Positions 1 through 64,000 of a stretch of 64,000 bases of DNA are shown here, piece after piece. The stretch's first letter is position 1. The number at the start of each line of letters is the position of its first letter. Under the pieces are notes generated by a model that was given only the letters and a program-made list of their open reading frames with translations, made no database searches and was not told the origin of the DNA. Both the position numbers and the translations under genes were made by a program. The DNA comes from Armatimonadia bacterium (GTDB lineage: Bacteria; Armatimonadota; Zipacnadia; Zipacnadales; UBA11051), in assembly GCA_039683575.1 (NCBI GenBank), contig JBDKRC010000235.1:4100-68099 (forward strand), given 5' to 3'.

Positions 1-3000
1 CAGCAGATATCGTAGTCTCCATCTGTCAGCCGCTCAAGTGCGGCCAGAACGCTCTCACGATTCTCCTGTTGCACGAGGCCCTTGCTGGCGACTAGGCGCT
101 GCAGTTGCAGCCACCAGTAACGCTGGTCCGGACGTGCATCATCGCCTCCGGCCGCGTCTTCACAACAGGGCAGGAACACCTCGACGAGATGGTCTAGGCC
201 ATTCTCGAGTTGTAGCCGCGCCTCGTCCAGATAGTAGTCCGGCTGGCGGGCGAGCTTGCACTCAAAGAGCCGCGCGTTGAGCTGCAGCCGTCCGTCCTCA
301 CTCCGGAGAACCACTAACCAGAGAAGGTCGGGGCGCGTAGAGGTAAGTGAAGTGTCGAACCAATGTTGGTATGCGTCAAGGGAGATCAGCTGGTCGCAGA
401 TGGCGTCCGCTGGCGCATGTAGGAGCTTCCTAGTCAGGGCGTATGCCATAAAGTCGTGAATGTGCTGTCCGAGCCCCGTAGCTCGTACCAGCGACAGGCC
501 GGACAACTGCTGGGCTTCTCGCAGCACGCTCTCGGCCACCGTGTCGTAGGTGGCTGCGTCCCAGCCGCCGTAGAGATCCCTGATGGCCGGCTTGAGTCGG
601 CGCAGAATGTCACTCAGCCGGAACTGCTCGGTTGAGACAGTGTAGTTTGCTTCTCCGTGGGAGCCGACCCCGGATCCGAACCCGATGATCTCGCGCACGG
701 CGGCGCCGGAGGCGGCGTCCCCATCTCCCGCCCTACAGGACAGCAAGCGCTCGTCCACGCATGGGTCAATGCAGACGACCCAGTCGGCTCTCTGATGTAG
801 CCCGTCAACCACTGTCTGCCACGGCGCATAGTCTCCGCTACCCATCACCAGGTGATGGGCCTCGGGTACCGCATCGGGATGGCGCAACCGCGCCATGATC
901 TCCGTGTACTCGCTACCTAGCAGGAACTGGCGGTTACTGAGCACCCGCTCGCGACGCAGCATCTGTCCCGGGTCACGACTGGCACAGAAGGGCTTCTCTA
1001 GCACGGGGAACTTGAGCGTCCTCTTGAGCGCGTAGTACTCGGGGACCGTCTCGAACCTGCCGCCCTCGTCACCAGCGGCCATGAAGCCGTTCAGGATAAC
1101 GACGTCGACATCCAGGCTGGCAAGCAGCGGCAGGAACTGTTGCTCCCGCTCTCGTCTCTTCTGCCCATCGCTTCGCGCCGTCGCCAGCAGGCGGTGTGCC
1201 GCGGAAAGCTCGACACTCCGGTAGTGTTTCAGCGAGGCCTGGCTTTCGGCCGCTTCCCAACGGGCCCGCCACTCGCTGAGCCACGTTTTCACTTCGCCTT
1301 CGTCACCGGACTCGCTGAGGATGGTCACAGACAGGGCATAGGGTGCCCTCCCCGGATCGCGCTTGTCGCACACCTCGCGCAGGTAGCCGTCGAGTGCCGC
1401 GATGAGTGGCTGCACGTCGCGGTTCTGGTACACCGCAAGGCTCAGGCCGTCATCGGCTTGTGGGTGCAGCTCCCGGTAGTCGCTCAGGATTCGCCTGATG
1501 AGAGTTGCCTCCCGGCTCTCACGAAACAGCTCGGCATCAGGGATGTCCTCCTCCTCGAAGGCGTCATAGCGCAGCAGCAAGCGGGTCGTCAGGCTGGCCT
1601 CACCAGGCTCTACGCACCCCAGCCGGTGCACAAACCCTTCGCCGCTCACGCTCGTGTCAAGCTTGCAGTCCTGGTTCACCAGCAGGCCGCAGAGCGGCGT
1701 GTACAGGGAAGCCAGATCGAGGTAGTTGCCCCAGACGATGTTGCGGAAGGATCGTGTGCCTGGAGCCCGCAACTCCCGGGCCGCCAGCCGGGGGAAATAC
1801 ACTCGCAGGTACTGGGCCTGCGCCTGGATCATCTCCAACAGCGCTGGATGAAGCAGCGTGACAATCGCGGAGGGTTCGAAACGCTCCCAGAACCACTCGT
1901 TGTCGTCGCGTTTGCGGTCGGCGATGAGGAGGAACGCGCGGAAGAGGAGCGGCCCGAGGAAGCTATGGCGCCCGGTCTCGTCGTGCAGGTAGTAGCGGGC
2001 CGCCTCGCGGTATGCATGGCTCAGAGGCTGCCAGGCGTCCAGCAGGGCCGCGTGGAGCCCGTGGTCACGCGCGTGCATCAGGAACTGCACGTACTGGCGC
2101 CCCAGCTCCTCGATCCGCCACAGCAGAGGGTCACTGGCGGGAAGGCCCGGAGCGTCGAGGAGGTTCAGAACGCGGCTGTCAGGGCTCTCCAGGCCCTGCT
2201 GCAGCACGCGGGTCGTCTCCTCCGCGTCCTTGGCCAGCATAAGCTCTTCGTAGTATGGCACCGTGAAGACAGGCACGTGGCACACCAGCGGATCCGCCAT
2301 TGCTCCCGCCGCCCATTCCAGCATCTCGTCTGCGATGCGGTAGGGATGGATCGCCGGGAGGCGCCAGGCGAACTGCCGCTCCACCGGCTTGCCCAGTCCA
2401 TCCCCATCGATGCTGACAGAGAAAACGAGCGAAGGCTCGGCGCTTCCCGCTGGCACACACCTGACCCAATCGCCGGTCAGCGCCACCTCCAGAGCCACCC
2501 CCCGGTCATCTCCCACCAGGTTGCTTAGCTCCAGACCGTCACGCAGCCATTCCTCGACACCGCCGAGGAAGCGGGCCAGCATCTGCCCTGCGTTCCACTC
2601 CTGGTCCTTCTTGGTGTCTCCCCCCAGGTCGTGCTTGAACTCGCTTGTGCGGATGCTAAGGCTCACCAGTGCTTCATGCGGCACAAGCCCTGCGCCTGCA
2701 GCCTCAGCCTTGTAGCTCTCCAGGGTCCGCCAGAGGCCCGTCAGCAGAACGTCGAGTGGGCCCCCGCTAAGCTTGCTCACCGTGTCGCGAGTCCTGGGCT
2801 TGCGGGGGCCCTTGAACCCGAGAATCTCATCGCGGATCGCCACGTAGTCGCAGCCCAGCAGGCGACCACGCAGTTCCGCACGGTTGCTCTGCGCGTACTC
2901 CTGAACTGCCTGCACGAACTGCCGGTTGTCCGCGAAGTCGCCCTTGGCGTCGGGAGAGAACCAGTCCTGTTCCGGCTGGTTCCCTTTCTCCTGGAGAAAC

Positions 3001-3776
3001 GCGTCGATGGCTCTGAGTGCCTTGTCGCGAGGGCGTGCCTCCATGAAAGCATCGTAGGAGTAGAAACCGACTGCGTCATCGAGATATGGGCCGAAAGAGA
3101 CGTGGCTGCCGAAGCGGTAGCCTGTGAAATGTGGCAGCCTGTGCAGACCGAGCGAGCGTAGCAGTAGTCTCTCAGCGTCACGACCATCCTGGCAGGCCGC
3201 CAGGTCCATCGTCTCCAGCAGGCTGCTAACTTGCAGAATGTCTGCCAGTCCCCGATCTACCAAAGGCTTGAGTACCTCGTCGAAACGCTGGTACGTGTCC
3301 GTCTCGTAGGCGATATGCGCGCCGGTCAGAACCTCCCGCACCCAGGGCGTGAAGCTGCCCTCCATTTCCTGCCCCCACACCACCTCCGGGCCGCAGTGGT
3401 GAAAGTCTGCGAGGCCGCTGCGGTCGGTTATCAGGTCCACCCCCACCAGGACGGTCAAGGGACCTAGTCCGTTGCGGACCGCCGTCAGGCTGCCCTGGTA
3501 CTCACACCATTCATCTCGCTCCTCGATCCGCGCCGCTGCGCTTCGCTCGGCTTCTCGAACCGGCTGCCCCCACTGCTTCCGCAGCTCTCTGGCTATCTTG
3601 AACAACGGCCGTGGGAGCCCTGGGCCTGCCAGCCACTCGTCCTCCAGCAGCCGGCCGACTTCCAGTGTGGCCTCGGCGGGCAACGCCGGAATGACCACCA
3701 GGACAGCGTCATCCGTTGCCTGTCCGGCGGCCTGATCGCGGATGTAGCGGCATACCGAACGCGCGAAGAGCTTCAT
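1..3776 (-). CDS. Large uncharacterised protein, partial (at least 1258 aa; 3' end beyond window start). Last gene of the defence operon.
   Basis: Minus-strand frame with ATG at 3776-3774 overlaps the TGA stop (3775-3773) of the upstream gene. The track lists no stop-bounded minus ORF in this frame between 1 and 3776. Hand translation of the segments checked (3776-3701, 1199-1131) gives an uninterrupted sensible protein (MKLFARSVCRYIRDQAAGQATDDAV...). The 462-aa plus-strand ORF at 1140-2528 is its antisense shadow. No family recognised. Confidence 0.6.
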   Translation of the reverse strand, partial: MKLFARSVCRYIRDQAAGQATDDAVLVVIPALPAEATLEVGRLLEDEWLAGPGLPRPLFKIARELRKQWGQPVREAERSAAARIEERDEWCEYQGSLTAVRNGLGPLTVLVGVDLITDRSGLADFHHCGPEVVWGQEMEGSFTPWVREVLTGAHIAYETDTYQRFDEVLKPLVDRGLADILQVSSLLETMDLAACQDGRDAERLLLRSLGLHRLPHFTGYRFGSHVSFGPYLDDAVGFYSYDAFMEARPRDKALRAIDAFLQEKGNQPEQDWFSPDAKGDFADNRQFVQAVQEYAQSNRAELRGRLLGCDYVAIRDEILGFKGPRKPRTRDTVSKLSGGPLDVLLTGLWRTLESYKAEAAGAGLVPHEALVSLSIRTSEFKHDLGGDTKKDQEWNAGQMLARFLGGVEEWLRDGLELSNLVGDDRGVALEVALTGDWVRCVPAGSAEPSLVFSVSIDGDGLGKPVERQFAWRLPAIHPYRIADEMLEWAAGAMADPLVCHVPVFTVPYYEELMLAKDAEETTRVLQQGLESPDSRVLNLLDAPGLPASDPLLWRIEELGRQYVQFLMHARDHGLHAALLDAWQPLSHAYREAARYYLHDETGRHSFLGPLLFRAFLLIADRKRDDNEWFWERFEPSAIVTLLHPALLEMIQAQAQYLRVYFPRLAARELRAPGTRSFRNIVWGNYLDLASLYTPLCGLLVNQDCKLDTSVSGEGFVHRLGCVEPGEASLTTRLLLRYDAFEEEDIPDAELFRESREATLIRRILSDYRELHPQADDGLSLAVYQNRDVQPLIAALDGYLREVCDKRDPGRAPYALSVTILSESGDEGEVKTWLSEWRARWEAAESQASLKHYRSVELSAAHRLLATARSDGQKRREREQQFLPLLASLDVDVVILNGFMAAGDEGGRFETVPEYYALKRTLKFPVLEKPFCASRDPGQMLRRERVLSNRQFLLGSEYTEIMARLRHPDAVPEAHHLVMGSGDYAPWQTVVDGLHQRADWVVCIDPCVDERLLSCRAGDGDAASGAAVREIIGFGSGVGSHGEANYTVSTEQFRLSDILRRLKPAIRDLYGGWDAATYDTVAESVLREAQQLSGLSLVRATGLGQHIHDFMAYALTRKLLHAPADAICDQLISLDAYQHWFDTSLTSTRPDLLWLVVLRSEDGRLQLNARLFECKLARQPDYYLDEARLQLENGLDHLVEVFLPCCEDAAGGDDARPDQRYWWLQLQRLVASKGLVQQENRESVLAALERLTDGDYDIC

Positions 3777-5458
3777 GCTTGCCTCTCAGCTTCCACAAAA
3801 GGGTTCTGGACCAAGGAGTCGGCGTCAGACAGCCGCACGAGGAAGCCTGCCGCCTCCAGCATGCTCATGAACCAGGCCTCGGCCTCCCCGCCGAGGGTCA
3901 GCAGACAGGTTCTGCCACACCAGGCACTGGACGCACCCAACCGCCGGTCATCGACCGCGAGACCGTAGTGAGCGAACATCAGGTCCTTGAAACCCTCGTA
4001 GGTCACGCGCTTCCCGGGTGGCAGCAGTGACAGGACTAGGTAGCGCAGCAGATGCTCGTTGAGAACGAACCGGGCGCCAGGGCCCTGGCGGGGCACGATC
4101 AGCCCCAATCGCTTGGCCACCGATAGGAAGAGCTTGTGCCCATAGCGCGTGTCTGCCTCCGGGTACAGATCGTTGGCCTGCTTACCGTTTGCTTCGACGG
4201 CATACTTCCGTCTGGCCACGGCCTCCTCGATCTCGGGATGGCGCAGCGCCTCCCGGATGAGGCGCTGTAGCCGGCTGACACAGCGCTGCGAGATGCGTTT
4301 GGCGGGCGTGGAGTCGCCGCTCGCGTCGGAGAGCGCCCACACGAACCCCAGTGGTCCAGCATACTCCCGCACCTCCGCGGCCCACTCGACATAGCGGGCG
4401 CTCTGAGCGCACAGGCTGCGCAGGAGTTGGAGGGCGCAGGCTGTCTGCATCAACTCGAGCCGCTCGATAGGGTCGACGGCCGCTGCGCAGACGTGCACCA
4501 GTTCCAGTGCAAACAGCCACCCCTCGGGCCAGCCCTCGCTCGGGCACCAGCCGCAGTCGCTGAAACGGGGCTGCCCCCCGTCGTCACAATCGGTCTGCTG
4601 CGATGTCTCCGGCTCAATAACCTGATCAATGAAGCGTGCCAGTGCTCCAACACCCTCCGGACACTGACCGGTCAGTACCCGCCGCAGGCCTACCTCCAGG
4701 GCATCGCGCACTCGCTCAGGCGAGCGTTCGTCTTCGCCGAACCCGATGTCCGCTTCTTCACACCAGCCGCGGATCTGTTCAGGGCTCTGGCGCAGCGCGT
4801 TGCAGAGCTGCAGGTACAGCACCTCGCCACCGCGCGCCACGAAGCGATGCCGTCCGACTGTGAAGAACTGGGGCATCTTCTCCGCCACTTCCGCCCACGT
4901 CGTCACCCCCCTGCGCCGAGCCTCTGTCTCGTTCCATATGGTGTCACCGGCAAGTACTTCGGGGCAGATCGGCGTGAACGCCTGAGCACACCACGTCCGC
5001 CGCCCTCCTATAGCCTGGAACCCAAGGAAGAGGTTCTCCAGCGTCTGGACTACCTCGCGCGGTGAAACGCCCTCGGGCGGCCTCAGTCTCTCTGGACTCT
5101 GTAGCTCAGCCAGCAAGCTGATGTAATGCTCTCTGTGGCTGCTGTGGCGGCTCGCAAGCTTCGATGCCCCCATAAACGCGAACAGCTTCAGGTTGAGACG
5201 CGCTCGCGGGCTGTATCGCAACGGCTGGCCCTCGGGCCAATCGCATAGACTGTCCAACCCCGGTATTGTCCTGTCGACTGGCAGAGAGGTGTTTCCGATC
5301 CGCTTTGGTGAGGCGGCAACCAGCAGCAGCTCGATCAGCAGCTCCGGAACCGTCTGGTCCGCGAAAAAGCGCCGCCCGAACAACTGAACGGCGGGGTTGG
5401 CGTCCTGGCCCTCAGCCGACAGTATGTCGAGTGGGATGCTCGGGAAGGGCGTAGGCAT
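3773..5458 (-). CDS. Uncharacterised protein (about 561 aa), translationally coupled to the upstream kinase gene.
   Basis: ATG at 5458-5456 shares one nucleotide with the TGA stop of the 1553-aa gene (TGATG). The protein reads MPTPFPSIPLDILSAEGQ... The track ORF 3773-5614 extends N-terminally into the upstream gene. No recognisable motif. Confidence 0.6.
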   Translation of the reverse strand: MPTPFPSIPLDILSAEGQDANPAVQLFGRRFFADQTVPELLIELLLVAASPKRIGNTSLPVDRTIPGLDSLCDWPEGQPLRYSPRARLNLKLFAFMGASKLASRHSSHREHYISLLAELQSPERLRPPEGVSPREVVQTLENLFLGFQAIGGRRTWCAQAFTPICPEVLAGDTIWNETEARRRGVTTWAEVAEKMPQFFTVGRHRFVARGGEVLYLQLCNALRQSPEQIRGWCEEADIGFGEDERSPERVRDALEVGLRRVLTGQCPEGVGALARFIDQVIEPETSQQTDCDDGGQPRFSDCGWCPSEGWPEGWLFALELVHVCAAAVDPIERLELMQTACALQLLRSLCAQSARYVEWAAEVREYAGPLGFVWALSDASGDSTPAKRISQRCVSRLQRLIREALRHPEIEEAVARRKYAVEANGKQANDLYPEADTRYGHKLFLSVAKRLGLIVPRQGPGARFVLNEHLLRYLVLSLLPPGKRVTYEGFKDLMFAHYGLAVDDRRLGASSAWCGRTCLLTLGGEAEAWFMSMLEAAGFLVRLSDADSLVQNPFVEAERQA

Positions 5459-8400
5459 CAGTCGACCTCCAGACGATGCTCGCTGACTGTGAACCGTTGC
5501 TGGTGGAACATACGGTTGGTCCGCAGCCGCACCAGGATCAGGTCTGGGCCGGTCTCGGGTGGGTAGGCATGCAAGAGCTGACCCTTGAAGCGCTCCAGAC
5601 GGTCGGCGTAGCACGCCTGTAGCTGCCGACTGATCTCACCTCGCTGGCGTGCCATAACGTAGTCGAGGAAAGACAGGTTCAACACCAAACACACCGGCTC
5701 AAGCCCGTGCTCACTAGTGAGTTCCAGCTCTCGCCTCTTGGCGCCACTCCCTCCGTCCACCGTCTGCAACGACAGGTCGAAGTCACTCGTGGGCACCGAG
5801 GTCAGGACAATCTGGGCGCTTTGGCGCACCTGAGACGAGCGACGGCTCAAGGTCATATGCAGTCTCTCATCAGGCAGAGGCCCCTCGGGCAGGCGTACAC
5901 CGGTAAGGTGCTCTTGCAGCACCTGGAATAGCCGTGTCTGCAGGAGCTTGCGCTCACGGTAGTCCAGTTGGGTCGCCTGCTGCCATGCGGCATGCCGGAT
6001 GATCATGGGCGAATCGAGGTATGCCGTGAGGTAGCGCTCGCTTTCATCTTCGTCAAAGGCGTAGAGGAAGAACAGGACCCGGCGAGCCTGCTCGCGAGCA
6101 ACCGCCTGCGCCTCCTCCTCCGTGATCCCCCTACCGGCGCCCGCGTCGCATAGCTGTTGGAAGACATCCTGCAGTCCCTCGATCACCAAGGGGGTATTGC
6201 GTGTCTCTATCGACTGCCACAGGCGGCGTTCCCACGCCGCACAGAGCCGACGGCCGAACCCTTGAGCCCGCGCCAGGCGCACGGCCTGCAGCTGCAGGGC
6301 CGGGAGATCGATGTTCCTTCCGTCGTCGCCGAAAAACCTGTTGAAGAACATATATTCCGGTCCCGGCGAGGAGGCCGATCTGGCGACCATCGAGGCCGCC
6401 TGCGCACAACTGAGCCCGGAGGTCAGCATATATGCCAGGTGAGCCGACGCCTGCCGGAGGGTGAGACGCGCGCCGTACTCATACATACGGCGGTATGCCA
6501 GCAGAAGACGCTGGGTTACGAGACCGGGATGCTGCTGCAACAGTGCGGCATTCTGACGGATGGGGCATCCGCTTCGGCATGCCTTCCCCTCGCAGTCATC
6601 CCAGTTCGCGGGCTCCAGGAGACGGCGGAACAGCCTCTCCACCAGCGGGAGGTTGTCCATCTTGGAAAGGTTGATGATCTGTAGCGGGACCCCGTGGAAG
6701 TGCAGTGGCCTTGGTCCCGCCTGCTCCAGCGCGGTCAGAAGTGCGCTCTCGGTCTCCCGCCAGTCCGCCTTCAGCGCCTGCTCGTGCTGCCGGAAGGTCT
6801 CCAGCAAGGTACCGCTGTTCGAGACCAGCAGGAAGCGAGGCCCCCCCGCGGCCAGCATCTCCGCCAGCAACTCCGCACGCTCTTCCCCGTCCCACTCGCT
6901 TAGGTCCTTTACGAGCGACGTGTCCAATGCTTCGACTTGGCTGTCTTCCCTGCGTTCTAGGGGCGCCTGCAGCGGGCGATGGAGGTGCTGGTTGCGGAAC
7001 CGCTTCAGGCATTGCAGCAGGATGATGGACTTGCCGTCTCCAGCGTGGCCCGTTAGGACCACATGTGTCCGTGTTTCTCCTAGCAGAAGCTCGTTGATGA
7101 CATCCGCCAGAGGGTGGGCAACCTGTACCGATCCGAACAACGGGTTGGTCGCCTGCGACTCGGCCAGAGAGTTCTTGCTGCCACCCCGGCGACAGTGCAG
7201 GCTGTTGAGGTAGGCAACGAAGGCGTTGCCCTCAGGCTGCTCCTGTTCGAGCTGCGGGCCGGAGAACGGTGCAATCTGCTCGGGTTGATCACCGCGGGCT
7301 ATTTCAGTCGGGGCTTCCCGGTCTGTGCGGGTTGGTTGCACGTCTCGTATGGGGGTGAGAGCCGCTTCCTCGCGTTCGGGCACTCCAAGGGGCGCCAGAT
7401 CGGCCGCGGGTGTCTCAGCGCTCGCTTCGACCTGCTCTGCTTCGACCTGCGGAAGCGCTCGTTGCAGCGCCCGCAGCATCTCGGCGGCAGTGCCGAAACG
7501 CTTGTTGGCTTCTGTGGCTACAGCCTGGGCGAACCATAGCTCAAGCTCCGGGCCGAGGGCGCGTCGCTCCGGCGGCAGCGGCGCCGGCTGCACGCCAACC
7601 TGCAGCTGCGTGTACGGCGTCCGCCCACAGTACCACTCGAAAAGGGTCACTCCGAGAGCAAACAGATCTCCCTGTTCGCAGTAGTCGCGATCTTGCCCCG
7701 ACCGCAAGTCCGGCGGCACGTAGCCCTCAGTGCCCTGGTATGGCGCAATCTTCGGGAAGCTGGCGCATCCAAAGTCCACGATGACTGGCAGCCGGCTGTC
7801 GGTAAGCAGGATGTTCTCAGGCTTGATGTCGTTGTGCAGGATGGGCTCAGCACCGTCGTCGCCCCGGTGGCCATGCAGGGCCGCCAGCGCTTCCAGGAGC
7901 TGTGTTGCCCAGGCTGCGAACTGATCAAGGTCAGGCAGTAACCCGGCGCTGATCTCGTTCCGCAGACTCCGCTCGGAAAGCCGCTGGAAGGCGATGTAGA
8001 AGCGTCCGTCCCCTTCCCAGGTGCTGTGATTCTCCACCCGGACGATCCCGGGGTGGTGCACGGCTCCGGCAAACTGCTGCTCCTCGAGCCCGTGCCACTG
8101 CGGCACATCTCGGCCAAACAGCTTCACGACCACCAGTCGGCCTCTTGGGCCGACAGCCCGGTACAGTTGCGCCTCTACCCCCTGCTTGATGAGACACTCG
8201 ATCTCGTAGAGGTCATTGCGGGTGCCTGGCTCCAGGACCGGGTTCAGCACGGGAAGCCGCGGTGGGGTATCGTCGCCAGCCAGGCGCGCAAGCACTGCCG
8301 CTGCCGTAGCAAGACGCTGGGAGGGTTCTTGACGGACCAAGTCCGAGACCAACGCGCGCGCCCGTGCGGACACTCCCACCAGGGCCTCCGCTTCAACCTC

Positions 8401-10119
8401 GGCCAAGCCCCCGCCGGTCTTCTCCAGGTCCGTCGAGCAGGCAAACGGCGGCCTGCCCGTAAGCAGCTCGAAGAGAACCACCCCGAGACTGAACAGGTCG
8501 GCCGCCTCAGTGAGGTCCCCTCCGTAGTAGACCTCGGGGGCGATGTAGGGTGATCTGGGCAGTCTCTCGGCGTCCAGAATCACCGTCTGATGCTCCTCCT
8601 CCAGACGATAGGAAAGGTCGAAGTTGGTCAGCTTCGGCACCCCGCCAGCCATCACGACGTTCTCGGGGGAGAGAGCACGATGGATCACGTCTCGCTCGTG
8701 ACTTGCCTGCAGACCCTGAAGCACTCCCTCTGCCACTGTGAGAGCGTCTTGTTCCTGCAGCGGTTCGCGATCCTGAAGCCGGTCTCTAAGCGTTCCACTC
8801 TCCGACCAGTCACTGCCCTCAACCAGGTAGCCCATCTCGCTGGGAATGCGCCAGACCTTGAGAATGTTCGGATGATCCCCGATGGCCAGCACAGATTCGA
8901 GCGCCCCTTGGGCTCGTCTCCAGAGCTCCTCTCTCTCCTCCCCCGAGCCGGGCGGAGGCGGGAAGAACACGCGAAGGCGGCTCAGTCTGCGGCGCCCAGC
9001 GCCGGTTGGCCGGGCAATCACCTCGGCGCGGTCCTCACTCTGGTACAGCCGCTCCACCACCTCATACCCGGGGAACGCGTAGTCGCGGGGCGGGTTGGGG
9101 GTGGTGAGTTCCTCCAGGTAGTCACAGAAGGCCTTGACCTGCGCTTCCTGCAGAATGGTTCCCTTGCGTTCGCGTTGCCGCTTGAGGTAGGCGATCAGTG
9201 ACTTAGTGCCATCGAAGGTAGGATTGCTGGTAGTCGTGTCCGGGTCTGCAGCCCCGTTCACGGTGGCTTCAGGGTTCGTCAGCACTACGACCGACTCCAC
9301 GAATACTTCGGGGAATATGGCGAAACCACGGTCGTACATCCCACGAAGCAGCTTGGCCTTGTGCGAGTTGCCAAGGTGCGGATCGGGACGACACGAGGAA
9401 CGGTTCAGCAGCCAGGAGTAGGGACGAATGTCGATCTGCCCGCTCCAATGCTTCAGTTCCACCACGTAGATACCGAACGGGCACACCAGGATCAGATCAG
9501 TCTCAAAATAGCGATTGGACTGGCGGTCGTGGATCTGACGGTTTGCCAGGGCATAGCCAAGTTCCTGGGTAGTCAGGCGCTTGCAGATGTCCTCGATCGC
9601 CGCGGCCTCGTGGGGGAATGCCCCGGGTGATGTCCCAGTCACTATGGTGCCCGCGGGGCCGCCAGCCGCATTGCTCCCCTCCCTGACAGTCGTCAGGCGG
9701 CTGATGATCTCATAATCGACCCGTTGGCGGGTTGCCTCCACTTGAAGAAAATCGAATACTTCGCCGTCCAGTTGAGCGTGGCTTACGAGCTCGCTGAGAG
9801 CTGCCGGCGAGCCAACGGAGGTGGTGCGAGCCAACTCAGCTTCCTTGCCATCACACGGCACAAGTTCCCAAAAGCTGGAGCTGCGGAGGTGGAAGAACGG
9901 TGCCAGCGGCCGGTCTCGATCATTGGGCCCGGCATACGTGGCGAATACCTCGGTGAAGCACTCCCGGAACTCTGCGTTGAAGAACACGCATCCGTCCCGG
10001 ACGCGCCCCCTCCGGATGAGCTCAATCACGGCCAGCATAGCTAAGTACTTGTGCGGCTTGAACATAGGGCCAGGCTGCCCCAGATCCCTGAGCTCGCTGA
10101 TGAAGTCGTCGATGGACAT
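5458..10119 (-). CDS. PglW-like multidomain protein: N-terminal uncharacterised domain, NERD nuclease-related domain, pseudokinase, Ser/Thr protein kinase, P-loop NTPase (1553 aa).
   Basis: NERD-like block LILVCPFGIYVVELKHWSGQIDIRPYSWLL. Kinase-like domain 1 lacks the catalytic Asp (VIHRALSPENVV, NFD instead of DFG, but APE present: SPYIAPEVYYG). Kinase domain 2 has VVVKLF (beta-3 Lys), HNDIKPENILL and DFGCA. Walker A is VVLTGHAGDGKSIILL. 14-bp gap to the upstream cysteine desulfurase. Confidence 0.8.
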   Translation of the reverse strand: MSIDDFISELRDLGQPGPMFKPHKYLAMLAVIELIRRGRVRDGCVFFNAEFRECFTEVFATYAGPNDRDRPLAPFFHLRSSSFWELVPCDGKEAELARTTSVGSPAALSELVSHAQLDGEVFDFLQVEATRQRVDYEIISRLTTVREGSNAAGGPAGTIVTGTSPGAFPHEAAAIEDICKRLTTQELGYALANRQIHDRQSNRYFETDLILVCPFGIYVVELKHWSGQIDIRPYSWLLNRSSCRPDPHLGNSHKAKLLRGMYDRGFAIFPEVFVESVVVLTNPEATVNGAADPDTTTSNPTFDGTKSLIAYLKRQRERKGTILQEAQVKAFCDYLEELTTPNPPRDYAFPGYEVVERLYQSEDRAEVIARPTGAGRRRLSRLRVFFPPPPGSGEEREELWRRAQGALESVLAIGDHPNILKVWRIPSEMGYLVEGSDWSESGTLRDRLQDREPLQEQDALTVAEGVLQGLQASHERDVIHRALSPENVVMAGGVPKLTNFDLSYRLEEEHQTVILDAERLPRSPYIAPEVYYGGDLTEAADLFSLGVVLFELLTGRPPFACSTDLEKTGGGLAEVEAEALVGVSARARALVSDLVRQEPSQRLATAAAVLARLAGDDTPPRLPVLNPVLEPGTRNDLYEIECLIKQGVEAQLYRAVGPRGRLVVVKLFGRDVPQWHGLEEQQFAGAVHHPGIVRVENHSTWEGDGRFYIAFQRLSERSLRNEISAGLLPDLDQFAAWATQLLEALAALHGHRGDDGAEPILHNDIKPENILLTDSRLPVIVDFGCASFPKIAPYQGTEGYVPPDLRSGQDRDYCEQGDLFALGVTLFEWYCGRTPYTQLQVGVQPAPLPPERRALGPELELWFAQAVATEANKRFGTAAEMLRALQRALPQVEAEQVEASAETPAADLAPLGVPEREEAALTPIRDVQPTRTDREAPTEIARGDQPEQIAPFSGPQLEQEQPEGNAFVAYLNSLHCRRGGSKNSLAESQATNPLFGSVQVAHPLADVINELLLGETRTHVVLTGHAGDGKSIILLQCLKRFRNQHLHRPLQAPLERREDSQVEALDTSLVKDLSEWDGEERAELLAEMLAAGGPRFLLVSNSGTLLETFRQHEQALKADWRETESALLTALEQAGPRPLHFHGVPLQIINLSKMDNLPLVERLFRRLLEPANWDDCEGKACRSGCPIRQNAALLQQHPGLVTQRLLLAYRRMYEYGARLTLRQASAHLAYMLTSGLSCAQAASMVARSASSPGPEYMFFNRFFGDDGRNIDLPALQLQAVRLARAQGFGRRLCAAWERRLWQSIETRNTPLVIEGLQDVFQQLCDAGAGRGITEEEAQAVAREQARRVLFFLYAFDEDESERYLTAYLDSPMIIRHAAWQQATQLDYRERKLLQTRLFQVLQEHLTGVRLPEGPLPDERLHMTLSRRSSQVRQSAQIVLTSVPTSDFDLSLQTVDGGSGAKRRELELTSEHGLEPVCLVLNLSFLDYVMARQRGEISRQLQACYADRLERFKGQLLHAYPPETGPDLILVRLRTNRMFHQQRFTVSEHRLEVD

Positions 10120-10132
10120 ACCGAATGGCTCC

Positions 10133-11287
10133 TCAAGGTCTGGTCGAGGTCAGCGCGACCGCCGTTGCCAATTCGCCTACCGCGACGGACACATCTTCCG
10201 CAGTGTTGTAGCGACCGAATGAGAGACGAATCGTCTGTTCCGCCTGGGCCCGCGGGAGCCCCATTGCCAGTAGCACGTGGGATGGCGCCAGAGTGCCTGT
10301 GCCGCAGGCCGAGCCCTGGCTGATGCAGATGCCGCTCGCTCGGGAGATGACCAAGTCTGAGGCGCTACCATGGATCGTGATGCTACTGGTCCCAGGCAAC
10401 CGCGGAGCACCTGTCCCGTTGACGGCCATACAGTCCAGACGCCCGGCCAATTCCGCCTCAAACCGGTCGCGCAACGCAGCCGTACGATTGGGCTCAGAGG
10501 CGAGGTCGGCGCTGCAAAGGCGGCAGGCTCTCCCGAAACCGACTATGCCTGGTACGTTCAGCGTGCCAGGGCGCAGACCGTCCTCTTGGCCTCCGCCGAA
10601 CTGCAGCGGCGTTAGCAGCGAGCGCATCTCGCCGTCACGGACGTAGAGAGCGCCGACCCCTTTGGGCCCATAGAGTTTGTGCGCGCTGAAGGAGGCCAGA
10701 TGCACTGGTAGCGCATGCAGGTCCAGCGGGACCTTGCCCAGCACCTGGGCGCCATCCGTGTGCATAAAGGCACCGCACCTCCTGGCCAGCTCGCCTATCT
10801 CCGCTACCGGCTGAACCGTCCCAACCTCGTTGTTACCACCCTGCACGGAAACCAAGAGGGTCTTCTCGTCGATCAGAGACGCCGCAGCCTCAAGATCCAC
10901 ACTGGCGTTTCGGTCCACGGGCAGCAGGACCACCTGAAAGCCCTGTTCGGCCAGATAGTCGCAAGGCCCAAGGATGGACTTGTGCTCCACCGCGGATACG
11001 ATGATCTTGCGCCGACCGGGGTTAGAGCGAGCCAAGCCCAGCAGGGCCAGGTTGTTGCTCTCTGTGGCCCCGGAGGTGAAGATGATCTGCCCCGGGCTAC
11101 AGCCGGCCAGCGCAGCAACTGCTTCGCGGGCGGCCGCCACGGCAGTAGCGGCAGCGCGCCCCATCACGTGCGGGCTGCCGGCATTGCCGAACTCAGTGGT
11201 CAGGAAAGGCAGCATCGCCTCCACGACCTGGGGGGCGCAGCGCGTAGTGGCGTTACAGTCGAGATAGACAGGCGCCTGTCGTTGCAT
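10133..11287 (-). CDS. Cysteine desulfurase (class V aminotransferase; IscS/NifS/DndA/SspA-like).
   Basis: PLP-lysine motif SAHKLYGPKGVGALYV, N-terminal VYLDCNATT, and GSACGTG near the C-terminal active-site Cys region. Likely start is the Met of MQRQAPVYLD. Confidence 0.85.
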   Translation of the reverse strand: MQRQAPVYLDCNATTRCAPQVVEAMLPFLTTEFGNAGSPHVMGRAAATAVAAAREAVAALAGCSPGQIIFTSGATESNNLALLGLARSNPGRRKIIVSAVEHKSILGPCDYLAEQGFQVVLLPVDRNASVDLEAAASLIDEKTLLVSVQGGNNEVGTVQPVAEIGELARRCGAFMHTDGAQVLGKVPLDLHALPVHLASFSAHKLYGPKGVGALYVRDGEMRSLLTPLQFGGGQEDGLRPGTLNVPGIVGFGRACRLCSADLASEPNRTAALRDRFEAELAGRLDCMAVNGTGAPRLPGTSSITIHGSASDLVISRASGICISQGSACGTGTLAPSHVLLAMGLPRAQAEQTIRLSFGRYNTAEDVSVAVGELATAVALTSTRP

Positions 11288-11358
11288 ACAGCAAGTCCTC
11301 AAGGAGATCTCCGCCAGCCTGGCGGGTGCCCACCACGGTTAGCTCCCGATGGGTTCCT

Positions 11359-12189
11359 TCAGAGAGCGCAGATCAGGCAGCCCCGATCTGCGCTGTCGTC
11401 CGCATCGTCGAGTACCTCGCCAAGCGAGACACCGGCGCGGAAGCCGCCTGCACGTTCGCGACGCTGCTCGAACTCAGCCTCGATCTGTGCTACGCGTTCC
11501 GGTCGCGAGAGCTCCTCCAGGCTTTCACCCTGCACCCAGGTGTAGCGCTGTCCTGTGTCAGTGTCGGCCTTCTCATACTCCATCGCCTGCTTGAAGAGAC
11601 CCGGGTGTTCTCTCATCAGCCCAACCCACTCGCGGCGTTGCTGGAAGAAGCAGAAGTAGCACCCCGAACGCGAGCGCCAGCGGTAGTAGTCTGGGAGGCC
11701 CAGGCCGCTCTCCTCCAGTATCCGCAGCACACCGGCTCTGTTAATGCCCTCCTCGATGAACGGGAAGCACGCGACTATGTTGGGCTTCGTTGACAGATAG
11801 CCCTTCCTGTGCCGCTCGTCTGCACGAATGCCCACGTAGGTGACGGCGGGGGTCTCACCGATGAACTTCTCAAATGGCTTCAGTTTGAGATACTCCGTGC
11901 ACCACCGGATCTGCGGTGATGGCAGATAGCCACGACGTATGCTGAGGAGGTCATCGAAGCCCATCCCGTCGTGCTTCAGGCGGATGATCGGTCTGCCGAG
12001 ATAGACTTCCAACCGGTCGAGGTAGTCGTACGTCTCGTCAAGCTCCTTGTCCGTATCACAGAACACGTACTCCATATCCGGCATGCGGTCACGCAGGTGG
12101 ATGGCCAGCGCTGTGCTGTCCTTGCCGCCTGAGAGCGAGAGGATATGCCGGGTGTTTCCGGCTTGCTGAGGCGTGCCGCTGTCACTCAT
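11359..12189 (-). CDS. PAPS-reductase-family ATP pyrophosphatase (DndC/SspD/BrxP-like, short form about 276 aa).
   Basis: PP-loop motif ILSLSGGKDSTALAIHL, with C-terminal Cys pairs (CYFCF, CLIC). Start taken at MSDSGTPQQ, overlapping the ATPase stop by a few nt. Confidence 0.75.
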   Translation of the reverse strand: MSDSGTPQQAGNTRHILSLSGGKDSTALAIHLRDRMPDMEYVFCDTDKELDETYDYLDRLEVYLGRPIIRLKHDGMGFDDLLSIRRGYLPSPQIRWCTEYLKLKPFEKFIGETPAVTYVGIRADERHRKGYLSTKPNIVACFPFIEEGINRAGVLRILEESGLGLPDYYRWRSRSGCYFCFFQQRREWVGLMREHPGLFKQAMEYEKADTDTGQRYTWVQGESLEELSRPERVAQIEAEFEQRRERAGGFRAGVSLGEVLDDADDSADRGCLICAL

Positions 12190-15100
12190 CTTCTGTGGTG
12201 TCTCCGATCTTGCCCGCGGCAAGCTTGAGGGCCGCCTTCACGACATGTGCAGGCAGCTTCGCTATCGCGGGATTGAGCGCTTTCATGATCTTGTCCGACA
12301 GAGCCTGCGCGCGCTGCATCTCGGCGGGCAGGAGTTCCGGCAGGTCCAACGTGGTAACCGAGGCGCTCCGCATCGTAGCGGCTGCGCTTCTCAGCAGAGC
12401 CCCCACCATCTCCGCTGCTTCCGGGAAACGCTTGCGGTCGAGGTCGCTCCAGTTGCGTGGGGGGCGTTGAGCGACAAGCGCAAGCACCGTCTCGACCCCC
12501 TCAGCTGTGTCGTCGACCTCCTGCATACGCGCCAGCAGAGCCGCTAACCGAGGTTCTCTCACCCACGGCCGTAGGCGGTCGCCGAGGCCTCGCAGCTCAT
12601 CCCAGCCCGCCTCCCCTGCTGGTAAGTTGCAGGCGCGTAGTAGAGTGTCACGGGCCGAGGCGATGGCTGTAGGCGCGACTGCCCCCCATTCCCGAAGGCA
12701 CCCGTTAAGGCGCTCAAAGAACTTCTGCACCTGGCCGGTTTCCGTCTCGTCAGCCCCGAACGCAGGGAAGCCCAGCGCGCCAGGGAGATCCGCGAAAAGC
12801 AGTTGCTCCGGGGATCGTGCCGCGGCAAAGGCCTCGCGCAGAGCAACTACCGGCGCGCTCAGTTCCTGAGTGTGCCAGGCCAGTTCCGGGAGGCTGCGCA
12901 CCATCCGGAACAAGGCCCGCACCACCGGCAGAGTCGCTGAGTTCACCTGCAGACTGCGAGCCAGTCGCCCTACCACCTCCGCGCGGGCGCCTGTAACCTG
13001 CCCACCCGCTATGGCGTACAGCTCCGGCCTGCGCATAAGCACTTCGAAGTCCGCGATGCCGACCTCCGGAAGGAATGTGCCTTCGCGGTACAGTGTCGTC
13101 TCATCTGGGTAAGCCAGCATAAAGGCACACAGCAGCACCGGGTGCAGGCCCTCTGGTACGCCAATGGGCGGGGCGGCCAAGCCGGCGAAGAGTCCATCGA
13201 GTTGGACCGGCTCCAGCCCATCGGCCAGAATCTGCCGGTCTAGGAACTCCCAGACCGAAGCGAGAGCAGCATCGCTCGTACGGTCGGGAGGGTGGAAGCC
13301 CCAGCGGCACGAGTCGTCCTCTCGGTGCAAGCCGGTGACCAGAAGGACGGACTCGTACATGCTGCGCTCAGGAGGGTAGCCTTCAAGCCCCAACAGGGGC
13401 TCCCCCGCTCGCGTCAGCATCCTCTCGATCAGGTTGCGGCGGGCAGCGGTTGCGGCCGCGGACAGAGTCCTCCTTGCGATGAGCTCGTTGCGGATGCGTG
13501 GTGACTTGGGGAAGAGGCTGTCACAGACGTCTGAGACCAGCTTGGACACGTCAGTGGGTGTGCGGACGGCCTTCTGCTGTCCGCCCCAGAACCAGAGACA
13601 CTGGCTGCCACGCGGCGCCGGCCGTGGATCCAGGAGGCCATCGAGGTCCCGCAGCAATACCTGCTCCGCCTCGCTGATGCGGATTGAGATCTCTCGACGG
13701 GCCACTCGGTCGTCGCGAAGCTCTGGGGTGTTGTCCCAGACCCAACGCAGCGCAGCTAGCTCCTGAACAGCCGCTCGCAGCTCACCTATCTCTTGCGGCA
13801 CCGCCACCAACAGGTCGTGCCGCGCCCCGGCACCGGCCGTGGCGACGGCGACGAACTCATCAGACCGCTTGAGCGAATAGGCCAGGCACACTGCGACGTG
13901 GGCGGGGGCCGTCTCGGAGGCTTTCCAGTCCAGAGACAGTTCAGATGGGTCGTCGAGGTAAGCCACGGCCAAGTGCCGCAAGGCGCCAGTCTCGAAGCTG
14001 TGCCGGCGTGCGACCAAAGGACGCGGGGGCAGGTAGTGCCTGATGTTCTCCGCCAGGCTGAGCCTGTCCCGCGTGTGGGTAGCGCCCTGCTCAAGACGCT
14101 CATCGATGTCGACGTCACTGCCTTCCCAGATCTGAAAGGCGTCTGTGAATGTGCGGAACGTCAGGACAGACTTCTCACGCAACTGAGCGAGGCTGTCTTC
14201 TAGTTTTGCCGGCGGCTTGGTCTGGTCTGAGAGAACGAGTGAAAGTACCTGCTGATGGGCCTGTAGGTGGCTGAACTCGCCCAGAGCATTGAGGATCCCC
14301 GTTGACTTCACGAGCGCCTTGTGGAGATCGGTCAGGTCGCTTCTGCGGTCAAGCACGTCCACAGCCTCAAGCCAACGCTTCGCCTGCGGGTGCCGGTACA
14401 GGCCGGTCCCGAAGTTCGCGACGAAGTAGTCGAAAAGGTCAGGTAGCCGGACGAAGGCAGGCGTCCCCCCCTCCGCTGTGTGAGCCCGGAGAAAGTCCTG
14501 CAAGGCATACGGTTCCTGGCTGCTCAGATAGGCGAAGAGAGAGCGTTCGTTCTGCGCAAAGCGCCGGAACAGGTAGGGCAAGGCCACTAACGTAACGGGA
14601 TGGAGTGGATAGGCTCTGACGGCCAGGCGCTCGAAGTCGCGGGGGGGCATCCCCGGAGGAGCGACGACTGGTGCGGCGGCGCGCGCCACCGCCTGCACTC
14701 GCTTCGCCAGTGACGCCGGCAGTTCCCGCCCGGTCGGCCGGAGAGCGCTCGCGATCATCCGCACAACCTGATCAACCGGCTCGAGGAACGGAACGTCGTG
14801 GAAGCGCCCGCCTATCTTCTCCCATTCGCGACGGGTTACCGCATCCAGGTGCTGGCCGTATTCCTCGAACGCCTGATGCAGGAAGCCGAGGAAGAGAACT
14901 GGCTCGACGCCGCTGCGGCTGGCGTATTCGGCGAGTTCCTGCAGCACGAACACATCACCGCGCCGAGGGTCTCGGGCTGCGTACTCGAAGAGCTTGCCCA
15001 GCTCGTCAACAATGACTAGGAGGCCTGTGTAACCTTGTGCTCGGGCAACAGCGGCCAGCTCCTGCAGGGCACCGACGACGTCCCGGCTGTCGGCAAAGGC

Positions 15101-15610
15101 CCCCGCTTGCAGGGCCTTCAGCAGCGCGGCCAAACGCTTCCTTAGTCGCGCGGTAGCGGCGCCCTCCAGCCCTGCGATAGCAGCCAACATGCCCTGTAGC
15201 AGGCAGGCCGCAGCCGGAGCCCGCCGGGCCGTCACCAGCACTGGCAGCATAGTGCCGTTGCCATTGGCGCGAAGGCATCCTTGAGCAAGAGTCTCGGCGA
15301 GGTCGGGGGCAGCCAGCAAAAGCTTCTGCCTCGCCTGGTCCCCTGCGGCGTCTTTGAGGCAGAGCAGGCGCGTCAGGAACACGGCGAAGGCTGATTTGCC
15401 GACGCCATAGGGGCCGGTAATCGTCCAGGCTCGCGCTACGGAGCCCTCACTTAGCCCCTCTGCGAGACGGTGCAAGGCCTGCCGTGCATTGGCCGTCAGG
15501 ACATAGTCGCCGTTAGTACCGTTGCCGCGCGCATCCTGCTCGAGGCTAACCGACCGCAGGAACCTACGCCCGACCTCCACGTACTGATCCAGCGACTTCT
15601 GCATCTCCAT
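12182..15610 (-). CDS. Large P-loop ATPase, SspC/BrxC (PglY)-like (1142 aa).
   Basis: Walker A WTITGPYGVGKSAFAVFL (about aa 68) and Walker B GLLVIVDELGKLF (about aa 200), then a roughly 900-aa helical body. Its start shares one nt with the stop of the upstream gene. Family assignment is by architecture and context, not by alignment. Confidence 0.6.
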   Translation of the reverse strand: MEMQKSLDQYVEVGRRFLRSVSLEQDARGNGTNGDYVLTANARQALHRLAEGLSEGSVARAWTITGPYGVGKSAFAVFLTRLLCLKDAAGDQARQKLLLAAPDLAETLAQGCLRANGNGTMLPVLVTARRAPAAACLLQGMLAAIAGLEGAATARLRKRLAALLKALQAGAFADSRDVVGALQELAAVARAQGYTGLLVIVDELGKLFEYAARDPRRGDVFVLQELAEYASRSGVEPVLFLGFLHQAFEEYGQHLDAVTRREWEKIGGRFHDVPFLEPVDQVVRMIASALRPTGRELPASLAKRVQAVARAAAPVVAPPGMPPRDFERLAVRAYPLHPVTLVALPYLFRRFAQNERSLFAYLSSQEPYALQDFLRAHTAEGGTPAFVRLPDLFDYFVANFGTGLYRHPQAKRWLEAVDVLDRRSDLTDLHKALVKSTGILNALGEFSHLQAHQQVLSLVLSDQTKPPAKLEDSLAQLREKSVLTFRTFTDAFQIWEGSDVDIDERLEQGATHTRDRLSLAENIRHYLPPRPLVARRHSFETGALRHLAVAYLDDPSELSLDWKASETAPAHVAVCLAYSLKRSDEFVAVATAGAGARHDLLVAVPQEIGELRAAVQELAALRWVWDNTPELRDDRVARREISIRISEAEQVLLRDLDGLLDPRPAPRGSQCLWFWGGQQKAVRTPTDVSKLVSDVCDSLFPKSPRIRNELIARRTLSAAATAARRNLIERMLTRAGEPLLGLEGYPPERSMYESVLLVTGLHREDDSCRWGFHPPDRTSDAALASVWEFLDRQILADGLEPVQLDGLFAGLAAPPIGVPEGLHPVLLCAFMLAYPDETTLYREGTFLPEVGIADFEVLMRRPELYAIAGGQVTGARAEVVGRLARSLQVNSATLPVVRALFRMVRSLPELAWHTQELSAPVVALREAFAAARSPEQLLFADLPGALGFPAFGADETETGQVQKFFERLNGCLREWGAVAPTAIASARDTLLRACNLPAGEAGWDELRGLGDRLRPWVREPRLAALLARMQEVDDTAEGVETVLALVAQRPPRNWSDLDRKRFPEAAEMVGALLRSAAATMRSASVTTLDLPELLPAEMQRAQALSDKIMKALNPAIAKLPAHVVKAALKLAAGKIGDTTEDE

Positions 15611-16562
15611 TATGAGCCATTTCCTGCGCCGAAGTAGCGATCAAGCAACGCCAAGGCGTCGAATTCGCGACGGCGGTAGATCTGCTTCAGGCCTGCCGTC
15701 TCATCAACAGAGACTGCGCCGTCGGTCAGTTCCTCGAGCTCCTCTACGTACTCGATGAGGCTGTTCTCATCCAGCTTGAAGGCCTGACCGGGACTTCCTT
15801 TTCCGTACAGGCACTGCTGGATGCCCAGTGTGCTCTGGGTCTCGCGAGTACGACTGAAGTGCTGGTCAAGGGCAAACGCAAACACGGGCGCCGGCAGCGA
15901 CGGCTTCGGGCCGATGCCAAAGGCGTACAGGTCTCCGTCAGCAGATGGCTGGATCAGCCGGAGGGATAGCAGGGGACAGTCGAAGCTCTCCTCGGGCAGC
16001 GCTTCTCCGATCTCGGCGCGCGGGGCCGCATAGGTGCGAAGAAAGCAGTCGAAGTCGCGGGACAAGGACGAGCGCGCAACCTTCAGCGCCCCCTTCTCTG
16101 CAACAGAGGCCAGATGGTCTACAGCTTCACGCCGGGTGAAATCGGGACGATGGTAGTGACAGAAGAGCAGCTGCCACGTGGTGCAGACACTTGGGTTTGA
16201 GACCAGCATCCAGTGGATGAGCCAGAGGGAGGCGTCGTCCTCAAGGAATGGGTCCCAGCCTTCTGGCAACAGCAGAAGGCGCGCCATAGGTGTGGGCTGC
16301 AGTGGCTGCGCTTTGCCTCGCGGCGCACCCGGCACCGGTTCTATGAGCTGCGTCACTGTGCACCAATGTCTTATGCTCTGCACCATATTCTTGCCCACCC
16401 CCAGGTGAACGAGCGCATCCTCATCGGAGAAGATGGTTGCCCGCTGCTCGACGCCCCTTACCCCCTTCTCAAGCCAACCATAGCGGAAAGCAAAGGTCTG
16501 GTGGCCGGAGAAACGATAGGACACCTTGCCCTGCGTGGTCTCATTACTATCGGCAATGATCA
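15610..16562 (-). CDS. SspB-like DUF4007-type protein (first gene of the operon).
   Basis: The conserved block SYRFSGHQTFAFRYGWLEKG resembles the GHETF..RYGWL signature I associate with DUF4007/SspB. A GGAG RBS sits 9 nt before the ATG at 16562 (MIIADSNE). The track ORF extends to 16734 with a less likely upstream start. Confidence 0.5.
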
Positions 16563-17641
16563 TCTCGTCAGCTCCGGGACGGGGCTTGCCTGCCGCAGCA
16601 GCTAGGGGGAGGTAGACGGTCGTGCAGAGACCGACGGGGAAGAACGGTGTATCCCCCTCGTAGACCGCAACCTCGGCTGAAGAAGGCGCAATGGCTGTTT
16701 CGACGGCTGTCGAGCCCGGACCTTCCTCTCCCATGCACTCCAGGTAGCGTCACGCGCCACATACTCGCTCAGCAATCTGGGACAGCTTCCTCCGTCCGCG
16801 TCAGAGCTCGGGAACGCGCGAACTCAGCAGAGTCACAATGGATGGTGTCCGGCTCCTCATACAACTCACGCGCTACGCGTAAGCAGTGAGGCTCACAAGC
16901 CCACGCCGCCGCCGAGCCGGAACACCTCATCGTCCACCGTGGCGGTCTCACGGCACTCGCCAGATCGTGCTATCGGTGTCTCGCCCTCGGCTTGGGTGAC
17001 TGGGCCGGCGGGCAGCGCAGGGCCGACCGAGCCGCAAGAGCCCAAGATGGGCACTACCGCCCCGTGACGAGGAATTCTGGCCTGTCTGGGGTCGAGGCCA
17101 TCCCGAGGATCCACGGCCACCCTCGGCTTCCCAAGTTACCCAACCCGAGGATTCTCGGCTTCCCTCGGCTTGGCCCGCACTCCCCCAGGCGCCCCACTAG
17201 AACGCCTGGCCCAGGCCGCACACATGGGCGGAACGGGGGCCCCGGACCGGCGGCCCAGGGAGCCCGATCCCCGAGAAATCCAAGGTCAACCGATGCTCCT
17301 CCTGGGCCAGCCCGAACACACCCTCCATCAGAATCACCACTCAACGTCCCTACCGGCGTCCGGAACGGGGCCCCAAGGCCTGGTCCCCCGGGGGCCTGAT
17401 CCTGCAGGGCATGCCACACACAGCAGCGGCCGGATTCCGTCAAGACATACTTCCGCCGGCCACGCAAGCGGTTGCGTCGGGTCCTCTTTGGCCTCCTATC
17501 CCCCCGGGGGTCTCGGCGGCGGGGGGAGGTGGAGTCCCGATGGGACCCACACCGTCAGAACCTCGAGACGAAGGGGTGAGCCAGCCCCATTCGTCGCAGT
17601 GTGACGACGGCGGAGAGGCCCCGAAGTGCCATCCGACCGAT

Positions 17642-17677
17642 CCCCCTTGGCCGCCGGCGTCGTGAACCCACCCGTGG
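17642..17677 (+). promoter_or_regulatory. Conserved promoter/operator motif, copy 1 (CCCCTTGGCC-N-CGTGAACCCACCCGTGG).
   Basis: Matches the 8-copy consensus CCCCTTGCCCACG-N6-7-CGTGA(A/G)CCCACCCGTG, immediately upstream of the start at 17680. Confidence 0.6.
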
Positions 17678-17679
17678 AT

Positions 17680-18153
17680 ATGACAACCACGCACCCCCCA
17701 ATCACCAAGACCGGATGCACCGCCTGTGGGCACCGCGAAAAGCCATCGGCCATCTCCGACAATATGGCCAGGTTCACGAACAGGGACGGCCGCACGGACC
17801 GCTGCCTGCGCCGGTGCGGCATCGAGGTGCCCTTGGGCACCAAGGTGCTGCTGTGCCGCCAGCATGCTGTCACGCTGGAGCAGGAGCTGACGACGGAGTA
17901 CGGCTCTGCGTGCCCTTATGTCCGCCCGCTGCCGCACAGCGAGGTTGTGGTCGGGTTGGATACCCGACCCAGCATGGCGGAACTGACCACCTGGACCGGT
18001 GACCCGTTCCTACCGACGGCAACCCTCGGGCCGGAGTACCAGCTCTTCGGCAGACACCGTGCGCGGCGGGTGTCGGTGGAGTTCGAGGGTCGAGAGTTCA
18101 GTGGCGTGTGGCTGCCGGACTGTCAGGACCTCGTCCGGCTCCGGGCGGGGTGA
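17680..18153 (+). CDS. Hypothetical protein (157 aa).
   Basis: ORF begins MTTTHPPITKTGCTACGHREKP, 3 nt downstream of motif copy 1 (leaderless-like). Confidence 0.45.
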   Translation: MTTTHPPITKTGCTACGHREKPSAISDNMARFTNRDGRTDRCLRRCGIEVPLGTKVLLCRQHAVTLEQELTTEYGSACPYVRPLPHSEVVVGLDTRPSMAELTTWTGDPFLPTATLGPEYQLFGRHRARRVSVEFEGREFSGVWLPDCQDLVRLRAG

Positions 18154-18160
18154 CACCGAT

Positions 18161-18197
18161 CCGCCTTGCCCGACGACACCCGTGAACCCACCCACAG
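18161..18197 (+). promoter_or_regulatory. Conserved promoter/operator motif, copy 2.
   Basis: CCGCCTTGCCCGACGACACCCGTGAACCCACCCACAGG, directly before the ATG at 18199. Confidence 0.55.
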
Positions 18198-18198
18198 G

Positions 18199-18525
18199 AT
18201 GGAGGTAACGACCGTGCATGACGATACCCAGACGCCGACCGTCTTCAGGACATACCCGGATGGTGAGGTGGCGGCCCTCTTCCCGACGATCCCGGCAGAC
18301 CCGAATGGCAACTGCTCGTCATACGTCCATGTCGGGCAGCACGGGGCCGCCGACCCGCACCACCTGATCTCCCGCACCCGCCCGGCGACGCCGGACGAGT
18401 ATGCGGAACTCACTGCAGAGTTGGAGGCCATCGGGTACGCCGTCCGGCCCGTCAGGAGGATGACCCACCGAATGGTCGAGGAGCGGCGGGTGACTACCGA
18501 GCCCCCTTGCCCACGCGGGTCGTGA
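18199..18525 (+). CDS. Hypothetical protein (108 aa).
   Basis: MEVTTVHDDTQTPTVFRTYPDGEVAALFPT..., preceded by motif copy 2. Confidence 0.45.
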   Translation: MEVTTVHDDTQTPTVFRTYPDGEVAALFPTIPADPNGNCSSYVHVGQHGAADPHHLISRTRPATPDEYAELTAELEAIGYAVRPVRRMTHRMVEERRVTTEPPCPRGS

Positions 18526-18536
18526 ACCCACCCGTG
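18502..18536 (+). promoter_or_regulatory. Conserved promoter/operator motif, copy 3.
   Basis: CCCCTTGCCCACGCGGGTCGTGAACCCACCCGTG, followed by GGAGGTG and the ATG at 18555. Confidence 0.6.
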
Positions 18537-18554
18537 TTCCGGAGGTGATGACGG

Positions 18555-18950
18555 ATGAGCCGGCCACTGCTGGATGACGAGATGAAGGCCAGGCTGCCCG
18601 AGCTGTACTCGCAGGAGGACTTGACAGACCCGATCGTGCAGGTGCTGCTGCTCGGGGCCACCGGATGGGTGTGGGCCATCACCGAGTACTCCGATGTAGC
18701 ACCTGATGGGTGCGAGCATCTTGCGTTCGGGTGGGTGTGCGGCGACTACCCCGAACTGGGCTACGTCCCGATGGACGAGCTCGACGAGTTGAACGCCGAC
18801 TGCCTGGAGGGGTTTGGGTACGTCTGGGTCGACACGACCTTCACCCCCCGCCCCCTCTCCCAAGTACGGGCCGAGGCAGAGGACATCCGCCGACGCCTGC
18901 GGGAGGAGTTGGAGGCCGGGGAGCATCAGGTCATCAGGGTTCGGGGCTGA
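18555..18950 (+). CDS. Hypothetical protein (131 aa), acidic.
   Basis: MSRPLLDDEMKARLPELYSQEDLTDPIVQVLLLGATGWVWAITEYSD... A GGAGGTG RBS lies upstream. Confidence 0.5.
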   Translation: MSRPLLDDEMKARLPELYSQEDLTDPIVQVLLLGATGWVWAITEYSDVAPDGCEHLAFGWVCGDYPELGYVPMDELDELNADCLEGFGYVWVDTTFTPRPLSQVRAEAEDIRRRLREELEAGEHQVIRVRG

Positions 18951-19003
18951 CGCCGGAGGGTAGGGCCCATCGAGCCGATCAGCCCGAGAACCGAACGGAG
19001 GTG

Positions 19004-19465
19004 ATGAAGATGCTGAGCGCCGCCACTTTCGGGTCGTTGCTGGAGAGGGGCGATGTCCTCGTGAAGGACGGCGATGCCTACCGTCCCCTGGCCGCCAATG
19101 ACGCACATCGCCGGATGTACGTGCGCCTGTCGGATGGCACCCACGTGATGCTGGCGTTCACCGGCGGCGGCACCGACGGGCCCGGCGCCGCCCCGCAGCG
19201 GGTGAGGATCGACATCGGTGGCTCCGTGGCCGACGCCGTCAGGGACGCTAACGTGGCTGCGGCGCCGTACACGAGCGTGGTCGGCTCCTGTCTGAAGGCC
19301 TACGTGCTGTTCCTGGTCGGGGTGGCGGTCGTGGGCATGGCGGCGGTGGCGCTGTTCGGTGACTACGGCCAGCCGGGGCTGCTCGCGAGGTACCCCTTCC
19401 AGTCAGCCGTGATTGCCGCCATCGTGATCTGGATCGTCATCGCCCGGAGGCGGCGACGTCGGTGA
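19004..19465 (+). CDS. Small membrane protein (153 aa).
   Basis: GGAGGTG sits 0-1 nt before ATGAAGATG. The C-terminal half is hydrophobic (VLFLVGVAVVGMAAVALF...VIAAIVIWIVIARRRRRR), consistent with two TM helices. Confidence 0.5.
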   Translation: MKMLSAATFGSLLERGDVLVKDGDAYRPLAANDAHRRMYVRLSDGTHVMLAFTGGGTDGPGAAPQRVRIDIGGSVADAVRDANVAAAPYTSVVGSCLKAYVLFLVGVAVVGMAAVALFGDYGQPGLLARYPFQSAVIAAIVIWIVIARRRRRR

Positions 19466-19480
19466 CGGTCCCCCGCGGTC

Positions 19481-19514
19481 CCACTTTGCCGGACGGGGGA
19501 CGTGAACCCACCGG
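19481..19514 (+). promoter_or_regulatory. Conserved promoter/operator motif, copy 4 (more diverged).
   Basis: CCACTTTGCCGGACGGGGGACGTGAACCCACCGGCTC, upstream of the start at 19544. Confidence 0.45.
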
Positions 19515-19543
19515 CTCAACACCACGCCGGAAGGCGTCGAACG

Positions 19544-19855
19544 ATGACCACCTACTGCGACGCAGAGGGCTGCGAGAACGAGGCCACCGAGGTCGTCCCG
19601 GTCTCCGTCGGCGAGAATGCCGTCGAACATCGCCGCTACTGCTACCCCTGCTCCGCGGCGTGCCACACGGGGGCACAGCACGCGCGCTTCCGGGCGATCC
19701 GGCGACTGACGGCCCATATGGATTCGCTCAAGAAGCAAGGGTTCGTCACCGAGGCGGGCGTCATCTTCATGGCGCTCCAGAAGCTCGATACTGCGACCGA
19801 CCCCGGCGAGGAGGGGGTGGGGCCGCCGCCCCTCGATGGTCCGGGAGATCAGTAG
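19544..19855 (+). CDS. Small Cys-rich (zinc-finger-like) protein (103 aa).
   Basis: MTTYCDAEGCENEATEVVPVSVGENAVEHRRYCYPCSAACH, with two Cys clusters. Confidence 0.45.
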   Translation: MTTYCDAEGCENEATEVVPVSVGENAVEHRRYCYPCSAACHTGAQHARFRAIRRLTAHMDSLKKQGFVTEAGVIFMALQKLDTATDPGEEGVGPPPLDGPGDQ

Positions 19856-19860
19856 CCGAC

Positions 19861-19895
19861 CCCCCTTGCCCACGGGTGGGGTGAGCCCACCCGTG
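19861..19895 (+). promoter_or_regulatory. Conserved promoter/operator motif, copy 5 (perfect 10-bp inverted repeat CACGGGTGGG / CCCACCCGTG).
   Basis: CCCCCTTGCCCACGGGTGGGGTGAGCCCACCCGTG, followed by AGGAGG and the ATG at 19913. Confidence 0.65.
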
Positions 19896-19912
19896 AGCAG
19901 GAGGTGATCAGG

Positions 19913-20872
19913 ATGCACGAGCGTGTGACACTGACGGACCGTGACAGCCGTGCCCGGCTCATGCGGCAACACGTCGAGGCCGTGGCCCGCTCGATCGTCG
20001 AGGACCACGATGGCGACGAGGTGTTCGCCCGCTACCTCAGCCTGACGAAGCACGTCCACCACTACAGCAGCGGCAATCGGATGTTGATTGCCTGGCAGGC
20101 ACCGGACAGCCGCTTGGTCGCATCGAGGTCGGCGTTCGACGCCGTCGCCAAGGGGCAGGGGCACGAGGGCCGTCAGTTCTCGAGTCGCAGGGGCAGACGC
20201 TGGACGCAGCACGTCACCATCGCCGCCGGGTCGAGGGCCATCTGGGTGTGGGGACCGACGAGGCGGAGCCGCTCCGTCGTGACCACCGACACCGAGACGG
20301 GCGAGGAGACACGGGAGGTCATCCCATTCACCGGCTTCATCCCCGTCGATCTTTGGGCCATCGAGGATGTCCGCTATGCCGACGATGGCGAGCCAATGGA
20401 GCCGCCGGACTTCGTACAACCCATAGAGGACGAGGCGCTGTACCACTCGCTGCTCGCGTTTGCCGAGGACAAGGACATCGAAGTGTGCGAACGGGGCCTC
20501 AACGGGGCCCGTGGCGTCTCGATGGTGGGCCGGATCGGCCTGCAGGCGGGCGACCATTGGTCCCTGCGAATCGGGCCGCTGATCCACGAATTGGGCCACG
20601 AGTTGATGCACGACGTCCACGCGCGGCTGACCGAGCCGAACTACCTGCACGAGCACGAGGCGGAGGCGGTGGCGACGGTGGTGCTGGGCTACCTCGGACA
20701 CCCCACGGCGATCTCTGCCAGTTACCTTAGGAACTGGGGTGCGTCCCCCAGGAACGTTGTCGCCTCGATGGATCGGATCGCCTCCTGTGCGGGAGAGATC
20801 GTGGAGTTCATCGAGCGACGGACCGAGGTGTCGGTCGAGGTCGCACGGGCGACCTCACTGGCGGTGGCCTGA
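19913..20872 (+). CDS. ArdC-like antirestriction protein (N-terminal ssDNA-binding-like domain, C-terminal zincin HExxH metalloprotease domain).
   Basis: N-terminal YSSGNRMLIAWQAPD resembles ArdC_N. C-terminal HELGHELMH matches HExxH. An AGGAGG RBS lies 9 nt upstream of the ATG. Confidence 0.55.
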   Translation: MHERVTLTDRDSRARLMRQHVEAVARSIVEDHDGDEVFARYLSLTKHVHHYSSGNRMLIAWQAPDSRLVASRSAFDAVAKGQGHEGRQFSSRRGRRWTQHVTIAAGSRAIWVWGPTRRSRSVVTTDTETGEETREVIPFTGFIPVDLWAIEDVRYADDGEPMEPPDFVQPIEDEALYHSLLAFAEDKDIEVCERGLNGARGVSMVGRIGLQAGDHWSLRIGPLIHELGHELMHDVHARLTEPNYLHEHEAEAVATVVLGYLGHPTAISASYLRNWGASPRNVVASMDRIASCAGEIVEFIERRTEVSVEVARATSLAVA

Positions 20873-20890
20873 GCGGTGGCGAGGTGGGCG

Positions 20891-21238
20891 CTACTCCCTC
20901 CCACCCGCCGCCTGCAGCATCCGCCGCAGTTCGGCTGCGATCGCCTGACGCACGTCATCGTCGGGCAGCAGGCCTCCACTGTACAGTGCCGCCGGCGGCA
21001 GCAATCCGACGGCCACGTACACTGGCAGACCGTGAGCCGTATCCCACAGTGGCCAGATCATCTCGCCCTCGACGAAGCTCGTGACTGGTTGGCCCCACAG
21101 CTTACGTGCCGCCCGTGCTACCAGTCCCTCATCCAGCCCCAGCCGCACCTGTATCCAGTGGTCCGTGGGGTTCGCCCCCCGCTCCGCCCGGACCTCATCG
21201 GGTGTCGCCGGTCTCAGTTCGATACCTCGCTCACTCAT
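20891..21238 (-). CDS. Hypothetical protein (115 aa), convergent with ardC-like.
   Basis: MSERGIELRPATPDEVRAERGANPTDHWIQVRLGLDEGLVARAARKLWGQP..., with ordinary composition. Confidence 0.4.
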   Translation of the reverse strand: MSERGIELRPATPDEVRAERGANPTDHWIQVRLGLDEGLVARAARKLWGQPVTSFVEGEMIWPLWDTAHGLPVYVAVGLLPPAALYSGGLLPDDDVRQAIAAELRRMLQAAGGRE

Positions 21239-21312
21239 GTCATGGCCTCCTCTGGTCAGTCGTATGCACCCTTATACCGATTGCCCCACCCATCGACCTA
21301 CAACCGACCGAG

Positions 21313-21347
21313 TCCCCTTGTCCACGGGCGGCGTGAGCCCACCCCTG
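21313..21347 (+). promoter_or_regulatory. Conserved promoter/operator motif, copy 6.
   Basis: TCCCCTTGTCCACGGGCGGCGTGAGCCCACCCCTG, upstream of the ATG at 21375. Confidence 0.55.
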
Positions 21348-21374
21348 GGCATCACCCTGACGGGGAGGACGGAC

Positions 21375-21635
21375 ATGAGACGCATCCTGATCGTCTGGCA
21401 CGATCTCGACCACAGCCGCACCGCACATGAGTTCGCCACCGCCGAGGAGGCCGAGGCCTGGCTCAGGGACGTGCTGCAGGAGTACTGCCCGCACGAGGAG
21501 CTGGAACGGGGCGGCTACACGCCCGACGGGATCGGTATGTTGGGGCTGTATCAGGGGGAGGGTCTCGACGACGTCGGCTCGCTCGATGTCTACATCGACG
21601 GCATCGGCGTCGGACCGGAGGCCCTCCGTGAGTGA
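21375..21635 (+). CDS. Hypothetical protein (86 aa).
   Basis: MRRILIVWHDLDHSRTAHEFATAEEAEAWLRDVLQEYCPHEE... Confidence 0.45.
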   Translation: MRRILIVWHDLDHSRTAHEFATAEEAEAWLRDVLQEYCPHEELERGGYTPDGIGMLGLYQGEGLDDVGSLDVYIDGIGVGPEALRE

Positions 21636-22089
21636 GCATCGACGGCTCCTGTTGGGCCCTTGGCCGCCCGAGAACTGGCGGCGGGACGATCGCATCCCGC
21701 TCATGTCCCTCCGCAAGGATCTGCTGTACTGCTTGTTGTCGCGGTGTGGCGAGGTCCTGCCTTGGGAACTGCCGGCGATGACGCCGACAGAGGTGCTGTG
21801 CCGGCTGAACGCGGCGGGACCTCCGCTCGACGACCGGGCCATCCCCGTGATCGAGGGGGTCCTCGAGGCAATGTACCGCGACGGGATCGTGGGACGCATC
21901 CCGCCACCAAGGGTCGGCGAGGCCGCATCCTACGTGGCCCGTGACGCCGCTGAGATGGACCTGCCACGGGGCAAACCGGTGATGCTCCTGCACATGAGGG
22001 ATGGCGTGGAGCGGTCACTGGCTCTGGGGGCCGTCGGCGTCGCGGTGGACGAACTGGCCGATGAACCGACGGCACCACACGGAAGGTGA
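21628..22089 (+). CDS. Hypothetical protein (about 153 aa), GTG start overlapping the previous stop.
   Basis: VSEHRRLLLGPWPPENWRRDDRIPLMSLRKDLLYCLLSRCGEVLPWELPAMTPTEV..., with an 8-nt overlap with the upstream gene. Confidence 0.4.
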   Translation: MSEHRRLLLGPWPPENWRRDDRIPLMSLRKDLLYCLLSRCGEVLPWELPAMTPTEVLCRLNAAGPPLDDRAIPVIEGVLEAMYRDGIVGRIPPPRVGEAASYVARDAAEMDLPRGKPVMLLHMRDGVERSLALGAVGVAVDELADEPTAPHGR

Positions 22090-22382
22090 GCGGGATGCCC
22101 ACGGTCATAGGGCACACGCCGGACGGACGGGAGATCATCCGCCACGACCCCTCTGAGGGCTGCCGCTACCGCTGCCTGACCTGCGGCAACTGGCTGGCGC
22201 GGCGCCGCGAGGTCAGGGGGCACTGGGCCCTGTACTCGGACGGGCACAGCGTGTACGCGGACCGCGCGGGACGGACGTACCATCAGACGGTGGAGGGGCT
22301 GCATCGGAGGGACTGGCCGACTGGCAGTGCCGACCAGGCCGACGGGACGGAGGCCGATGCTCCCGGTGCCACCGGCGGATAG
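22086..22382 (+). CDS. Small CxxC protein (about 95 aa).
   Basis: MPTVIGHTPDGREIIRHDPSEGCRYRCLTCGNWLARRRE... (zinc-ribbon-like). A GGAAGGTG RBS lies upstream. Confidence 0.4.
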   Translation: MSGMPTVIGHTPDGREIIRHDPSEGCRYRCLTCGNWLARRREVRGHWALYSDGHSVYADRAGRTYHQTVEGLHRRDWPTGSADQADGTEADAPGATGG

Positions 22383-22403
22383 GGGTGGGCTGGTAAGGAC
22401 CGG

Positions 22404-22440
22404 CCCCCCTTGCCCACGAACGGCGTGAGCCCACCCGTGG
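22404..22440 (+). promoter_or_regulatory. Conserved promoter/operator motif, copy 7.
   Basis: CCCCCCTTGCCCACGAACGGCGTGAGCCCACCCGTGG, then GAGGAGG and the ATG at 22465. Confidence 0.6.
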
Positions 22441-22464
22441 TCATCACACCCGAGGAGGCGGGGC

Positions 22465-22947
22465 ATGTCCAGATCGTTCAAGCAGAGGTTCCGTAGGGAC
22501 GTATCCGACCTGCTGGCGTCCATCTCGGTGGACCCGGAGCCGCGCCGCACCCTCGTCAGCTGGCCGCTGTTCGACGCCCTCGTCGAGATCGAGGCGGAGG
22601 TCAACAGCCCCCGCACGAACTGGCACCTGGTGGCGGCCCTGACTGGGGCGAAGAGCTACATCGTGACCGTCCCGTATGGCCGCTCCTGCGATGACCCCTT
22701 CTGGGCGGAGGAGCGGGCGGACGATGAACCCTCCATCTACGGGATTCTCGATGGCCTGCACTTCCGTGCGGCTATGCGGGTGGGCGTTCTGGCCTCCGGC
22801 CTCTCGGTGTTCGGCGGCACCGCCGACGGCGTGGAGATCCGGCACGGGGAGGTCGACACGCAGGCGTCACCCGGCAGCCCGACCCTGCGGCTGATCGCGG
22901 CGGAGCGTGCCCGGATCGAGGCGGACCCCGCGGACGACGGGGGATGA
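22465..22947 (+). CDS. Hypothetical protein (160 aa).
   Basis: MSRSFKQRFRRDVSDLLASISVDPEPRRTLVSWPLFDALVEIEAEVNSP... Confidence 0.45.
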   Translation: MSRSFKQRFRRDVSDLLASISVDPEPRRTLVSWPLFDALVEIEAEVNSPRTNWHLVAALTGAKSYIVTVPYGRSCDDPFWAEERADDEPSIYGILDGLHFRAAMRVGVLASGLSVFGGTADGVEIRHGEVDTQASPGSPTLRLIAAERARIEADPADDGG

Positions 22948-22995
22948 ACCGGACCAGATGGACGGTGGGCGTAGCACGAACGACAGGAGACATCT

Positions 22996-23613
22996 ATGAG
23001 CGACCACGATGATGTGTATGAACCCGACGCCGACCCGAAGAACCTGTTCGAACGCCACAGGGCCTCCGGCGAACCGCTGAGCCAGGCCGATGTTGCCGCG
23101 ATCATTGCGGCGGGTCTCGCCGGGAAAGACGAGTTCGACATGACGGGCGGTGGATGCTACCTACACGCCCCGACGTTCCCGGACCCCGACGCCGACACCG
23201 GATCACGGGACCTGCCCCGGCCGCGGGATATGGCCACGGCCGCGGCGTTCCGCGACTGGCTGAGCGGCGAGGTGGACTGGTGGTGCGGGGAAAACGGCCT
23301 CGCCCCCCACGGCGGGGGGGAGAACCTCGGCGACCTGTACCGCGAGTTCGACGTGGCGGATGTGTTCTCAAGGATCGGCGTGACGGCGATTCCCGCCTAC
23401 GACGAGCAGACGCTCTACCTCGTGGGACCGGACGCGGCCTGGATCGCCGCCACGGGGATCGAACTCGGGGGCGAATCGGAGACGCTGTGGCAGGACCCGC
23501 TGGGCAGCCTGCGACTGGACGTACCCGTGAACGAACTCCACACCTACCGCGACCGCCTGCTGCGGCTCGCCGGCGAGATCACCGCCGTCCTGGATCGGGG
23601 GGAGGGACTATGA
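22996..23613 (+). CDS. Hypothetical protein (205 aa).
   Basis: MSDHDDVYEPDADPKNLFERHRASGEPLSQADVAAIIAAGLAGKDEFDMTGGGCYLHAPTFPD... Confidence 0.45.
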   Translation: MSDHDDVYEPDADPKNLFERHRASGEPLSQADVAAIIAAGLAGKDEFDMTGGGCYLHAPTFPDPDADTGSRDLPRPRDMATAAAFRDWLSGEVDWWCGENGLAPHGGGENLGDLYREFDVADVFSRIGVTAIPAYDEQTLYLVGPDAAWIAATGIELGGESETLWQDPLGSLRLDVPVNELHTYRDRLLRLAGEITAVLDRGEGL

Positions 23614-23813
23614 CCGGTACCGTCCTCGACCTGAACGACTTCGGGTCATTCTGGCTGCTGACAATCGCTGCCGAGCGTCGGATCGTGGAGCAGCCCATCG
23701 AGCCCCGTCATATGCGGCACCTGGTCGAGGGGGAGGGGCTGGAATCACCGTACGACCTTGAGGGACGGGAGGTCCAGGTGAGCGACGACGGCATGGCGAT
23801 CCGGCTGATGTGA
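23610..23813 (+). CDS. Small hypothetical protein (67 aa).
   Basis: MTGTVLDLNDFGSFWLLTIAAERRIVEQPIEPRHMRHLVEGEGLESPYDLEGREVQVSDDGMAIRLM. Its ATG overlaps the upstream stop. Confidence 0.35.
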   Translation: MTGTVLDLNDFGSFWLLTIAAERRIVEQPIEPRHMRHLVEGEGLESPYDLEGREVQVSDDGMAIRLM

Positions 23814-23854
23814 GATGGGAGGCACAGGTGACCACACAGATTACCCAGGAGGAA

Positions 23855-24337
23855 ATGATGCGGACAGCGTCACACCGGCTGGCCCTCGCCATCGGGTTCG
23901 ACCGCCCATTGAGCATCGAGGACGTGGAGGAGATCTGCGACCAGGGCATCGCCGATAGCGGAGACTTTCTCCCCGACCCCGAGGACCCGACGGCACATAC
24001 CTACTGCGGCGACCGCTGGGCGGTCGAGTACAGCACCGGGCGGCCACGGCTGGTGGAGGCCATCGAGGTCGGCCCCCACCCCATCGGGCCTGCCACTGCG
24101 AGGGCCGAGCGGGCGTTCGCCCTGATCATCGACATGGTCGATTGCGTCGGCCCGCCGATGACCCAGGACTGCGTAGACCGGATCCGCAGGGAGAGCTGGG
24201 GGGATAGGTTCGGAAGGGCCGCCCAGAGCGATGCCACGGACCAGTTGTTGGACCTGATCTATCGTGACGGGGATGCCCCCGATTCCGAGCGGACCGTTCC
24301 CACCGAGGAGGTGGATCAGAATGAGGAAGAGCGATGA
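23855..24337 (+). CDS. Hypothetical protein (160 aa).
   Basis: AGGAGGAA lies directly before ATGATG (MMRTASHRLALAIGFDRPLSIEDVEEICDQGIADSGDF...). Confidence 0.4.
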   Translation: MMRTASHRLALAIGFDRPLSIEDVEEICDQGIADSGDFLPDPEDPTAHTYCGDRWAVEYSTGRPRLVEAIEVGPHPIGPATARAERAFALIIDMVDCVGPPMTQDCVDRIRRESWGDRFGRAAQSDATDQLLDLIYRDGDAPDSERTVPTEEVDQNEEER

Positions 24338-25568
24338 GCCGCAGGTGGCGGTAGACGCCTCGGAGGAGCGGAAGCGGAGGGCGGAGGAGCGGCTCGTCGC
24401 CGCCTCCAAGATCCGCTGGACACCGAGGGAGCTATCCGAACGTATGGCCGCACAGGTGGTGGGCCAGCAGGACGCCCTCCGCACGATCTCGGTGGCCGCC
24501 ATACAGCACGTGGCCGCACGGGTGCGGAGGATCGCCAGTACGATGCCCCCCGTGCAGCCCACGCGGATTGATCCCATCCTTTGCATCGGGGGCCCCGGAA
24601 CAGGGAAGATGCTGACATGTAAGGTGTTGGGGCTGCAGTTGGGAATCCCGTACCACATCGCCGACGCGGGCCGCATCACCGCCGAGGGGTGGCAGGGCCT
24701 CGGACTGTCGGAGGTGCTTCACCCCCTGCTGACGCAGGCGGCCGGGTACATGGACTACGCCCGCTGCGGGGCGGTCTGCCTCGATGAGATCGACAAACTC
24801 AGGAGGGCAGACATGACCTCACATGGCGGCCGTGATATCTCGGGGGGCGATGCCCAGAACGTCCTCCTGAAGCTGCTCAACGGAGACGTGGTGCAGTTCG
24901 AGGTGTTCGGCGGCCCCAACGGGACCGGCCGGACCATGATCACGTTCCCGACGGATCACCTGCTCGTGATGGCGGCGGGGGCGTTCGAGGGGCTGGAATC
25001 CGTGGTGCTGGATCGCCTCCGGGGTCGCCGGCGGATGGGCTTCGGCGGCGACGATCGCAGGCCGGACGAACTCTCACCGTCGGAGTTGCGGCGGATGGTG
25101 ACCCGCGAGGACCTGCAGACCTACGGTCTCAGGCGGGAGATCTGCTCGAGGTTCGGCCGCATCGTCGTCTTCGACGACCTCGATCGGCGAGCCCTGCGGA
25201 GGATTCTGCTGGAGACGCCGGAGGGGCCATTCTCCACCGTACAGGCACTGGCCAGGTCGCAGGGCTTCCGATTCGATGACTTCCCTCCCGCCCTGATCGA
25301 GGCCATCCTCGACCGCTGCGGCGGTGATGCACGGCGGCTCGCGGGACTCGTGTCACAGGCGACGGAGGCGGCGTTCTACTGCGTACCCGACAGGATCAGG
25401 GCGATGGGCCGCCGGGCGACCGACGGTGAGGTGGTGGTGGGCCTACGGTCGGATAGCCTCGACAACGGCTATCATACGGTCAGGGTCGAACAGCCGGTGG
25501 GCGTGGACGATGACGAGGACGTCGCCCTTCCGCAGCCCCGCCGGGCCCGAACCGCGAGGGGCGGGTGA
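24321..25568 (+). CDS. ClpX/HslU-like AAA+ ATPase (415 aa).
   Basis: ILCIGGPGTGKMLTCKVLGLQLGIPYHIADAGRITAEGWQGLGLSEV...CLDEIDKL...ISGGDAQNVLLKLLNG lines up well with the ClpX Walker A, Walker B and sensor region. A GAGGAGG RBS lies 9 nt upstream of the ATG at 24321. Confidence 0.7.
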   Translation: MRKSDEPQVAVDASEERKRRAEERLVAASKIRWTPRELSERMAAQVVGQQDALRTISVAAIQHVAARVRRIASTMPPVQPTRIDPILCIGGPGTGKMLTCKVLGLQLGIPYHIADAGRITAEGWQGLGLSEVLHPLLTQAAGYMDYARCGAVCLDEIDKLRRADMTSHGGRDISGGDAQNVLLKLLNGDVVQFEVFGGPNGTGRTMITFPTDHLLVMAAGAFEGLESVVLDRLRGRRRMGFGGDDRRPDELSPSELRRMVTREDLQTYGLRREICSRFGRIVVFDDLDRRALRRILLETPEGPFSTVQALARSQGFRFDDFPPALIEAILDRCGGDARRLAGLVSQATEAAFYCVPDRIRAMGRRATDGEVVVGLRSDSLDNGYHTVRVEQPVGVDDDEDVALPQPRRARTARGG

Positions 25569-25823
25569 TCCGTCCCGTCCGCGTTGGGACGTGGTCGGGT
25601 GTCGCTGATTCGGAGCTGGCCAGCAGGGCATCGCAGGTCCCGCTGAGGTAGCGTTACAGAGATGATCCGGGCACCCCGCGCCGACGTGGGTACGGACTGG
25701 GGAGGCCGTTGCATACGACGTCCAATCCCACATGAGACTTTCGCCTTGGGCCCGGGCATCGTATGATAGACCGCGGCAATGGACCCAAAGCCGATTGCCA
25801 GCAACTGGAGGAGGTACCCGCAG

Positions 25824-26618
25824 ATGCCGAACCGACCATCCGAGGGCGAGCCATCGACAGCACGAGCCGTTCCCGTGCAGGGCCTGGAGGCTTGCCCCGA
25901 CCGGAGACGTGCCGTCGCATACCACGAGGCGGGGCATGCGGTGATGGACTGCCTGAGAGGGCGCAGCTTCAGGTGGGTGAGCATCGTCCGCACGGACGCC
26001 TACGCCGGACAGGTTCAGGGGTACGACCTCCCCAAGTGGTTCGAGCCTGACATGGCCTCCGGCCCGGAGTATGACGAGGTGATCGAGACCCTCGTGCTGG
26101 GTCTGCTGGCGGGCGGTGTCGTCGAGGAGGAATACATAGGGATACGGCCCGAGCCATGGTCAGTGCAGAGCGACCTGGAGAAGGCGGTGACGCTCGCCGA
26201 GTGCCTCAGTGGCAGCATCGAGGACACCGAGAACTATTTGGACGAGATGAGGGAACGGGCACGAACGCTCCTACGGGAACACTGGACCGCGGTTGAGACC
26301 CTGGCGACCGCACTCCTGCAGCGCCCGAAGATGAACGGCAGTGCGGCATGCCAGATCATCGAGGCGGCACTGCCAGCGGCGGCGAAGGAGGAGGCCGCAC
26401 GACGCCGTAGGGTATGGGGACGGATCGCTCAGCGAATGGGCAAGGACAGGGCGATCGAGGAGCGTTCCCAAAGGGCGCGGAGGCACTCTGCCTTGGAGAA
26501 CGAACTCCTGAAGGTGCTGAATGAGCACCTCCGCGACCACCCCATGGAGCGGGACGACGTGCTGGCCGTGCTGTGGCATATGGGAGGGCGCGTGCGGGAG
26601 GCGTACAGGTCGGCCTGA
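25824..26618 (+). CDS. Stand-alone FtsH-type (M41) zinc metallopeptidase domain protein (264 aa), no TM or ATPase domain.
   Basis: RRAVAYHEAGHAVMD matches the FtsH HEAGH zinc site (FtsH has AYHEAGHA). A GGAGGAGG RBS lies 9 nt before the ATG at 25824. It immediately follows the ClpX-like ATPase. Confidence 0.6.
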   Translation: MPNRPSEGEPSTARAVPVQGLEACPDRRRAVAYHEAGHAVMDCLRGRSFRWVSIVRTDAYAGQVQGYDLPKWFEPDMASGPEYDEVIETLVLGLLAGGVVEEEYIGIRPEPWSVQSDLEKAVTLAECLSGSIEDTENYLDEMRERARTLLREHWTAVETLATALLQRPKMNGSAACQIIEAALPAAAKEEAARRRRVWGRIAQRMGKDRAIEERSQRARRHSALENELLKVLNEHLRDHPMERDDVLAVLWHMGGRVREAYRSA

Positions 26619-26780
26619 CGGGCGCCTGGCGTCATAGGGTTCCGCTCGTTCACGGCGTCTCATCTCATAATCTCATCGGCGAGGCGGATGAAATGCAGGG
26701 CCGTTATCCGTCCCACGTGGTCGGACCGCGGCCTTTCCACGGGCCCATGGCCGTACGGTGGTGGGGGTGGTGAGGCAGCC

Positions 26781-27050
26781 TCACACCGAGGCCACGTCAC
26801 CATCGAGGCGCCATCCCCTCAGACCGACAGTGAGGCCCCCGTCGTCGGGATTCCCACTGTCGTAGGCGTCGAGGAACAACGTTCCGAGCGGACCATCGGT
26901 GTCGCCGAAGCGCACCGACGCCGCCTCCCCATCCGCCAGGGCCTCCACGGCCCTCACGTCGTCGGGTTCCGGTGCCAAGTTCGGGAACAACTCCAGCAGA
27001 CCGCCGCGGCGGGCCGCGGCAAGCACCTGCTGCAGGGCATTGTCTACCAT
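26781..27050 (-). CDS. Small acidic hypothetical protein (89 aa).
   Basis: MVDNALQQVLAAARRGGLLELFPNLAPEPDDVRAVEALADGE..., with GGAG 6 nt upstream. The overlapping plus-strand ORF 26688-27251 is Arg-rich junk. Confidence 0.35.
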   Translation of the reverse strand: MVDNALQQVLAAARRGGLLELFPNLAPEPDDVRAVEALADGEAASVRFGDTDGPLGTLFLDAYDSGNPDDGGLTVGLRGWRLDGDVASV

Positions 27051-27496
27051 CGGTCGTCTCCAGTGCTCGTATCCGCGGTGGGCACGGCGGGCGGTCGTCA
27101 CCCCGGTGTGGCCGAGGGGCTGATCAGGGCGCGCCGCATACCTTTCCTGTTCGCCGCGACGTCACGTTGTCCTCCGTCCGTCCAACCCGGCCGGGCATCC
27201 GATGAGGAGCACCCAACTCTCCCGCGATGCCGGACGATCGGCTGGACGTGATGGGCCATTCATTAAGTCGAATCGATTATGGGCACGAATCTTCGCTCTA
27301 GGCGGTTGTTCAACTGCGGTGGGGACTGGGATCATCGCCACACCAGGCGGGGCCTGGAGCGCAGCCACGCTCTTGTGACGGCACATCTGAGCGGGGGCTC
27401 GGGGGCTGGCAGTTGAGGGCTACCCGCCAGTCCTCCGCCCCGCCCGTTCGCGACGATCTGGTTCCCGTCCGGCGCGCCATCAGCGGTATTCGACAC

Positions 27497-27703
27497 TCAG
27501 TTCAGCGGCCAACCTGCCATCTTCACGTCTGAACACCCGGTCGCAAGGTGACGCCCTCCTCGTCCCAGAAAGGACCTCTCCGCATCGTGGATGTCCAGGT
27601 TCACCAACGTGCTGCCATCGTCCGACACCCTGGCAGACACCCCATCCAGTTGCACCGTATCCCCGTCCTTCAGTATGAATTCGTCCCCTTCCCTGTATGC
27701 CAT
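27497..27703 (-). CDS. Small hypothetical protein (68 aa).
   Basis: A GGAGGAG RBS lies 8 nt upstream of the ATG (MAYREGDEFILKDGDTVQLDGVSARVSDDGSTLVNLDIHDAERSF...). Confidence 0.4.
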   Translation of the reverse strand: MAYREGDEFILKDGDTVQLDGVSARVSDDGSTLVNLDIHDAERSFLGRGGRHLATGCSDVKMAGWPLN

Positions 27704-27801
27704 GTTGAACACTCCTCCAGTTGGTCCCTGTGCCTGCAGTGGCCCCGCCGCCACCCGCGATGTCCAGGCCCGTTCGGCGGTGCTCCGCCCGGCTGGGGCC
27801 A

Positions 27802-28068
27802 TCATTCGTTCGCGGTCGGGGACTCGCGCGGGGTGCCGAGTTGAACCAGATAGCCATCCTTGGGTTCGAGGACGAACTCGGCGTACTCGGCGCCGCAGCC
27901 GTCGCACCGGACGTACAGCGTCTCCTCATCCTCATGGAACACCTCCCGCATAGACCAGTCCTGAGTCGTCTCGCTGGTGTTGCTGACCGCAAACTCCACC
28001 ATGTTGCGGCATACCGCGATCAGGTCCTGCTCGCCGCAGGCGGGGCACGTATCGATGGGCTTGCTCAC
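27802..28068 (-). CDS. Small zinc-ribbon protein (about 88 aa).
   Basis: Two CxxC pairs (CPACGEQD ... CDGCGAEY). A GTG start is preceded by GAGGGAGA. Confidence 0.4.
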   Translation of the reverse strand: MSKPIDTCPACGEQDLIAVCRNMVEFAVSNTSETTQDWSMREVFHEDEETLYVRCDGCGAEYAEFVLEPKDGYLVQLGTPRESPTANE

Positions 28069-28130
28069 GTCATTCACTCTCCCTCGCAGGTATGTGCACA
28101 GGCGGGATGACCGGTCGGCTCCCTTGAGAT

Positions 28131-30677
28131 TCAGCCAGCCACCAGCGCATCGTCGCAGCCGAATTCGCAGGCGTACTCCGGCGGATCCAGGGCGATCGCG
28201 TCGTAGCAACTTCTGTCGCCGTCCCAGTAGCCACCGCCCTCGTCGAGAGCGTTGCCCTCAAAACAGTCCACGGGATCATTCCAGTAGTCGTTCGGATCAC
28301 CAAGGTAGGCATCGACGTCATGTATCCTACGTTCGTAGCAACGGCCCCAGTCGCAGAAGGTCCGCCCCACCATGGATGCGATCGGGACCTGAAGGTCCGG
28401 GCCTACCGACCCGTGGCAGATGTCATCACGACATACCGAGTCCAGCGGGCCTATCAGGCTGATCGTCACGGGGATGCGTCCGAGGGCAGAGAGCCTGGCA
28501 GGACCGCTGCTGTCGTGACTGTATCGCAGGATCGCCGCCTGCTCAGGATCTTGGTCTCCGGGTCGCTGCCCGAAGTGCCGGACGCGCTCCTGATGGTCCC
28601 GCGTGGCCATCGCCCGCAGTTCGTCGGCGATATGGTCGAGGCGGGCGTATTCGAGGACGGTGCAGACGACGCTCACGGGATGGTAGGCGTTGGGCCAGGA
28701 GTGGGCGTCGCAGTGTCGCAGTTCCTCTTCCAGGTGCTGAACCGCGCGGCGGCACACGTCGCAGACGCCTGCCGTGTCGCGCTCGTCTCCACCCCCAGGT
28801 GCAACGCCGTGAGTACGGCAGCATCCCGGAACTCTGGCAGGCCGAGTGTTCGCGGCGTCTGGGGCAGGATCCAGCAACTCGCCCTCGATCCACCATTCCA
28901 CGCTCCCATCGGCCCACTCGACGGCCGGGCCGTCCGCACGGTGGCGCCGGCCGCGCGACCACCACATTCGTGTTCCGTCGGGTGCCTCCACCGCCGGGCC
29001 ATCGTCGCGGTGCAGCCTGCCTTGGCGACACCACATCCGGGTACCGTCGGGCAGGATCGTAGCCGCGCCATCCTCGCGGTGGGCGCGCCCGTCGCTGTAC
29101 CAGCGGTCGGTGCCATCCGCCGACTCGACTCTGATGAGCATGCCATCCAGGAACCACCTGTTGTACCCGTCGCCGTGTTCGATGGCTGGCCCGTCCTCGC
29201 GGTGGCGACGTCCGCGCCGGTACCACTCTCTCGTACCGTCGGGCCGCTCGATCGCGGGCCCACCCACACGGTGCCGACAGCCCTCGAGGTACCACTCCAG
29301 GGTGCCGTCCGGGCGCTGTACCGCCGGGCCATCGTCCCGGTGAAGACGCCCGTCACGATGCCAGCACTGGCTACCGTCCGGACCGTCGACCGGGCCGACG
29401 GCGGGATCACTGCAGCGAGGGCCATCCGCACGCCCAGAGCGTGGGATCCGGGCTGGTATCCGAACGACATAGACGACGACGTCGTCCTCGATTGTCTGAT
29501 CCGGGTACAGGCCCTCTATGTCAACGGGGATGACTCCCAGGTCGTGCAGCCCGGCGGGCTCCTCCAGGTTGTCGGCGCGGCGGAGTCTCACCGGCGAGAC
29601 CCATACGTCCGCGTCCGGGTCCGCCCAGTCGTCGCTGCATCGCCACGTCATCATGGCCAGCGTGGCCCGCGCGGCCTCGTCCTCCAGCCCCCTCGCGATC
29701 AGTACGTCGCAGACCTCGTCCAGCCTGTGGTACCCCTGCGGGCGGCCGTGGCCCTGCCAGAGGTCCGTTTCGTATACCAGGGACACGGCCGCACGTCGGC
29801 AGGCCGGGCACATCGGGTGAGCCAACTCGGCCGCTTCGCCACCGTCTGCCAAGTGCGGCGACGCTCCATGCTCCAGGTGAGGGCAGTGCGTCCTGATCCC
29901 CCCGTCAGCGGTCGGTATGCCGCGGGCGTCCGGCCCCGGTGCTGGACGTCCGTCGATCCACCGTTCGGCGTCCCCGCCCACCCGTTCCACGGCGGGGCCG
30001 TCGACGCGGTGGCGCCGACCGTGCGAGAGCCAGATCCTGGTACCGTCGGCCATCTCAATGGCCGGGCCATCATCCCGGTGAAGCACACCATCCCGGCACC
30101 ACATCCGTGTCCCATCTGCGAGTTCCACGGCGGGGCCATCCTCGCGGCCGATGATCCCATCCGGACACCAACATCGGCTGCCATCAGGCTCCAACACGGA
30201 TTGCAGGCGTCCCGCCAGAACCCACTTCCGCCCCCCATCCGGGTACTCGATGGCGGGGCCGTCGTCCCGGTGCGGCTCGCCCCCCTGGTACCAAGCGTAG
30301 TACCCCCAGAGCGTCTCAACGGCCGGGCCATCGTCCCGATGCAGTTCCCCGTCGTGATACCATTCGCGCCCCCCGCGGGCATACTGCACTGCCGGGCCAT
30401 CATCCCGGTGGCAGACGCCATACCGGTACCACCAGGTGCTGCCGTCGGACCACTCGATGGCAGGGTGGCCTTCACGATGTGGCACCCCGCGCCAGCACCA
30501 GTAGGTCGACCCATCCCGATCGATGATGGCGGGCCCCTCCTCGCGATGGGGAAGCCCCGCCCTCAGGTGCAGTATGGAGACCGCTCCGGTCATATGATCC
30601 CCGATGTGTACCTGCTCACTTGGTGCCTCGATCACCTCGACCAAGGCGATGTTGCTGATCCGCGCGTTGCCGATCAT
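28131..30677 (-). CDS. MORN-variant repeat protein (848 aa) with two blocks of about 23-aa repeats.
   Basis: More than 20 tandem units of the type W..dG..HReDGPAvE.pDGt.eWw.rG (e.g. HREDGPAIEHGDGYNRWFLDGML; HRDDGPAVEAPDGTRMWWSRGRR). A GGAGG RBS lies 8 nt upstream of the ATG at 30677. The 903-aa plus-strand ORF 28320-31031 is the shadow. Confidence 0.65.
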   Translation of the reverse strand: MIGNARISNIALVEVIEAPSEQVHIGDHMTGAVSILHLRAGLPHREEGPAIIDRDGSTYWCWRGVPHREGHPAIEWSDGSTWWYRYGVCHRDDGPAVQYARGGREWYHDGELHRDDGPAVETLWGYYAWYQGGEPHRDDGPAIEYPDGGRKWVLAGRLQSVLEPDGSRCWCPDGIIGREDGPAVELADGTRMWCRDGVLHRDDGPAIEMADGTRIWLSHGRRHRVDGPAVERVGGDAERWIDGRPAPGPDARGIPTADGGIRTHCPHLEHGASPHLADGGEAAELAHPMCPACRRAAVSLVYETDLWQGHGRPQGYHRLDEVCDVLIARGLEDEAARATLAMMTWRCSDDWADPDADVWVSPVRLRRADNLEEPAGLHDLGVIPVDIEGLYPDQTIEDDVVVYVVRIPARIPRSGRADGPRCSDPAVGPVDGPDGSQCWHRDGRLHRDDGPAVQRPDGTLEWYLEGCRHRVGGPAIERPDGTREWYRRGRRHREDGPAIEHGDGYNRWFLDGMLIRVESADGTDRWYSDGRAHREDGAATILPDGTRMWCRQGRLHRDDGPAVEAPDGTRMWWSRGRRHRADGPAVEWADGSVEWWIEGELLDPAPDAANTRPARVPGCCRTHGVAPGGGDERDTAGVCDVCRRAVQHLEEELRHCDAHSWPNAYHPVSVVCTVLEYARLDHIADELRAMATRDHQERVRHFGQRPGDQDPEQAAILRYSHDSSGPARLSALGRIPVTISLIGPLDSVCRDDICHGSVGPDLQVPIASMVGRTFCDWGRCYERRIHDVDAYLGDPNDYWNDPVDCFEGNALDEGGGYWDGDRSCYDAIALDPPEYACEFGCDDALVAG

Positions 30678-30747
30678 CCGCTCAGCCTCCTTCGCCGCCC
30701 ACCCGTGCGGCACGCCGCCGCACCTCGTATTGCCCCCACACCGAGTC

Positions 30748-32025
30748 TTATACGCATGTGCCACCGGGACATATCTTCTCATGTCCGTCGGGGGGCGGCG
30801 ACGGAATCCCATACCTGCTGCGGGCCCCATCCGACCACGGGATGTCCGCCAGCCGCTCCCGCCAGTCCCGCAGCAGGAAGTGTGCCGGGTACTCCAGGCC
30901 GAACGCATGGCTGCGCCAGGCGATCGCCTCCAGCAGGTGCCGGTGCCTGTCTGAACCTGCCGCGAGCAGCAGCAGGCTCCTCAGGCCCTCCTCGGTCTCA
31001 TCGGCGTCGCCCGTCCTGGGGCGGTAGGTGACCACGGCGGGGATACCGTGGTCGGCCAGCAACCGGACCTTCTCGGTGTCGTTGGGGACCGGCCGCGCCC
31101 GGATCCCCGCCGCGACGTTCTCCCACTCCTCCGGCGTCCGCGGCCACGGGATGCACCCCAGCAACGCCTCGATCCGGGCCGGATCAGGCTCGATCGGCCC
31201 CTCCCCATCGGGCTCGCCCACCGAGGTGGCCGCGACCGCCCTCATGTCACCGCGGTTCGTCCGCCAGACCTGACAGTTCGCCATGAAGCGTGAGCGGGCG
31301 CGTTCGTCATAGAAGATGCCGTCGAGGTCGGTCACGTTGGTGGTGATGATCGTGGCGAGCCGCCCCTGGTAGCGCTCGTCGATTAGCCTCCCCCAGTTGC
31401 GGACGGCCTCGGATGTCGGAGACTCCGTTCCGAGGTCGTCCACGACCAGCAACGGCGTCTCCAGGAGGCCGTCCCACTCCCTGCTCCTCATCCAAGCCGG
31501 CTCGAAGGTGACGGCACCGAGGCATCGAAACAAGCTGTCAGCGGCGATGAACCGGGCGTCCTCGTTGCCACTGACTCGGGCGTAGGTAACCAGGACGAGC
31601 CCGGCGATGCAGGTCTTCCCGGCCCCGACCGGGCCCACGATGACCACGTTGCGGCCGCCCCGGACGTTGCTCTCCAGCCCGGCGAGGTACGACAGGACGT
31701 CGTCCGCGATGTCGCCCGGCAGGTCTTCCAGCGTCGGGTTTCGCGAACGGACTGGTATCTGGAACCTCCCACCGTACCGTTCCATCCGGGCGCCCCAGTG
31801 TGGGCACCAGCGCGGGTTATCCAGCGGGCAGGGACGCTCGGTCGCCTCAGTTGCGGGATCCGGCGGGTCGTGTGGTCTGCTCGAGTTGGGCGGCAGACGG
31901 TACTCACCGCGGCAGTACGCGGGATCGAAGGGTTGCTTCAGTTCGACGAACCCATCTTCCCGGGTGTAAGTGGGCCAATCGTTGAGGATCAGGGGACACA
32001 TCTGATCTGGTGCCCATGTGCTCAT
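30748..32025 (-). CDS. DnaC/IstB-like AAA+ helicase-loader ATPase with a C-terminal extension (425 aa).
   Basis: Walker A RNVVIVGPVGAGKTCIAG, Walker B LLVVDDLGTE, and sensor block RLATIITTN. GGAG lies upstream. Confidence 0.7.
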   Translation of the reverse strand: MSTWAPDQMCPLILNDWPTYTREDGFVELKQPFDPAYCRGEYRLPPNSSRPHDPPDPATEATERPCPLDNPRWCPHWGARMERYGGRFQIPVRSRNPTLEDLPGDIADDVLSYLAGLESNVRGGRNVVIVGPVGAGKTCIAGLVLVTYARVSGNEDARFIAADSLFRCLGAVTFEPAWMRSREWDGLLETPLLVVDDLGTESPTSEAVRNWGRLIDERYQGRLATIITTNVTDLDGIFYDERARSRFMANCQVWRTNRGDMRAVAATSVGEPDGEGPIEPDPARIEALLGCIPWPRTPEEWENVAAGIRARPVPNDTEKVRLLADHGIPAVVTYRPRTGDADETEEGLRSLLLLAAGSDRHRHLLEAIAWRSHAFGLEYPAHFLLRDWRERLADIPWSDGARSRYGIPSPPPDGHEKICPGGTCV

Positions 32026-32039
32026 CGGTCTTCACACTC

Positions 32040-33260
32040 CTACAGCCGATTCGCCAGTTCCCCCAGCAACTGGCGTCTCCGTCGGTTATCTTCCCTCACC
32101 TGCCGCAGGTCCTCGGCGGTCTCAGACCGCCTCGGCTCCCCGGAGGTGGTGCCGGTTCCCGGTTCGATCCGGCGATGGCCGAATCGCGTCCGGGAGTTGC
32201 GAATCACGTCCAGCACGTGTTCCCGCCCCTCGCGGAGGGCCGCGACCAGGCACGGGACGATCTTCTCCCGTAGCCCCTTATCCGTGTAATAGTCAGTGAA
32301 GATGGTGATCATGTCCGAGGCCTCGCGGGGGGTAACGACGGAGCGGTACTTCCGGGCCAGGGAGGCGGTGAGCCCGGCCCGACGCAGCAGGTCCTCGACC
32401 TGCTGCTCATCAGCCGGGGCATCGGTGGGGGCGGGAGACGCGGAGTGGTCCCCCCGCCTGGGACCCTCGCTGCGCTCGGGCCCGCTCACGACGGCAGACG
32501 GGGATGAGGTCCTGAGGTCGTTGCTCTCAGACTCGCCGTTGTCGTTGTCGTTTCCGTCGTAGTTCGAGTCCGAACGACAGGTCAGGTCGTCATCACCGGC
32601 CGTGGACGTGACGGGGGCGGCGAAGGCCGCCGCCGGAACGTCTGATGATGATTCCTCTGATAGATTCTCTGACCTAACGTCTGAACAACGTCTGACGGAG
32701 GGCACGAAGCCCTGAGCCTGTTGGGCTGAGGGCACTTCCGTCACCCCGTTTTGGGAATCTTCCACCCCATTTCGGGAATCCGTCGCCCCGTTTTGGGAAT
32801 CGATCACCCCATTTTGGGGAGCGGGATTCCCATTTTGGGAACCGAATTCCCCGTTTTGGGAAACCGGATCTCGTTGTCGGGAACCGACGGTCCGCTCGGC
32901 CGACGCCGCTGATTGGCCGTGCCAACCCTCGAAGTCGGCCACCAGCACCGACCCTCCATCGAGGGTGACCAGCCCACGGGCGGTCAGCCTGGTGAGGTCT
33001 GCGCGGACGTGATCGACGCGGATGCCGAGGTCCGCGGCGAGATCGGGCAGCGGCCGGATCACCTGCCCTGGCACCAGCCGACCGTTGCGGTCCGCCCCTC
33101 GCCAGGCATTGGCCAGCAGCGTGATGAACAGGTACCGCTGACGCCAGGTCAGCCCCGACATGCGGGCGTCATGTAGCAGGCCGGGGGTCAGCGGAAAGAA
33201 GCCGCCCCTCCTGGCGGTCTTGCGGTCATCACCGTGACTGGGGGAATCGTACGTGGGCAT
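32040..33260 (-). CDS. Replication-initiator-like protein: winged-helix N-domain, internal low-complexity SQNG repeats, conserved C-terminal domain (about 406 aa).
   Basis: N-terminal ...LTWRQRYLFITLLANAWRGADRNGRLVPGQ...RADLTRLTARGLVTLDGGSV. A GAGAGGAG RBS lies 7 nt before the ATG at 33260 (MPTYDSP). It sits directly upstream of the DnaC-like gene. Confidence 0.5.
   Translation of the reverse strand: MPTYDSPSHGDDRKTARRGGFFPLTPGLLHDARMSGLTWRQRYLFITLLANAWRGADRNGRLVPGQVIRPLPDLAADLGIRVDHVRADLTRLTARGLVTLDGGSVLVADFEGWHGQSAASAERTVGSRQRDPVSQNGEFGSQNGNPAPQNGVIDSQNGATDSRNGVEDSQNGVTEVPSAQQAQGFVPSVRRCSDVRSENLSEESSSDVPAAAFAAPVTSTAGDDDLTCRSDSNYDGNDNDNGESESNDLRTSSPSAVVSGPERSEGPRRGDHSASPAPTDAPADEQQVEDLLRRAGLTASLARKYRSVVTPREASDMITIFTDYYTDKGLREKIVPCLVAALREGREHVLDVIRNSRTRFGHRRIEPGTGTTSGEPRRSETAEDLRQVREDNRRRRQLLGELANRL
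32740..32890. repeat. Coding tandem repeat, about 7 units of 21 bp (CCCCGTTTTGGGAATC-like), encoding [S/E]QNG[x]3 repeats.
   Basis: Visible as cgttttgggaatc / catttcgggaatc / cattttggggagc / cattttgggaacc / cgttttgggaaacc periodic units. Confidence 0.7.
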
Positions 33261-33311
33261 CTGGGTCTCCTCTCGTCCCCGGGGTGGCATCGCTCCTCTG
33301 GCTGTGCGGCT

Positions 33312-33354
33312 GGGAGAGGGGTGGAGGAGACCCGGGGGGTCGACACCCCTCTCC
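33312..33354. promoter_or_regulatory. Perfect 12-bp inverted repeat (GGGAGAGGGGTG-N19-CACCCCTCTCCC) about 50 bp upstream of the replication-initiator start. Operator, origin element or terminator.
   Basis: Read directly from the sequence. Confidence 0.45.
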
Positions 33355-33577
33355 CGGCTGTCGCCCGCCCCCGGGGGCCTATTCCCGAGGCGTGGTGGCG
33401 ACATCCAACCATCAGTAATGGGGATCTGACCCTTCGACCTGCATCCGGCGGTCGACCAGGACGGAATCGGTCAGCTTAGCATTGGATCCGGGCACGGGAA
33501 TGGTTGCAGAAAGGTCAGTGTTGGGATGCGCTGCGTTGGAGATCGGGGGGATGGAGGGCGACTCGGAGGCGGAAGGC

Positions 33578-34594
33578 TCAGGCCCGATGCTCTCGCTTGC
33601 GGCGATTGGCCTGGAGCAGTTGGACCTGCCGCTCCAACGGCAGAGCGAAGAAGAGGTGGATGGCCAGGTCCACGACGTCCGAGAGCCGGATGTGTCGACC
33701 GAGGGCGCGGGAGCCCAGCAAGGAGAGCTGGGTGATGTGGGTGATGCTCGATCTGCGGAGGGCGAAGGTTCGGGCCTGGGACGCGCCGCGGCGGCCCAGC
33801 AGTTCGGCGTGGTCGAGGACTGGGCTGGTCCGTATGGCGACCGCGACGATCTCCGACAACCTGATGTGACGGCCGGTGCGCTCCGACAGCGTCCTGGAGA
33901 ACACCCGCAGCGATCCGATCGCCTCGGAGGACAGGTAGTACAGTCGGGGTACGACATCCTGAGGGTCTTGGATGGCCGAGGCGCGACCGACCTCATCGCC
34001 AGGCCCCGCCGACTGCGGCGTCACCTCTTCGGGCATGTGCCGACGGACGAGGTCCGGCACTAGCGTCACCACGAGCAGGTCCGGGGCACCGGCAACACCG
34101 CGGTCGGGCGGGAGGCCGACGGCCTTCAGCGGCTTGATGATGTCACCGATGACGTCACAACGTCCTGCCCTCGAAGGCACGACGAGGATTCTCGTTGCCT
34201 GGAGACCAGCAAGTCGTGGGGGGCTGGCCACCACGACACGATCATGATCTGCCAGAAGCCGCTCGATCAGTCGTGTGAGAAGTTCCGCGACCACATCGGT
34301 GCCATCGGCATCATCTGTCGGGCTCGGTCTCACGGTCAGCGCGCTGAGCCCCGGCACGGCGGAGGACGCCGTCATCTGACTCACATCAGCAACTCCATCG
34401 GCCAAGGCCGTCAGCAGTGATGGCAGGTCGCACGTCCCCGCACGGCCCCGCTGCCGGGACCGCGGCGGTCGTGGAGTCAGGTCGAGCAGGATGGTCCTGA
34501 GGCCGGCCCACGCGCAGGCCTCGGCGAGGTCGTGCGCCGTCGCACACTGGCCCTTCCGCGAGCGGCAGGAGGTGAGGATGAGGAGTTGGCCCAT
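33578..34594 (-). CDS. ParA/MinD-like partition ATPase homolog with a degenerate Walker A (338 aa).
   Basis: N-terminal QLLILTSCRSRKGQCATAHDLAEACAWAGLRTILLDLTP aligns with ParA [22 protein letters not shown]...RVLLIDLDPQ but lacks GKT. Possibly a pseudo-ATPase. Confidence 0.4.
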   Translation of the reverse strand: MGQLLILTSCRSRKGQCATAHDLAEACAWAGLRTILLDLTPRPPRSRQRGRAGTCDLPSLLTALADGVADVSQMTASSAVPGLSALTVRPSPTDDADGTDVVAELLTRLIERLLADHDRVVVASPPRLAGLQATRILVVPSRAGRCDVIGDIIKPLKAVGLPPDRGVAGAPDLLVVTLVPDLVRRHMPEEVTPQSAGPGDEVGRASAIQDPQDVVPRLYYLSSEAIGSLRVFSRTLSERTGRHIRLSEIVAVAIRTSPVLDHAELLGRRGASQARTFALRRSSITHITQLSLLGSRALGRHIRLSDVVDLAIHLFFALPLERQVQLLQANRRKREHRA

Positions 34595-34657
34595 GGGGTG
34601 GTTACAGGTGCCCGCAATGATATGATGATATGGTTACGACGTCGCCCTTTTCGCCGC

Positions 34658-35764
34658 CTACGAGCCCCGCTCCTCCCGCCTCGAGGCGGCGATCGGGGGC
34701 GGTCCCGGTTGCCCCGGGCTGACACCAGAGATCGCCTCCAACGAGGGGCGCAGGGCGAGCCCGATCGCCTTCGCCAACAACGGTGGGACGGCGTTCCCGA
34801 CCTGAACCATGGCCGAGGCCATCTCACCGGAGAAGCGGAAGCTGTCGGGAAAGGACTGCAGCCTGGCCATCTCCCGTGCCGAGATCGTCCGCGGCAGTTC
34901 ATAATGGATGTGCGGCGCGCCGTTGTTGTGCTTGATCGTCGGGGACGGCAGGCCGATGCGGAGCCGGCGCCAACTGCCGGAGTAGCCATCGTACAGCGTC
35001 TCCCCGGGGGCGACCCGCGCCAGACGCATCTCCATCTCGGATGTGTGGCGGGTCCATTCGTGGTTGGTGGCGGGATCCCTGGGGCGGCCCTTGAGATCGT
35101 TGATGGCGCACTCCACGGGAATGAAACGGCGGCGGGACAGCAGCGGCAGTGGCCGGGGGTTGGGCCGGCCATATCGATTGGCAACGATGAACAGCCTTCT
35201 TCTCATCTGGGGGACGCCGAACTCGGCGGATTCGAGCATCATCACGGATCCATCCGGGTAGCCGATGCCAGCTAGGCCGTCGAGGATCCGCTGGATGCGC
35301 CCCCCCTGCTCGATGCTCAGTAGTCCTGGAACGTTCTCCATCACCAGGAAGTGCGGGCGCAGGATGCCCGCGACGCGGAGGAACTCCTGGTACAGGTGCC
35401 CGCGGGGGTCGGCCGGGTCACGTTTCCCCGCCGTCGAGTGGCTCTGGCACGGCGGCCCGCCGCAGATGACGTCAGGCGGGGCACCTGGGAAAAGCGCCAG
35501 AAGGTCATACTCGCTCAGATCCTCGATGAGCCCGGTGTGCAGCCGGGTGCCGGGAAAGTTGTTGGCGTAGGTGGCGTAGGCATCGGCGTCGGCCTCGACC
35601 GCCAGCACGGGTTCGTAACCCGCCATACCGAACCCCAGGCTCAGCCCACCGGCGCCGGCGAACAGGTCGACGACGCGGTAGGTCGAGCCCGTGTCCACCT
35701 GAGAGGTGTCCACCCACTCGATGTCGCTGCCCTCATAGCTCCTAAACTTTGGCGTTTTCTGCAT
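34658..35764 (-). CDS. dcm: DNA cytosine-5 methyltransferase.
   Basis: Motif I VVDLFAGAGGLSLGF, motif IV GGPPCQSHS, motif VI ENVPGL. Confidence 0.9.
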   Translation of the reverse strand: MQKTPKFRSYEGSDIEWVDTSQVDTGSTYRVVDLFAGAGGLSLGFGMAGYEPVLAVEADADAYATYANNFPGTRLHTGLIEDLSEYDLLALFPGAPPDVICGGPPCQSHSTAGKRDPADPRGHLYQEFLRVAGILRPHFLVMENVPGLLSIEQGGRIQRILDGLAGIGYPDGSVMMLESAEFGVPQMRRRLFIVANRYGRPNPRPLPLLSRRRFIPVECAINDLKGRPRDPATNHEWTRHTSEMEMRLARVAPGETLYDGYSGSWRRLRIGLPSPTIKHNNGAPHIHYELPRTISAREMARLQSFPDSFRFSGEMASAMVQVGNAVPPLLAKAIGLALRPSLEAISGVSPGQPGPPPIAASRREERGS

Positions 35765-35822
35765 CGGCCTCGTGGCGCATATATGTAAGGTAGAGGTGGA
35801 ACCTCGGCTGACTCTTGCTGCC

Positions 35823-36242
35823 TCACGGTGAGGCGTCCTCGGGGAAGAGCCGCCGCAACCGCCGCCCCAGCTTCACGGAGTTCCTCGTCTCGCACTCCCA
35901 CACTATCACCACACGCCAGCCCAGCCGCCGTAGTTCGCGCTGGTTCTCACGATCAAGCTCGATGTTCCGCTCGAACTTCGCCAACCAGAACTCGCTGTTC
36001 CGCATCGGTCGTTGGGTATGGCAGCAACCGCCGTGACGGTGCCAGTAACAGCCGTGCACAACGACCACCGTCCCCCATCTCGGCAGGACGATGTCCGGAC
36101 GGCCGGGCAGGTCCCGCCGATGGAGCCGGAACCGCAGGCCCATCTCGTGGAGCATCCGCCGAACGATCAGCTCCGGCCTCGTGTTCCTGGAGCCGACGGC
36201 GGCGAGTCTCCTGCTGGATATCTCTGGCGACTCGTGACGCAT
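35823..36242 (-). CDS. vsr: Very-short-patch-repair endonuclease.
   Basis: TRPELIVRRMLHEMGLRF...DIVLPRWGTVVVVHGCYWHRH...EFWLAKFERN matches Vsr. Adjacent to dcm. Confidence 0.85.
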   Translation of the reverse strand: MRHESPEISSRRLAAVGSRNTRPELIVRRMLHEMGLRFRLHRRDLPGRPDIVLPRWGTVVVVHGCYWHRHGGCCHTQRPMRNSEFWLAKFERNIELDRENQRELRRLGWRVVIVWECETRNSVKLGRRLRRLFPEDASP

Positions 36243-36443
36243 GGTGGAGTGGATACCTTGCCTTGGGCAGCCTCCCCCGTGTCATCTTAGCCGTGGTGCC
36301 GCCGACCCGCAAGTGCATCGGTGTCCGTGCGGAGGCACATCAGTCTCCACAAGGGGCAAGTTGGCGAGCCTGGTGCTATTGCTTTCGCCCGGTGAAGCCT
36401 CTACAATCGCTTATGTCCGAAGTACAGGGAGGATTCGCCTGCT

Positions 36444-36641
36444 ATGAGCGATCACAAGGACGAGAGGGTCGAGGCCGAGAGATTGTGGCGCACCCATATC
36501 GAGACGGCCGAGCCGCTCGATCAGGACGAGGTGCGTTTGGTCGTGTTTCACGGCTTTGCCAAGGAGGAGGACTGGGATGATCGCGGCGGAAACCTCTTCT
36601 GGCACACTGCCACCTGGCCTGATCCCGACGCCATCGAATGA
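36444..36641 (+). CDS. Small hypothetical protein (65 aa).
   Basis: MSDHKDERVEAERLWRTHIETAEPLDQDEVRLVVFHGFAKEEDWDDRGGNLFWHTATWPDPDAIE. GGGAGGA lies upstream. Confidence 0.35.
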   Translation: MSDHKDERVEAERLWRTHIETAEPLDQDEVRLVVFHGFAKEEDWDDRGGNLFWHTATWPDPDAIE

Positions 36642-36663
36642 GATCGCATCCCCGTCGTCCTCC

Positions 36664-37633
36664 TCAGTCATCACGGTGCCGCACCGACCTGTACGGCAGG
36701 TGCAACATCGCCGCGGCCGCCTTCTTCGTCTCCTCGCCCCGCCGGTCATAGCGCACCGTGGAAGTGATCTGCCGGTGGCCGGCGTGATTCATACAGGTAG
36801 ACATATCCGTCAAAGACAACAAAGTTGACAAACATGTGCGGCGCAGATCGTGAGGGGTCAGGTCACGCACTCCAGCCTGGCGGACCCTCCGCTTGAGCAT
36901 CCGGTAGATGGCCCGGTCCGACAATCGCACCCCCACCTGCATCCTGCCAGCCTTGTCGACTGGGCAGAAGAGCCGGCCCGGCTCATCCCCGCGGACCGCG
37001 ATGTAGTCTTCGATGGCGTCCCGAGCCCCATTGTCGAGGTAAATCGCGCGCTCAGCAAAACCCTTCCCAGTAACCACGAGTTCAGAAGTCTCCGGCCGGT
37101 AGCTATCCAGTTTCAGTGACGAAACCTCGGCCCGCCTCAAGGCCCCGGCGAACATGAGACCGATCAGGGCCACGTCCCTGATGCCGGCGGGGCCCTCGTC
37201 CCTCAGGCAGGCTTCCACCAGTGCGCCGATCTCCCCTGACGTGACAGCCCGCCCCGCCAGCAGTCGTGATCCCCGCACCGGTCGTACGTCACGGATTCGC
37301 TGGTAGTCATCGCTGGAGATGAGCTCCAGCCCCCACGCCGCCCTTGCCACGCCACGGATCGCATGAAGTGTGGCGTTGATGGTCGCAGGCGCGTAGCCCA
37401 GCTCCACGAGCTTCGTCCGCACGGCCGCCACGTGTTGGTAACGAAGTCGTGCCCAGTCCAGCCCCAGGAAGTCCCGGGTCCCCGCCGTCAGTTCCGCCAC
37501 CTTACTCAGTTTGCCCGCCATTGCCCGTCTCCCCGTCGGCGCCAACGACGCCAAGTACACCAGCGCGGGATGCTGATCCGGCGGCAGTTCCCCCCTCTGC
37601 ATCTCCCCACGAACGCTAATGATTTCGTTCATC
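36664..37633 (-). CDS. int: Tyrosine site-specific recombinase (phage-integrase family).
   Basis: C-terminal catalytic region ...LTPHDLRRTCLSTLL...HRQITSTVRYDRRGEE (R-H-R-Y). A GAGGAGG RBS lies 10 nt upstream of the ATG at 37633 (MNEIISVRG). Confidence 0.85.
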
Positions 37634-37703
37634 GGTCCGATTCGCCTCCTCAAAGCCGCTGAAGATTGGGGGCTGAGAATGGTGATTCTCGACCCCAATG
37701 ACT

Positions 37704-37737
37704 GGGTGGGTTCGCAGACCCTGCGGGCAAGGGGGGT
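37704..37737 (-). promoter_or_regulatory. Conserved promoter/operator motif, copy 8 (minus strand), upstream of int.
   Basis: The reverse complement reads CCCCCCTTGCCCGCAGGGTCTGCGAACCCACCC. Confidence 0.55.
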
Positions 37738-37848
37738 CGGTGGATACGCATAGCCATGACCGCCAGTATTGCCGCGTCTTACAAGCTGACTGCTCACGTC
37801 TCCCGTCTCATGTCATGTCGCCGGGCGTCCAGGCCAAACCCATATAAG

Positions 37849-37952
37849 GCTCCCTGCAACGGGGCTGTTGATCCTGATGTGGCGAGGCCGGGCAGCCGGA
37901 TGGCGACGACCAGCCAGGGATCTCTTCCGTGGCCTCCCGTTGCAGAGGGAGC
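37849..37952. repeat. Imperfect inverted repeat pair (GGCTCCCTGCAACGG ... CCGTTGCAGAGGGAGC) flanking about 75 bp between int and the methyltransferase gene. Candidate recombination (att) site or element boundary.
   Basis: Read directly. The local region is also lower in GC. Confidence 0.35.
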
Positions 37953-38011
37953 TGCGCTATGCGTTCAGCGAAGCGAAGTTCGTCGGTTGCTACGCCCGTG
38001 AAGGAGAGCGA

Positions 38012-39128
38012 GATGGTCGTCGGCTTCCCCGCCGCCGCTGTGGCAGGCAAGCGCGGGAGCTACCAGATCATCTGCGGCGACGCCGGGGAGGTGGTCCCGA
38101 TGCTGCCGCAGGTGCACGCCGTGGTGACATCGCCACCCTACTGGGGCAAGCGGATCTATGGGGACTCGGGAGTCGAAGTCGGCCGCGAGGGGAACGTCGA
38201 GCAGTACATCGAGACCTTGGTCAGCATCTTCACGTCGATCCCGCTCCACCCGCGTGGTTCGATCTGGGTCAACATCGGCGACAAGCGCGACCCACGGAAC
38301 GGTGGCCTGCTGGGCATCCCGCACCGCCTCGTCACTGCTATGATGCAGGCGGGGTTCATCCTGGTGGACGACAGTGTCTGGGCCAAGGGGATCGTTGGGG
38401 TGGACGGACGGACCCAAGGCGGATTCCTGACCGAGCCGGCGCGACACAGACTGAACGGCAATGCCTTCGAGCCGATGTACAGGTTCGTTCGCACGCGCAG
38501 GGCCAGCGATGCCTGGACTGACGTATATGCGGTGGCTATCCCCCGTCAGAACGTCCCCGACGTCCGCTACCTCCCCGAAGACCTGATGACCTGTCACACC
38601 TCCGTCGAGGGCCGCTGCCTCCCCAATGTGTGGCTGATCCCGATGGGCCAGACTAGCGAGAAGCACTTCGGTGTGTTTCCGGTGAGCCTCGTGGAGCGGT
38701 GCATCGCCATGGCCTGCCCCATCTGGGTCAATGGAGATAACTCCCTGGTTGAGAGGCGAATCGAGATGGTGCCCTACATCGAGGGTCGCGGCTCGGACCG
38801 CTATATGGGCAAGCGCTCTTTGGTGGCCGCGGATGATGGCGGGGAGATGCGTGCGATGTGCGGGCGCAATGACACCGGCCACGATTACGTTCCTCGCAAG
38901 CCGGTCACGCTCGGTTGGACCGAGTGCGACCCGGAGGGGCAGGCCGGAATCGTCCTGGACCCCTTCTGTGGCACGGGCACGACCGGCGTGGCGGCGCTGA
39001 AGCTGGGGCGCTCCTTCATCGGCATCGATCTCTACGACGCGTACTGCGAGATCGCCCGTGGCCGCTGTGAGGAGACGCTGCACTTCCTTAACGAGCACGG
39101 GCTGGATCCGCTGGCACTGATGCGGTGA
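38012..39128 (+). CDS. Beta-class N4/N6 DNA amino-methyltransferase (orphan, no cognate endonuclease seen).
   Basis: Motif IV VVTSPPYWG precedes motif I VLDPFCGTGTTGVAA (beta-class order). A GGAG RBS lies before the ATG at 38012. Confidence 0.75.
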
Positions 39129-39292
39129 GTGGGTCCGTCGTGAGCACCACGCCCGACATGTGGAGCGGACCGAGTAGACCTGTATAAGGGAATCGTGTTG
39201 GGCAGAGGCGTGGACACCGACTTGGCGCACTGGGACGACGCAGCATGGCGTCTCCTCTCACGCAATCAGCATAACCTAAGGAGCAATGAGCT

Positions 39293-39643
39293 ATGGAGCA
39301 CAAAGCCACGTTGTACGTCCCGGCGCCGGAGTTCGACGCCGTGTGCCGGGAGTGTAACCGCGAGCAGAACAGCGACGACGGAACTCTCTTCGATGAGGAG
39401 GTCCATTTCGCCAGTGGCACGATGATGGCGGTACAGGTGTGCCCCTCGAAGGGTTCGACTGTCTGGACCCAGGGTGTGCTCTTTGAGCGCGCCAACGACG
39501 GGGGCTTCTATGAAGTCGGGTGTACCGGCGTGAGAGACGACATAGGCGGAGAGTACATCGTGTACGAGGGCGACGATGAGTACGTCGTCACGGTGGTGCG
39601 TGCCAAACAGGACCGGGAGCGCCGCGTCGGGCTTGCGGTGTAG
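39293..39643 (+). CDS. Hypothetical protein (116 aa).
   Basis: AAGGAG lies 8 nt upstream of the ATG (MEHKATLYVPAPEFDAVCRECNREQNSDDGTLFDEE...). Confidence 0.5.
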   Translation: MEHKATLYVPAPEFDAVCRECNREQNSDDGTLFDEEVHFASGTMMAVQVCPSKGSTVWTQGVLFERANDGGFYEVGCTGVRDDIGGEYIVYEGDDEYVVTVVRAKQDRERRVGLAV

Positions 39644-40275
39644 TCGTCTCAGGCCAACTAGGGAGCGGTCGCTGTGGACTCGGACTAGATCTGCGTCGAA
39701 GACAGCATCTTCAGGAACAGATGCCCCCACTGTTACGAGTGCCGGAGCCACCATCGGACATGTAGCGCCCTGACGGCGATTGACGTAGTATCCAAAAAGA
39801 GATGAGCGGCTCGCTGACATGGGGCCAGATGGGTGAACCGGGGTGTCCCGGCTGGATACGGACGGAAGAGCCCGACACGCCTTCCGAGACGCGGCATCGG
39901 AACGCCACGGTGGAGCGACGCCTGGCATCGCCGCTTGTGATTCAAGAATGACCCAATGTGACGGCGGAATCCTGTTTTCAGCGCACGCTGGCAACAGGGC
40001 TTGCCAACGACGGGGCCGCTCACATTCAACATGAGACGCTGCGGCGTACAATGGCTCCAGATCGAAGGCCTCGGCCGAGCATGAAGCGCGACACGGTTGT
40101 GGGGGGATGTGTCCACCGAGGGTGATGGCGTGCGGGGCTCGTGCTGCGGGATGACGCCACCGCCACCCCCGATTGCATATGAGGAATCGTCCTTTCGTGG
40201 TACGGGCCCACGACGTAACATCCCTCCAGACATCGAGGCCGTCGGGGCCCCAGAGACATAAGGAGAAAAACCAGA

Positions 40276-40830
40276 ATGGCTAACCCAACCAGTCGCAGTC
40301 AGAAGCCCACATCGCGATCGACCGAACCGTGGCGGGTGGACACGGAGGCGGCCTTCGTCAACTCGGTGTCACCTACGCCCGACGGCTCGGCCCTGTCGGT
40401 GCGTTTCGGGCTCGTGAGGTTCTACTTGGTTCCGCAGGGGGCAGAGGCTGCCGACGTGGCGACGCTCGGAGAACTGGTGCGCGAACTCTGCGGCGTCAGC
40501 CGGACCCGCGGCGCGCCCATCTACGTGAAGCTCTGGGATCCCCGTGGCCGCCCTCCCCGCAAGTTCACTGAACTGTCCAAACCACCTCAGACGGAGAGGT
40601 GGGCCCGGCTGGGTCTCATCGCTGCCAGCCTTGAGCACCAGCCCTTGGGGCATTGGTACGAGTTGGTCCTGACGACGTTAATGGTCGAGCACGGGGGCAC
40701 ACTTGGGGCCCGTGTCAGGGCCGGCGACGCGGTACATCTCGTGATTCGAGTTCCTGAGGATGAGGGCTGCCGTCGATTGGCAGAGGTCGTTGTTGCCAAC
40801 GTTCAGGCAATATGCCGGACGATCGCGTAA
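40276..40830 (+). CDS. Hypothetical protein (184 aa).
   Basis: AAGGAG lies upstream (MANPTSRSQKPTSRSTEPWRVDTEAAFVNSVSPTPDGSALSVRFGLVRFYLVPQG...). Confidence 0.5.
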   Translation: MANPTSRSQKPTSRSTEPWRVDTEAAFVNSVSPTPDGSALSVRFGLVRFYLVPQGAEAADVATLGELVRELCGVSRTRGAPIYVKLWDPRGRPPRKFTELSKPPQTERWARLGLIAASLEHQPLGHWYELVLTTLMVEHGGTLGARVRAGDAVHLVIRVPEDEGCRRLAEVVVANVQAICRTIA

Positions 40831-41442
40831 CGCCGACCGCCGGCGTGCCACGAGCCGTCCCAAGCACAGGCCGCACCGGCACCGCATATGCGGGCCGGAT
40901 CACGACGGAGATGGTGAGCATTATGAGCACGCTCTTTGCGGGGACGTACGAGGATACTGTCCAGGGCCGGGCGACCCGGCTGCTGGCGGGCGTGGCCCAG
41001 GTCGTGGAGTTGCACTTGGGTTCGAGGAGGACGACGAGAACAAGGTCGGCTGTATGATCGACCTGCACCGGATCGAACGGGACGATCTGCCCGAGGACCA
41101 GCGGTCGCTGTGCGACGAGCTGCGGGCGTACTTCGGGATCGAGTAGGAGCGCAGGGGGGAAGAGCCGGGCACACCACAGGACGCACGCCACGGCGTCGCT
41201 TGGGCGGGCCGACATCACGATGAGAAGGTGAAAAATGATGCCCAATGCATATGAGTTGCAGTTGAGGTCGCCCCCTACGGGGCGCAAGAACGGCGACGGG
41301 TCCGCGAGTCAGATTCGCGAACCCGTCAACAGGGGGGATGGTTGAGATCCGTCCCGTGGATCGTATACACCGGAGTCAGGGCTATGTCAAGGCCGCCGGG
41401 CAGAGGCCGCCACGGGATGCGGGCAAAAGGCCTTCGCACACT

Positions 41443-42096
41443 ATGAATATGAAGGGGATCACCCCGATGCTCAACGAGAACCTTGCCGCAGGAGTCAGGG
41501 CGGTGCCGACGCCGCACACGCAGCGGCCGCCGGGGATGACGGAGATGACGGAGATGACGGAGACCGTCATCAGGACGCCCGAAGGGGCCTACAGCACCAG
41601 GGATGAGGTCCAGGTGGCAGGCTGGTACGTGGATGATGTTCGCGTACCGGTCGCACACGAAGACGAGTTGCGTACCGAGCAGTGGTATGTTGACGATGAT
41701 GGTGCCCCGATCGCCCTGGACGGGGAATTGCGGGTTGAAGAGTGGGCCGTTGACGACTACGGGGACCCCATCGCAAGGGAACTGGACCTCGAGTGGGTCG
41801 AGCTCTACATCGATTCCAGCGGGAAGCCGATCGGCGAGGTCGATGAGTGCGTCGAAGTGCCCGCCCACCGCGGCGACAACTGCCAGGTATGCGTCCGGCG
41901 GGGTCGGTCGACCCAAACCGTCCCAGCCACGTCGCTGGCCTCCGGCGCGCAGATCGTCGGTGTGATCTGCCCCGACTGCGGCTCCACTGTAGCCTGGCGT
42001 GATGGCGCTGGCATTGTGGCGGAGTGCGAGTGTGGTGGCCTGATCTCCATGGCCTCTATCATTGCGAGGCCTTCGGCCAACGCGAAGGCTGGATAG
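41443..42096 (+). CDS. Hypothetical protein with internal repeats and a C-terminal zinc ribbon (about 217 aa).
   Basis: Three repeats (GWYVDDVRVPVA / EQWYVDDDGAPIA / EEWAVDDYGDPIA), then C-terminal CQVC...CPDCGS...CECGG. Confidence 0.4.
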   Translation: MNMKGITPMLNENLAAGVRAVPTPHTQRPPGMTEMTEMTETVIRTPEGAYSTRDEVQVAGWYVDDVRVPVAHEDELRTEQWYVDDDGAPIALDGELRVEEWAVDDYGDPIARELDLEWVELYIDSSGKPIGEVDECVEVPAHRGDNCQVCVRRGRSTQTVPATSLASGAQIVGVICPDCGSTVAWRDGAGIVAECECGGLISMASIIARPSANAKAG

Positions 42097-43653
42097 CGGC
42101 TTGCTGCGGGAGGCCCGGGCGGATGCCCGGTGATCCGCCCGGACCTCCGTTCAACGAGCCGAGCAGCGCGCCGTGCGCGAGTATCCCGAATGCGTACCGC
42201 CGGAGCGTATCGCGTCGGTTTCGCCGACAGGGATGGCATTGCATCCCGTGCACACATGGTTACTGAACATACCTACTGCCATCCAGACTGCGGCACGACA
42301 GACCAAGGGGAGTAACCGGGCAAGGCCCAAGTGGAACGGAGACGCATACCGTCCGTTCCATCGGCGGCCAAGCACCAGATGATGCACGGCGCAACGCAAC
42401 GGGTCGATCTGGCACACGATGATCCGGCGCATACCACGGTGCGGTTCGGGCACGAAGGAATGATCACCAATGGACAAGACAGCGTGCAACACGCGGGGAG
42501 ATGATGTCCGCAGGCCGACACTTGACAAGCCGATCGTTACGATCGAAGTCGCCCACCCCGCGAGGGAGGTGCCCGATGATGACGCTCCGTTCGAGCACGC
42601 CCTACGCATACGGATTCGCGGATATGATCTACTACTGCTGGCTCTGTGACCGCATCCCCCTGACCATGGAAGAGCGGCACCCGAGCTTCCTGTTCAAGGC
42701 GCAACTCGTCGCCCCTGACTGCGCGATGTACGGCATCCCCGACTACTGGATGTCACCGGGATCGACTTCCCGGACGGGTGCGATCACACCAATGGGGCGG
42801 ACGAGCTCTGCTTTGGCCCCCACGGCTTCAGCGACGTTGTGCTTCGCCTCGTCTCCGAGTTGCGGGCCGAACCGTGGGATGCCAACCTCACAGACGAACA
42901 CCGAAGGATGCCCTGGGAGGACACGCCTGGGATGCGAGAGCTGATTGACAAGTTGGCAGGGCTACGCTACCCGGCAATGGCCACCGAAGAGCACCGGCAT
43001 CGCACTGGCGGGCTCTGATTGCCCGTCGCTCTGCGAAGTGCTTCTGCCTGCTGGGCCAACTGGGACTGGTGAACGTGACAATCTCCGAGATGCAGCATCT
43101 ATATCAGACCGCGATGGCGCCGATTGTCGGCGCAGCACTGGCTGAGTTCCTGAGCGGGCAGAGCCGCCGAGCGGTGCCATCCTCCAGCTACGCTGCATCG
43201 GAGACCAGTCGTTCCGCCTATGCCGATAGCCAGAAGACAACAGCCTTTGCCGTATGCGTGCTCGCTCTCCGCTTGTGTCTCGCCTCCCTCTACTATGACC
43301 AGCATGATCAGCATGATCAGGGTCGCTGCTTCAAGCGACTCGATCTCTTGCCCGCCATCTCGCAGGAATGGTGGCACTGTGCGTAGGCACTCCATCGCGG
43401 CCACATCCGGACCGCTGAGCGTCCTGCGATGGCCCGCCTGATCTCTGCCTGTTGGCGCCATCCATCGCAGTGTCATCGCCGCATTTGCGTTGCTAATATG
43501 CGCTGAGAAACTGGCTCACGTGTTCAGGCGCGACCACTCTCCCTGCGCGGCTATGCCCGAATGGATTCCGCCACAAAGAAGACGCGAAGGCCTCCTGCGC
43601 GGTAAACTGGAGACGGCGGATGCCGCCTAGCCATACACCGGTCAAGGACAGCA

Positions 43654-45117
43654 ATGCGTTGCGCCATCTACATCAGGGTTTCCACTGAAGAGCAGGCCCG
43701 TGACGGCCTCTCTCTCGATATGCAGAGACACCGCTGTGAACAGGCCGCGTTCGCAGCAGGGGCGGCGAGTATCGAGCACTTCTGCGATGACGGCTACTCC
43801 GGCACTAGGTCAGACAATCGTCCGGCGCTGCAGGGCTTCCTCAGCCGCCTCTCTGAGTTCGACGTGCTCTACGTCTGGAAGTTGGATCGGCTGGCGCGAT
43901 CGGCGAGGGATTGGCATAACATCATGCACGTCCTCGCGGCGGCTGACGTAGGGTTTGTGAGCATATCGGAAGCGATCGACGCCCACGGGATTGTCGGCAA
44001 GGCCACCCTTGGCATCCTGGCGAACGTTGCCGAGCTTTTCGTCGACATACTGCGAGAGAATGTGAAGGCCGCGCTGGCGGAGCGCACACAGCGGGGGCTC
44101 ACGCTGGGCCCCGTACCCTTTGGCTATCAGCGCGGTGCCAAGGGTGACCCAATCCTGCCGGATCCGCACACCGCACCAATCCTGCTAGAACTCTACCAGC
44201 GTTACGCCGAAGGGGAGACCATCGCCGGCCTTGCCAAGTGGTTGACGATCGCCACGAAGCGATCTACCCCTTGGGCGCCGACGGTGGTTCGGAAGATGCT
44301 GACCAATCCCGTGTACGCCGGACGCATCGTTCACAATGGGGAGGTGTTGGAGGGACTACATGTTGCCATCGTGCCCGATGACGTCTGGCGGGCGGCACAG
44401 GCACGCTGCCGTGAGAGCCAGCGGGTACATCCACCCGCCCGTCAACGGTCGCTGGCTCCGGTGTACCGCTGTGGCTTCTGCGGTGCAGCGGTTATGCGGC
44501 ATACTGGCAACCAAGCCTGCTATGGGTGCAGTGTACGCCAGTACGCGCCGCCGGCAGACCGTCACGCTCCTCTGTGGGTACCCATTGTGAAGGTTGAGCA
44601 CTACACCTGGGAAGTTGTCAGGTGGCTGACTTCAGATGAGGCCGCAGACATTGCACACCGTCGTCAGCAAGTACAGGCCACCGGCAAGCACAAAGGAGGC
44701 CGGACGGTGCTATTGACGGCAGAGCGAGACGAGATGATCTCTGCCATAGCGTACAATCTGGAGGCAGCACGGCTGGGCGCCGTTCCGGTGACGATCTTGA
44801 TAGATCAGAACCGACCTCTGCAGGCTAGGCTGGGGCAGATCGACACGGAACTCGCCCGTCTCGTCTATGATGAGCCAGACCCAGTCCCCCATCTATCGCA
44901 GGGCGAGCTTCTGGCCTTAGTGCAGTCTGCGTCCGCGGAAGAGCAGCGTTTGTTCCTGCGCAGTGTCTTTGACCGAGTGGAGCTATTCCCTGACCGTATG
45001 CGGTTCATCCTACGGTCGGCGGGGCTACCCCCTCTTGTGGCAGAACTGCCAAGATACTACGCCCCCGGACGTGGCGTATCCCCGCCCCTCGCGCTCCACG
45101 CAGACCCCCCTACCTGA
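43654..45117 (+). CDS. Large serine recombinase (serine integrase).
   Basis: Resolvase catalytic domain IYIRVSTEEQ (nucleophilic Ser) and DRLARS, followed by a recombinase domain (W..V..MLTNPVYAGR) and a C-terminal Cys-rich (CGFCG...CYGC) zinc-ribbon/coiled-coil region. GC is about 60%, lower than the upstream DNA. Confidence 0.9.
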   Translation: MRCAIYIRVSTEEQARDGLSLDMQRHRCEQAAFAAGAASIEHFCDDGYSGTRSDNRPALQGFLSRLSEFDVLYVWKLDRLARSARDWHNIMHVLAAADVGFVSISEAIDAHGIVGKATLGILANVAELFVDILRENVKAALAERTQRGLTLGPVPFGYQRGAKGDPILPDPHTAPILLELYQRYAEGETIAGLAKWLTIATKRSTPWAPTVVRKMLTNPVYAGRIVHNGEVLEGLHVAIVPDDVWRAAQARCRESQRVHPPARQRSLAPVYRCGFCGAAVMRHTGNQACYGCSVRQYAPPADRHAPLWVPIVKVEHYTWEVVRWLTSDEAADIAHRRQQVQATGKHKGGRTVLLTAERDEMISAIAYNLEAARLGAVPVTILIDQNRPLQARLGQIDTELARLVYDEPDPVPHLSQGELLALVQSASAEEQRLFLRSVFDRVELFPDRMRFILRSAGLPPLVAELPRYYAPGRGVSPPLALHADPPT

Positions 45118-45264
45118 AGTGACGCGCCTAGCAGGATTCGGGCCTGTTCCTGCAGAAGATCAGACCTCGGCACAGGGTCGTGGCGGGCGGCGTCAGCCGG
45201 TTGCCTACGCGCCGTGTCGCCAAGGTATGCCTCAGCAACCTAGACCCCAAGGGAGACCTCTGAT

Positions 45265-46299
45265 ATGGCCAAACGCAATTTATCAATGATTGAATACTTC
45301 AACAAGATGGCAAAGAACTGGGTCCCGCTGCTGACCTTCCAGGGCAACTCGCTCGCTGAATTCGAGGACTGGCAGGCCAAGGCCAGCGAGAAGTTTTTCG
45401 AGCTTCTCGGCGACTTTCCCCAGTCGGTGGATTCGGAGCCGGAGATCATCTACTCCATCGAAGAAGATGGGATCATCCGCGAAAAGGTAATCTTCGACTC
45501 CGAGGAGGAGATGTCCGTCCCGTGCGTAGTCCTGCGGCCGACCGATATGGAGGCCGACGGCACCAACGCCGCAATCCTGTGCAGCCACGGCCACGGGCCG
45601 TACGGCAAAGAGCCTGTGGCCGGCAACAAGTCCAGCGCCGGGCTGCGCGAGCAGATCGCCGCCCACCAGTACAACTATGGCGAGATCATGGCCCGTGCGG
45701 GGTATATGACACTCTCGCCCGACCTGCGTGTGTTCGGCGAACGTTCCGACGGCGGCAACCCCTACCCCGGCCGCGACCGTTGCAACGTGCAGTTCCTGCG
45801 CGGGGCGATGTGGGGCGTGTACACGCTGATGCTCAACATCTGGGACATGAAGTGCTGCGTAGACTACCTGCAGTCGCGCGCTGAGATGAACCCCGACCGC
45901 ATAGGCATGATGGGCCTGAGCCAGGGAGGCACGATGACGACCTTCGCCACGGCCGCCGAGCCGCGGATCAAGTGCGCCGACATCATCGGCTACCTGATCC
46001 CGTGGGAGCACCTTGCCATCAACCGGGCCAACTGGTGCGGAAGCCAGATGATTCCCGGCGTGTATCGCTTCTTTGACGTGCCGGATATCGCCGGCCTGAT
46101 CGCCCCGCGCCCACTCCTCATCGAGATGGGCGTACAGGACAGCGGCTTCTTCATCGAGGAGCAGTTGAAGGCGTTCGACCACCTCAAGCGGATCTACGAC
46201 GCGGCGGGCGCAGGCGAGGACCTGTGGCAGGACATGCATCCGGGAGAGCATGCGTTTGCCAACAACAAGGCGCACGAGTTCTTTGGGAAGTATCTGTGA
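45265..46299 (+). CDS. Alpha/beta-hydrolase-fold esterase (dienelactone-hydrolase/acetyl-esterase-like, 344 aa).
   Basis: Nucleophile elbow GLSQGG, a CSHGHGPYG block, and C-terminal DSGFF...HPGEHAF. GC is about 55%. Confidence 0.6.
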   Translation: MAKRNLSMIEYFNKMAKNWVPLLTFQGNSLAEFEDWQAKASEKFFELLGDFPQSVDSEPEIIYSIEEDGIIREKVIFDSEEEMSVPCVVLRPTDMEADGTNAAILCSHGHGPYGKEPVAGNKSSAGLREQIAAHQYNYGEIMARAGYMTLSPDLRVFGERSDGGNPYPGRDRCNVQFLRGAMWGVYTLMLNIWDMKCCVDYLQSRAEMNPDRIGMMGLSQGGTMTTFATAAEPRIKCADIIGYLIPWEHLAINRANWCGSQMIPGVYRFFDVPDIAGLIAPRPLLIEMGVQDSGFFIEEQLKAFDHLKRIYDAAGAGEDLWQDMHPGEHAFANNKAHEFFGKYL

Positions 46300-46338
46300 G
46301 CGAAGGAGATCAGCACGCACTGCCCATGGAGGAAGACT

Positions 46339-47562
46339 ATGCCAAACGAGCACGCCACCGGCACCAGACGGCTCAGGGGAGAGGCAGTCATCGCCTGCGC
46401 ATTGGCGTCCGCGTTCCTTCTGCTCTCCACCGCTCGGACGCAGGCCCAGCAGGCCGATGTCTCCAGTCTCTGGGTTAACGACAATAAGGGCGACGACAAT
46501 GCGACTGGTGACCGTGCGCATCCTCTGAAGTCGATCTCGGTTGCCTTGTCCAAGCTATCGGAACCCCTGCTGCACGGGGTGACCATCCACTGGGCCGGCG
46601 GCACGATCCTGTCCAGCGGCGGCAGGTGGATGCTTCCGGATCGCCTGCAACTTATGCTCCGCATGCTCCCCAGTGCGGGCGTGCGAATCGTCGGCGAACC
46701 CAACGAAGCGGGAGCGCTTCCGGTGCTGGCGTTCCGGGGTGATCCACTGGTTGATGTTGTCGAGGGCAACTGGTGGCTGGAAAACTTGCAGATCGGCAAC
46801 GGCAATTACGCTTGCGGTTTGAGGGCAACGGGGCCCGGGGTGGTGCGCCTCAGCAACGTGACGTTCCGCATCTATACCAACAGCGGCTGTGCCATACAGG
46901 CCCGTCGAGGCGGTCTGGTCGAACTCAGCGGCGCGATCAAGATCAATGAACACCTCCACGACCAAGCACCCCCTGACAGCTTTGCCAGTATCGTGGCGGA
47001 GTACTCCGGCATCGTCCGCTACGTCGACAGCGACCATAGTTCGCTCGATATGGGCAACGGTCAGTTGTCGACCAGCTACTATGGCGTGATCGAGCTCGGG
47101 GCCAAGGACGTGCGCGTCACAAGCTGGGGCGGGCAGAGCAACTGCGTCGCCATCAATGACAGTGGCCGCATCGACTTCCATGGCTCAACGATCCGACTGT
47201 GTGCCCGCCTCAAAGGCAACACACCTGTCGGCCTTGAGGACGATGGGCATGTGCTGGGCGAGGGAGCTCACTTGATCATCGAGGGTGACAACAACAACGC
47301 CATCGTTCTCCAGAAGAACAGCGCCTTCGGATGCACTACGGTCGAACTAAGAGGGCCTATCCGGACGGCGGTCAGTGCGATGAGCGGATCCACCTTTCAC
47401 GGCGGCTTTCTTGGCGACATCGGAAGTGTGGACGTCGACACGGGTGCCTGCGTTGCAATCGGCGAGGTCCAGGGGCGCATCACCGGGCAAGTGACTGCCA
47501 TCCGTGGCGGCACAGTCGTCCTTCCAGGAGGCAAGGTCATATTTGGTCAGGGCGGCCTCTAG
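46339..47562 (+). CDS. Secreted right-handed parallel beta-helix-like protein (407 aa).
   Basis: Signal peptide (VIACALASAFLLLSTARTQAQQ), then WVNDNKGDDNATGDRAHPLKSISVAL and Gly/Asn-rich repetitive strands. Confidence 0.4.
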   Translation: MPNEHATGTRRLRGEAVIACALASAFLLLSTARTQAQQADVSSLWVNDNKGDDNATGDRAHPLKSISVALSKLSEPLLHGVTIHWAGGTILSSGGRWMLPDRLQLMLRMLPSAGVRIVGEPNEAGALPVLAFRGDPLVDVVEGNWWLENLQIGNGNYACGLRATGPGVVRLSNVTFRIYTNSGCAIQARRGGLVELSGAIKINEHLHDQAPPDSFASIVAEYSGIVRYVDSDHSSLDMGNGQLSTSYYGVIELGAKDVRVTSWGGQSNCVAINDSGRIDFHGSTIRLCARLKGNTPVGLEDDGHVLGEGAHLIIEGDNNNAIVLQKNSAFGCTTVELRGPIRTAVSAMSGSTFHGGFLGDIGSVDVDTGACVAIGEVQGRITGQVTAIRGGTVVLPGGKVIFGQGGL

Positions 47563-47585
47563 GCGCCCGACCGGGCCTCATCGCT

Positions 47586-47818
47586 CCCCGCCGCTGCTGA
47601 TCGAGATGGGCGTACAGGACAGCGGTTTCTTCATTCAGCGCTTGCTCAAGCAACTGGCGGCGTATGACTACCTGAGGTGCATCGCAGATGCACCTCATAG
47701 CGCATCTATGACGCGGCGGGAGCCGGCGAGGACCTGCGCCAGGACATGCCCCCAGTGAGCACGCGTTTCTTAACAACAAGGTGCACCAGTTCTTCGGAGA
47801 GCACTTGTCGAGCGTCTG
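47586..47818 (+). pseudogene. Degenerate copy of the 3' end of the 45265-46299 hydrolase gene (frameshifted, with indels).
   Basis: ccgctgctgatcgagatgggcgtacaggacagcgg is nearly identical to 46108-46160. Downstream, atctatgacgcggcgggagccggcgaggacctg...aacaacaaggtgcaccagttcttcgg is a diverged homolog of the gene end. It contains the perfect palindrome GAGGTGCATC-GCA-GATGCACCTC at about 47672-47694. Confidence 0.7.
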
Positions 47819-48112
47819 ACCACTGAGCAGTCTCCCACGTCGGGGCTTGGCCGCCGGCCACGGTTCAGCACCACTACTGAGGAGCTACTTATGTCGCGGT
47901 CCGCACCCGCTGGGATGAGAATGCGCAAGATGGTGGCTGATGTCGGCGGCCGGAGCGGAGTCCGGGCGAACTAGACTCCGCCGCCTGTCAGGCGAACCTG
48001 ACACCCGCCGACTCGATGGTTTGGTGCCCGCCAAGGCGGCCCTGCCCATCTTTCCATTTCTTTGCCGTTGCCGTTACCATCCTCGCCGTTATTCTCAGAG
48101 GAGGTTCGTCAC

Positions 48113-49610
48113 CATGGATCGACTGACCGTTTCGCGCCTTCTGACCACGCTGTTGTCGATGGCGCTGCTCTCAACCGGATGGGCCCTGCCGTGTAGACAG
48201 TGCGGCGCTGGACCTGCAACCGTGGCCCAACGTCGGGCAGACTGCGGTGCGGTGGCACCGACCAAGGCCGTTGCGTACGCTGAGCCCGAGGTGGCCTGGG
48301 CTGGGCGGCCGCCGGCCGTCGGAATACGAGTGGCGCAGGCGGTTCCTGTCCCCGTCCCTCCGGTCGCACCGGTCACGCCGGCGGCCGGCCAGAAGGGTAT
48401 GCCATGGGAGCGGGCGGGCACCGCTGTGGGGCAGGAGATTGTGGGGCCCGACGGGGGCAAGATGGTGTGGGTGCCCGCCGGCAGCCTCCTGATGGGGTCA
48501 GACGAGAAGGACGCGCCTACCGATGAGAAGCCTGCACACCTGATGAAGCTCACCGGGGGCTTCTGGCTGGGGAAGTACGAAGTCACGATCGGACAGTACC
48601 GGGCCTTCTGCCAGGCGACGGAGAGGCGGTTCGGTTCCGACACCAGCGCCCCACCGGATCACCCCATGGAGGGACCGAGTTGGGATGAGGCAGCCGCTTA
48701 CTGCCAGCATTTCGGTCTTGTGCTACCCACGGAGGCGCAGTGGGAGTACGCGGCGCGAGGCGCTGACGGAAGGCGGTATCCATGGGGCAACGAGTGGGAC
48801 GCGAAGAAGTGCTGTAATGGTGCGAACAGGGGTACGGGAAGGGTTTTGACTCTGGCCGTGGGCAGCGTTGAGGCGGACCGTAGCTGGTGCGGTGCGGCAG
48901 ACATGGCTGGGAATGTCCGTGAATGGTGCGCGGACTGGTATGGCGATGCCTACTACGCGCAATCGCCTCCAGAAGACCCCAAAGGGGCCGGCAACGGCGA
49001 GTTCCGAGTCCTCCGGGGTGGTTCTGTTGAAGCCAACGGCGAGAGCTATTTCAGCGCATGGCGCCGCGGGCGGTGTCGTCCGGATATGCAGTACTTCTCC
49101 ATCGGGTTCCGTTGTGTGGCTTTGCCGTCCCAACCGATGCTCGATGGCAGTGACGTTGTGGTCGAGGGCGAGAGCTACACCAGTATTGCCCAATCCATGG
49201 CGCGGGGCAGCGATGCGGCCGCCTCCGGAGGGGCCTATGTCGGCATTCCGCTGGCTGAACCGCACGCGGCAAGAGAAGCTGCAACCCAGGACACGGGCAA
49301 CTGCGCGTATACGGTCGTGATCTCCACTGCCGGGGAGTACCGTCTGTGGGCGCGGGTATGGTGGACAGATTCCTTCGGCAACTCATTCTACCTGAGGCCG
49401 CCGGACAAGAAGATCATCGTGCTCGGCCAGGATTCGACCTTCCAGAGCTGGCACTGGGTCCGCGGCCCGTCATTGCACCTTGACGCGGGTCCAGTGACCA
49501 TCGTCGTTCAGAATCGCGAGGGTGGTACCCGGCTTGATGAGTTCCTGCTGACGACGAAGACAGACTACGTGCCGATCGGCCCCCTGTCAGAGACCGCGCA
49601 GAACAACTGA
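48113..49610 (+). CDS. Secreted FGE-sulfatase (SUMF1/formylglycine-generating-enzyme family) domain protein with a C-terminal extra domain.
   Basis: GGFWLGKYEVTIGQYRAFC...NVREWCADWY...FRVLRGGS...IGFRCV are typical of PF03781. Signal peptide after the Met at 48113 (MDRLTVSRLLTTLLSMALLSTGWA). Confidence 0.75.
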
Positions 49611-50045
49611 GTCACCGCGAGAGCAGGGCGCCTACACTATCGCGGTGCTGCAGTTGCGCCCATGTCACCGGCACAGATCGTCACCGCTGCCTCTCCGGGC
49701 GGAGTGAGCGTTGCGGGGCACAAAGACCACGCAAGCAGGCAACACGCGGCTGGCCGACTGCAGAACCGCGGAGGCCCCCAGGCTGTATTGGACCAGTTCT
49801 GAGGTCAGCGCCTGATCGCTCCCCGCCCGCTCCTGATGGAAATGAACGCGCAGGACAACCGTGTCTTCATCGAGAAATGGTTGTATAGCGTTCAATTATC
49901 TGAAGTGCCACCCGTGGAGCGCCTTGATGAGGCTATCGGCGCTGGCGGAGGTCTCTCGCAGCACCTGCACCCGGACGACCGTGTTAGCCTGACAGTAGGC
50001 GGAGTGGCCTTGTCTGCGGCACATCCAGGTCTAGGAGGAAACCAA

Positions 50046-52433
50046 GTGAAGAACGTAATTCTGGTTCTGGTCCTGACGCTGTGCTCCCTGTGTCTCGTCG
50101 CGCACGCACAGACGGTCACCCTCGATTCTCCACGAGAAGTCCGTATGTCCGAGGGCACAAAGGTGTGCGAACAGGCGGACAAACTCTTGGATGAAGGCAA
50201 GCCCTCGGAGGCGCTAAAGCTATACCAGCAGGTGCTGACCTTCCTGCCAACCTCCCCCCGGGCAAAGGCCGGGGTCGCGGAGTGCAAGGTGCTGTTGGCG
50301 GCCACGACACCCGTGGCGGGGGGCCAAGTTTCGACTGGGGCCAGCCACTATCCCACCAAATACATCCGGTTTCCTCTGCCCCCACAGGGAACTAGAACGT
50401 TGCTGTTGAGCTTCGCGGCGAATGCGGCGGGGCAGTATACGATCATGGAAGTGGATGTTGACGGGAATGGCAAGATCGAGACCGCGGAGCGGCGGCAGGG
50501 GACTGCGCGAACGTACCAGAACTGTGAGTTCAGCGGGGCCGACCTGGGAGAGTTCGCGTTGCCACCAGGACCGGCTGGAAAGGTTTCGATCACGACCAGT
50601 TGGTCTCACGCGGCGCAGCCCGGCAAGCCCGTGGTTGACCAGTTCAGCGGGAAGTGGCAGTGGCTGTCGCCTGCGGGGCAGGATACGTGGAGCTATGCCG
50701 GGACGTGGCTGGGGCGTTTCAGTCTGGACAACCTCAATCAGGGCAGCATCTATGGGGAGAAGGCTGCACTGAGGCCGTACCCGCAGTTGGAGGGGGTGGC
50801 GGCAGGACAAGCGATAGTGCGGGTGCAAGGCGTGAGTGTTCCGTGGGGAACCGCGACGAACTGGCTTAAGAACGGCGCGCAGTGCGAAATGAAGCTGAGA
50901 GTGACGGATGAGAAGGGGACTGCAGTCCATCAGGGGGCTCTGCAGGCTGGGTCAAACGGGCTTTTTGAGACGACGGTGACGCTGCCCGGAGGAAAGTATG
51001 TGGCAGAGGTTCGCACCGATACGGGGCCGATAGCGGGCGAGGTCGCCGGGACGGTTCCGTTTGAGGTGAAGGCTTCGCTGGCGGCGACACAGAGGACGGG
51101 GCTCAAGGGACCTGTCATGAAGGTTGGCCGGCGGATCTTCAAGGACGACGCCGAGGGCACTGACAACTACAGCCTCATGTCGTGGGTTCAGGATTTCAGG
51201 GAATGCTGCGCCAGCGACTATGTGTTGCCCGAAAAGAGCATGCTGGTGGTGCGGCCACTGGATAATGTACAACTGACGGATGTGCAGTGCATCGCTCTGG
51301 CGGAGGAGCTGGCAACCGTGCAGGCGCCGGTGGGGGTGCAGATGTATGGACAGAAGGAGTTGACCATCAAGGGAATAACGGCACTGGCGAAGGTGCCGAA
51401 CCTGCGTTCGCTGGCCTTGATGCGATTTGACAACCTGGACGACAAGGCCTGCGAGACGATTGCCACGGCAAAAGAGCTGCGGTTCCTGTGGCTGAACCAG
51501 AATGCGAAGATCACGGACCAGGGAATCCAGTACCTGGGCGCTCTGCCTGAGCTGGGCTATCTCAATATTGGGGATACGCCCGTTGTTGGGTCGGGTCTGA
51601 AGGCGCTGTCAGGCTGCAATAAGCTCGACCGGATCTATGTCGGGTCGGCGGCTTTCAAGGACGCCGCGCCTTTGGGGGCCTTTACGTCGGTGCGGGAGTT
51701 AGCCCTGTGGGGGGCGAAGGACACGACGGGCCTGGAGGAACTGCGTAACCTGCAGCGGCTGAAGTGGCTCAGCGTTCATGGCATTGACTGCCCTCCGGAC
51801 AAGCTCAAGTTCCTCTCCGAGCTTCCTGAGTTGATGAACCTCTCGATCCAGGGCAACCAGTTGCTGACGGATATTAGTACCACGCCTATCCCCCAGATTA
51901 CACGTCTGAAATACCTCAGTCTGCGAGACTGCCGTAACCTGGCTGCGGGGCTAAACTCTCTGGGAGGGCTGCGAGCCCTCGACAGCCTGGATCTGCAGGG
52001 TTGCCGTTCGCTTGACGGGACGGGCCTGAAAGTGCTCACCGGTGCGCCGATATTCTGGCTGGACCTCAGCGGGTGCGAAAGCATGAAGGACGCCGGACTG
52101 AGCGAGGTGGGCAGCCTGACGCAGGTTAACCAACTCGAGGCCGACGGGACAGGGCTGGGCGACGGGGCGGTGGCGCAGTGGCAGGGCTTGGCGAGTATGA
52201 CGCGGCTTGACGCCTATAACACACCGCTTACGGATGCAGGAATGGAGGCCTTGGCGCGGCTCCCCGTACGCTACCTGGGCCTGAACGGGTGCAAGGCCAT
52301 TACCGACAAGGGATTAATGGCCCTGACGCGCTCGGACAAGCTGCAGTCGGTGGGGGTAGGCGGTACGGCAGTGACAGACGCAGGGATAGCAGCGGCGCGG
52401 CAGGCCAAGCCGCAACTGCAGATCAGCAAATAA
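50046..52433 (+). CDS. Secreted leucine-rich-repeat protein with the conserved N-terminal module (paralog 1, about 795 aa).
   Basis: AGGAGG lies 8 nt before GTG. Signal peptide VKNVILVLVLTLCSLCLVAHAQT, then SPREVRMSEGTKVCEQADKLLDEGKPSEALKLYQQVLTFLPTSPRAKAGV. The C-terminal half has LRRs (LRSLALMRFDNL..., LRFLWLNQNAKITDQGIQYLGALPELGYLNIGDT...). Confidence 0.6.
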   Translation: MKNVILVLVLTLCSLCLVAHAQTVTLDSPREVRMSEGTKVCEQADKLLDEGKPSEALKLYQQVLTFLPTSPRAKAGVAECKVLLAATTPVAGGQVSTGASHYPTKYIRFPLPPQGTRTLLLSFAANAAGQYTIMEVDVDGNGKIETAERRQGTARTYQNCEFSGADLGEFALPPGPAGKVSITTSWSHAAQPGKPVVDQFSGKWQWLSPAGQDTWSYAGTWLGRFSLDNLNQGSIYGEKAALRPYPQLEGVAAGQAIVRVQGVSVPWGTATNWLKNGAQCEMKLRVTDEKGTAVHQGALQAGSNGLFETTVTLPGGKYVAEVRTDTGPIAGEVAGTVPFEVKASLAATQRTGLKGPVMKVGRRIFKDDAEGTDNYSLMSWVQDFRECCASDYVLPEKSMLVVRPLDNVQLTDVQCIALAEELATVQAPVGVQMYGQKELTIKGITALAKVPNLRSLALMRFDNLDDKACETIATAKELRFLWLNQNAKITDQGIQYLGALPELGYLNIGDTPVVGSGLKALSGCNKLDRIYVGSAAFKDAAPLGAFTSVRELALWGAKDTTGLEELRNLQRLKWLSVHGIDCPPDKLKFLSELPELMNLSIQGNQLLTDISTTPIPQITRLKYLSLRDCRNLAAGLNSLGGLRALDSLDLQGCRSLDGTGLKVLTGAPIFWLDLSGCESMKDAGLSEVGSLTQVNQLEADGTGLGDGAVAQWQGLASMTRLDAYNTPLTDAGMEALARLPVRYLGLNGCKAITDKGLMALTRSDKLQSVGVGGTAVTDAGIAAARQAKPQLQISK

Positions 52434-52452
52434 CTGTGGGGAGAAGCCTGAG

Positions 52453-54075
52453 ATGAAGAAGATCGTGCTTCTGCTGCTCGTGGGGATACTTGGTGTCATT
52501 GTGACTGCCCAAGCACAGACGGCGACTGTTGATTCCCCGCGTGAAGTGCGCATCGCGGAAGGCACCAAGCTTTGCGACCAGGCGGACAAGCTACTGGCGG
52601 AGGGGAAGGTGCAGGACGCTTTGAAGCTGTACCAGGCGGCGCTGAAGATCCTGCCGACTTCGCCGCGGGCGAAGGCCGGAGTGGAGAAGGCGAAGGGGGC
52701 GGCGGCAGCCCCGCAAGCCACGGCACAGCCGACGCCACCAGCCGCGCCCCCCCTCCCGCCACTGCCTCAGGAAGATGTGCCCGTGCCGCCGCAGACACAG
52801 GGTGCCTGCCCTCCGGAGGCGCTGGCGTGGCCAACGGTGATGGCGACCAAGCTGCAGGACCAGATTCCGTGGAAGGCATTCTACTGCAGTGTGGGACAGT
52901 ATGGCGGCGGGCTGGAGCGGGCCGCCCAGGCCGGACTGCGCGTGTGGGGTAGCTGGACCAATACAGCGATGTGGCTGCAACAGCCGCTTTCGGACCAATG
53001 GCTGCTGACGGTGGAAGTGGGATACCCTAAGGAAGACAAGAGCGGTCAGGCGGCCATCTGGCTCAATGGGCCAGGCCACGGGACCTCGGTCAAGGCGGGT
53101 TACTGCATCCAGGTGGGCCGCACCGAGGGAGCCATGTACGGACCAGGGACGACGGGACGCTTCACTGTCGCCCCGCCGTTCGCTGCCGAGAGCTATCACA
53201 TTGTCAACGTGCTCCGCAAGGGGCCGCAGTTCAGCTTATGGCTGGATGGACAGGAGATCGGCAGCTTTGAGGATACCGCGTCACTGTCCGGGCCGCTGTA
53301 CTCCCGTATTGGCATCGGGGCACTCGGCGGAAGCGAGGTATACTACCGGAACCTGCGGATCCAGGCAGTGCCACCGACTCCGGCTGCCCTCACTGAGATG
53401 AGCAAGATGCCAGCCGCACCCGCGCCGACCACGCCGCCCGCTCCGAACGGTGAGTTGCTGGCCGAAGTGAAGATGGATGGCCAGAATCCGGACTGGCACA
53501 TCTCGATGCCGCAGTCCACGTTCTGGAGGGGAGACCGGGTCATTCTCTGTGGCACATCGCCACGACTGCTCTGGCAGAAGGGGACAACCCAGGACTTCGC
53601 TTTCGAAGCAGACGTCCAGTACGTGCCCAGAAAGTACCCGGACCCACTGATGGTGCCGGAGGCGCAGCCAGACCGTTACTTGGCGACAGGCGCGGCGGAA
53701 GCGGAGTTGTTCATGTTCGTAAGGTTCGCTTCCGTGGTACCGATTGACCCTAAGGACGAATACCAGCCGCCGCCCGGCGCAGGCTGGCACTTCAGTTTCA
53801 ACCAGCAGGACCACCGTCTGGTGTGGAGAGATGCGGAGGGACGCCAGGGCGAGGCAACCAGCGTCCCCGCCTTCTGCCCCTTCGGCGGCAACAGATACAC
53901 GGTTCGAGTGGAGGTGCGACACGATCTCATTAGAGCCTATGTGAATGGGGCGCTGGTGACGGAGACGCCGCTGGGGGATCACTCGTGGCCGGCTAACCAG
54001 AAGGCTTTCGCGGCTGTCGGTAATTTGTTTGAAGGTGTCACCGTCTACGGCGCCCGCATCTATGCTCTGCAGTGA
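52453..54075 (+). CDS. Secreted DUF1080 (3-keto-disaccharide-hydrolase-like) two-domain protein with the conserved N-terminal module (paralog 2, 540 aa).
   Basis: Signal peptide MKKIVLLLLVGILGVIVTAQAQT and the SPREVRIAEGTKLCDQADKLLAEGK...LPTSPRAKAGV module. DUF1080-like endings VYYRNLRIQA and TVYGARIYALQ. Confidence 0.55.
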   Translation: MKKIVLLLLVGILGVIVTAQAQTATVDSPREVRIAEGTKLCDQADKLLAEGKVQDALKLYQAALKILPTSPRAKAGVEKAKGAAAAPQATAQPTPPAAPPLPPLPQEDVPVPPQTQGACPPEALAWPTVMATKLQDQIPWKAFYCSVGQYGGGLERAAQAGLRVWGSWTNTAMWLQQPLSDQWLLTVEVGYPKEDKSGQAAIWLNGPGHGTSVKAGYCIQVGRTEGAMYGPGTTGRFTVAPPFAAESYHIVNVLRKGPQFSLWLDGQEIGSFEDTASLSGPLYSRIGIGALGGSEVYYRNLRIQAVPPTPAALTEMSKMPAAPAPTTPPAPNGELLAEVKMDGQNPDWHISMPQSTFWRGDRVILCGTSPRLLWQKGTTQDFAFEADVQYVPRKYPDPLMVPEAQPDRYLATGAAEAELFMFVRFASVVPIDPKDEYQPPPGAGWHFSFNQQDHRLVWRDAEGRQGEATSVPAFCPFGGNRYTVRVEVRHDLIRAYVNGALVTETPLGDHSWPANQKAFAAVGNLFEGVTVYGARIYALQ

Positions 54076-54134
54076 CAATCGCAGGCGCACGCAGCAGCTG
54101 GTAGTGCAGAATGCTAGACTTGGGAGGCAGCCAG

Positions 54135-55850
54135 ATGAGGAAACCAGTTCCGTTTCTGATGTTGGCGATCTGGTTGGGATGTCTCGTCGCATACGCGCAG
54201 ACAGTGACCATTGATTCGCCACGCGAGGTGCGCATTGCCGAGGGTACTAAGCTTTGCGATCAGGCTGATGGGCTGGTCGCGGAGCGGAAGTATGCGGAGG
54301 CTCTGTCACTATATCGTGACGTACTGAAGATTCTGCCTACTTCGCCGCGGGCGAAGGGCGGGGTGGCGGCTTGTGAGGGGAAGTTGAAGGAGGCGGCGGC
54401 CGCGCCGAAGGCGGTCGTGGAGACGCCAAAGCCAGCGCCGGTGGCACAGGCGGCACCGCCAGCGGCGCCGCTGGCAGTGCCGGTGGCAATGGCGTCGCCG
54501 ACGGTGCAGTTAGGGCGACGGTTATTGCCTCCCAATCCCGATGACTATGAAGCATACAGCATGTTCGGCGAGATGCTTGACTGGACTAAGTCCACCGTCA
54601 GCCAGTATAAGAAACTTCCCGAGGGCAACATGCTGATAGTCACGGCCCATGGCTGGGACCCGGGAGGCCAGTTGGAGGACGGACAACTGGTGACGCTGGT
54701 GCAGGAGTTGCGCGAAATCAGGTGCCCGGTGGTGCTGACGCTGCTGAAGCAGACGAAACTGACTACGGCGGGATATGCGCAGTTGGCGGGATTGCCGAAC
54801 GTCGTGGCCCTGGCGGTGCAACAGTGCGCGACGGTGGATGATGAGGTTCTGGCGAGTTTCGCCAAAATACCGGCGCTGCGTTCGCTGATGCTCAATGAGT
54901 GCCACAAGGTGACTGATGTGGGGGTCAAGCGGCTGGCGGCGCTGCAGGATCTGCAGTATCTGAATGTGGCCAAGTGTGAGTTGGTTACGAGTGAGGGCGT
55001 GAAGGCGCTCAGCGCGTGTCCGAAGCTGGCGTCGCTGAACTTGTGGGGGACGCAGGGGTTTGCTGACGTTACGGCACTGACTGGGCTGACGTCACTGCGG
55101 GCGCTGGTGATGTTTTCAAAGCTGGACTCCAAGACACTGCCCGAGCTTGGGAAGCTGAAGAAGCTGCAGACACTAAACATGTCGGGGAACAATTTCGAGC
55201 GAGATTACAGCTTCCTCGCAGCTTTGCCGGAGTTGGAGACGCTGACGATAGCTGACGATCATATGCTCAGCGATATCGGCAAGAGCGATCTTGCGGGATG
55301 CAGGAACCTTAAGAGCCTGTCGCTGCCGAACTGCGGAGGGTTGACAGGCAGCGTGGCGCCCCTGGCGGCTCTTACCCAACTGGAGTCACTTAGTCTGAGC
55401 TACTGTCAGGAATTCACTGGAGAGGGGCTGCGGGAGTTAGCGGTGCTGCCGAAGCTGGAGGCACTTAGCATAACTGAGGCGTCGAAAGTCGGCAGTCCAG
55501 CGCTGGGCGAGATTGCCGCGCTGACGCAGTTGAAGTCGCTCAACCTGTGGAACTGCGACCTCTCTGACGCCGGGTTGGCGCAGTTGGCATCCCTGAAGGG
55601 ACTGCAGAAGGTCGGTTTGGCGGGCAAAGCAATAACGGACGTCACTTTGCAGTTGCTGGGAGGATTACCTGCTCTAGAGGAGGTAAGCCTGCGCGATACC
55701 ATAGAAGTCACTGACGCGGGGCTACTGGCACTAGCGCAGGCACCCGCAATGAAAAGGGTAGCCATACGGTACAGCAAAGTGACGCCAGCAGGCATCGGAG
55801 CGGCTAAGGCGGCCAAGCCCGGCCTTGTAACCGAAGTGATAGCGCCGTAG
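54135..55850 (+). CDS. Secreted leucine-rich-repeat protein with the conserved N-terminal module (paralog 3, about 572 aa).
   Basis: GGAGG lies 8 nt before the ATG. MRKPVPFLMLAIWLGCLVAYAQT, then the SPREVRIAEGTKLCDQADGLVAERK...LPTSPRAKGGV module. LRRs (LQYLNVAKCELVTSEGVKALSACPKLASLNLWGT...). Confidence 0.6.
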   Translation: MRKPVPFLMLAIWLGCLVAYAQTVTIDSPREVRIAEGTKLCDQADGLVAERKYAEALSLYRDVLKILPTSPRAKGGVAACEGKLKEAAAAPKAVVETPKPAPVAQAAPPAAPLAVPVAMASPTVQLGRRLLPPNPDDYEAYSMFGEMLDWTKSTVSQYKKLPEGNMLIVTAHGWDPGGQLEDGQLVTLVQELREIRCPVVLTLLKQTKLTTAGYAQLAGLPNVVALAVQQCATVDDEVLASFAKIPALRSLMLNECHKVTDVGVKRLAALQDLQYLNVAKCELVTSEGVKALSACPKLASLNLWGTQGFADVTALTGLTSLRALVMFSKLDSKTLPELGKLKKLQTLNMSGNNFERDYSFLAALPELETLTIADDHMLSDIGKSDLAGCRNLKSLSLPNCGGLTGSVAPLAALTQLESLSLSYCQEFTGEGLRELAVLPKLEALSITEASKVGSPALGEIAALTQLKSLNLWNCDLSDAGLAQLASLKGLQKVGLAGKAITDVTLQLLGGLPALEEVSLRDTIEVTDAGLLALAQAPAMKRVAIRYSKVTPAGIGAAKAAKPGLVTEVIAP

Positions 55851-55879
55851 TAGGTGAACTAACAGCAGGGCCTGGGGAT

Positions 55880-56270
55880 GCCGGCGGGCAGCGGTAACTC
55901 TAAAAGTGACCATGGCTGGTACGCCTTCAGCCCTGACAGCAAGAGGCTGATCGGGGGACAGCGGTGCGGACAGAAGTGGCGGGTAGTGGTAGAGATCCAG
56001 CCGGGGCCGGAGTACGACGCCATCGGCGTCCTGGGCGTCCTGGGCGGCAGCAACCCCTCCAAATCGCCAGCGTGTTTCAGCCCCGACAGCCGCCGCGTGG
56101 CGTATGCCGAGCAGCACGGGGCAAGTGGTTCGTCGTGCTCGACGGCGCTCCCGGCCCCGCGTACGATGACTGCTTCGGCCCGGTGTTTCCGCCGAACGGC
56201 AAGCTGGATTACTTGGCTGTAGAGGACGGCGTGCTGTATCGTGTCTCAGCGCTACCCCACGGCGCCTAGC
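55880..56270 (+). pseudogene. Frameshifted fragment of a PD40/WD40-like beta-propeller repeat protein.
   Basis: Two frames carry repeat units (WYAFSPDSKRL / CFSPDSRRVAYAEQHG in one frame; KWFVVLDGAPGPAYDDCFGPVFPPNGKLDYLAVEDG in another) that match each other (KWRVVVEIQPGPEYDAIG). Confidence 0.35.
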
Positions 56271-56304
56271 GCGCCGGGAGATCACATCGAAGGAGCGAAC
56301 TGCA

Positions 56305-57942
56305 ATGAGCAGGGCTACCATCTACCTGGTCATGGCCGTATGGTTAGCGGTTATGGTCGGTGTTCACGCGCAGACAGTGACGCCGACTTCCCCCCGTGAA
56401 GTCAGAATCGCCGAGGGGATCAAACTGTGCGATCAGGCGGACAAGCTACTGGCGGAGGGGAAGGCTCAGGACGCTTTGAAGCTGTACCAGTCGGCGCTAA
56501 AGATCCTGCCGACGTCACCGCGCGCGAAGGCCGGGGTAGAGAAGGCGAAGGCCCCCCCGGCGGCGCCCGTAGCCGTTCCAGCGCCACCGGCCGCCGAAAC
56601 CGTGCCAGTGCTGGAGCCGCCCAAGCCACCGACCCTCCCGCTGCCGCAGGATGAGTTTGCTGTTCCACCGGAGACACAGCAAGCCTGCCCCGCCGAGGCC
56701 TTGGCGTGGCCGACTGTAATGGCGACGACGTTGCAGGGGAGGATTCCCTGGCACGCCTTCTACATCTACGCCGGGCAATATGGCGGCAGCGTCAAGCCAG
56801 AGGGGCAGGCGGGACTGAGGGTCTGGGGCTCTTGGACCGACACCGCGCTGTGGCTGCGCCAGCCGCTTTCGGAATACTGGCTGCTCACAACTGAGGTGTG
56901 CGTCAAGAAAGACGACGGCATCTGTTTCCCGTGCTTTTGGCTGAGTGGCCCGGGATACGGCAATGCCCTCGGAATGCCCTACTCAGTGTCAATGACCTGC
57001 TCCGAAGGGTCTGTCACCGGCGGCGGGCGCACGGGCAAGTTCCGCATGCCCGAGGGCGTGAAAGAGGGAAGCTACTACACTCTCAACCTGCTGCGACAAG
57101 GGTCGCACTTTTCGATGTGGGTGAATGGTCAGCAGATTGGTGAGTTCGATGATGCGACTCTGACTGGCCCCCAATACAGCCATATAGCGATCGGCGCTCA
57201 GGGTGCCCCGGAAAAGGGCGTCTTCTTCCGGAATCTCCGCATCCAGGCGCTACCCCTGACGGCCGAACAGGCTGTGTCACTGGCGACGCCGCCGCTGTTG
57301 CCGGAAGCGACGACACCGCCCGCCCCCAACAAAAAGCTCCTGCAGGAACTTAGCCTCGACGGGCGCAGTGAAGGCTGGACATTTCCGCAGCCTCAGAACA
57401 TCTATTGGAAGCATGACAAGGCTGTGCTTGTGGATTCAGCTGCACGCCTGCTGTGGCAGACGGGGCTGACAGAGGATTTTGCTCTCGAAGTGGATGCCCA
57501 ATACCTCCCGAAGGTCTTCCCTACTCCGCTGATGCTCCCGGACAACCTGCCTGACGCCTACCTGCTTACCGGTGCCGCCGAAGGTGAACTGCAGTTGCAC
57601 GTGGGCTTGGGTGATGTAGCACCCACCGGTATGGACGGAGCAGACTTGCCCTCGCGGTGGCTCTTTATCTTCAACTCGTCCGGCAACCGGCTGGTGTGGA
57701 CGGGTGCCAATAAACAGGAGCAGAAAGCTTCCTCCCCGTACTTTGGCCCCACCAATGGCAACAGATACACGCTACGAATGGAGTTCCGGCGTAACGCCAT
57801 ACGCGCCTTCATCAACGGCCGACTAATGTTCGAGTCCGCAACCACCGATCACCCGTGGCTCCCGGGAACCAAGGCTTTCACGGGCCTGGATCAGGTCTAC
57901 GATGGCATCGTCATCCACGGCATGCGGATCTACAGTCTGTAG
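56305..57942 (+). CDS. Secreted DUF1080-like two-domain protein with the conserved N-terminal module (paralog 4, 545 aa).
   Basis: AAGGAG RBS. MSRATIYLVMAVWLAVMVGVHAQT plus the module. Collinear with paralog 2 (VFFRNLRIQALP ... HGMRIYSL). Confidence 0.55.
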   Translation: MSRATIYLVMAVWLAVMVGVHAQTVTPTSPREVRIAEGIKLCDQADKLLAEGKAQDALKLYQSALKILPTSPRAKAGVEKAKAPPAAPVAVPAPPAAETVPVLEPPKPPTLPLPQDEFAVPPETQQACPAEALAWPTVMATTLQGRIPWHAFYIYAGQYGGSVKPEGQAGLRVWGSWTDTALWLRQPLSEYWLLTTEVCVKKDDGICFPCFWLSGPGYGNALGMPYSVSMTCSEGSVTGGGRTGKFRMPEGVKEGSYYTLNLLRQGSHFSMWVNGQQIGEFDDATLTGPQYSHIAIGAQGAPEKGVFFRNLRIQALPLTAEQAVSLATPPLLPEATTPPAPNKKLLQELSLDGRSEGWTFPQPQNIYWKHDKAVLVDSAARLLWQTGLTEDFALEVDAQYLPKVFPTPLMLPDNLPDAYLLTGAAEGELQLHVGLGDVAPTGMDGADLPSRWLFIFNSSGNRLVWTGANKQEQKASSPYFGPTNGNRYTLRMEFRRNAIRAFINGRLMFESATTDHPWLPGTKAFTGLDQVYDGIVIHGMRIYSL

Positions 57943-57996
57943 ATCAGGCAGAAAGCCATTGCCGTCGCTGCCACAACGTACAGAGGGAGAACACCG

Positions 57997-58242
57997 ATGA
58001 CGAAGGCGACGCTCTTCTTAAGTGTCATACTCTTGCTCGGTGCGACTGTCGTTAGTTCCGCTGAGACCGTCACCGCGACATCGCCGCGCGAAGTGCGCAT
58101 CGCGGAGGGAACGAAGCTGTGCGACCAGGCCGACAAGCTGCTGGCGGAGGCGCAGGCGCAAGAAGCTATGAAACTGTACCAGCAGGTCCTGACCTTCCTG
58201 CCAACGTCCCCGCGGGCGAAGGCGGGTCGGTCAACCTGCTAG
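57997..58242 (+). pseudogene. Truncated fifth paralog of the N-terminal module family (81 aa), ended by an in-frame TAG that aligns with a Glu codon of the paralogs.
   Basis: MTKATLFLSVILLLGATVVSSAETVTATSPREVRIAEGTKLCDQADKLLAEAQAQEAMKLYQQVLTFLPTSPRAKAGRSTC*. GCG AAG GCG GGT CGG TCA ACC TGC TAG GAG AAA CTG AAG aligns with the paralog-3 sequence GCG AAG GGC GGG GTG GCG GCT TGT GAG GGG AAG TTG AAG (TAG versus GAG). The same frame continues into the hydrolase 3'-end fragment. Confidence 0.6.
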
Positions 58243-58371
58243 GAGAAACTGAAGCAACAGCCGACGGCGTGTACCGCCGCAGCCAGGCCGGCCTTTGTGC
58301 TGCCGCCTTCAACCAGCATTTTCGAGGCTGCCATAGAAGGCAACTTGACGTCCTTGCGCGACTTCCTGGAC

Positions 58372-58584
58372 ATAGCGGGTCTCATCGCCCCGCGCCCACT
58401 CCTCATCGAGATGGGCGTGCAGGACAGCGGGTTCTTCATCGAAGAGCAACTGACAGCCTTCTCGCACCTCAAGCGCATCTACGACGCCGCCGGCGCGGGC
58501 GAGGACCTCTGGAAGGACATGCACCCGGGGGAGCATGCGTTTGCCAACAACAAGGCGCATGAGTTCTTTGGGAAGTACCTGTAG
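58372..58584 (+). repeat. Copy of the 3' end of the hydrolase gene (about 93% aa identity over the last 70 codons), in frame with the truncated paralog upstream.
   Basis: DIAGLIAPRPLLIEMGVQDSGFFIEEQLTAFSHLKRIYDAAGAGEDLWKDMHPGEHAFANNKAHEFFGKYL* matches DIAGLIAPRPLLIEMGVQDSGFFIEEQLKAFDHLKRIYDAAGAGEDLWQDMHPGEHAFANNKAHEFFGKYL*. Confidence 0.8.
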
Positions 58585-58872
58585 AGCATCTCATGCGATG
58601 ACGGCTGTCTCATAGGCGCTGACAACGAACATGCTCTCGAGTAGAGAGGCCCATGCGCTTTCTCGGCCCACGCCTCCGTTGCTTCCTGGTGCCGAAGCCT
58701 CACCTCACAGGGCTGTGGCCACCCCGGCGGAGAGGGGGGAGTGCTGGTCGTGCCTGTCCACGCATCCCTCGATCCGTTCGATGGCCGCCTTCGTGGCGGG
58801 GAGACCCGCGCCTGACGTCCTATTGCGTGATGTCGTACGGGCGAAGCCATGCTTCATAATGGAGGATTTGCG

Positions 58873-60441
58873 ATGAAACCTGCCCTGCTCCACTATCTCC
58901 GCGTCGCCATGATCCTACTCTGCGCCGGCTGTCGGACGGGGCCGCTTGGCGCACAGTCCTCGCCCAGACTGGTTGAGGTGTATCTTTCGGACATCGGGGC
59001 CGCATCGCTGCCGGCCGAACCATCACGGTATCACGAGAATAGCAGTTTCTACGGGCGTCAGATGACTATCAACGGCAAAGAGTACGCCCGGGGAATCGGG
59101 ACTCATGCGCCGTCGAAGATCACGTATGACCTCGAAGGTCTGGGTTTCACCCGGTTCCGGGGGGTGGTGGGAGTTGACCAGGAGACGGCTGAGGAGCCCG
59201 GGGGCAGTTGTGAGTTCGTCCTGATCGGAGATGGTAACGAGATATTCAATAGTGGCGTGGTCAGGAAGGTCGACGTGGGCGTAACCGTGGACGTTGACGT
59301 GCGTGGTATCACGGAACTGCAGTTGGTCGTGACGGACGCGGACGATGGCGATACGTGTGATCACGCAGACTGGGCTGATGCGCGTCTTCTGAGGCCCGCC
59401 ACCGCCACTCCGCCTCTGCCGCCAAAGGGCCATCAGCCTCCGGTCAGCAACCCACCGAGTTCTCCCCGCCTGCTCACCGATACGCTGCGGGAACTCAAGG
59501 TCCTGGTCGTGTGCATCGATCCCCCCGTCAATTCTGCCGACGGGAAGCGGCTGCACGAGGTGGCCCGCTGGAATGATCCCCGGCAGCTTGCGGACCAGTA
59601 CATCGCCGCTCTTCGTGGGTGCAGCAAGGGCTATCTTCGCTACCGTATCGTTGACTGGGTAGACTGCGACTACTTCCTCCTACAGGCAGATGGTTTTCGC
59701 TACCCAACCGCCGAAGCCTACCTTACCGCCCTCCGCGGCCAAGCCATTCACCGGCCTGATGTTGCCGGTCTTCGTAGGTTCATCACAGACGGCGTCACCT
59801 ACCATTTCAACAATCCCCGAAGCATCGCGCAGCGCGTGGCGGACGGCGAGATAGATGAGGTCTTCGTGTTCAACCCATGGGGTGCCGGCGGGTTCGGCGA
59901 GGCCAACATGGCCGGTCCAGCCCCATTTGGCATCAATGGGTCCATCCGCATCGTGCCGGAAACCGGACGCAACATCGCCGTCATGGAGTTCAATTATGAG
60001 AGAGGCGTTGACTGCATGCTTGAGAATTTCTGCCACCGCACTGAACGCAGCCTAAGTCGCGCATATGGGCTTTTTGGTCGGCCGGCGCCGCAAGGAACGC
60101 TTGACAACTGGCAACGCTTCAGTGCCTACGACAAGATCATGCCAGGGAATGCAGCCGTAGGGAACTGTCACTTTGCCCCCAATAGCGCATCAGACTATGA
60201 CTGGGGGAACAAACGAATGGTGCCAAGTTCATGCGACGACTGGCTATTGAACTGGCCGGACTTGCGGGGTATCCGGCGGGAGGTGGACTGCTCCGAGTGG
60301 GGCGGCGGCGACATGCGCCTGCATCACATCTGGTGGCTGAACCATCTGCCGTGTGCACGCGGCACAAACCCTGACGGTTTGGAGAACAACTGGTGGAAAT
60401 ACGTGGTCGATCTCGATGGTTATGCCGCCCACCCACGGTGA
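58873..60441 (+). CDS. Lipoprotein with an N-terminal NPCBM/NEW2 carbohydrate-binding-like domain and an uncharacterised C-terminal domain (about 522 aa).
   Basis: GGAGG lies 8 nt before the ATG. Lipobox LLCAGC. NPCBM hallmarks: ...YARGIGTHAPSKITYDLEGLGFTRFRGVVGVDQE...CEFVLIGDGNEIFNSGVV...LQLVVTDADDGDTCDHADWADARLL. Confidence 0.7.
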   Translation: MKPALLHYLRVAMILLCAGCRTGPLGAQSSPRLVEVYLSDIGAASLPAEPSRYHENSSFYGRQMTINGKEYARGIGTHAPSKITYDLEGLGFTRFRGVVGVDQETAEEPGGSCEFVLIGDGNEIFNSGVVRKVDVGVTVDVDVRGITELQLVVTDADDGDTCDHADWADARLLRPATATPPLPPKGHQPPVSNPPSSPRLLTDTLRELKVLVVCIDPPVNSADGKRLHEVARWNDPRQLADQYIAALRGCSKGYLRYRIVDWVDCDYFLLQADGFRYPTAEAYLTALRGQAIHRPDVAGLRRFITDGVTYHFNNPRSIAQRVADGEIDEVFVFNPWGAGGFGEANMAGPAPFGINGSIRIVPETGRNIAVMEFNYERGVDCMLENFCHRTERSLSRAYGLFGRPAPQGTLDNWQRFSAYDKIMPGNAAVGNCHFAPNSASDYDWGNKRMVPSSCDDWLLNWPDLRGIRREVDCSEWGGGDMRLHHIWWLNHLPCARGTNPDGLENNWWKYVVDLDGYAAHPR

Positions 60442-60717
60442 TCTGGCATTGGAGGGGCCGCAGCGTCAGCGCCCGAGGTGGGATCACCGCTAGGTCACGA
60501 CCCGCTGCGTTACGCAAGGCGCACGGGGCTGCGCTTCGGTTGCGGAACCGGGCCGAGTGTAGGCTGCCAGGATCTTGTTGCTGCGGCCGAGGACCATATT
60601 GGCGGGTTCTTGGCCCACACACTATCTGCCGGGCGCCAATCGAAGGCGGATGCAGCGCCAACACAGTGGCGTCGGCTATTGTCGTTAGGTGACTAGACAG
60701 TACCCAACATCTACAAG

Positions 60718-60949
60718 TACTTTGACGTCCCAGACATTGCCGGGCTGATCGCGCCACGGCCGCTGCTGATCGAGGCCGGTGTCCAGGATAGCGGGTTCTT
60801 CATTGAGGAGCAGTTGGCGGCCTTTGACCACCTCCAGCGCATTTATGACGCGGCTGGGGTTGGCGAGGACCTGTGGCAGGACGTGCATCCGGGGGAGCAT
60901 GCGTTCGCCAACAATAAGGCGCATGAGTTCTTTGGGAAGTATCTGTAGA
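60718..60949 (+). repeat. Most diverged copy of the hydrolase 3' end (about 77 codons, ending KYL*), abutting the convergent SWIM gene. Candidate original attB-side remnant.
   Basis: YKYFDVPDIAGLIAPRPLLIEAGVQDSGFFIEEQLAAFDHLQRIYDAAGVGEDLWQDVHPGEHAFANNKAHEFFGKYL*. Confidence 0.75.
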
Positions 60950-60955
60950 TCGGCG

Positions 60956-61873
60956 TCAGCGGCGCGTCTTCGCTGAGGGGACGTCTTCGGCGGAGCCTTC
61001 GGGCAGGAAGACCTGCATCCCGGTCTCGGACGCGCGTGGGTAGATCGCCTCAAGGGCTGCCTGCAGCGGTGTCTCGCCCCGCCAGAAGGGAAAGTTGCCC
61101 AGCCGCCGGGGCAGGGCGGCGGGCACCGTCGGGACGCGGACCTCTCCGAACAGGTCGTCCGGCAGCGCCTCGCCGTGCCAGAAGTCTGGAGGGCTCGTCG
61201 GCAGCGGCTCTTCAGGCAGGACCGGCGCCGGTTCGGGTTCCTCACAAACACCGAGACCGGCCGGGCCGATCAGTTCGACGAGCCCGTCGCGCTCCATCCC
61301 GCGCAGTCTGAAAATCAGGAAGGGATCACGGTCGAACTCCTCGCCCAACAGATAGTAGACGGCGGCGATGTGTTTGCAGGGGTTGGACCAGTCTGGACAC
61401 GAGCACTGGGTCTGCAGATCGCTGACCGGGTTGGGAAACAGAGACAGCCCGGCCTCGGCGAAGACGGTCTCAATGTCCTGGGGCATCTCTCCGGCCAGCA
61501 GCCGCGCGGCGAAGATGGCCTGGCTGGCCAGGCGTTCGCCCACTTGTGCCCACTCCTCATGCGACAGCGCCTTGACGGTCACCACCACCTTGTAGGGCTT
61601 CCTACGCGAGCCCTGCACTTCGGCGGTCACGAGTCCGCGGTCAATGTCAACGCTGAGCACCTGGCCTCCGCGCGCATAGCGCTTGCCGCGACCCAAGCGT
61701 GCGCCCAGGTCAAAGCTCTCCAGGACCGCGATCCACCGCTTGGCCCACCAGTTCCTGGCGAAGGAGCCTCGCTGGGCATGAGCCTTGATCCCGCCGTCAG
61801 CAGCCAGCGGCTTGGACTCTGGAAACTTCGGGTAATGGTCATCCCAGTGCGAACGCATGGCAATTCTCCTCAA
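60956..61873 (-). CDS. SWIM zinc-finger protein (SNF2-helicase partner).
   Basis: SWIM CxCxnCxH motif CSCPDWSNPCKHIAAVYYLL. Confidence 0.75.
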   Translation of the reverse strand: MRRIAMRSHWDDHYPKFPESKPLAADGGIKAHAQRGSFARNWWAKRWIAVLESFDLGARLGRGKRYARGGQVLSVDIDRGLVTAEVQGSRRKPYKVVVTVKALSHEEWAQVGERLASQAIFAARLLAGEMPQDIETVFAEAGLSLFPNPVSDLQTQCSCPDWSNPCKHIAAVYYLLGEEFDRDPFLIFRLRGMERDGLVELIGPAGLGVCEEPEPAPVLPEEPLPTSPPDFWHGEALPDDLFGEVRVPTVPAALPRRLGNFPFWRGETPLQAALEAIYPRASETGMQVFLPEGSAEDVPSAKTRR

Positions 61874-62457
61874 GACGAAGCCGGCTGACCGCCCGCCTGT
61901 CGCTCGAACAATATGATGGACCGGTCAGCCGCCAGCGCCTCGGGTCTGAGCGTGAACTCTGCGTGCTGCCGCAGATGCGGTGGGTCGCCACACCTGAGCA
62001 CCCAGCATTCGGGCTTGCCCGGCCTCGGACAGTCATTGAACAGGCACAGGCGACCCCGATAACGGTCCGTACCCGGCTCCATGAGGAAGACGTCAACCAT
62101 GTGCTGAGCGATGCTGTGGTTGCCGGCTTCCAGGTACCGGCTGACGGCCACGTTCCGTGCCCGTTGCAGCGCCTTCAGGCAGGTTAGGTCGCTGACCCAC
62201 ACGGCCAGGTCCAAGTCGTCACAGGGGCGAGTGACCTCCCCAAAGTGGCGGAGGCGGCGGGCGTATGGAGGCTGCATGACTGGCGGGGCCGCCACCGAGC
62301 CGAACAGCAAGATCCGCTCCACAGCGCCGATCTGCGCCATAGCTCTCGCGACCCAGTCGGCAACCTCCCGCAGGCGGCGGTTGCGCTCTCGGTTGTACCG
62401 GTCTTCCGCCGCGATCTGCGCGACCAGGTTGGAATCCGCTCCTCGCGCGCCCCGCAT
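61870..62457 (-). CDS. Minimal nucleotidyltransferase (Pol-beta superfamily) domain protein.
   Basis: G[S/G] motif ERILLFGSVAAP, then the acidic pair DLDLAV. Lies between the SNF2 and SWIM genes with 4-nt overlaps. Confidence 0.45.
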   Translation of the reverse strand: MRGARGADSNLVAQIAAEDRYNRERNRRLREVADWVARAMAQIGAVERILLFGSVAAPPVMQPPYARRLRHFGEVTRPCDDLDLAVWVSDLTCLKALQRARNVAVSRYLEAGNHSIAQHMVDVFLMEPGTDRYRGRLCLFNDCPRPGKPECWVLRCGDPPHLRQHAEFTLRPEALAADRSIILFERQAGGQPASS

Positions 62458-64000
62458 CTACTCCGCCACCGCCCCTTCGCCCAGCGCGAACAGCCCCTTG
62501 AGTTCGTCCGTCGACAGCTCGGTCAGCCAGGCCTCGCCCGTACCGACGACCTGCTCGGAGATGGCCTGTTTCTTCTCGATCATCTCGTCAATCCGTTCCT
62601 CCATCGTCCCGGCGCACAGGAACTTGTGCACCTGCACATCCCGCGTCTGACCGATGCGGAACGCGCGGTCCGTCGCCTGGTTCTCCACCGCCGGGTTCCA
62701 CCAGCGGTCGAAGTGGAAGACATGGTTGGCACGGGTGAGGTTGAGCCCGGTGCCTCCCGCCTTGAGTGACAACACAAACAATGGCGGTCCGGCCTCCCCC
62801 TCCTGGAAGCGCGCAACCATCTCGTCGCGCCGCTTCTTGGGCACACCGCCATGCAGGAAGATGACCTCCTGCCCGAAGGTCTCCTGCAGGTGCCGCACCA
62901 GCAGGTGCCCCATCTCGGTGAACTGGGTGAAGATCAGCGCGGCCTCGCGCATGGCCAGGATCTCCTCAACCATCTCCGTCAGACGCGTCAGTTTCCCCGA
63001 GCGGCCGGGGATCGGCGAGTTGTCGCCGAGGAAATGTGCGGGGTGGTTGCACACCTGTTTGAGCCTCGCCAGCGCCGCCAGAACCAGCCCCCGGCGCTCC
63101 ATGCCGCCCTTCCCCTCCAGTGCCGCGGCCACTTCCCCGGTGACCGCCTGGTACAGCGAGGCCTGCTCCTTGGTCAAAGTGCAGAAGACCTTCATCTCCA
63201 TCTTCTCAGGCAGGTCGGCAATGATCGAGCGGTCGGTCTTCAAGCGGCGAAGGATGAATGGTGATGTCACCCGCTTGAGCCGCGCGGCGGCGTCCGGTCC
63301 ATAGCCGGCTTGAATGGGCAGCAGGTACTGCTCTCGGTATGATTTCTGGCTGCCGAGCAGTCCGGGGTTGAGGAACTCCATCAGCGACCACAGGTCGCCG
63401 ACGTTATTCTCCACCGGCGTCCCGGTCAGTGCGATGCGGTAATCGGCTGGCAGGGCACGGGCCGCGCGGGACTGCTTGGTTCCTGCGTTCTTGATATTCT
63501 GGGCCACGTCGAGGATCACGCCCGCCCACTTCACCTGCTGCAGGTGCGCCAGGTCGCAATGCAACAGCGCATAGCTGGAGACGACCAGGGCGTGCTCCCC
63601 CGCGGCGGTGACGAACGCCTCGCCCTTCTGTCGCTTGACGCCATGGTGCACCATCACCGGAAGGTCAGGCGTGAACCGCGCGGCCTCCCTTTGCCAGTTG
63701 CCCACCACGGACGTGGGGCAAACCAGCAGCACGGGCTGCTTCCCATTCGACGCCCATTCCCGCTGGATCAGCGCCAGCGCCTGCAGCGTCTTGCCCAGGC
63801 CCATGTCATCGGCCAGGCAGGCGCCGAATCCCCATTGTTTGAGGAAGCTGAGCCACGAGTACCCGCGCAGTTGGTAGGGGCGCAGGTCGGCGCGTAGGTC
63901 GCCCGGCGGCGACAGAACCTCGAAACTCGCCGAGCCCTGAAGCCGCCCGAGCAGCTCGCCCAGCCACCCGCTGGCCGCGACGTCACTAACCGGCAAGCCG
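62458..64000 (-). CDS. SNF2/RAD54-family helicase, partial (N-terminus beyond the window end).
   Basis: DEXDc segment LRPYQLRGYSWLSFLKQWGFGACLADDMGLGKTLQALALI, Walker B-like LDVAQNIKN, and HELICc FVLSLKAGGTGLNLTRANHVFHFDRWWNPAVENQATDRAFRIGQTRDVQVHKF. The apparent TTG start at 63996 is just an edge effect. Confidence 0.85.
   Translation of the reverse strand, partial: GLPVSDVAASGWLGELLGRLQGSASFEVLSPPGDLRADLRPYQLRGYSWLSFLKQWGFGACLADDMGLGKTLQALALIQREWASNGKQPVLLVCPTSVVGNWQREAARFTPDLPVMVHHGVKRQKGEAFVTAAGEHALVVSSYALLHCDLAHLQQVKWAGVILDVAQNIKNAGTKQSRAARALPADYRIALTGTPVENNVGDLWSLMEFLNPGLLGSQKSYREQYLLPIQAGYGPDAAARLKRVTSPFILRRLKTDRSIIADLPEKMEMKVFCTLTKEQASLYQAVTGEVAAALEGKGGMERRGLVLAALARLKQVCNHPAHFLGDNSPIPGRSGKLTRLTEMVEEILAMREAALIFTQFTEMGHLLVRHLQETFGQEVIFLHGGVPKKRRDEMVARFQEGEAGPPLFVLSLKAGGTGLNLTRANHVFHFDRWWNPAVENQATDRAFRIGQTRDVQVHKFLCAGTMEERIDEMIEKKQAISEQVVGTGEAWLTELSTDELKGLFALGEGAVAE

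Follow-up and report, generated by a model that had tools for sequence, protein, structure and literature searches.

The window analyzed here is a 64,000-nucleotide stretch of a MAG contig from an Armatimonadia bacterium. Positions 50046-58242 hold five + strand genes, which we call P1 to P5, and in each of them a signal peptide is followed by the same TPR-like module, referred to below as the head. P1 (50046..52433, +) encodes the signal peptide, the head (50106-50288), a short linker, an additional β-rich region of ~300 aa that matches no Pfam family, and an LRR array; it probably starts at a GTG, which GGAGG precedes by 8 nt, in an ORF that is already open from 49836. P2 (52453..54075, +; locus tag ABFE08_16410) has its head at 52513-52695, followed by an Ala/Pro linker, a DUF1080 domain and a second ConA-like domain. 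P3 (54135..55850, +; ABFE08_16415; ORF open from 54111) has its head at 54195-54377, a linker of ~65 aa predicted with low confidence, and an LRR solenoid. The frameshifted remnant of a PD40/WD40-like gene lies between P3 and P4 (55878..56269, +); it lacks a start codon, carries the repeat motif in two reading frames, and matches PD40 at E = 0.0018, which is below the cut-off. P4 (56305..57942, +) repeats the plan of P2, with its head at 56368-56550, an Ala/Pro linker and DUF1080/ConA-like domains. P5 (57997..58242, +; P0001/ABFE08_16430) consists of the signal peptide and head only (58060-58239) and ends in a TAG at 58240-58242, so that its product is 81 aa long against 540-795 aa for its paralogs. 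A sixth paralog of the DUF1080 type, P0005 (ABFE08_10750), is found on another contig of the same MAG. The exact k-mers in common within the source contig do not exceed 35 nt, which makes mis-assembly unlikely.

The C-terminal domains fall into the two types proposed in the first-pass annotation, with Pfam scores above the cut-offs in all four long proteins. LRR_4 matches P1 with 37.5 bits and P3 with 82.9 bits (cut-off 27), and in the AF2 model of P3 residues 160-571 form a solenoid of about 16 strand/helix repeats with pLDDT 80-94. PF06439 (3keto-disac_hyd/DUF1080) matches P2 with 32.4 bits and P4 with 31.7 bits (cut-off 26.8), in alignments that cover the C-terminal half of the Pfam model alone; by these matches the domains are probably DUF1080/ConA-like. 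The second ConA-like region of P2 and P4 is a sub-threshold match to Laminin_G_3 (21-23 bits). The linker had been described as Ala/Pro-rich, which is true of the P2-P4 sequences but only weakly of P1. Scans of P1-P5 returned no defence-system match in PADLOC and nothing but a generic LRR PHROG match among phage families. Promoters and terminators were predicted no more often than expected by chance, and no tRNA or Rfam element was found anywhere in the window.

The head comprises 61 alignment columns after a signal peptide of ~21 aa, and 31 of these columns are invariant. Pairwise protein identity among the five modules is 68-90%, with P4 and P2 at 89-90%. A tblastn search of the whole window with the module found exactly five copies (E 1e-24 to 1e-38; next best E = 0.25). 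The alignment and this search bear out the proposed family of five paralogs, and with ~60 aa of module beyond the signal peptide the shared region is not simply a signal peptide of under 25 aa. Several lines of evidence agree with the initial description of the module as TPR-like. Pfam TPR_19 scores 18.7-20.5 bits on the modules (E 6e-4 to 2e-3; cut-off 25), and neither it nor TPR_2 or TPR_11 reaches its gathering cut-off there, as expected for a single repeat. A module profile run against PDB sequences matches designed consensus TPR proteins and the TPRs of OGT/AspH, and the stretch 'laegkaaeAlklYqevLkfLPtSPRA' aligns with the designed consensus. The AF2 model of the module has three helices (pLDDT 83), and all top PDB matches in Foldseek are TPR proteins (rmsd 0.6-1.0 Å over 41-51 columns). 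The Foldseek probabilities are 0.99-1.00, and the E-values of 0.2-0.8 are not significant alone because the model is small. In the P3 model the helices span residues 29-49, 53-66 and 71-88, with head pLDDT 73-89, and residues 90-156 lack secondary structure (pLDDT 25-47). Judged by its 34-aa helix-turn-helix consensus and by the A/B/A' packing of the predicted helices, the head is a member of the TPR superfamily, consisting of one canonical TPR and a capping helix ("1.5 TPR").

The head shares with TPR domains such as designed CTPR and TPR_19 (PF14559) the 34-residue helix-turn-helix signature, the G/A/Y/A/P positions and a capping third helix. Peptide-binding TPR domains usually have at least three repeats, whereas the head has one repeat and a cap. 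Also specific to the head are an N-terminal extension (SPREVRIAEG), an invariant Cys in helix A, an LPTSPRAKxG motif, and its occurrence on unrelated exported proteins, typically behind a signal peptide. Cysteines are usually present in helix 1 and helix 3 and may form a disulfide; the second Cys is absent in P2, P4 and P0005, so a disulfide staple cannot be essential. No model of the head exists in Pfam or NCBIfam, and scans of P1-P5 with both collections found no sorting-signal family (PEP-CTERM, T9SS CTD, lipobox or prepilin leader). The suggestion of a PEP-CTERM-like sorting signal is thus not sustained, the module being a folded TPR unit. Read by eye, the cleavage sites of P1-P5 are AxA|Q/E, of the type I signal peptidase kind, and lack a lipobox Cys. 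A named family for comparison is that of Amuc_1098, which in Akkermansia muciniphila is found in the outer membrane and carries the annotation of a type IV pilus secretin (PMC4960237; NCBIfam name). Four of the five heads align to positions 27-93 of the Amuc_1098-family PilQ-type secretin profile NF042912 (E 3e-5 to 4e-3), directly after that family's signal peptide. With 15-22 bits against a cut-off of 750, and without a secretin domain, the heads fall outside this family, and the similarity may be no more than that of one TPR to another.

An exhaustive HMM search of 1.84e9 representatives returned 975 matches, mostly multi-TPR proteins aligned at profile positions ~20-55, and identified about 20 other metagenomic proteins with the same head. 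In these the head is combined with WD40, caspase, Ank plus β-lactamase, PQQ plus FGE-sulfatase and other domains. Where the source is named it is Armatimonadota in every case, which points to a head specific to this lineage. The N-terminal heads whose N-termini could be read are preceded by a signal peptide or a lipobox. Two proteins (P0015/P0271 and P0122) carry the head in tandem, so heads can stack like ordinary TPRs. In a few homologues, some of them possibly partial ORFs, the module is C-terminal (P0051, P0077, P0127), which does not fit a strictly N-terminal leader. Short head-bearing proteins also occur (P0033, 194 aa; P0077, 139 aa). We found no conserved neighbor gene beside head-bearing genes in other loci; the neighbors there include an integrase, ArdC and TraG genes. 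Exact look-ups of P0005 and P0001 yielded no contig, and the contig of P0014 is too short to inform on its neighborhood. A word-indexed protein search was uninformative: queried first with a single module and next with a 21-sequence profile, it gave back P5 itself and nothing else. Two module-pattern scans of GTDB species genomes returned no relative, which is weak evidence of absence given the limited reach of the patterns.

P5 ends at one of four junctions between a gene cassette and a 3' fragment of an α/β hydrolase gene, all of them downstream of an intact copy of that gene. The intact gene (45265..46299, +) encodes 344 aa of the Abhydrolase_7/DLH type, and its 3' end is the unit that is repeated; it has 1352 homologues, mostly of exactly 344 aa. 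A 407-aa secreted-protein gene (46339-47562) precedes fragment 2 (47574..47804, +), which is frameshifted and contains an insertion. Fragment 3 (49810..49973, +) is degenerate, starts from about codon 277, and forms the left border of the P1-P5 segment, in frame with the long P1 ORF. Fragment 4 (58360..58584, +) holds codons 271-344 in the frame of P5. An NPCBM-domain gene (58849-60441) precedes fragment 5 (60697..60948, +; codons 263-344). The left borders of the fragments vary, at hydrolase nt 787, 811, ~827 and ~830 (up to 43 nt apart), and the longest exact matches between neighboring copies are 10-26 nt and lie at different positions. Fragment 4 is 93% identical to the resident hydrolase end in protein and 86% in nucleotides (dN/dS 0.05, dS 0.74), and fragment 5 is 100% and 92% identical, respectively, to the C-terminus of a natural allele, P0153. 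Among the resident end and fragments 4 and 5, dN/dS is 0.04-0.08 and dS 0.7-1.6. Since these differences are overwhelmingly synonymous, tandem duplication of the hydrolase end in situ followed by neutral decay is ruled out for fragments 4 and 5.

At P5 the frame stays open after the TAG, from 58243 to a stop at 58584 (114 codons), and enters the hydrolase fragment as the first-pass annotation had read it. The first part of this extension (58243..58359, +) is an in-frame leftover of the linker, EKLKQQPTA... (cf. GKLKEAAAAPKA in P3), followed by further sequence up to the junction with the hydrolase fragment. Hydrolase homology begins at 58359/58360 against two different alleles, so that the boundary is, as proposed, a rearrangement junction. 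The TAG itself aligns with a sense codon, as had been claimed: GAG in P3 and AAG in P1, P2 and P4. The ancestral codon in P5 may have been either, given AAG in three paralogs. The further claim that a GAG-to-TAG change inactivated P5 reads too much into this alignment. The gene ends at the junction ~40 codons further on, and with this the whole C-terminal domain is gone, so it cannot be demonstrated that the TAG was what inactivated P5. P5 is probably a truncated copy of the LRR type. All that once followed the linker would have gone when the P5 segment and the displaced hydrolase 3' fragment were joined, and the TAG would simply end the resulting chimeric frame.

P5 shows the marks of a pseudogene, with a premature end relative to its paralogs and the loss of a domain. 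It is conceivable, though we lean against it, that P5 functions as a 59-aa secreted protein made of the head only, for example by competing for, capping or regulating the binding target of the heads. What remains of the gene is intact: a Shine-Dalgarno sequence (GAGGGAG), the ATG, the signal peptide and all 31 invariant residues (31/31). It is an annotated CDS in GenBank, and the short head-bearing proteins mentioned above offer a parallel. Its dN/dS against the other heads is low (0.09-0.22), but this mostly reflects ancient history: dS is saturated, which hides the recent past and leaves the ratio uninformative about the time since truncation, including the recency proposed in the first-pass annotation. 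Against a function stand the end of the gene at an obvious rearrangement junction, the linker remnants past the stop, and the absence of any orthologue of the 81-aa form in our protein searches.

The organization of the cell envelope is little known in Armatimonadota, a poorly studied phylum. We think it probable that the locus as a whole reflects an Armatimonadota expansion of proteins in which a docking or assembly head sits on a tether, with an old re-assortment of domains and with P5 cut at a junction. The plan would be a Sec-type signal peptide, the ~60-aa head, a long and probably flexible linker, and a variable ligand-binding domain. Through a protein-protein contact shared by all heads, unrelated cargo domains would be docked or assembled at one site of the cell envelope, and the linker would serve as the tether. 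A classical TPR peptide groove requires more than one 1.5-TPR unit can offer, which makes stacking the likeliest mode of contact, either with a TPR of a partner or with another head. A single head on exported LRR, lectin-like, WD40, caspase, ankyrin and enzyme domains would suggest a common docking or assembly site. Dockerin/cohesin pairs of cellulosomes and SLH modules follow a comparable logic, in which a small conserved module on a flexible linker serves many unrelated catalytic or binding domains in one lineage. The head differs from these in its TPR fold (neither EF-hand-like dockerin nor SLH) and its N-terminal position, and a cohesin-like receptor is only putative.

The head might instead have no shared external partner and act in cis, as an export or folding aid or as an N-terminal cap or pro-domain, and owe its conservation to keeping large repeat domains in solution once they have been exported by Sec. 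We consider this unlikely. TPR units are common as intramolecular scaffolds, the head lies near the signal-peptide cleavage site, and no conserved partner gene accompanies head-bearing genes, all of which would fit. The linker of ~65 low-confidence residues between head and cargo in the P3 model argues against an intramolecular cap, and the same head occurs with structurally unrelated cargos (LRR, ConA-like, WD40, ankyrin, β-lactamase) and, in some copies, at the C-terminus.

A bolder extension of the docking interpretation, which we regard as rather improbable, makes the head an address tag, a docking or sorting signal recognized by an envelope receptor or an export machine peculiar to Armatimonadota, and the array an integron-like platform for gene acquisition targeted to a gene end. 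Any cargo that carried the tag, including cargo arriving on mobile DNA, would then be displayed at the same site. Several head-bearing genes lie in mobile contexts, and the one here consists of integrase-less cassettes between hydrolase 3' ends and a large serine integrase upstream of the intact hydrolase gene, the only recombinase nearby; none was found within 46300-60700. The array is not an integron, as its cassettes are separated by pieces of 160-260 nt from the 3' end of a coding gene, the adjacent recombinase is a large serine integrase, and no inverted-repeat family was found in the array.

Returning to the head itself, the history of the copies can be read from its divergence. For all ten pairs of modules dN/dS is 0.08-0.22 and dS 0.7-2.5. 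The heads are 68-90% identical, against 32% (P1/P3, over 472 aa of the LRR part) and 51% (P2/P4, full length) elsewhere in the proteins. In each protein the head is the part that is conserved best, and purifying selection has maintained it since old duplications. It is very improbable that the similarity of the five heads reflects recent duplication or gene conversion between neighbors rather than functional constraint. The genes are in tandem on one strand, and P2 and P4 share an exact stretch of 31 nt in their modules, but exact stretches in every other pair are at most 19 nt and nucleotide identity is only 67-83%. Synonymous sites near saturation combined with low dN/dS indicate old duplicates under selection and not gene conversion, and dS of 0.7-2.5 between proteins that remain 70-89% identical rules out a recent source. 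In an unbootstrapped neighbor-joining tree of the 61 module columns, P2, P4 and P0005 group together, as do P1, P5 and P3. Grouping by C-terminal type, together with these dS values, points to one old swap with duplications afterwards. We infer that a single re-assortment of head and domain gave rise to the locus and that gene duplications followed. The modular domain shuffling proposed earlier therefore stands in that the head is found on unrelated domains, best seen in the homologues elsewhere, but not as a recent swap within the locus.

Read-through or recoding of the TAG to give a head-linker-hydrolase-tail fusion is hardly credible. The open frame of 114 codons into the hydrolase fragment is what would be needed, but such an in-frame arrangement has a 1-in-3 chance of arising; P3, P4, the 407-aa gene and even the hydrolase fragment have TAG as their ordinary stop; and neither a recoding signal nor an Rfam element was found. 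The fragment (codons 271-344) also lies downstream of GLSQGG, presumed from our reading of the sequence, and not from a tool assignment, to be the nucleophile-Ser site of the α/β hydrolase. The fusion would lack the nucleophile. Recoding is rejected on two grounds: the normal use of TAG as a stop in this locus, and a hydrolase tail that would not function by itself.

TPR heads, re-assortment of domains and insertion sites at gene ends are all known already, and P1-P5 introduce no new principle; their value is descriptive and hypothesis-generating. They provide a sequence handle for listing head-bearing exported proteins in genomes (G..C..A..L...A...Y...L..LP.SPRA..G...C), and the array serves as an example of gene gain in which blocks of secreted-protein genes would have been stacked behind a conserved hydrolase gene, each block being followed by a displaced hydrolase 3' end whose evolution as coding sequence took place in another lineage. 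The shortening of P5 would be a by-product of this stacking. A known parallel is the insertion of e14 or phage 21 into the 3' end of E. coli icd, where the displaced 163-bp end stays downstream as the pseudo-fragment icdC (PMC6379469; PMC13626634), and icd itself remains whole, its new 3' end being provided by the inserted DNA. In the hydrolase copies, too, most differences are synonymous (dN/dS 0.04-0.08), the displaced 3' ends having diverged as functional coding sequence. Unlike the icd case, the array has four successive fragments separated by small, integrase-less blocks of secreted-protein genes; the blocks do not each carry an integrase of their own, nor do their two ends share an identical att core. 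Comparison of the resident hydrolase with four alleles gave no clear single clean recombination breakpoint, the pattern being mosaic. At eight loci of hydrolase homologues with 76-85% identity there were no 3' fragments within 10 kb. A comparable hydrolase fragment, 65 nt long and located after rsgA, occurs at L012 only, on the contig that carries the P0153 allele.

Five tandem forward-strand genes, P1 to P5, occupy positions 50046 to 58242 in DNA from a MAG named Armatimonadia bacterium. Their description in the first-pass annotation is correct, and the open reading frames, the shared N-terminal module and the LRR or DUF1080 C-termini were all found. P1 (50046-52433) likely uses a GTG start with GGAGG 8 nt upstream, its ORF being open from 49836; it is followed by P2 (52453-54075, ABFE08_16410), P3 (54135-55850, ABFE08_16415), the ORF P4 (56305-57942) and P5 (57997-58242, ABFE08_16430), which encodes only 81 aa. 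Read from the sequences, each of the five products would open with a hydrophobic signal peptide whose last residues read AxA and which is followed by Q or E. The 61-column module behind it, which we call the head, contains 31 invariant columns and shows 68-90% pairwise identity; tblastn across the whole window returned exactly five copies (E 1e-24 to 1e-38), the next best match having E = 0.25. Pfam assigned LRR_4 to P3 (82.9 bits) and P1 (37.5 bits; cut-off 27), and PF06439 (DUF1080/3-keto-disaccharide hydrolase) to P2 (32.4 bits) and P4 (31.7 bits; cut-off 26.8), where a second, sub-threshold ConA-like region follows. An extra β-rich region of ~300 aa in P1 had no Pfam match. A sixth paralog of the DUF1080 type, P0005 (ABFE08_10750), lies on another contig of the same MAG. 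Between P3 and P4 lies what remains of a PD40/WD40-like repeat gene, frameshifted and lacking a start (55878-56269); the array holds decayed material other than P5.

The earlier assignment of the module as TPR-like is borne out by sequence and structure comparisons. In Pfam, the four long paralogs all match TPR_19 below the cut-off (E 6e-4 to 2e-3), and a module profile compared against the PDB matched designed consensus TPR proteins, with the core laegkaaeAlklYqevLkfLPtSPRA aligned. An AlphaFold2 model of the module has three helices (mature-module residues 9-29, 33-46 and 51-66; mean pLDDT 83), and its top Foldseek PDB matches are all TPR proteins with an rmsd of 0.6-1.0 Å, at E-values (0.2-0.8) that are not significant alone because the model has only 67 residues. 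Together these results identify the module as a TPR, and therefore the head as one canonical TPR plus a capping helix (a "1.5-TPR"). The family-specific segment SPREVRIAEG, ahead of the TPR, forms the start of the long first helix. The cysteine of helix 1 (KLCDQAD) is invariant; P1, P3, P5 and most homologues have a second one in helix 3 (AGVxxC), which P2, P4 and P0005 have lost. A disulfide between the two helices is plausible and would be fitting for an exported protein. In a full-length P3 model, the head (pLDDT 73-89) and the LRR solenoid (pLDDT 80-94) are confidently predicted, and residues 90-156 have a pLDDT of 25-47 without secondary structure; these low values, from a five-sequence alignment, hint at disorder rather than prove it, and are suggestive of a head on a long flexible tether. 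Pfam and NCBIfam have no model for the head. NCBIfam gives one signal only, in which the head aligns locally with positions 27-93 of the Amuc_1098-family secretin model (15-22 bits, E 3e-5 to 4e-3); the matched part is likewise a TPR-like stretch directly after a signal peptide. We treat this match as a lead and not as homology of function.

An exhaustive HMM search with the head against 1.84 billion representative proteins (E ≤ 1e-3) gave 975 matches, mostly ordinary multi-TPR proteins aligned over the core only (profile positions ~20-55). The whole module, including its specific flanks, occurs once per protein in about 20 proteins. Head-bearing homologues carry WD40 propellers (P0010), two tandem heads with WD40 and caspase domains (P0015/P0271, Capsulimonadaceae), ankyrin and β-lactamase domains (P0023), or a PQQ propeller and an FGE-sulfatase domain (P0028); the large proteins P0014 and P0040 have at most a sub-threshold DUF4350 match, and P0033 is a lipoprotein-like protein of 194 aa. 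The proposal of a shared leader with different cargos is supported, and extends beyond the LRR and DUF1080 domains of the window. Where homologues have complete N-termini, the head comes after a signal peptide or lipobox; it is C-terminal in a few proteins (P0051, P0077, P0127), some possibly partial ORFs. A metagenome scan located two tandem genes on a second contig (JAANMV010000182.1, 7338-13189), each encoding a signal peptide, a head and long WD40 arrays, so tandem head-bearing paralogs are not confined to the window. Source names, wherever given, are Armatimonadota for every head-bearing protein; two pattern sets run on the GTDB species-representative genomes found no relative, a pattern-limited result and weak evidence of absence. 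The P0040 gene (L020, 780-17306) has a phage-type integrase, ArdC, two TraG/TrwB coupling proteins and a Prok-E2/ThiF/JAB protein as neighbours, and the P0033 gene (L018, 1-16585) lies among many small unknown ORFs and an HTH gene; both settings are mobile-element-like.

These proteins share a signal peptide, a 1.5-TPR head, a low-confidence linker and a variable binding domain, and the head is reused on unrelated exported cargos in Armatimonadota. With a confidence that falls a little short of even, we propose that the head gives these proteins a shared protein-protein contact, by which they are docked or assembled at a single site in the envelope. This contact would probably take the form of TPR-TPR stacking, either with a partner or between heads, the linker serving as a tether; stacking is structurally natural here because heads occur in tandem in P0015 and in another homologue, P0122. 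In kind, the family is a lineage-restricted form of a familiar theme, in which exported multidomain proteins have a TPR unit as their shared head. In P5 the Shine-Dalgarno sequence, the ATG, the signal peptide and all invariant residues are retained, and the gene may therefore still yield a secreted product made up of the head alone; that P5 is a working protein of this kind, which is compatible with other readings of the head, seems to us a minority prospect. Less probable again is that the head acts in cis as a folding or export aid.

In all ten module pairs dS is 0.7-2.5, near saturation, with dN/dS of 0.08-0.22, showing that the heads are under strong purifying selection. Gene conversion is a highly improbable source of their similarity given these dS values, a nucleotide identity between paralogs of only 67-83%, and longest exact matches of ≤19 nt in every pair except P2/P4 (31 nt); the paralogs are old duplicates under selection. 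Outside the head conservation is much lower (P1/P3, 32% over the LRR part; P2/P4, 51% overall). In a neighbour-joining tree of the 61 columns, built without bootstrap, the six heads of this MAG form one clade that splits by architecture into P2, P4 and P0005 (DUF1080 type) versus P1, P5 and P3, which points to one old head/cargo re-assortment followed by duplications. P5 probably began as a gene of the LRR type; it also has the second cysteine, and an EKLK motif that resembles GKLK in P3.

The TAG that ends P5 (58240-58242) does align with GAG in P3, as first reported, and with AAG in P1, P2 and P4. Inactivation by a GAG-to-TAG change is not supported in that form, as P5 has at least one lesion besides the TAG, and the precursor of the TAG could equally have been AAG. 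Nor is a recent date for the pseudogenisation supported, because dS is saturated. Past the TAG the frame stays open to 58584, reading EKLKQQPTA... (P3 counterpart GKLKEAAAAPKA), then ~30 codons, and from 58360 codons 271-344 of an α/β-hydrolase gene. The whole C-terminal domain of P5 was therefore lost at a rearrangement junction. Mis-assembly is unlikely because the repeats share exact stretches of ≤35 nt and the junction lies outside repeated sequence. Recoding of the TAG is the least credible reading: TAG is a normal stop here, ending P3, P4, the gene for a 407-aa protein and the hydrolase fragment, and the fragment, as read from the sequence, lies downstream of GLSQGG, the presumed nucleophile-Ser site of the hydrolase, so read-through of any consequence is very unlikely.

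The intact, resident hydrolase gene (344 aa; 45265-46299) is a member of a very conserved family; most of its 1352 homologues are exactly 344 aa long. Its last 160-260 nt recur four times downstream on the same (+) strand, at 47574-47804 (frameshifted), 49810-49973 (fragment 3, degenerate), 58360-58584 (fragment 4) and 60697-60948 (fragment 5). The copies are separated by blocks of secreted-protein genes (the 407-aa protein; an FGE-sulfatase protein; P1-P5; an NPCBM protein), in which there is no recombinase. Their right end is the stop codon, and their left borders fall within 43 nt (hydrolase nt 787, 811, ~827 and ~830). Fragment 3 is in frame with P1 (49836-50045); the longest P1 ORF (865 aa) begins inside it, and gene callers could mis-annotate the P1 start.

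Nearly all differences between fragments 4 and 5 and the resident end are synonymous (dN/dS 0.04-0.08, dS 0.7-1.6). With the end of P0153, another natural allele, fragment 5 shares 100% identity in protein and 92% in DNA; the resident end is closest to a further allele, P0152. It follows that fragments 4 and 5 diverged as functional gene ends in separate lineages, and not as local duplicates decaying in place. On a related metagenomic contig (ENA ERZ27249281 k141_1079675, 2263-4488), P0153 is followed by rsgA, and the rsgA stop directly by the final 65 nt of a hydrolase gene and a terminator-like hairpin. This gene-end duplication is of the same kind but has another left border. Eight other related hydrolase loci show no such 3' fragment within 10 kb.

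The region 45265-60948, in which the P1-P5 family is embedded, resembles a stack of cassettes at a hot spot for insertion into a gene end, a general type that is already known. It may have arisen by serial site-specific insertion with subsequent loss of integrase modules, by Campbell-type insertion of circles carrying the hydrolase end, or by homology-facilitated illegitimate recombination. The nearest parallel on record is the insertion of e14/phage 21 in Escherichia coli icd, which leaves behind a displaced icd 3' fragment of 163 bp, icdC (PMC6379469; PMC13626634); unlike that case, the hydrolase array has four stacked units, inserts without integrases and varying left borders. A large serine integrase gene with Resolvase and Recombinase domains (43654-45117, +; phrog_95, E 3e-83) lies upstream of the hydrolase gene, its end 147 nt away, and a mobile element appears to abut the locus. 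Further upstream, all on the reverse strand, are a tyrosine integrase (36664-37797), a C5 DNA methylase (34658-35764) and an IstB-like ATPase (30748-32025). The last hydrolase fragment is flanked directly by genes for a SWIM zinc-finger protein, a 195-aa ORF and an SNF2-family helicase (60956-63996, -).

Elsewhere in the window, a defence-island-like segment (5458-16734, -) encodes a 1553-aa NERD and protein kinase protein, then a class V aminotransferase/cysteine desulfurase, a PAPS reductase, a 1142-aa BrxC/D-like ATPase and a DUF4007 protein, a set similar to that of Ssp/Dnd-type DNA phosphorothioation clusters. A ~40-nt motif (CCGAnCCCCCTTGCCCACGGGnGGCGTGAGCCCACCCGTG) occurs five times in 17637-22452 (+) at spacings of 860-1450 nt, with four of the copies 15-35 nt ahead of the Shine-Dalgarno sequence and start codon of consecutive forward-strand ORFs. 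Only one of the five copies gives a hairpin of clear stability (z = -3.6), so the motif may work at the level of DNA, or as a promoter, instead of as an RNA structure. A 21-nt tandem repeat (TCACCCCGTTTTGGGAATC-like) of at least five units (32741-32883) lies inside an ORF at 32040-33404 (-). A 69-nt periodic repeat with 12 copies (28916-30500) lies inside a long ORF, either 28131-30908 (-), whose product has a weak DUF6745 match, or 28320-31031 (+).
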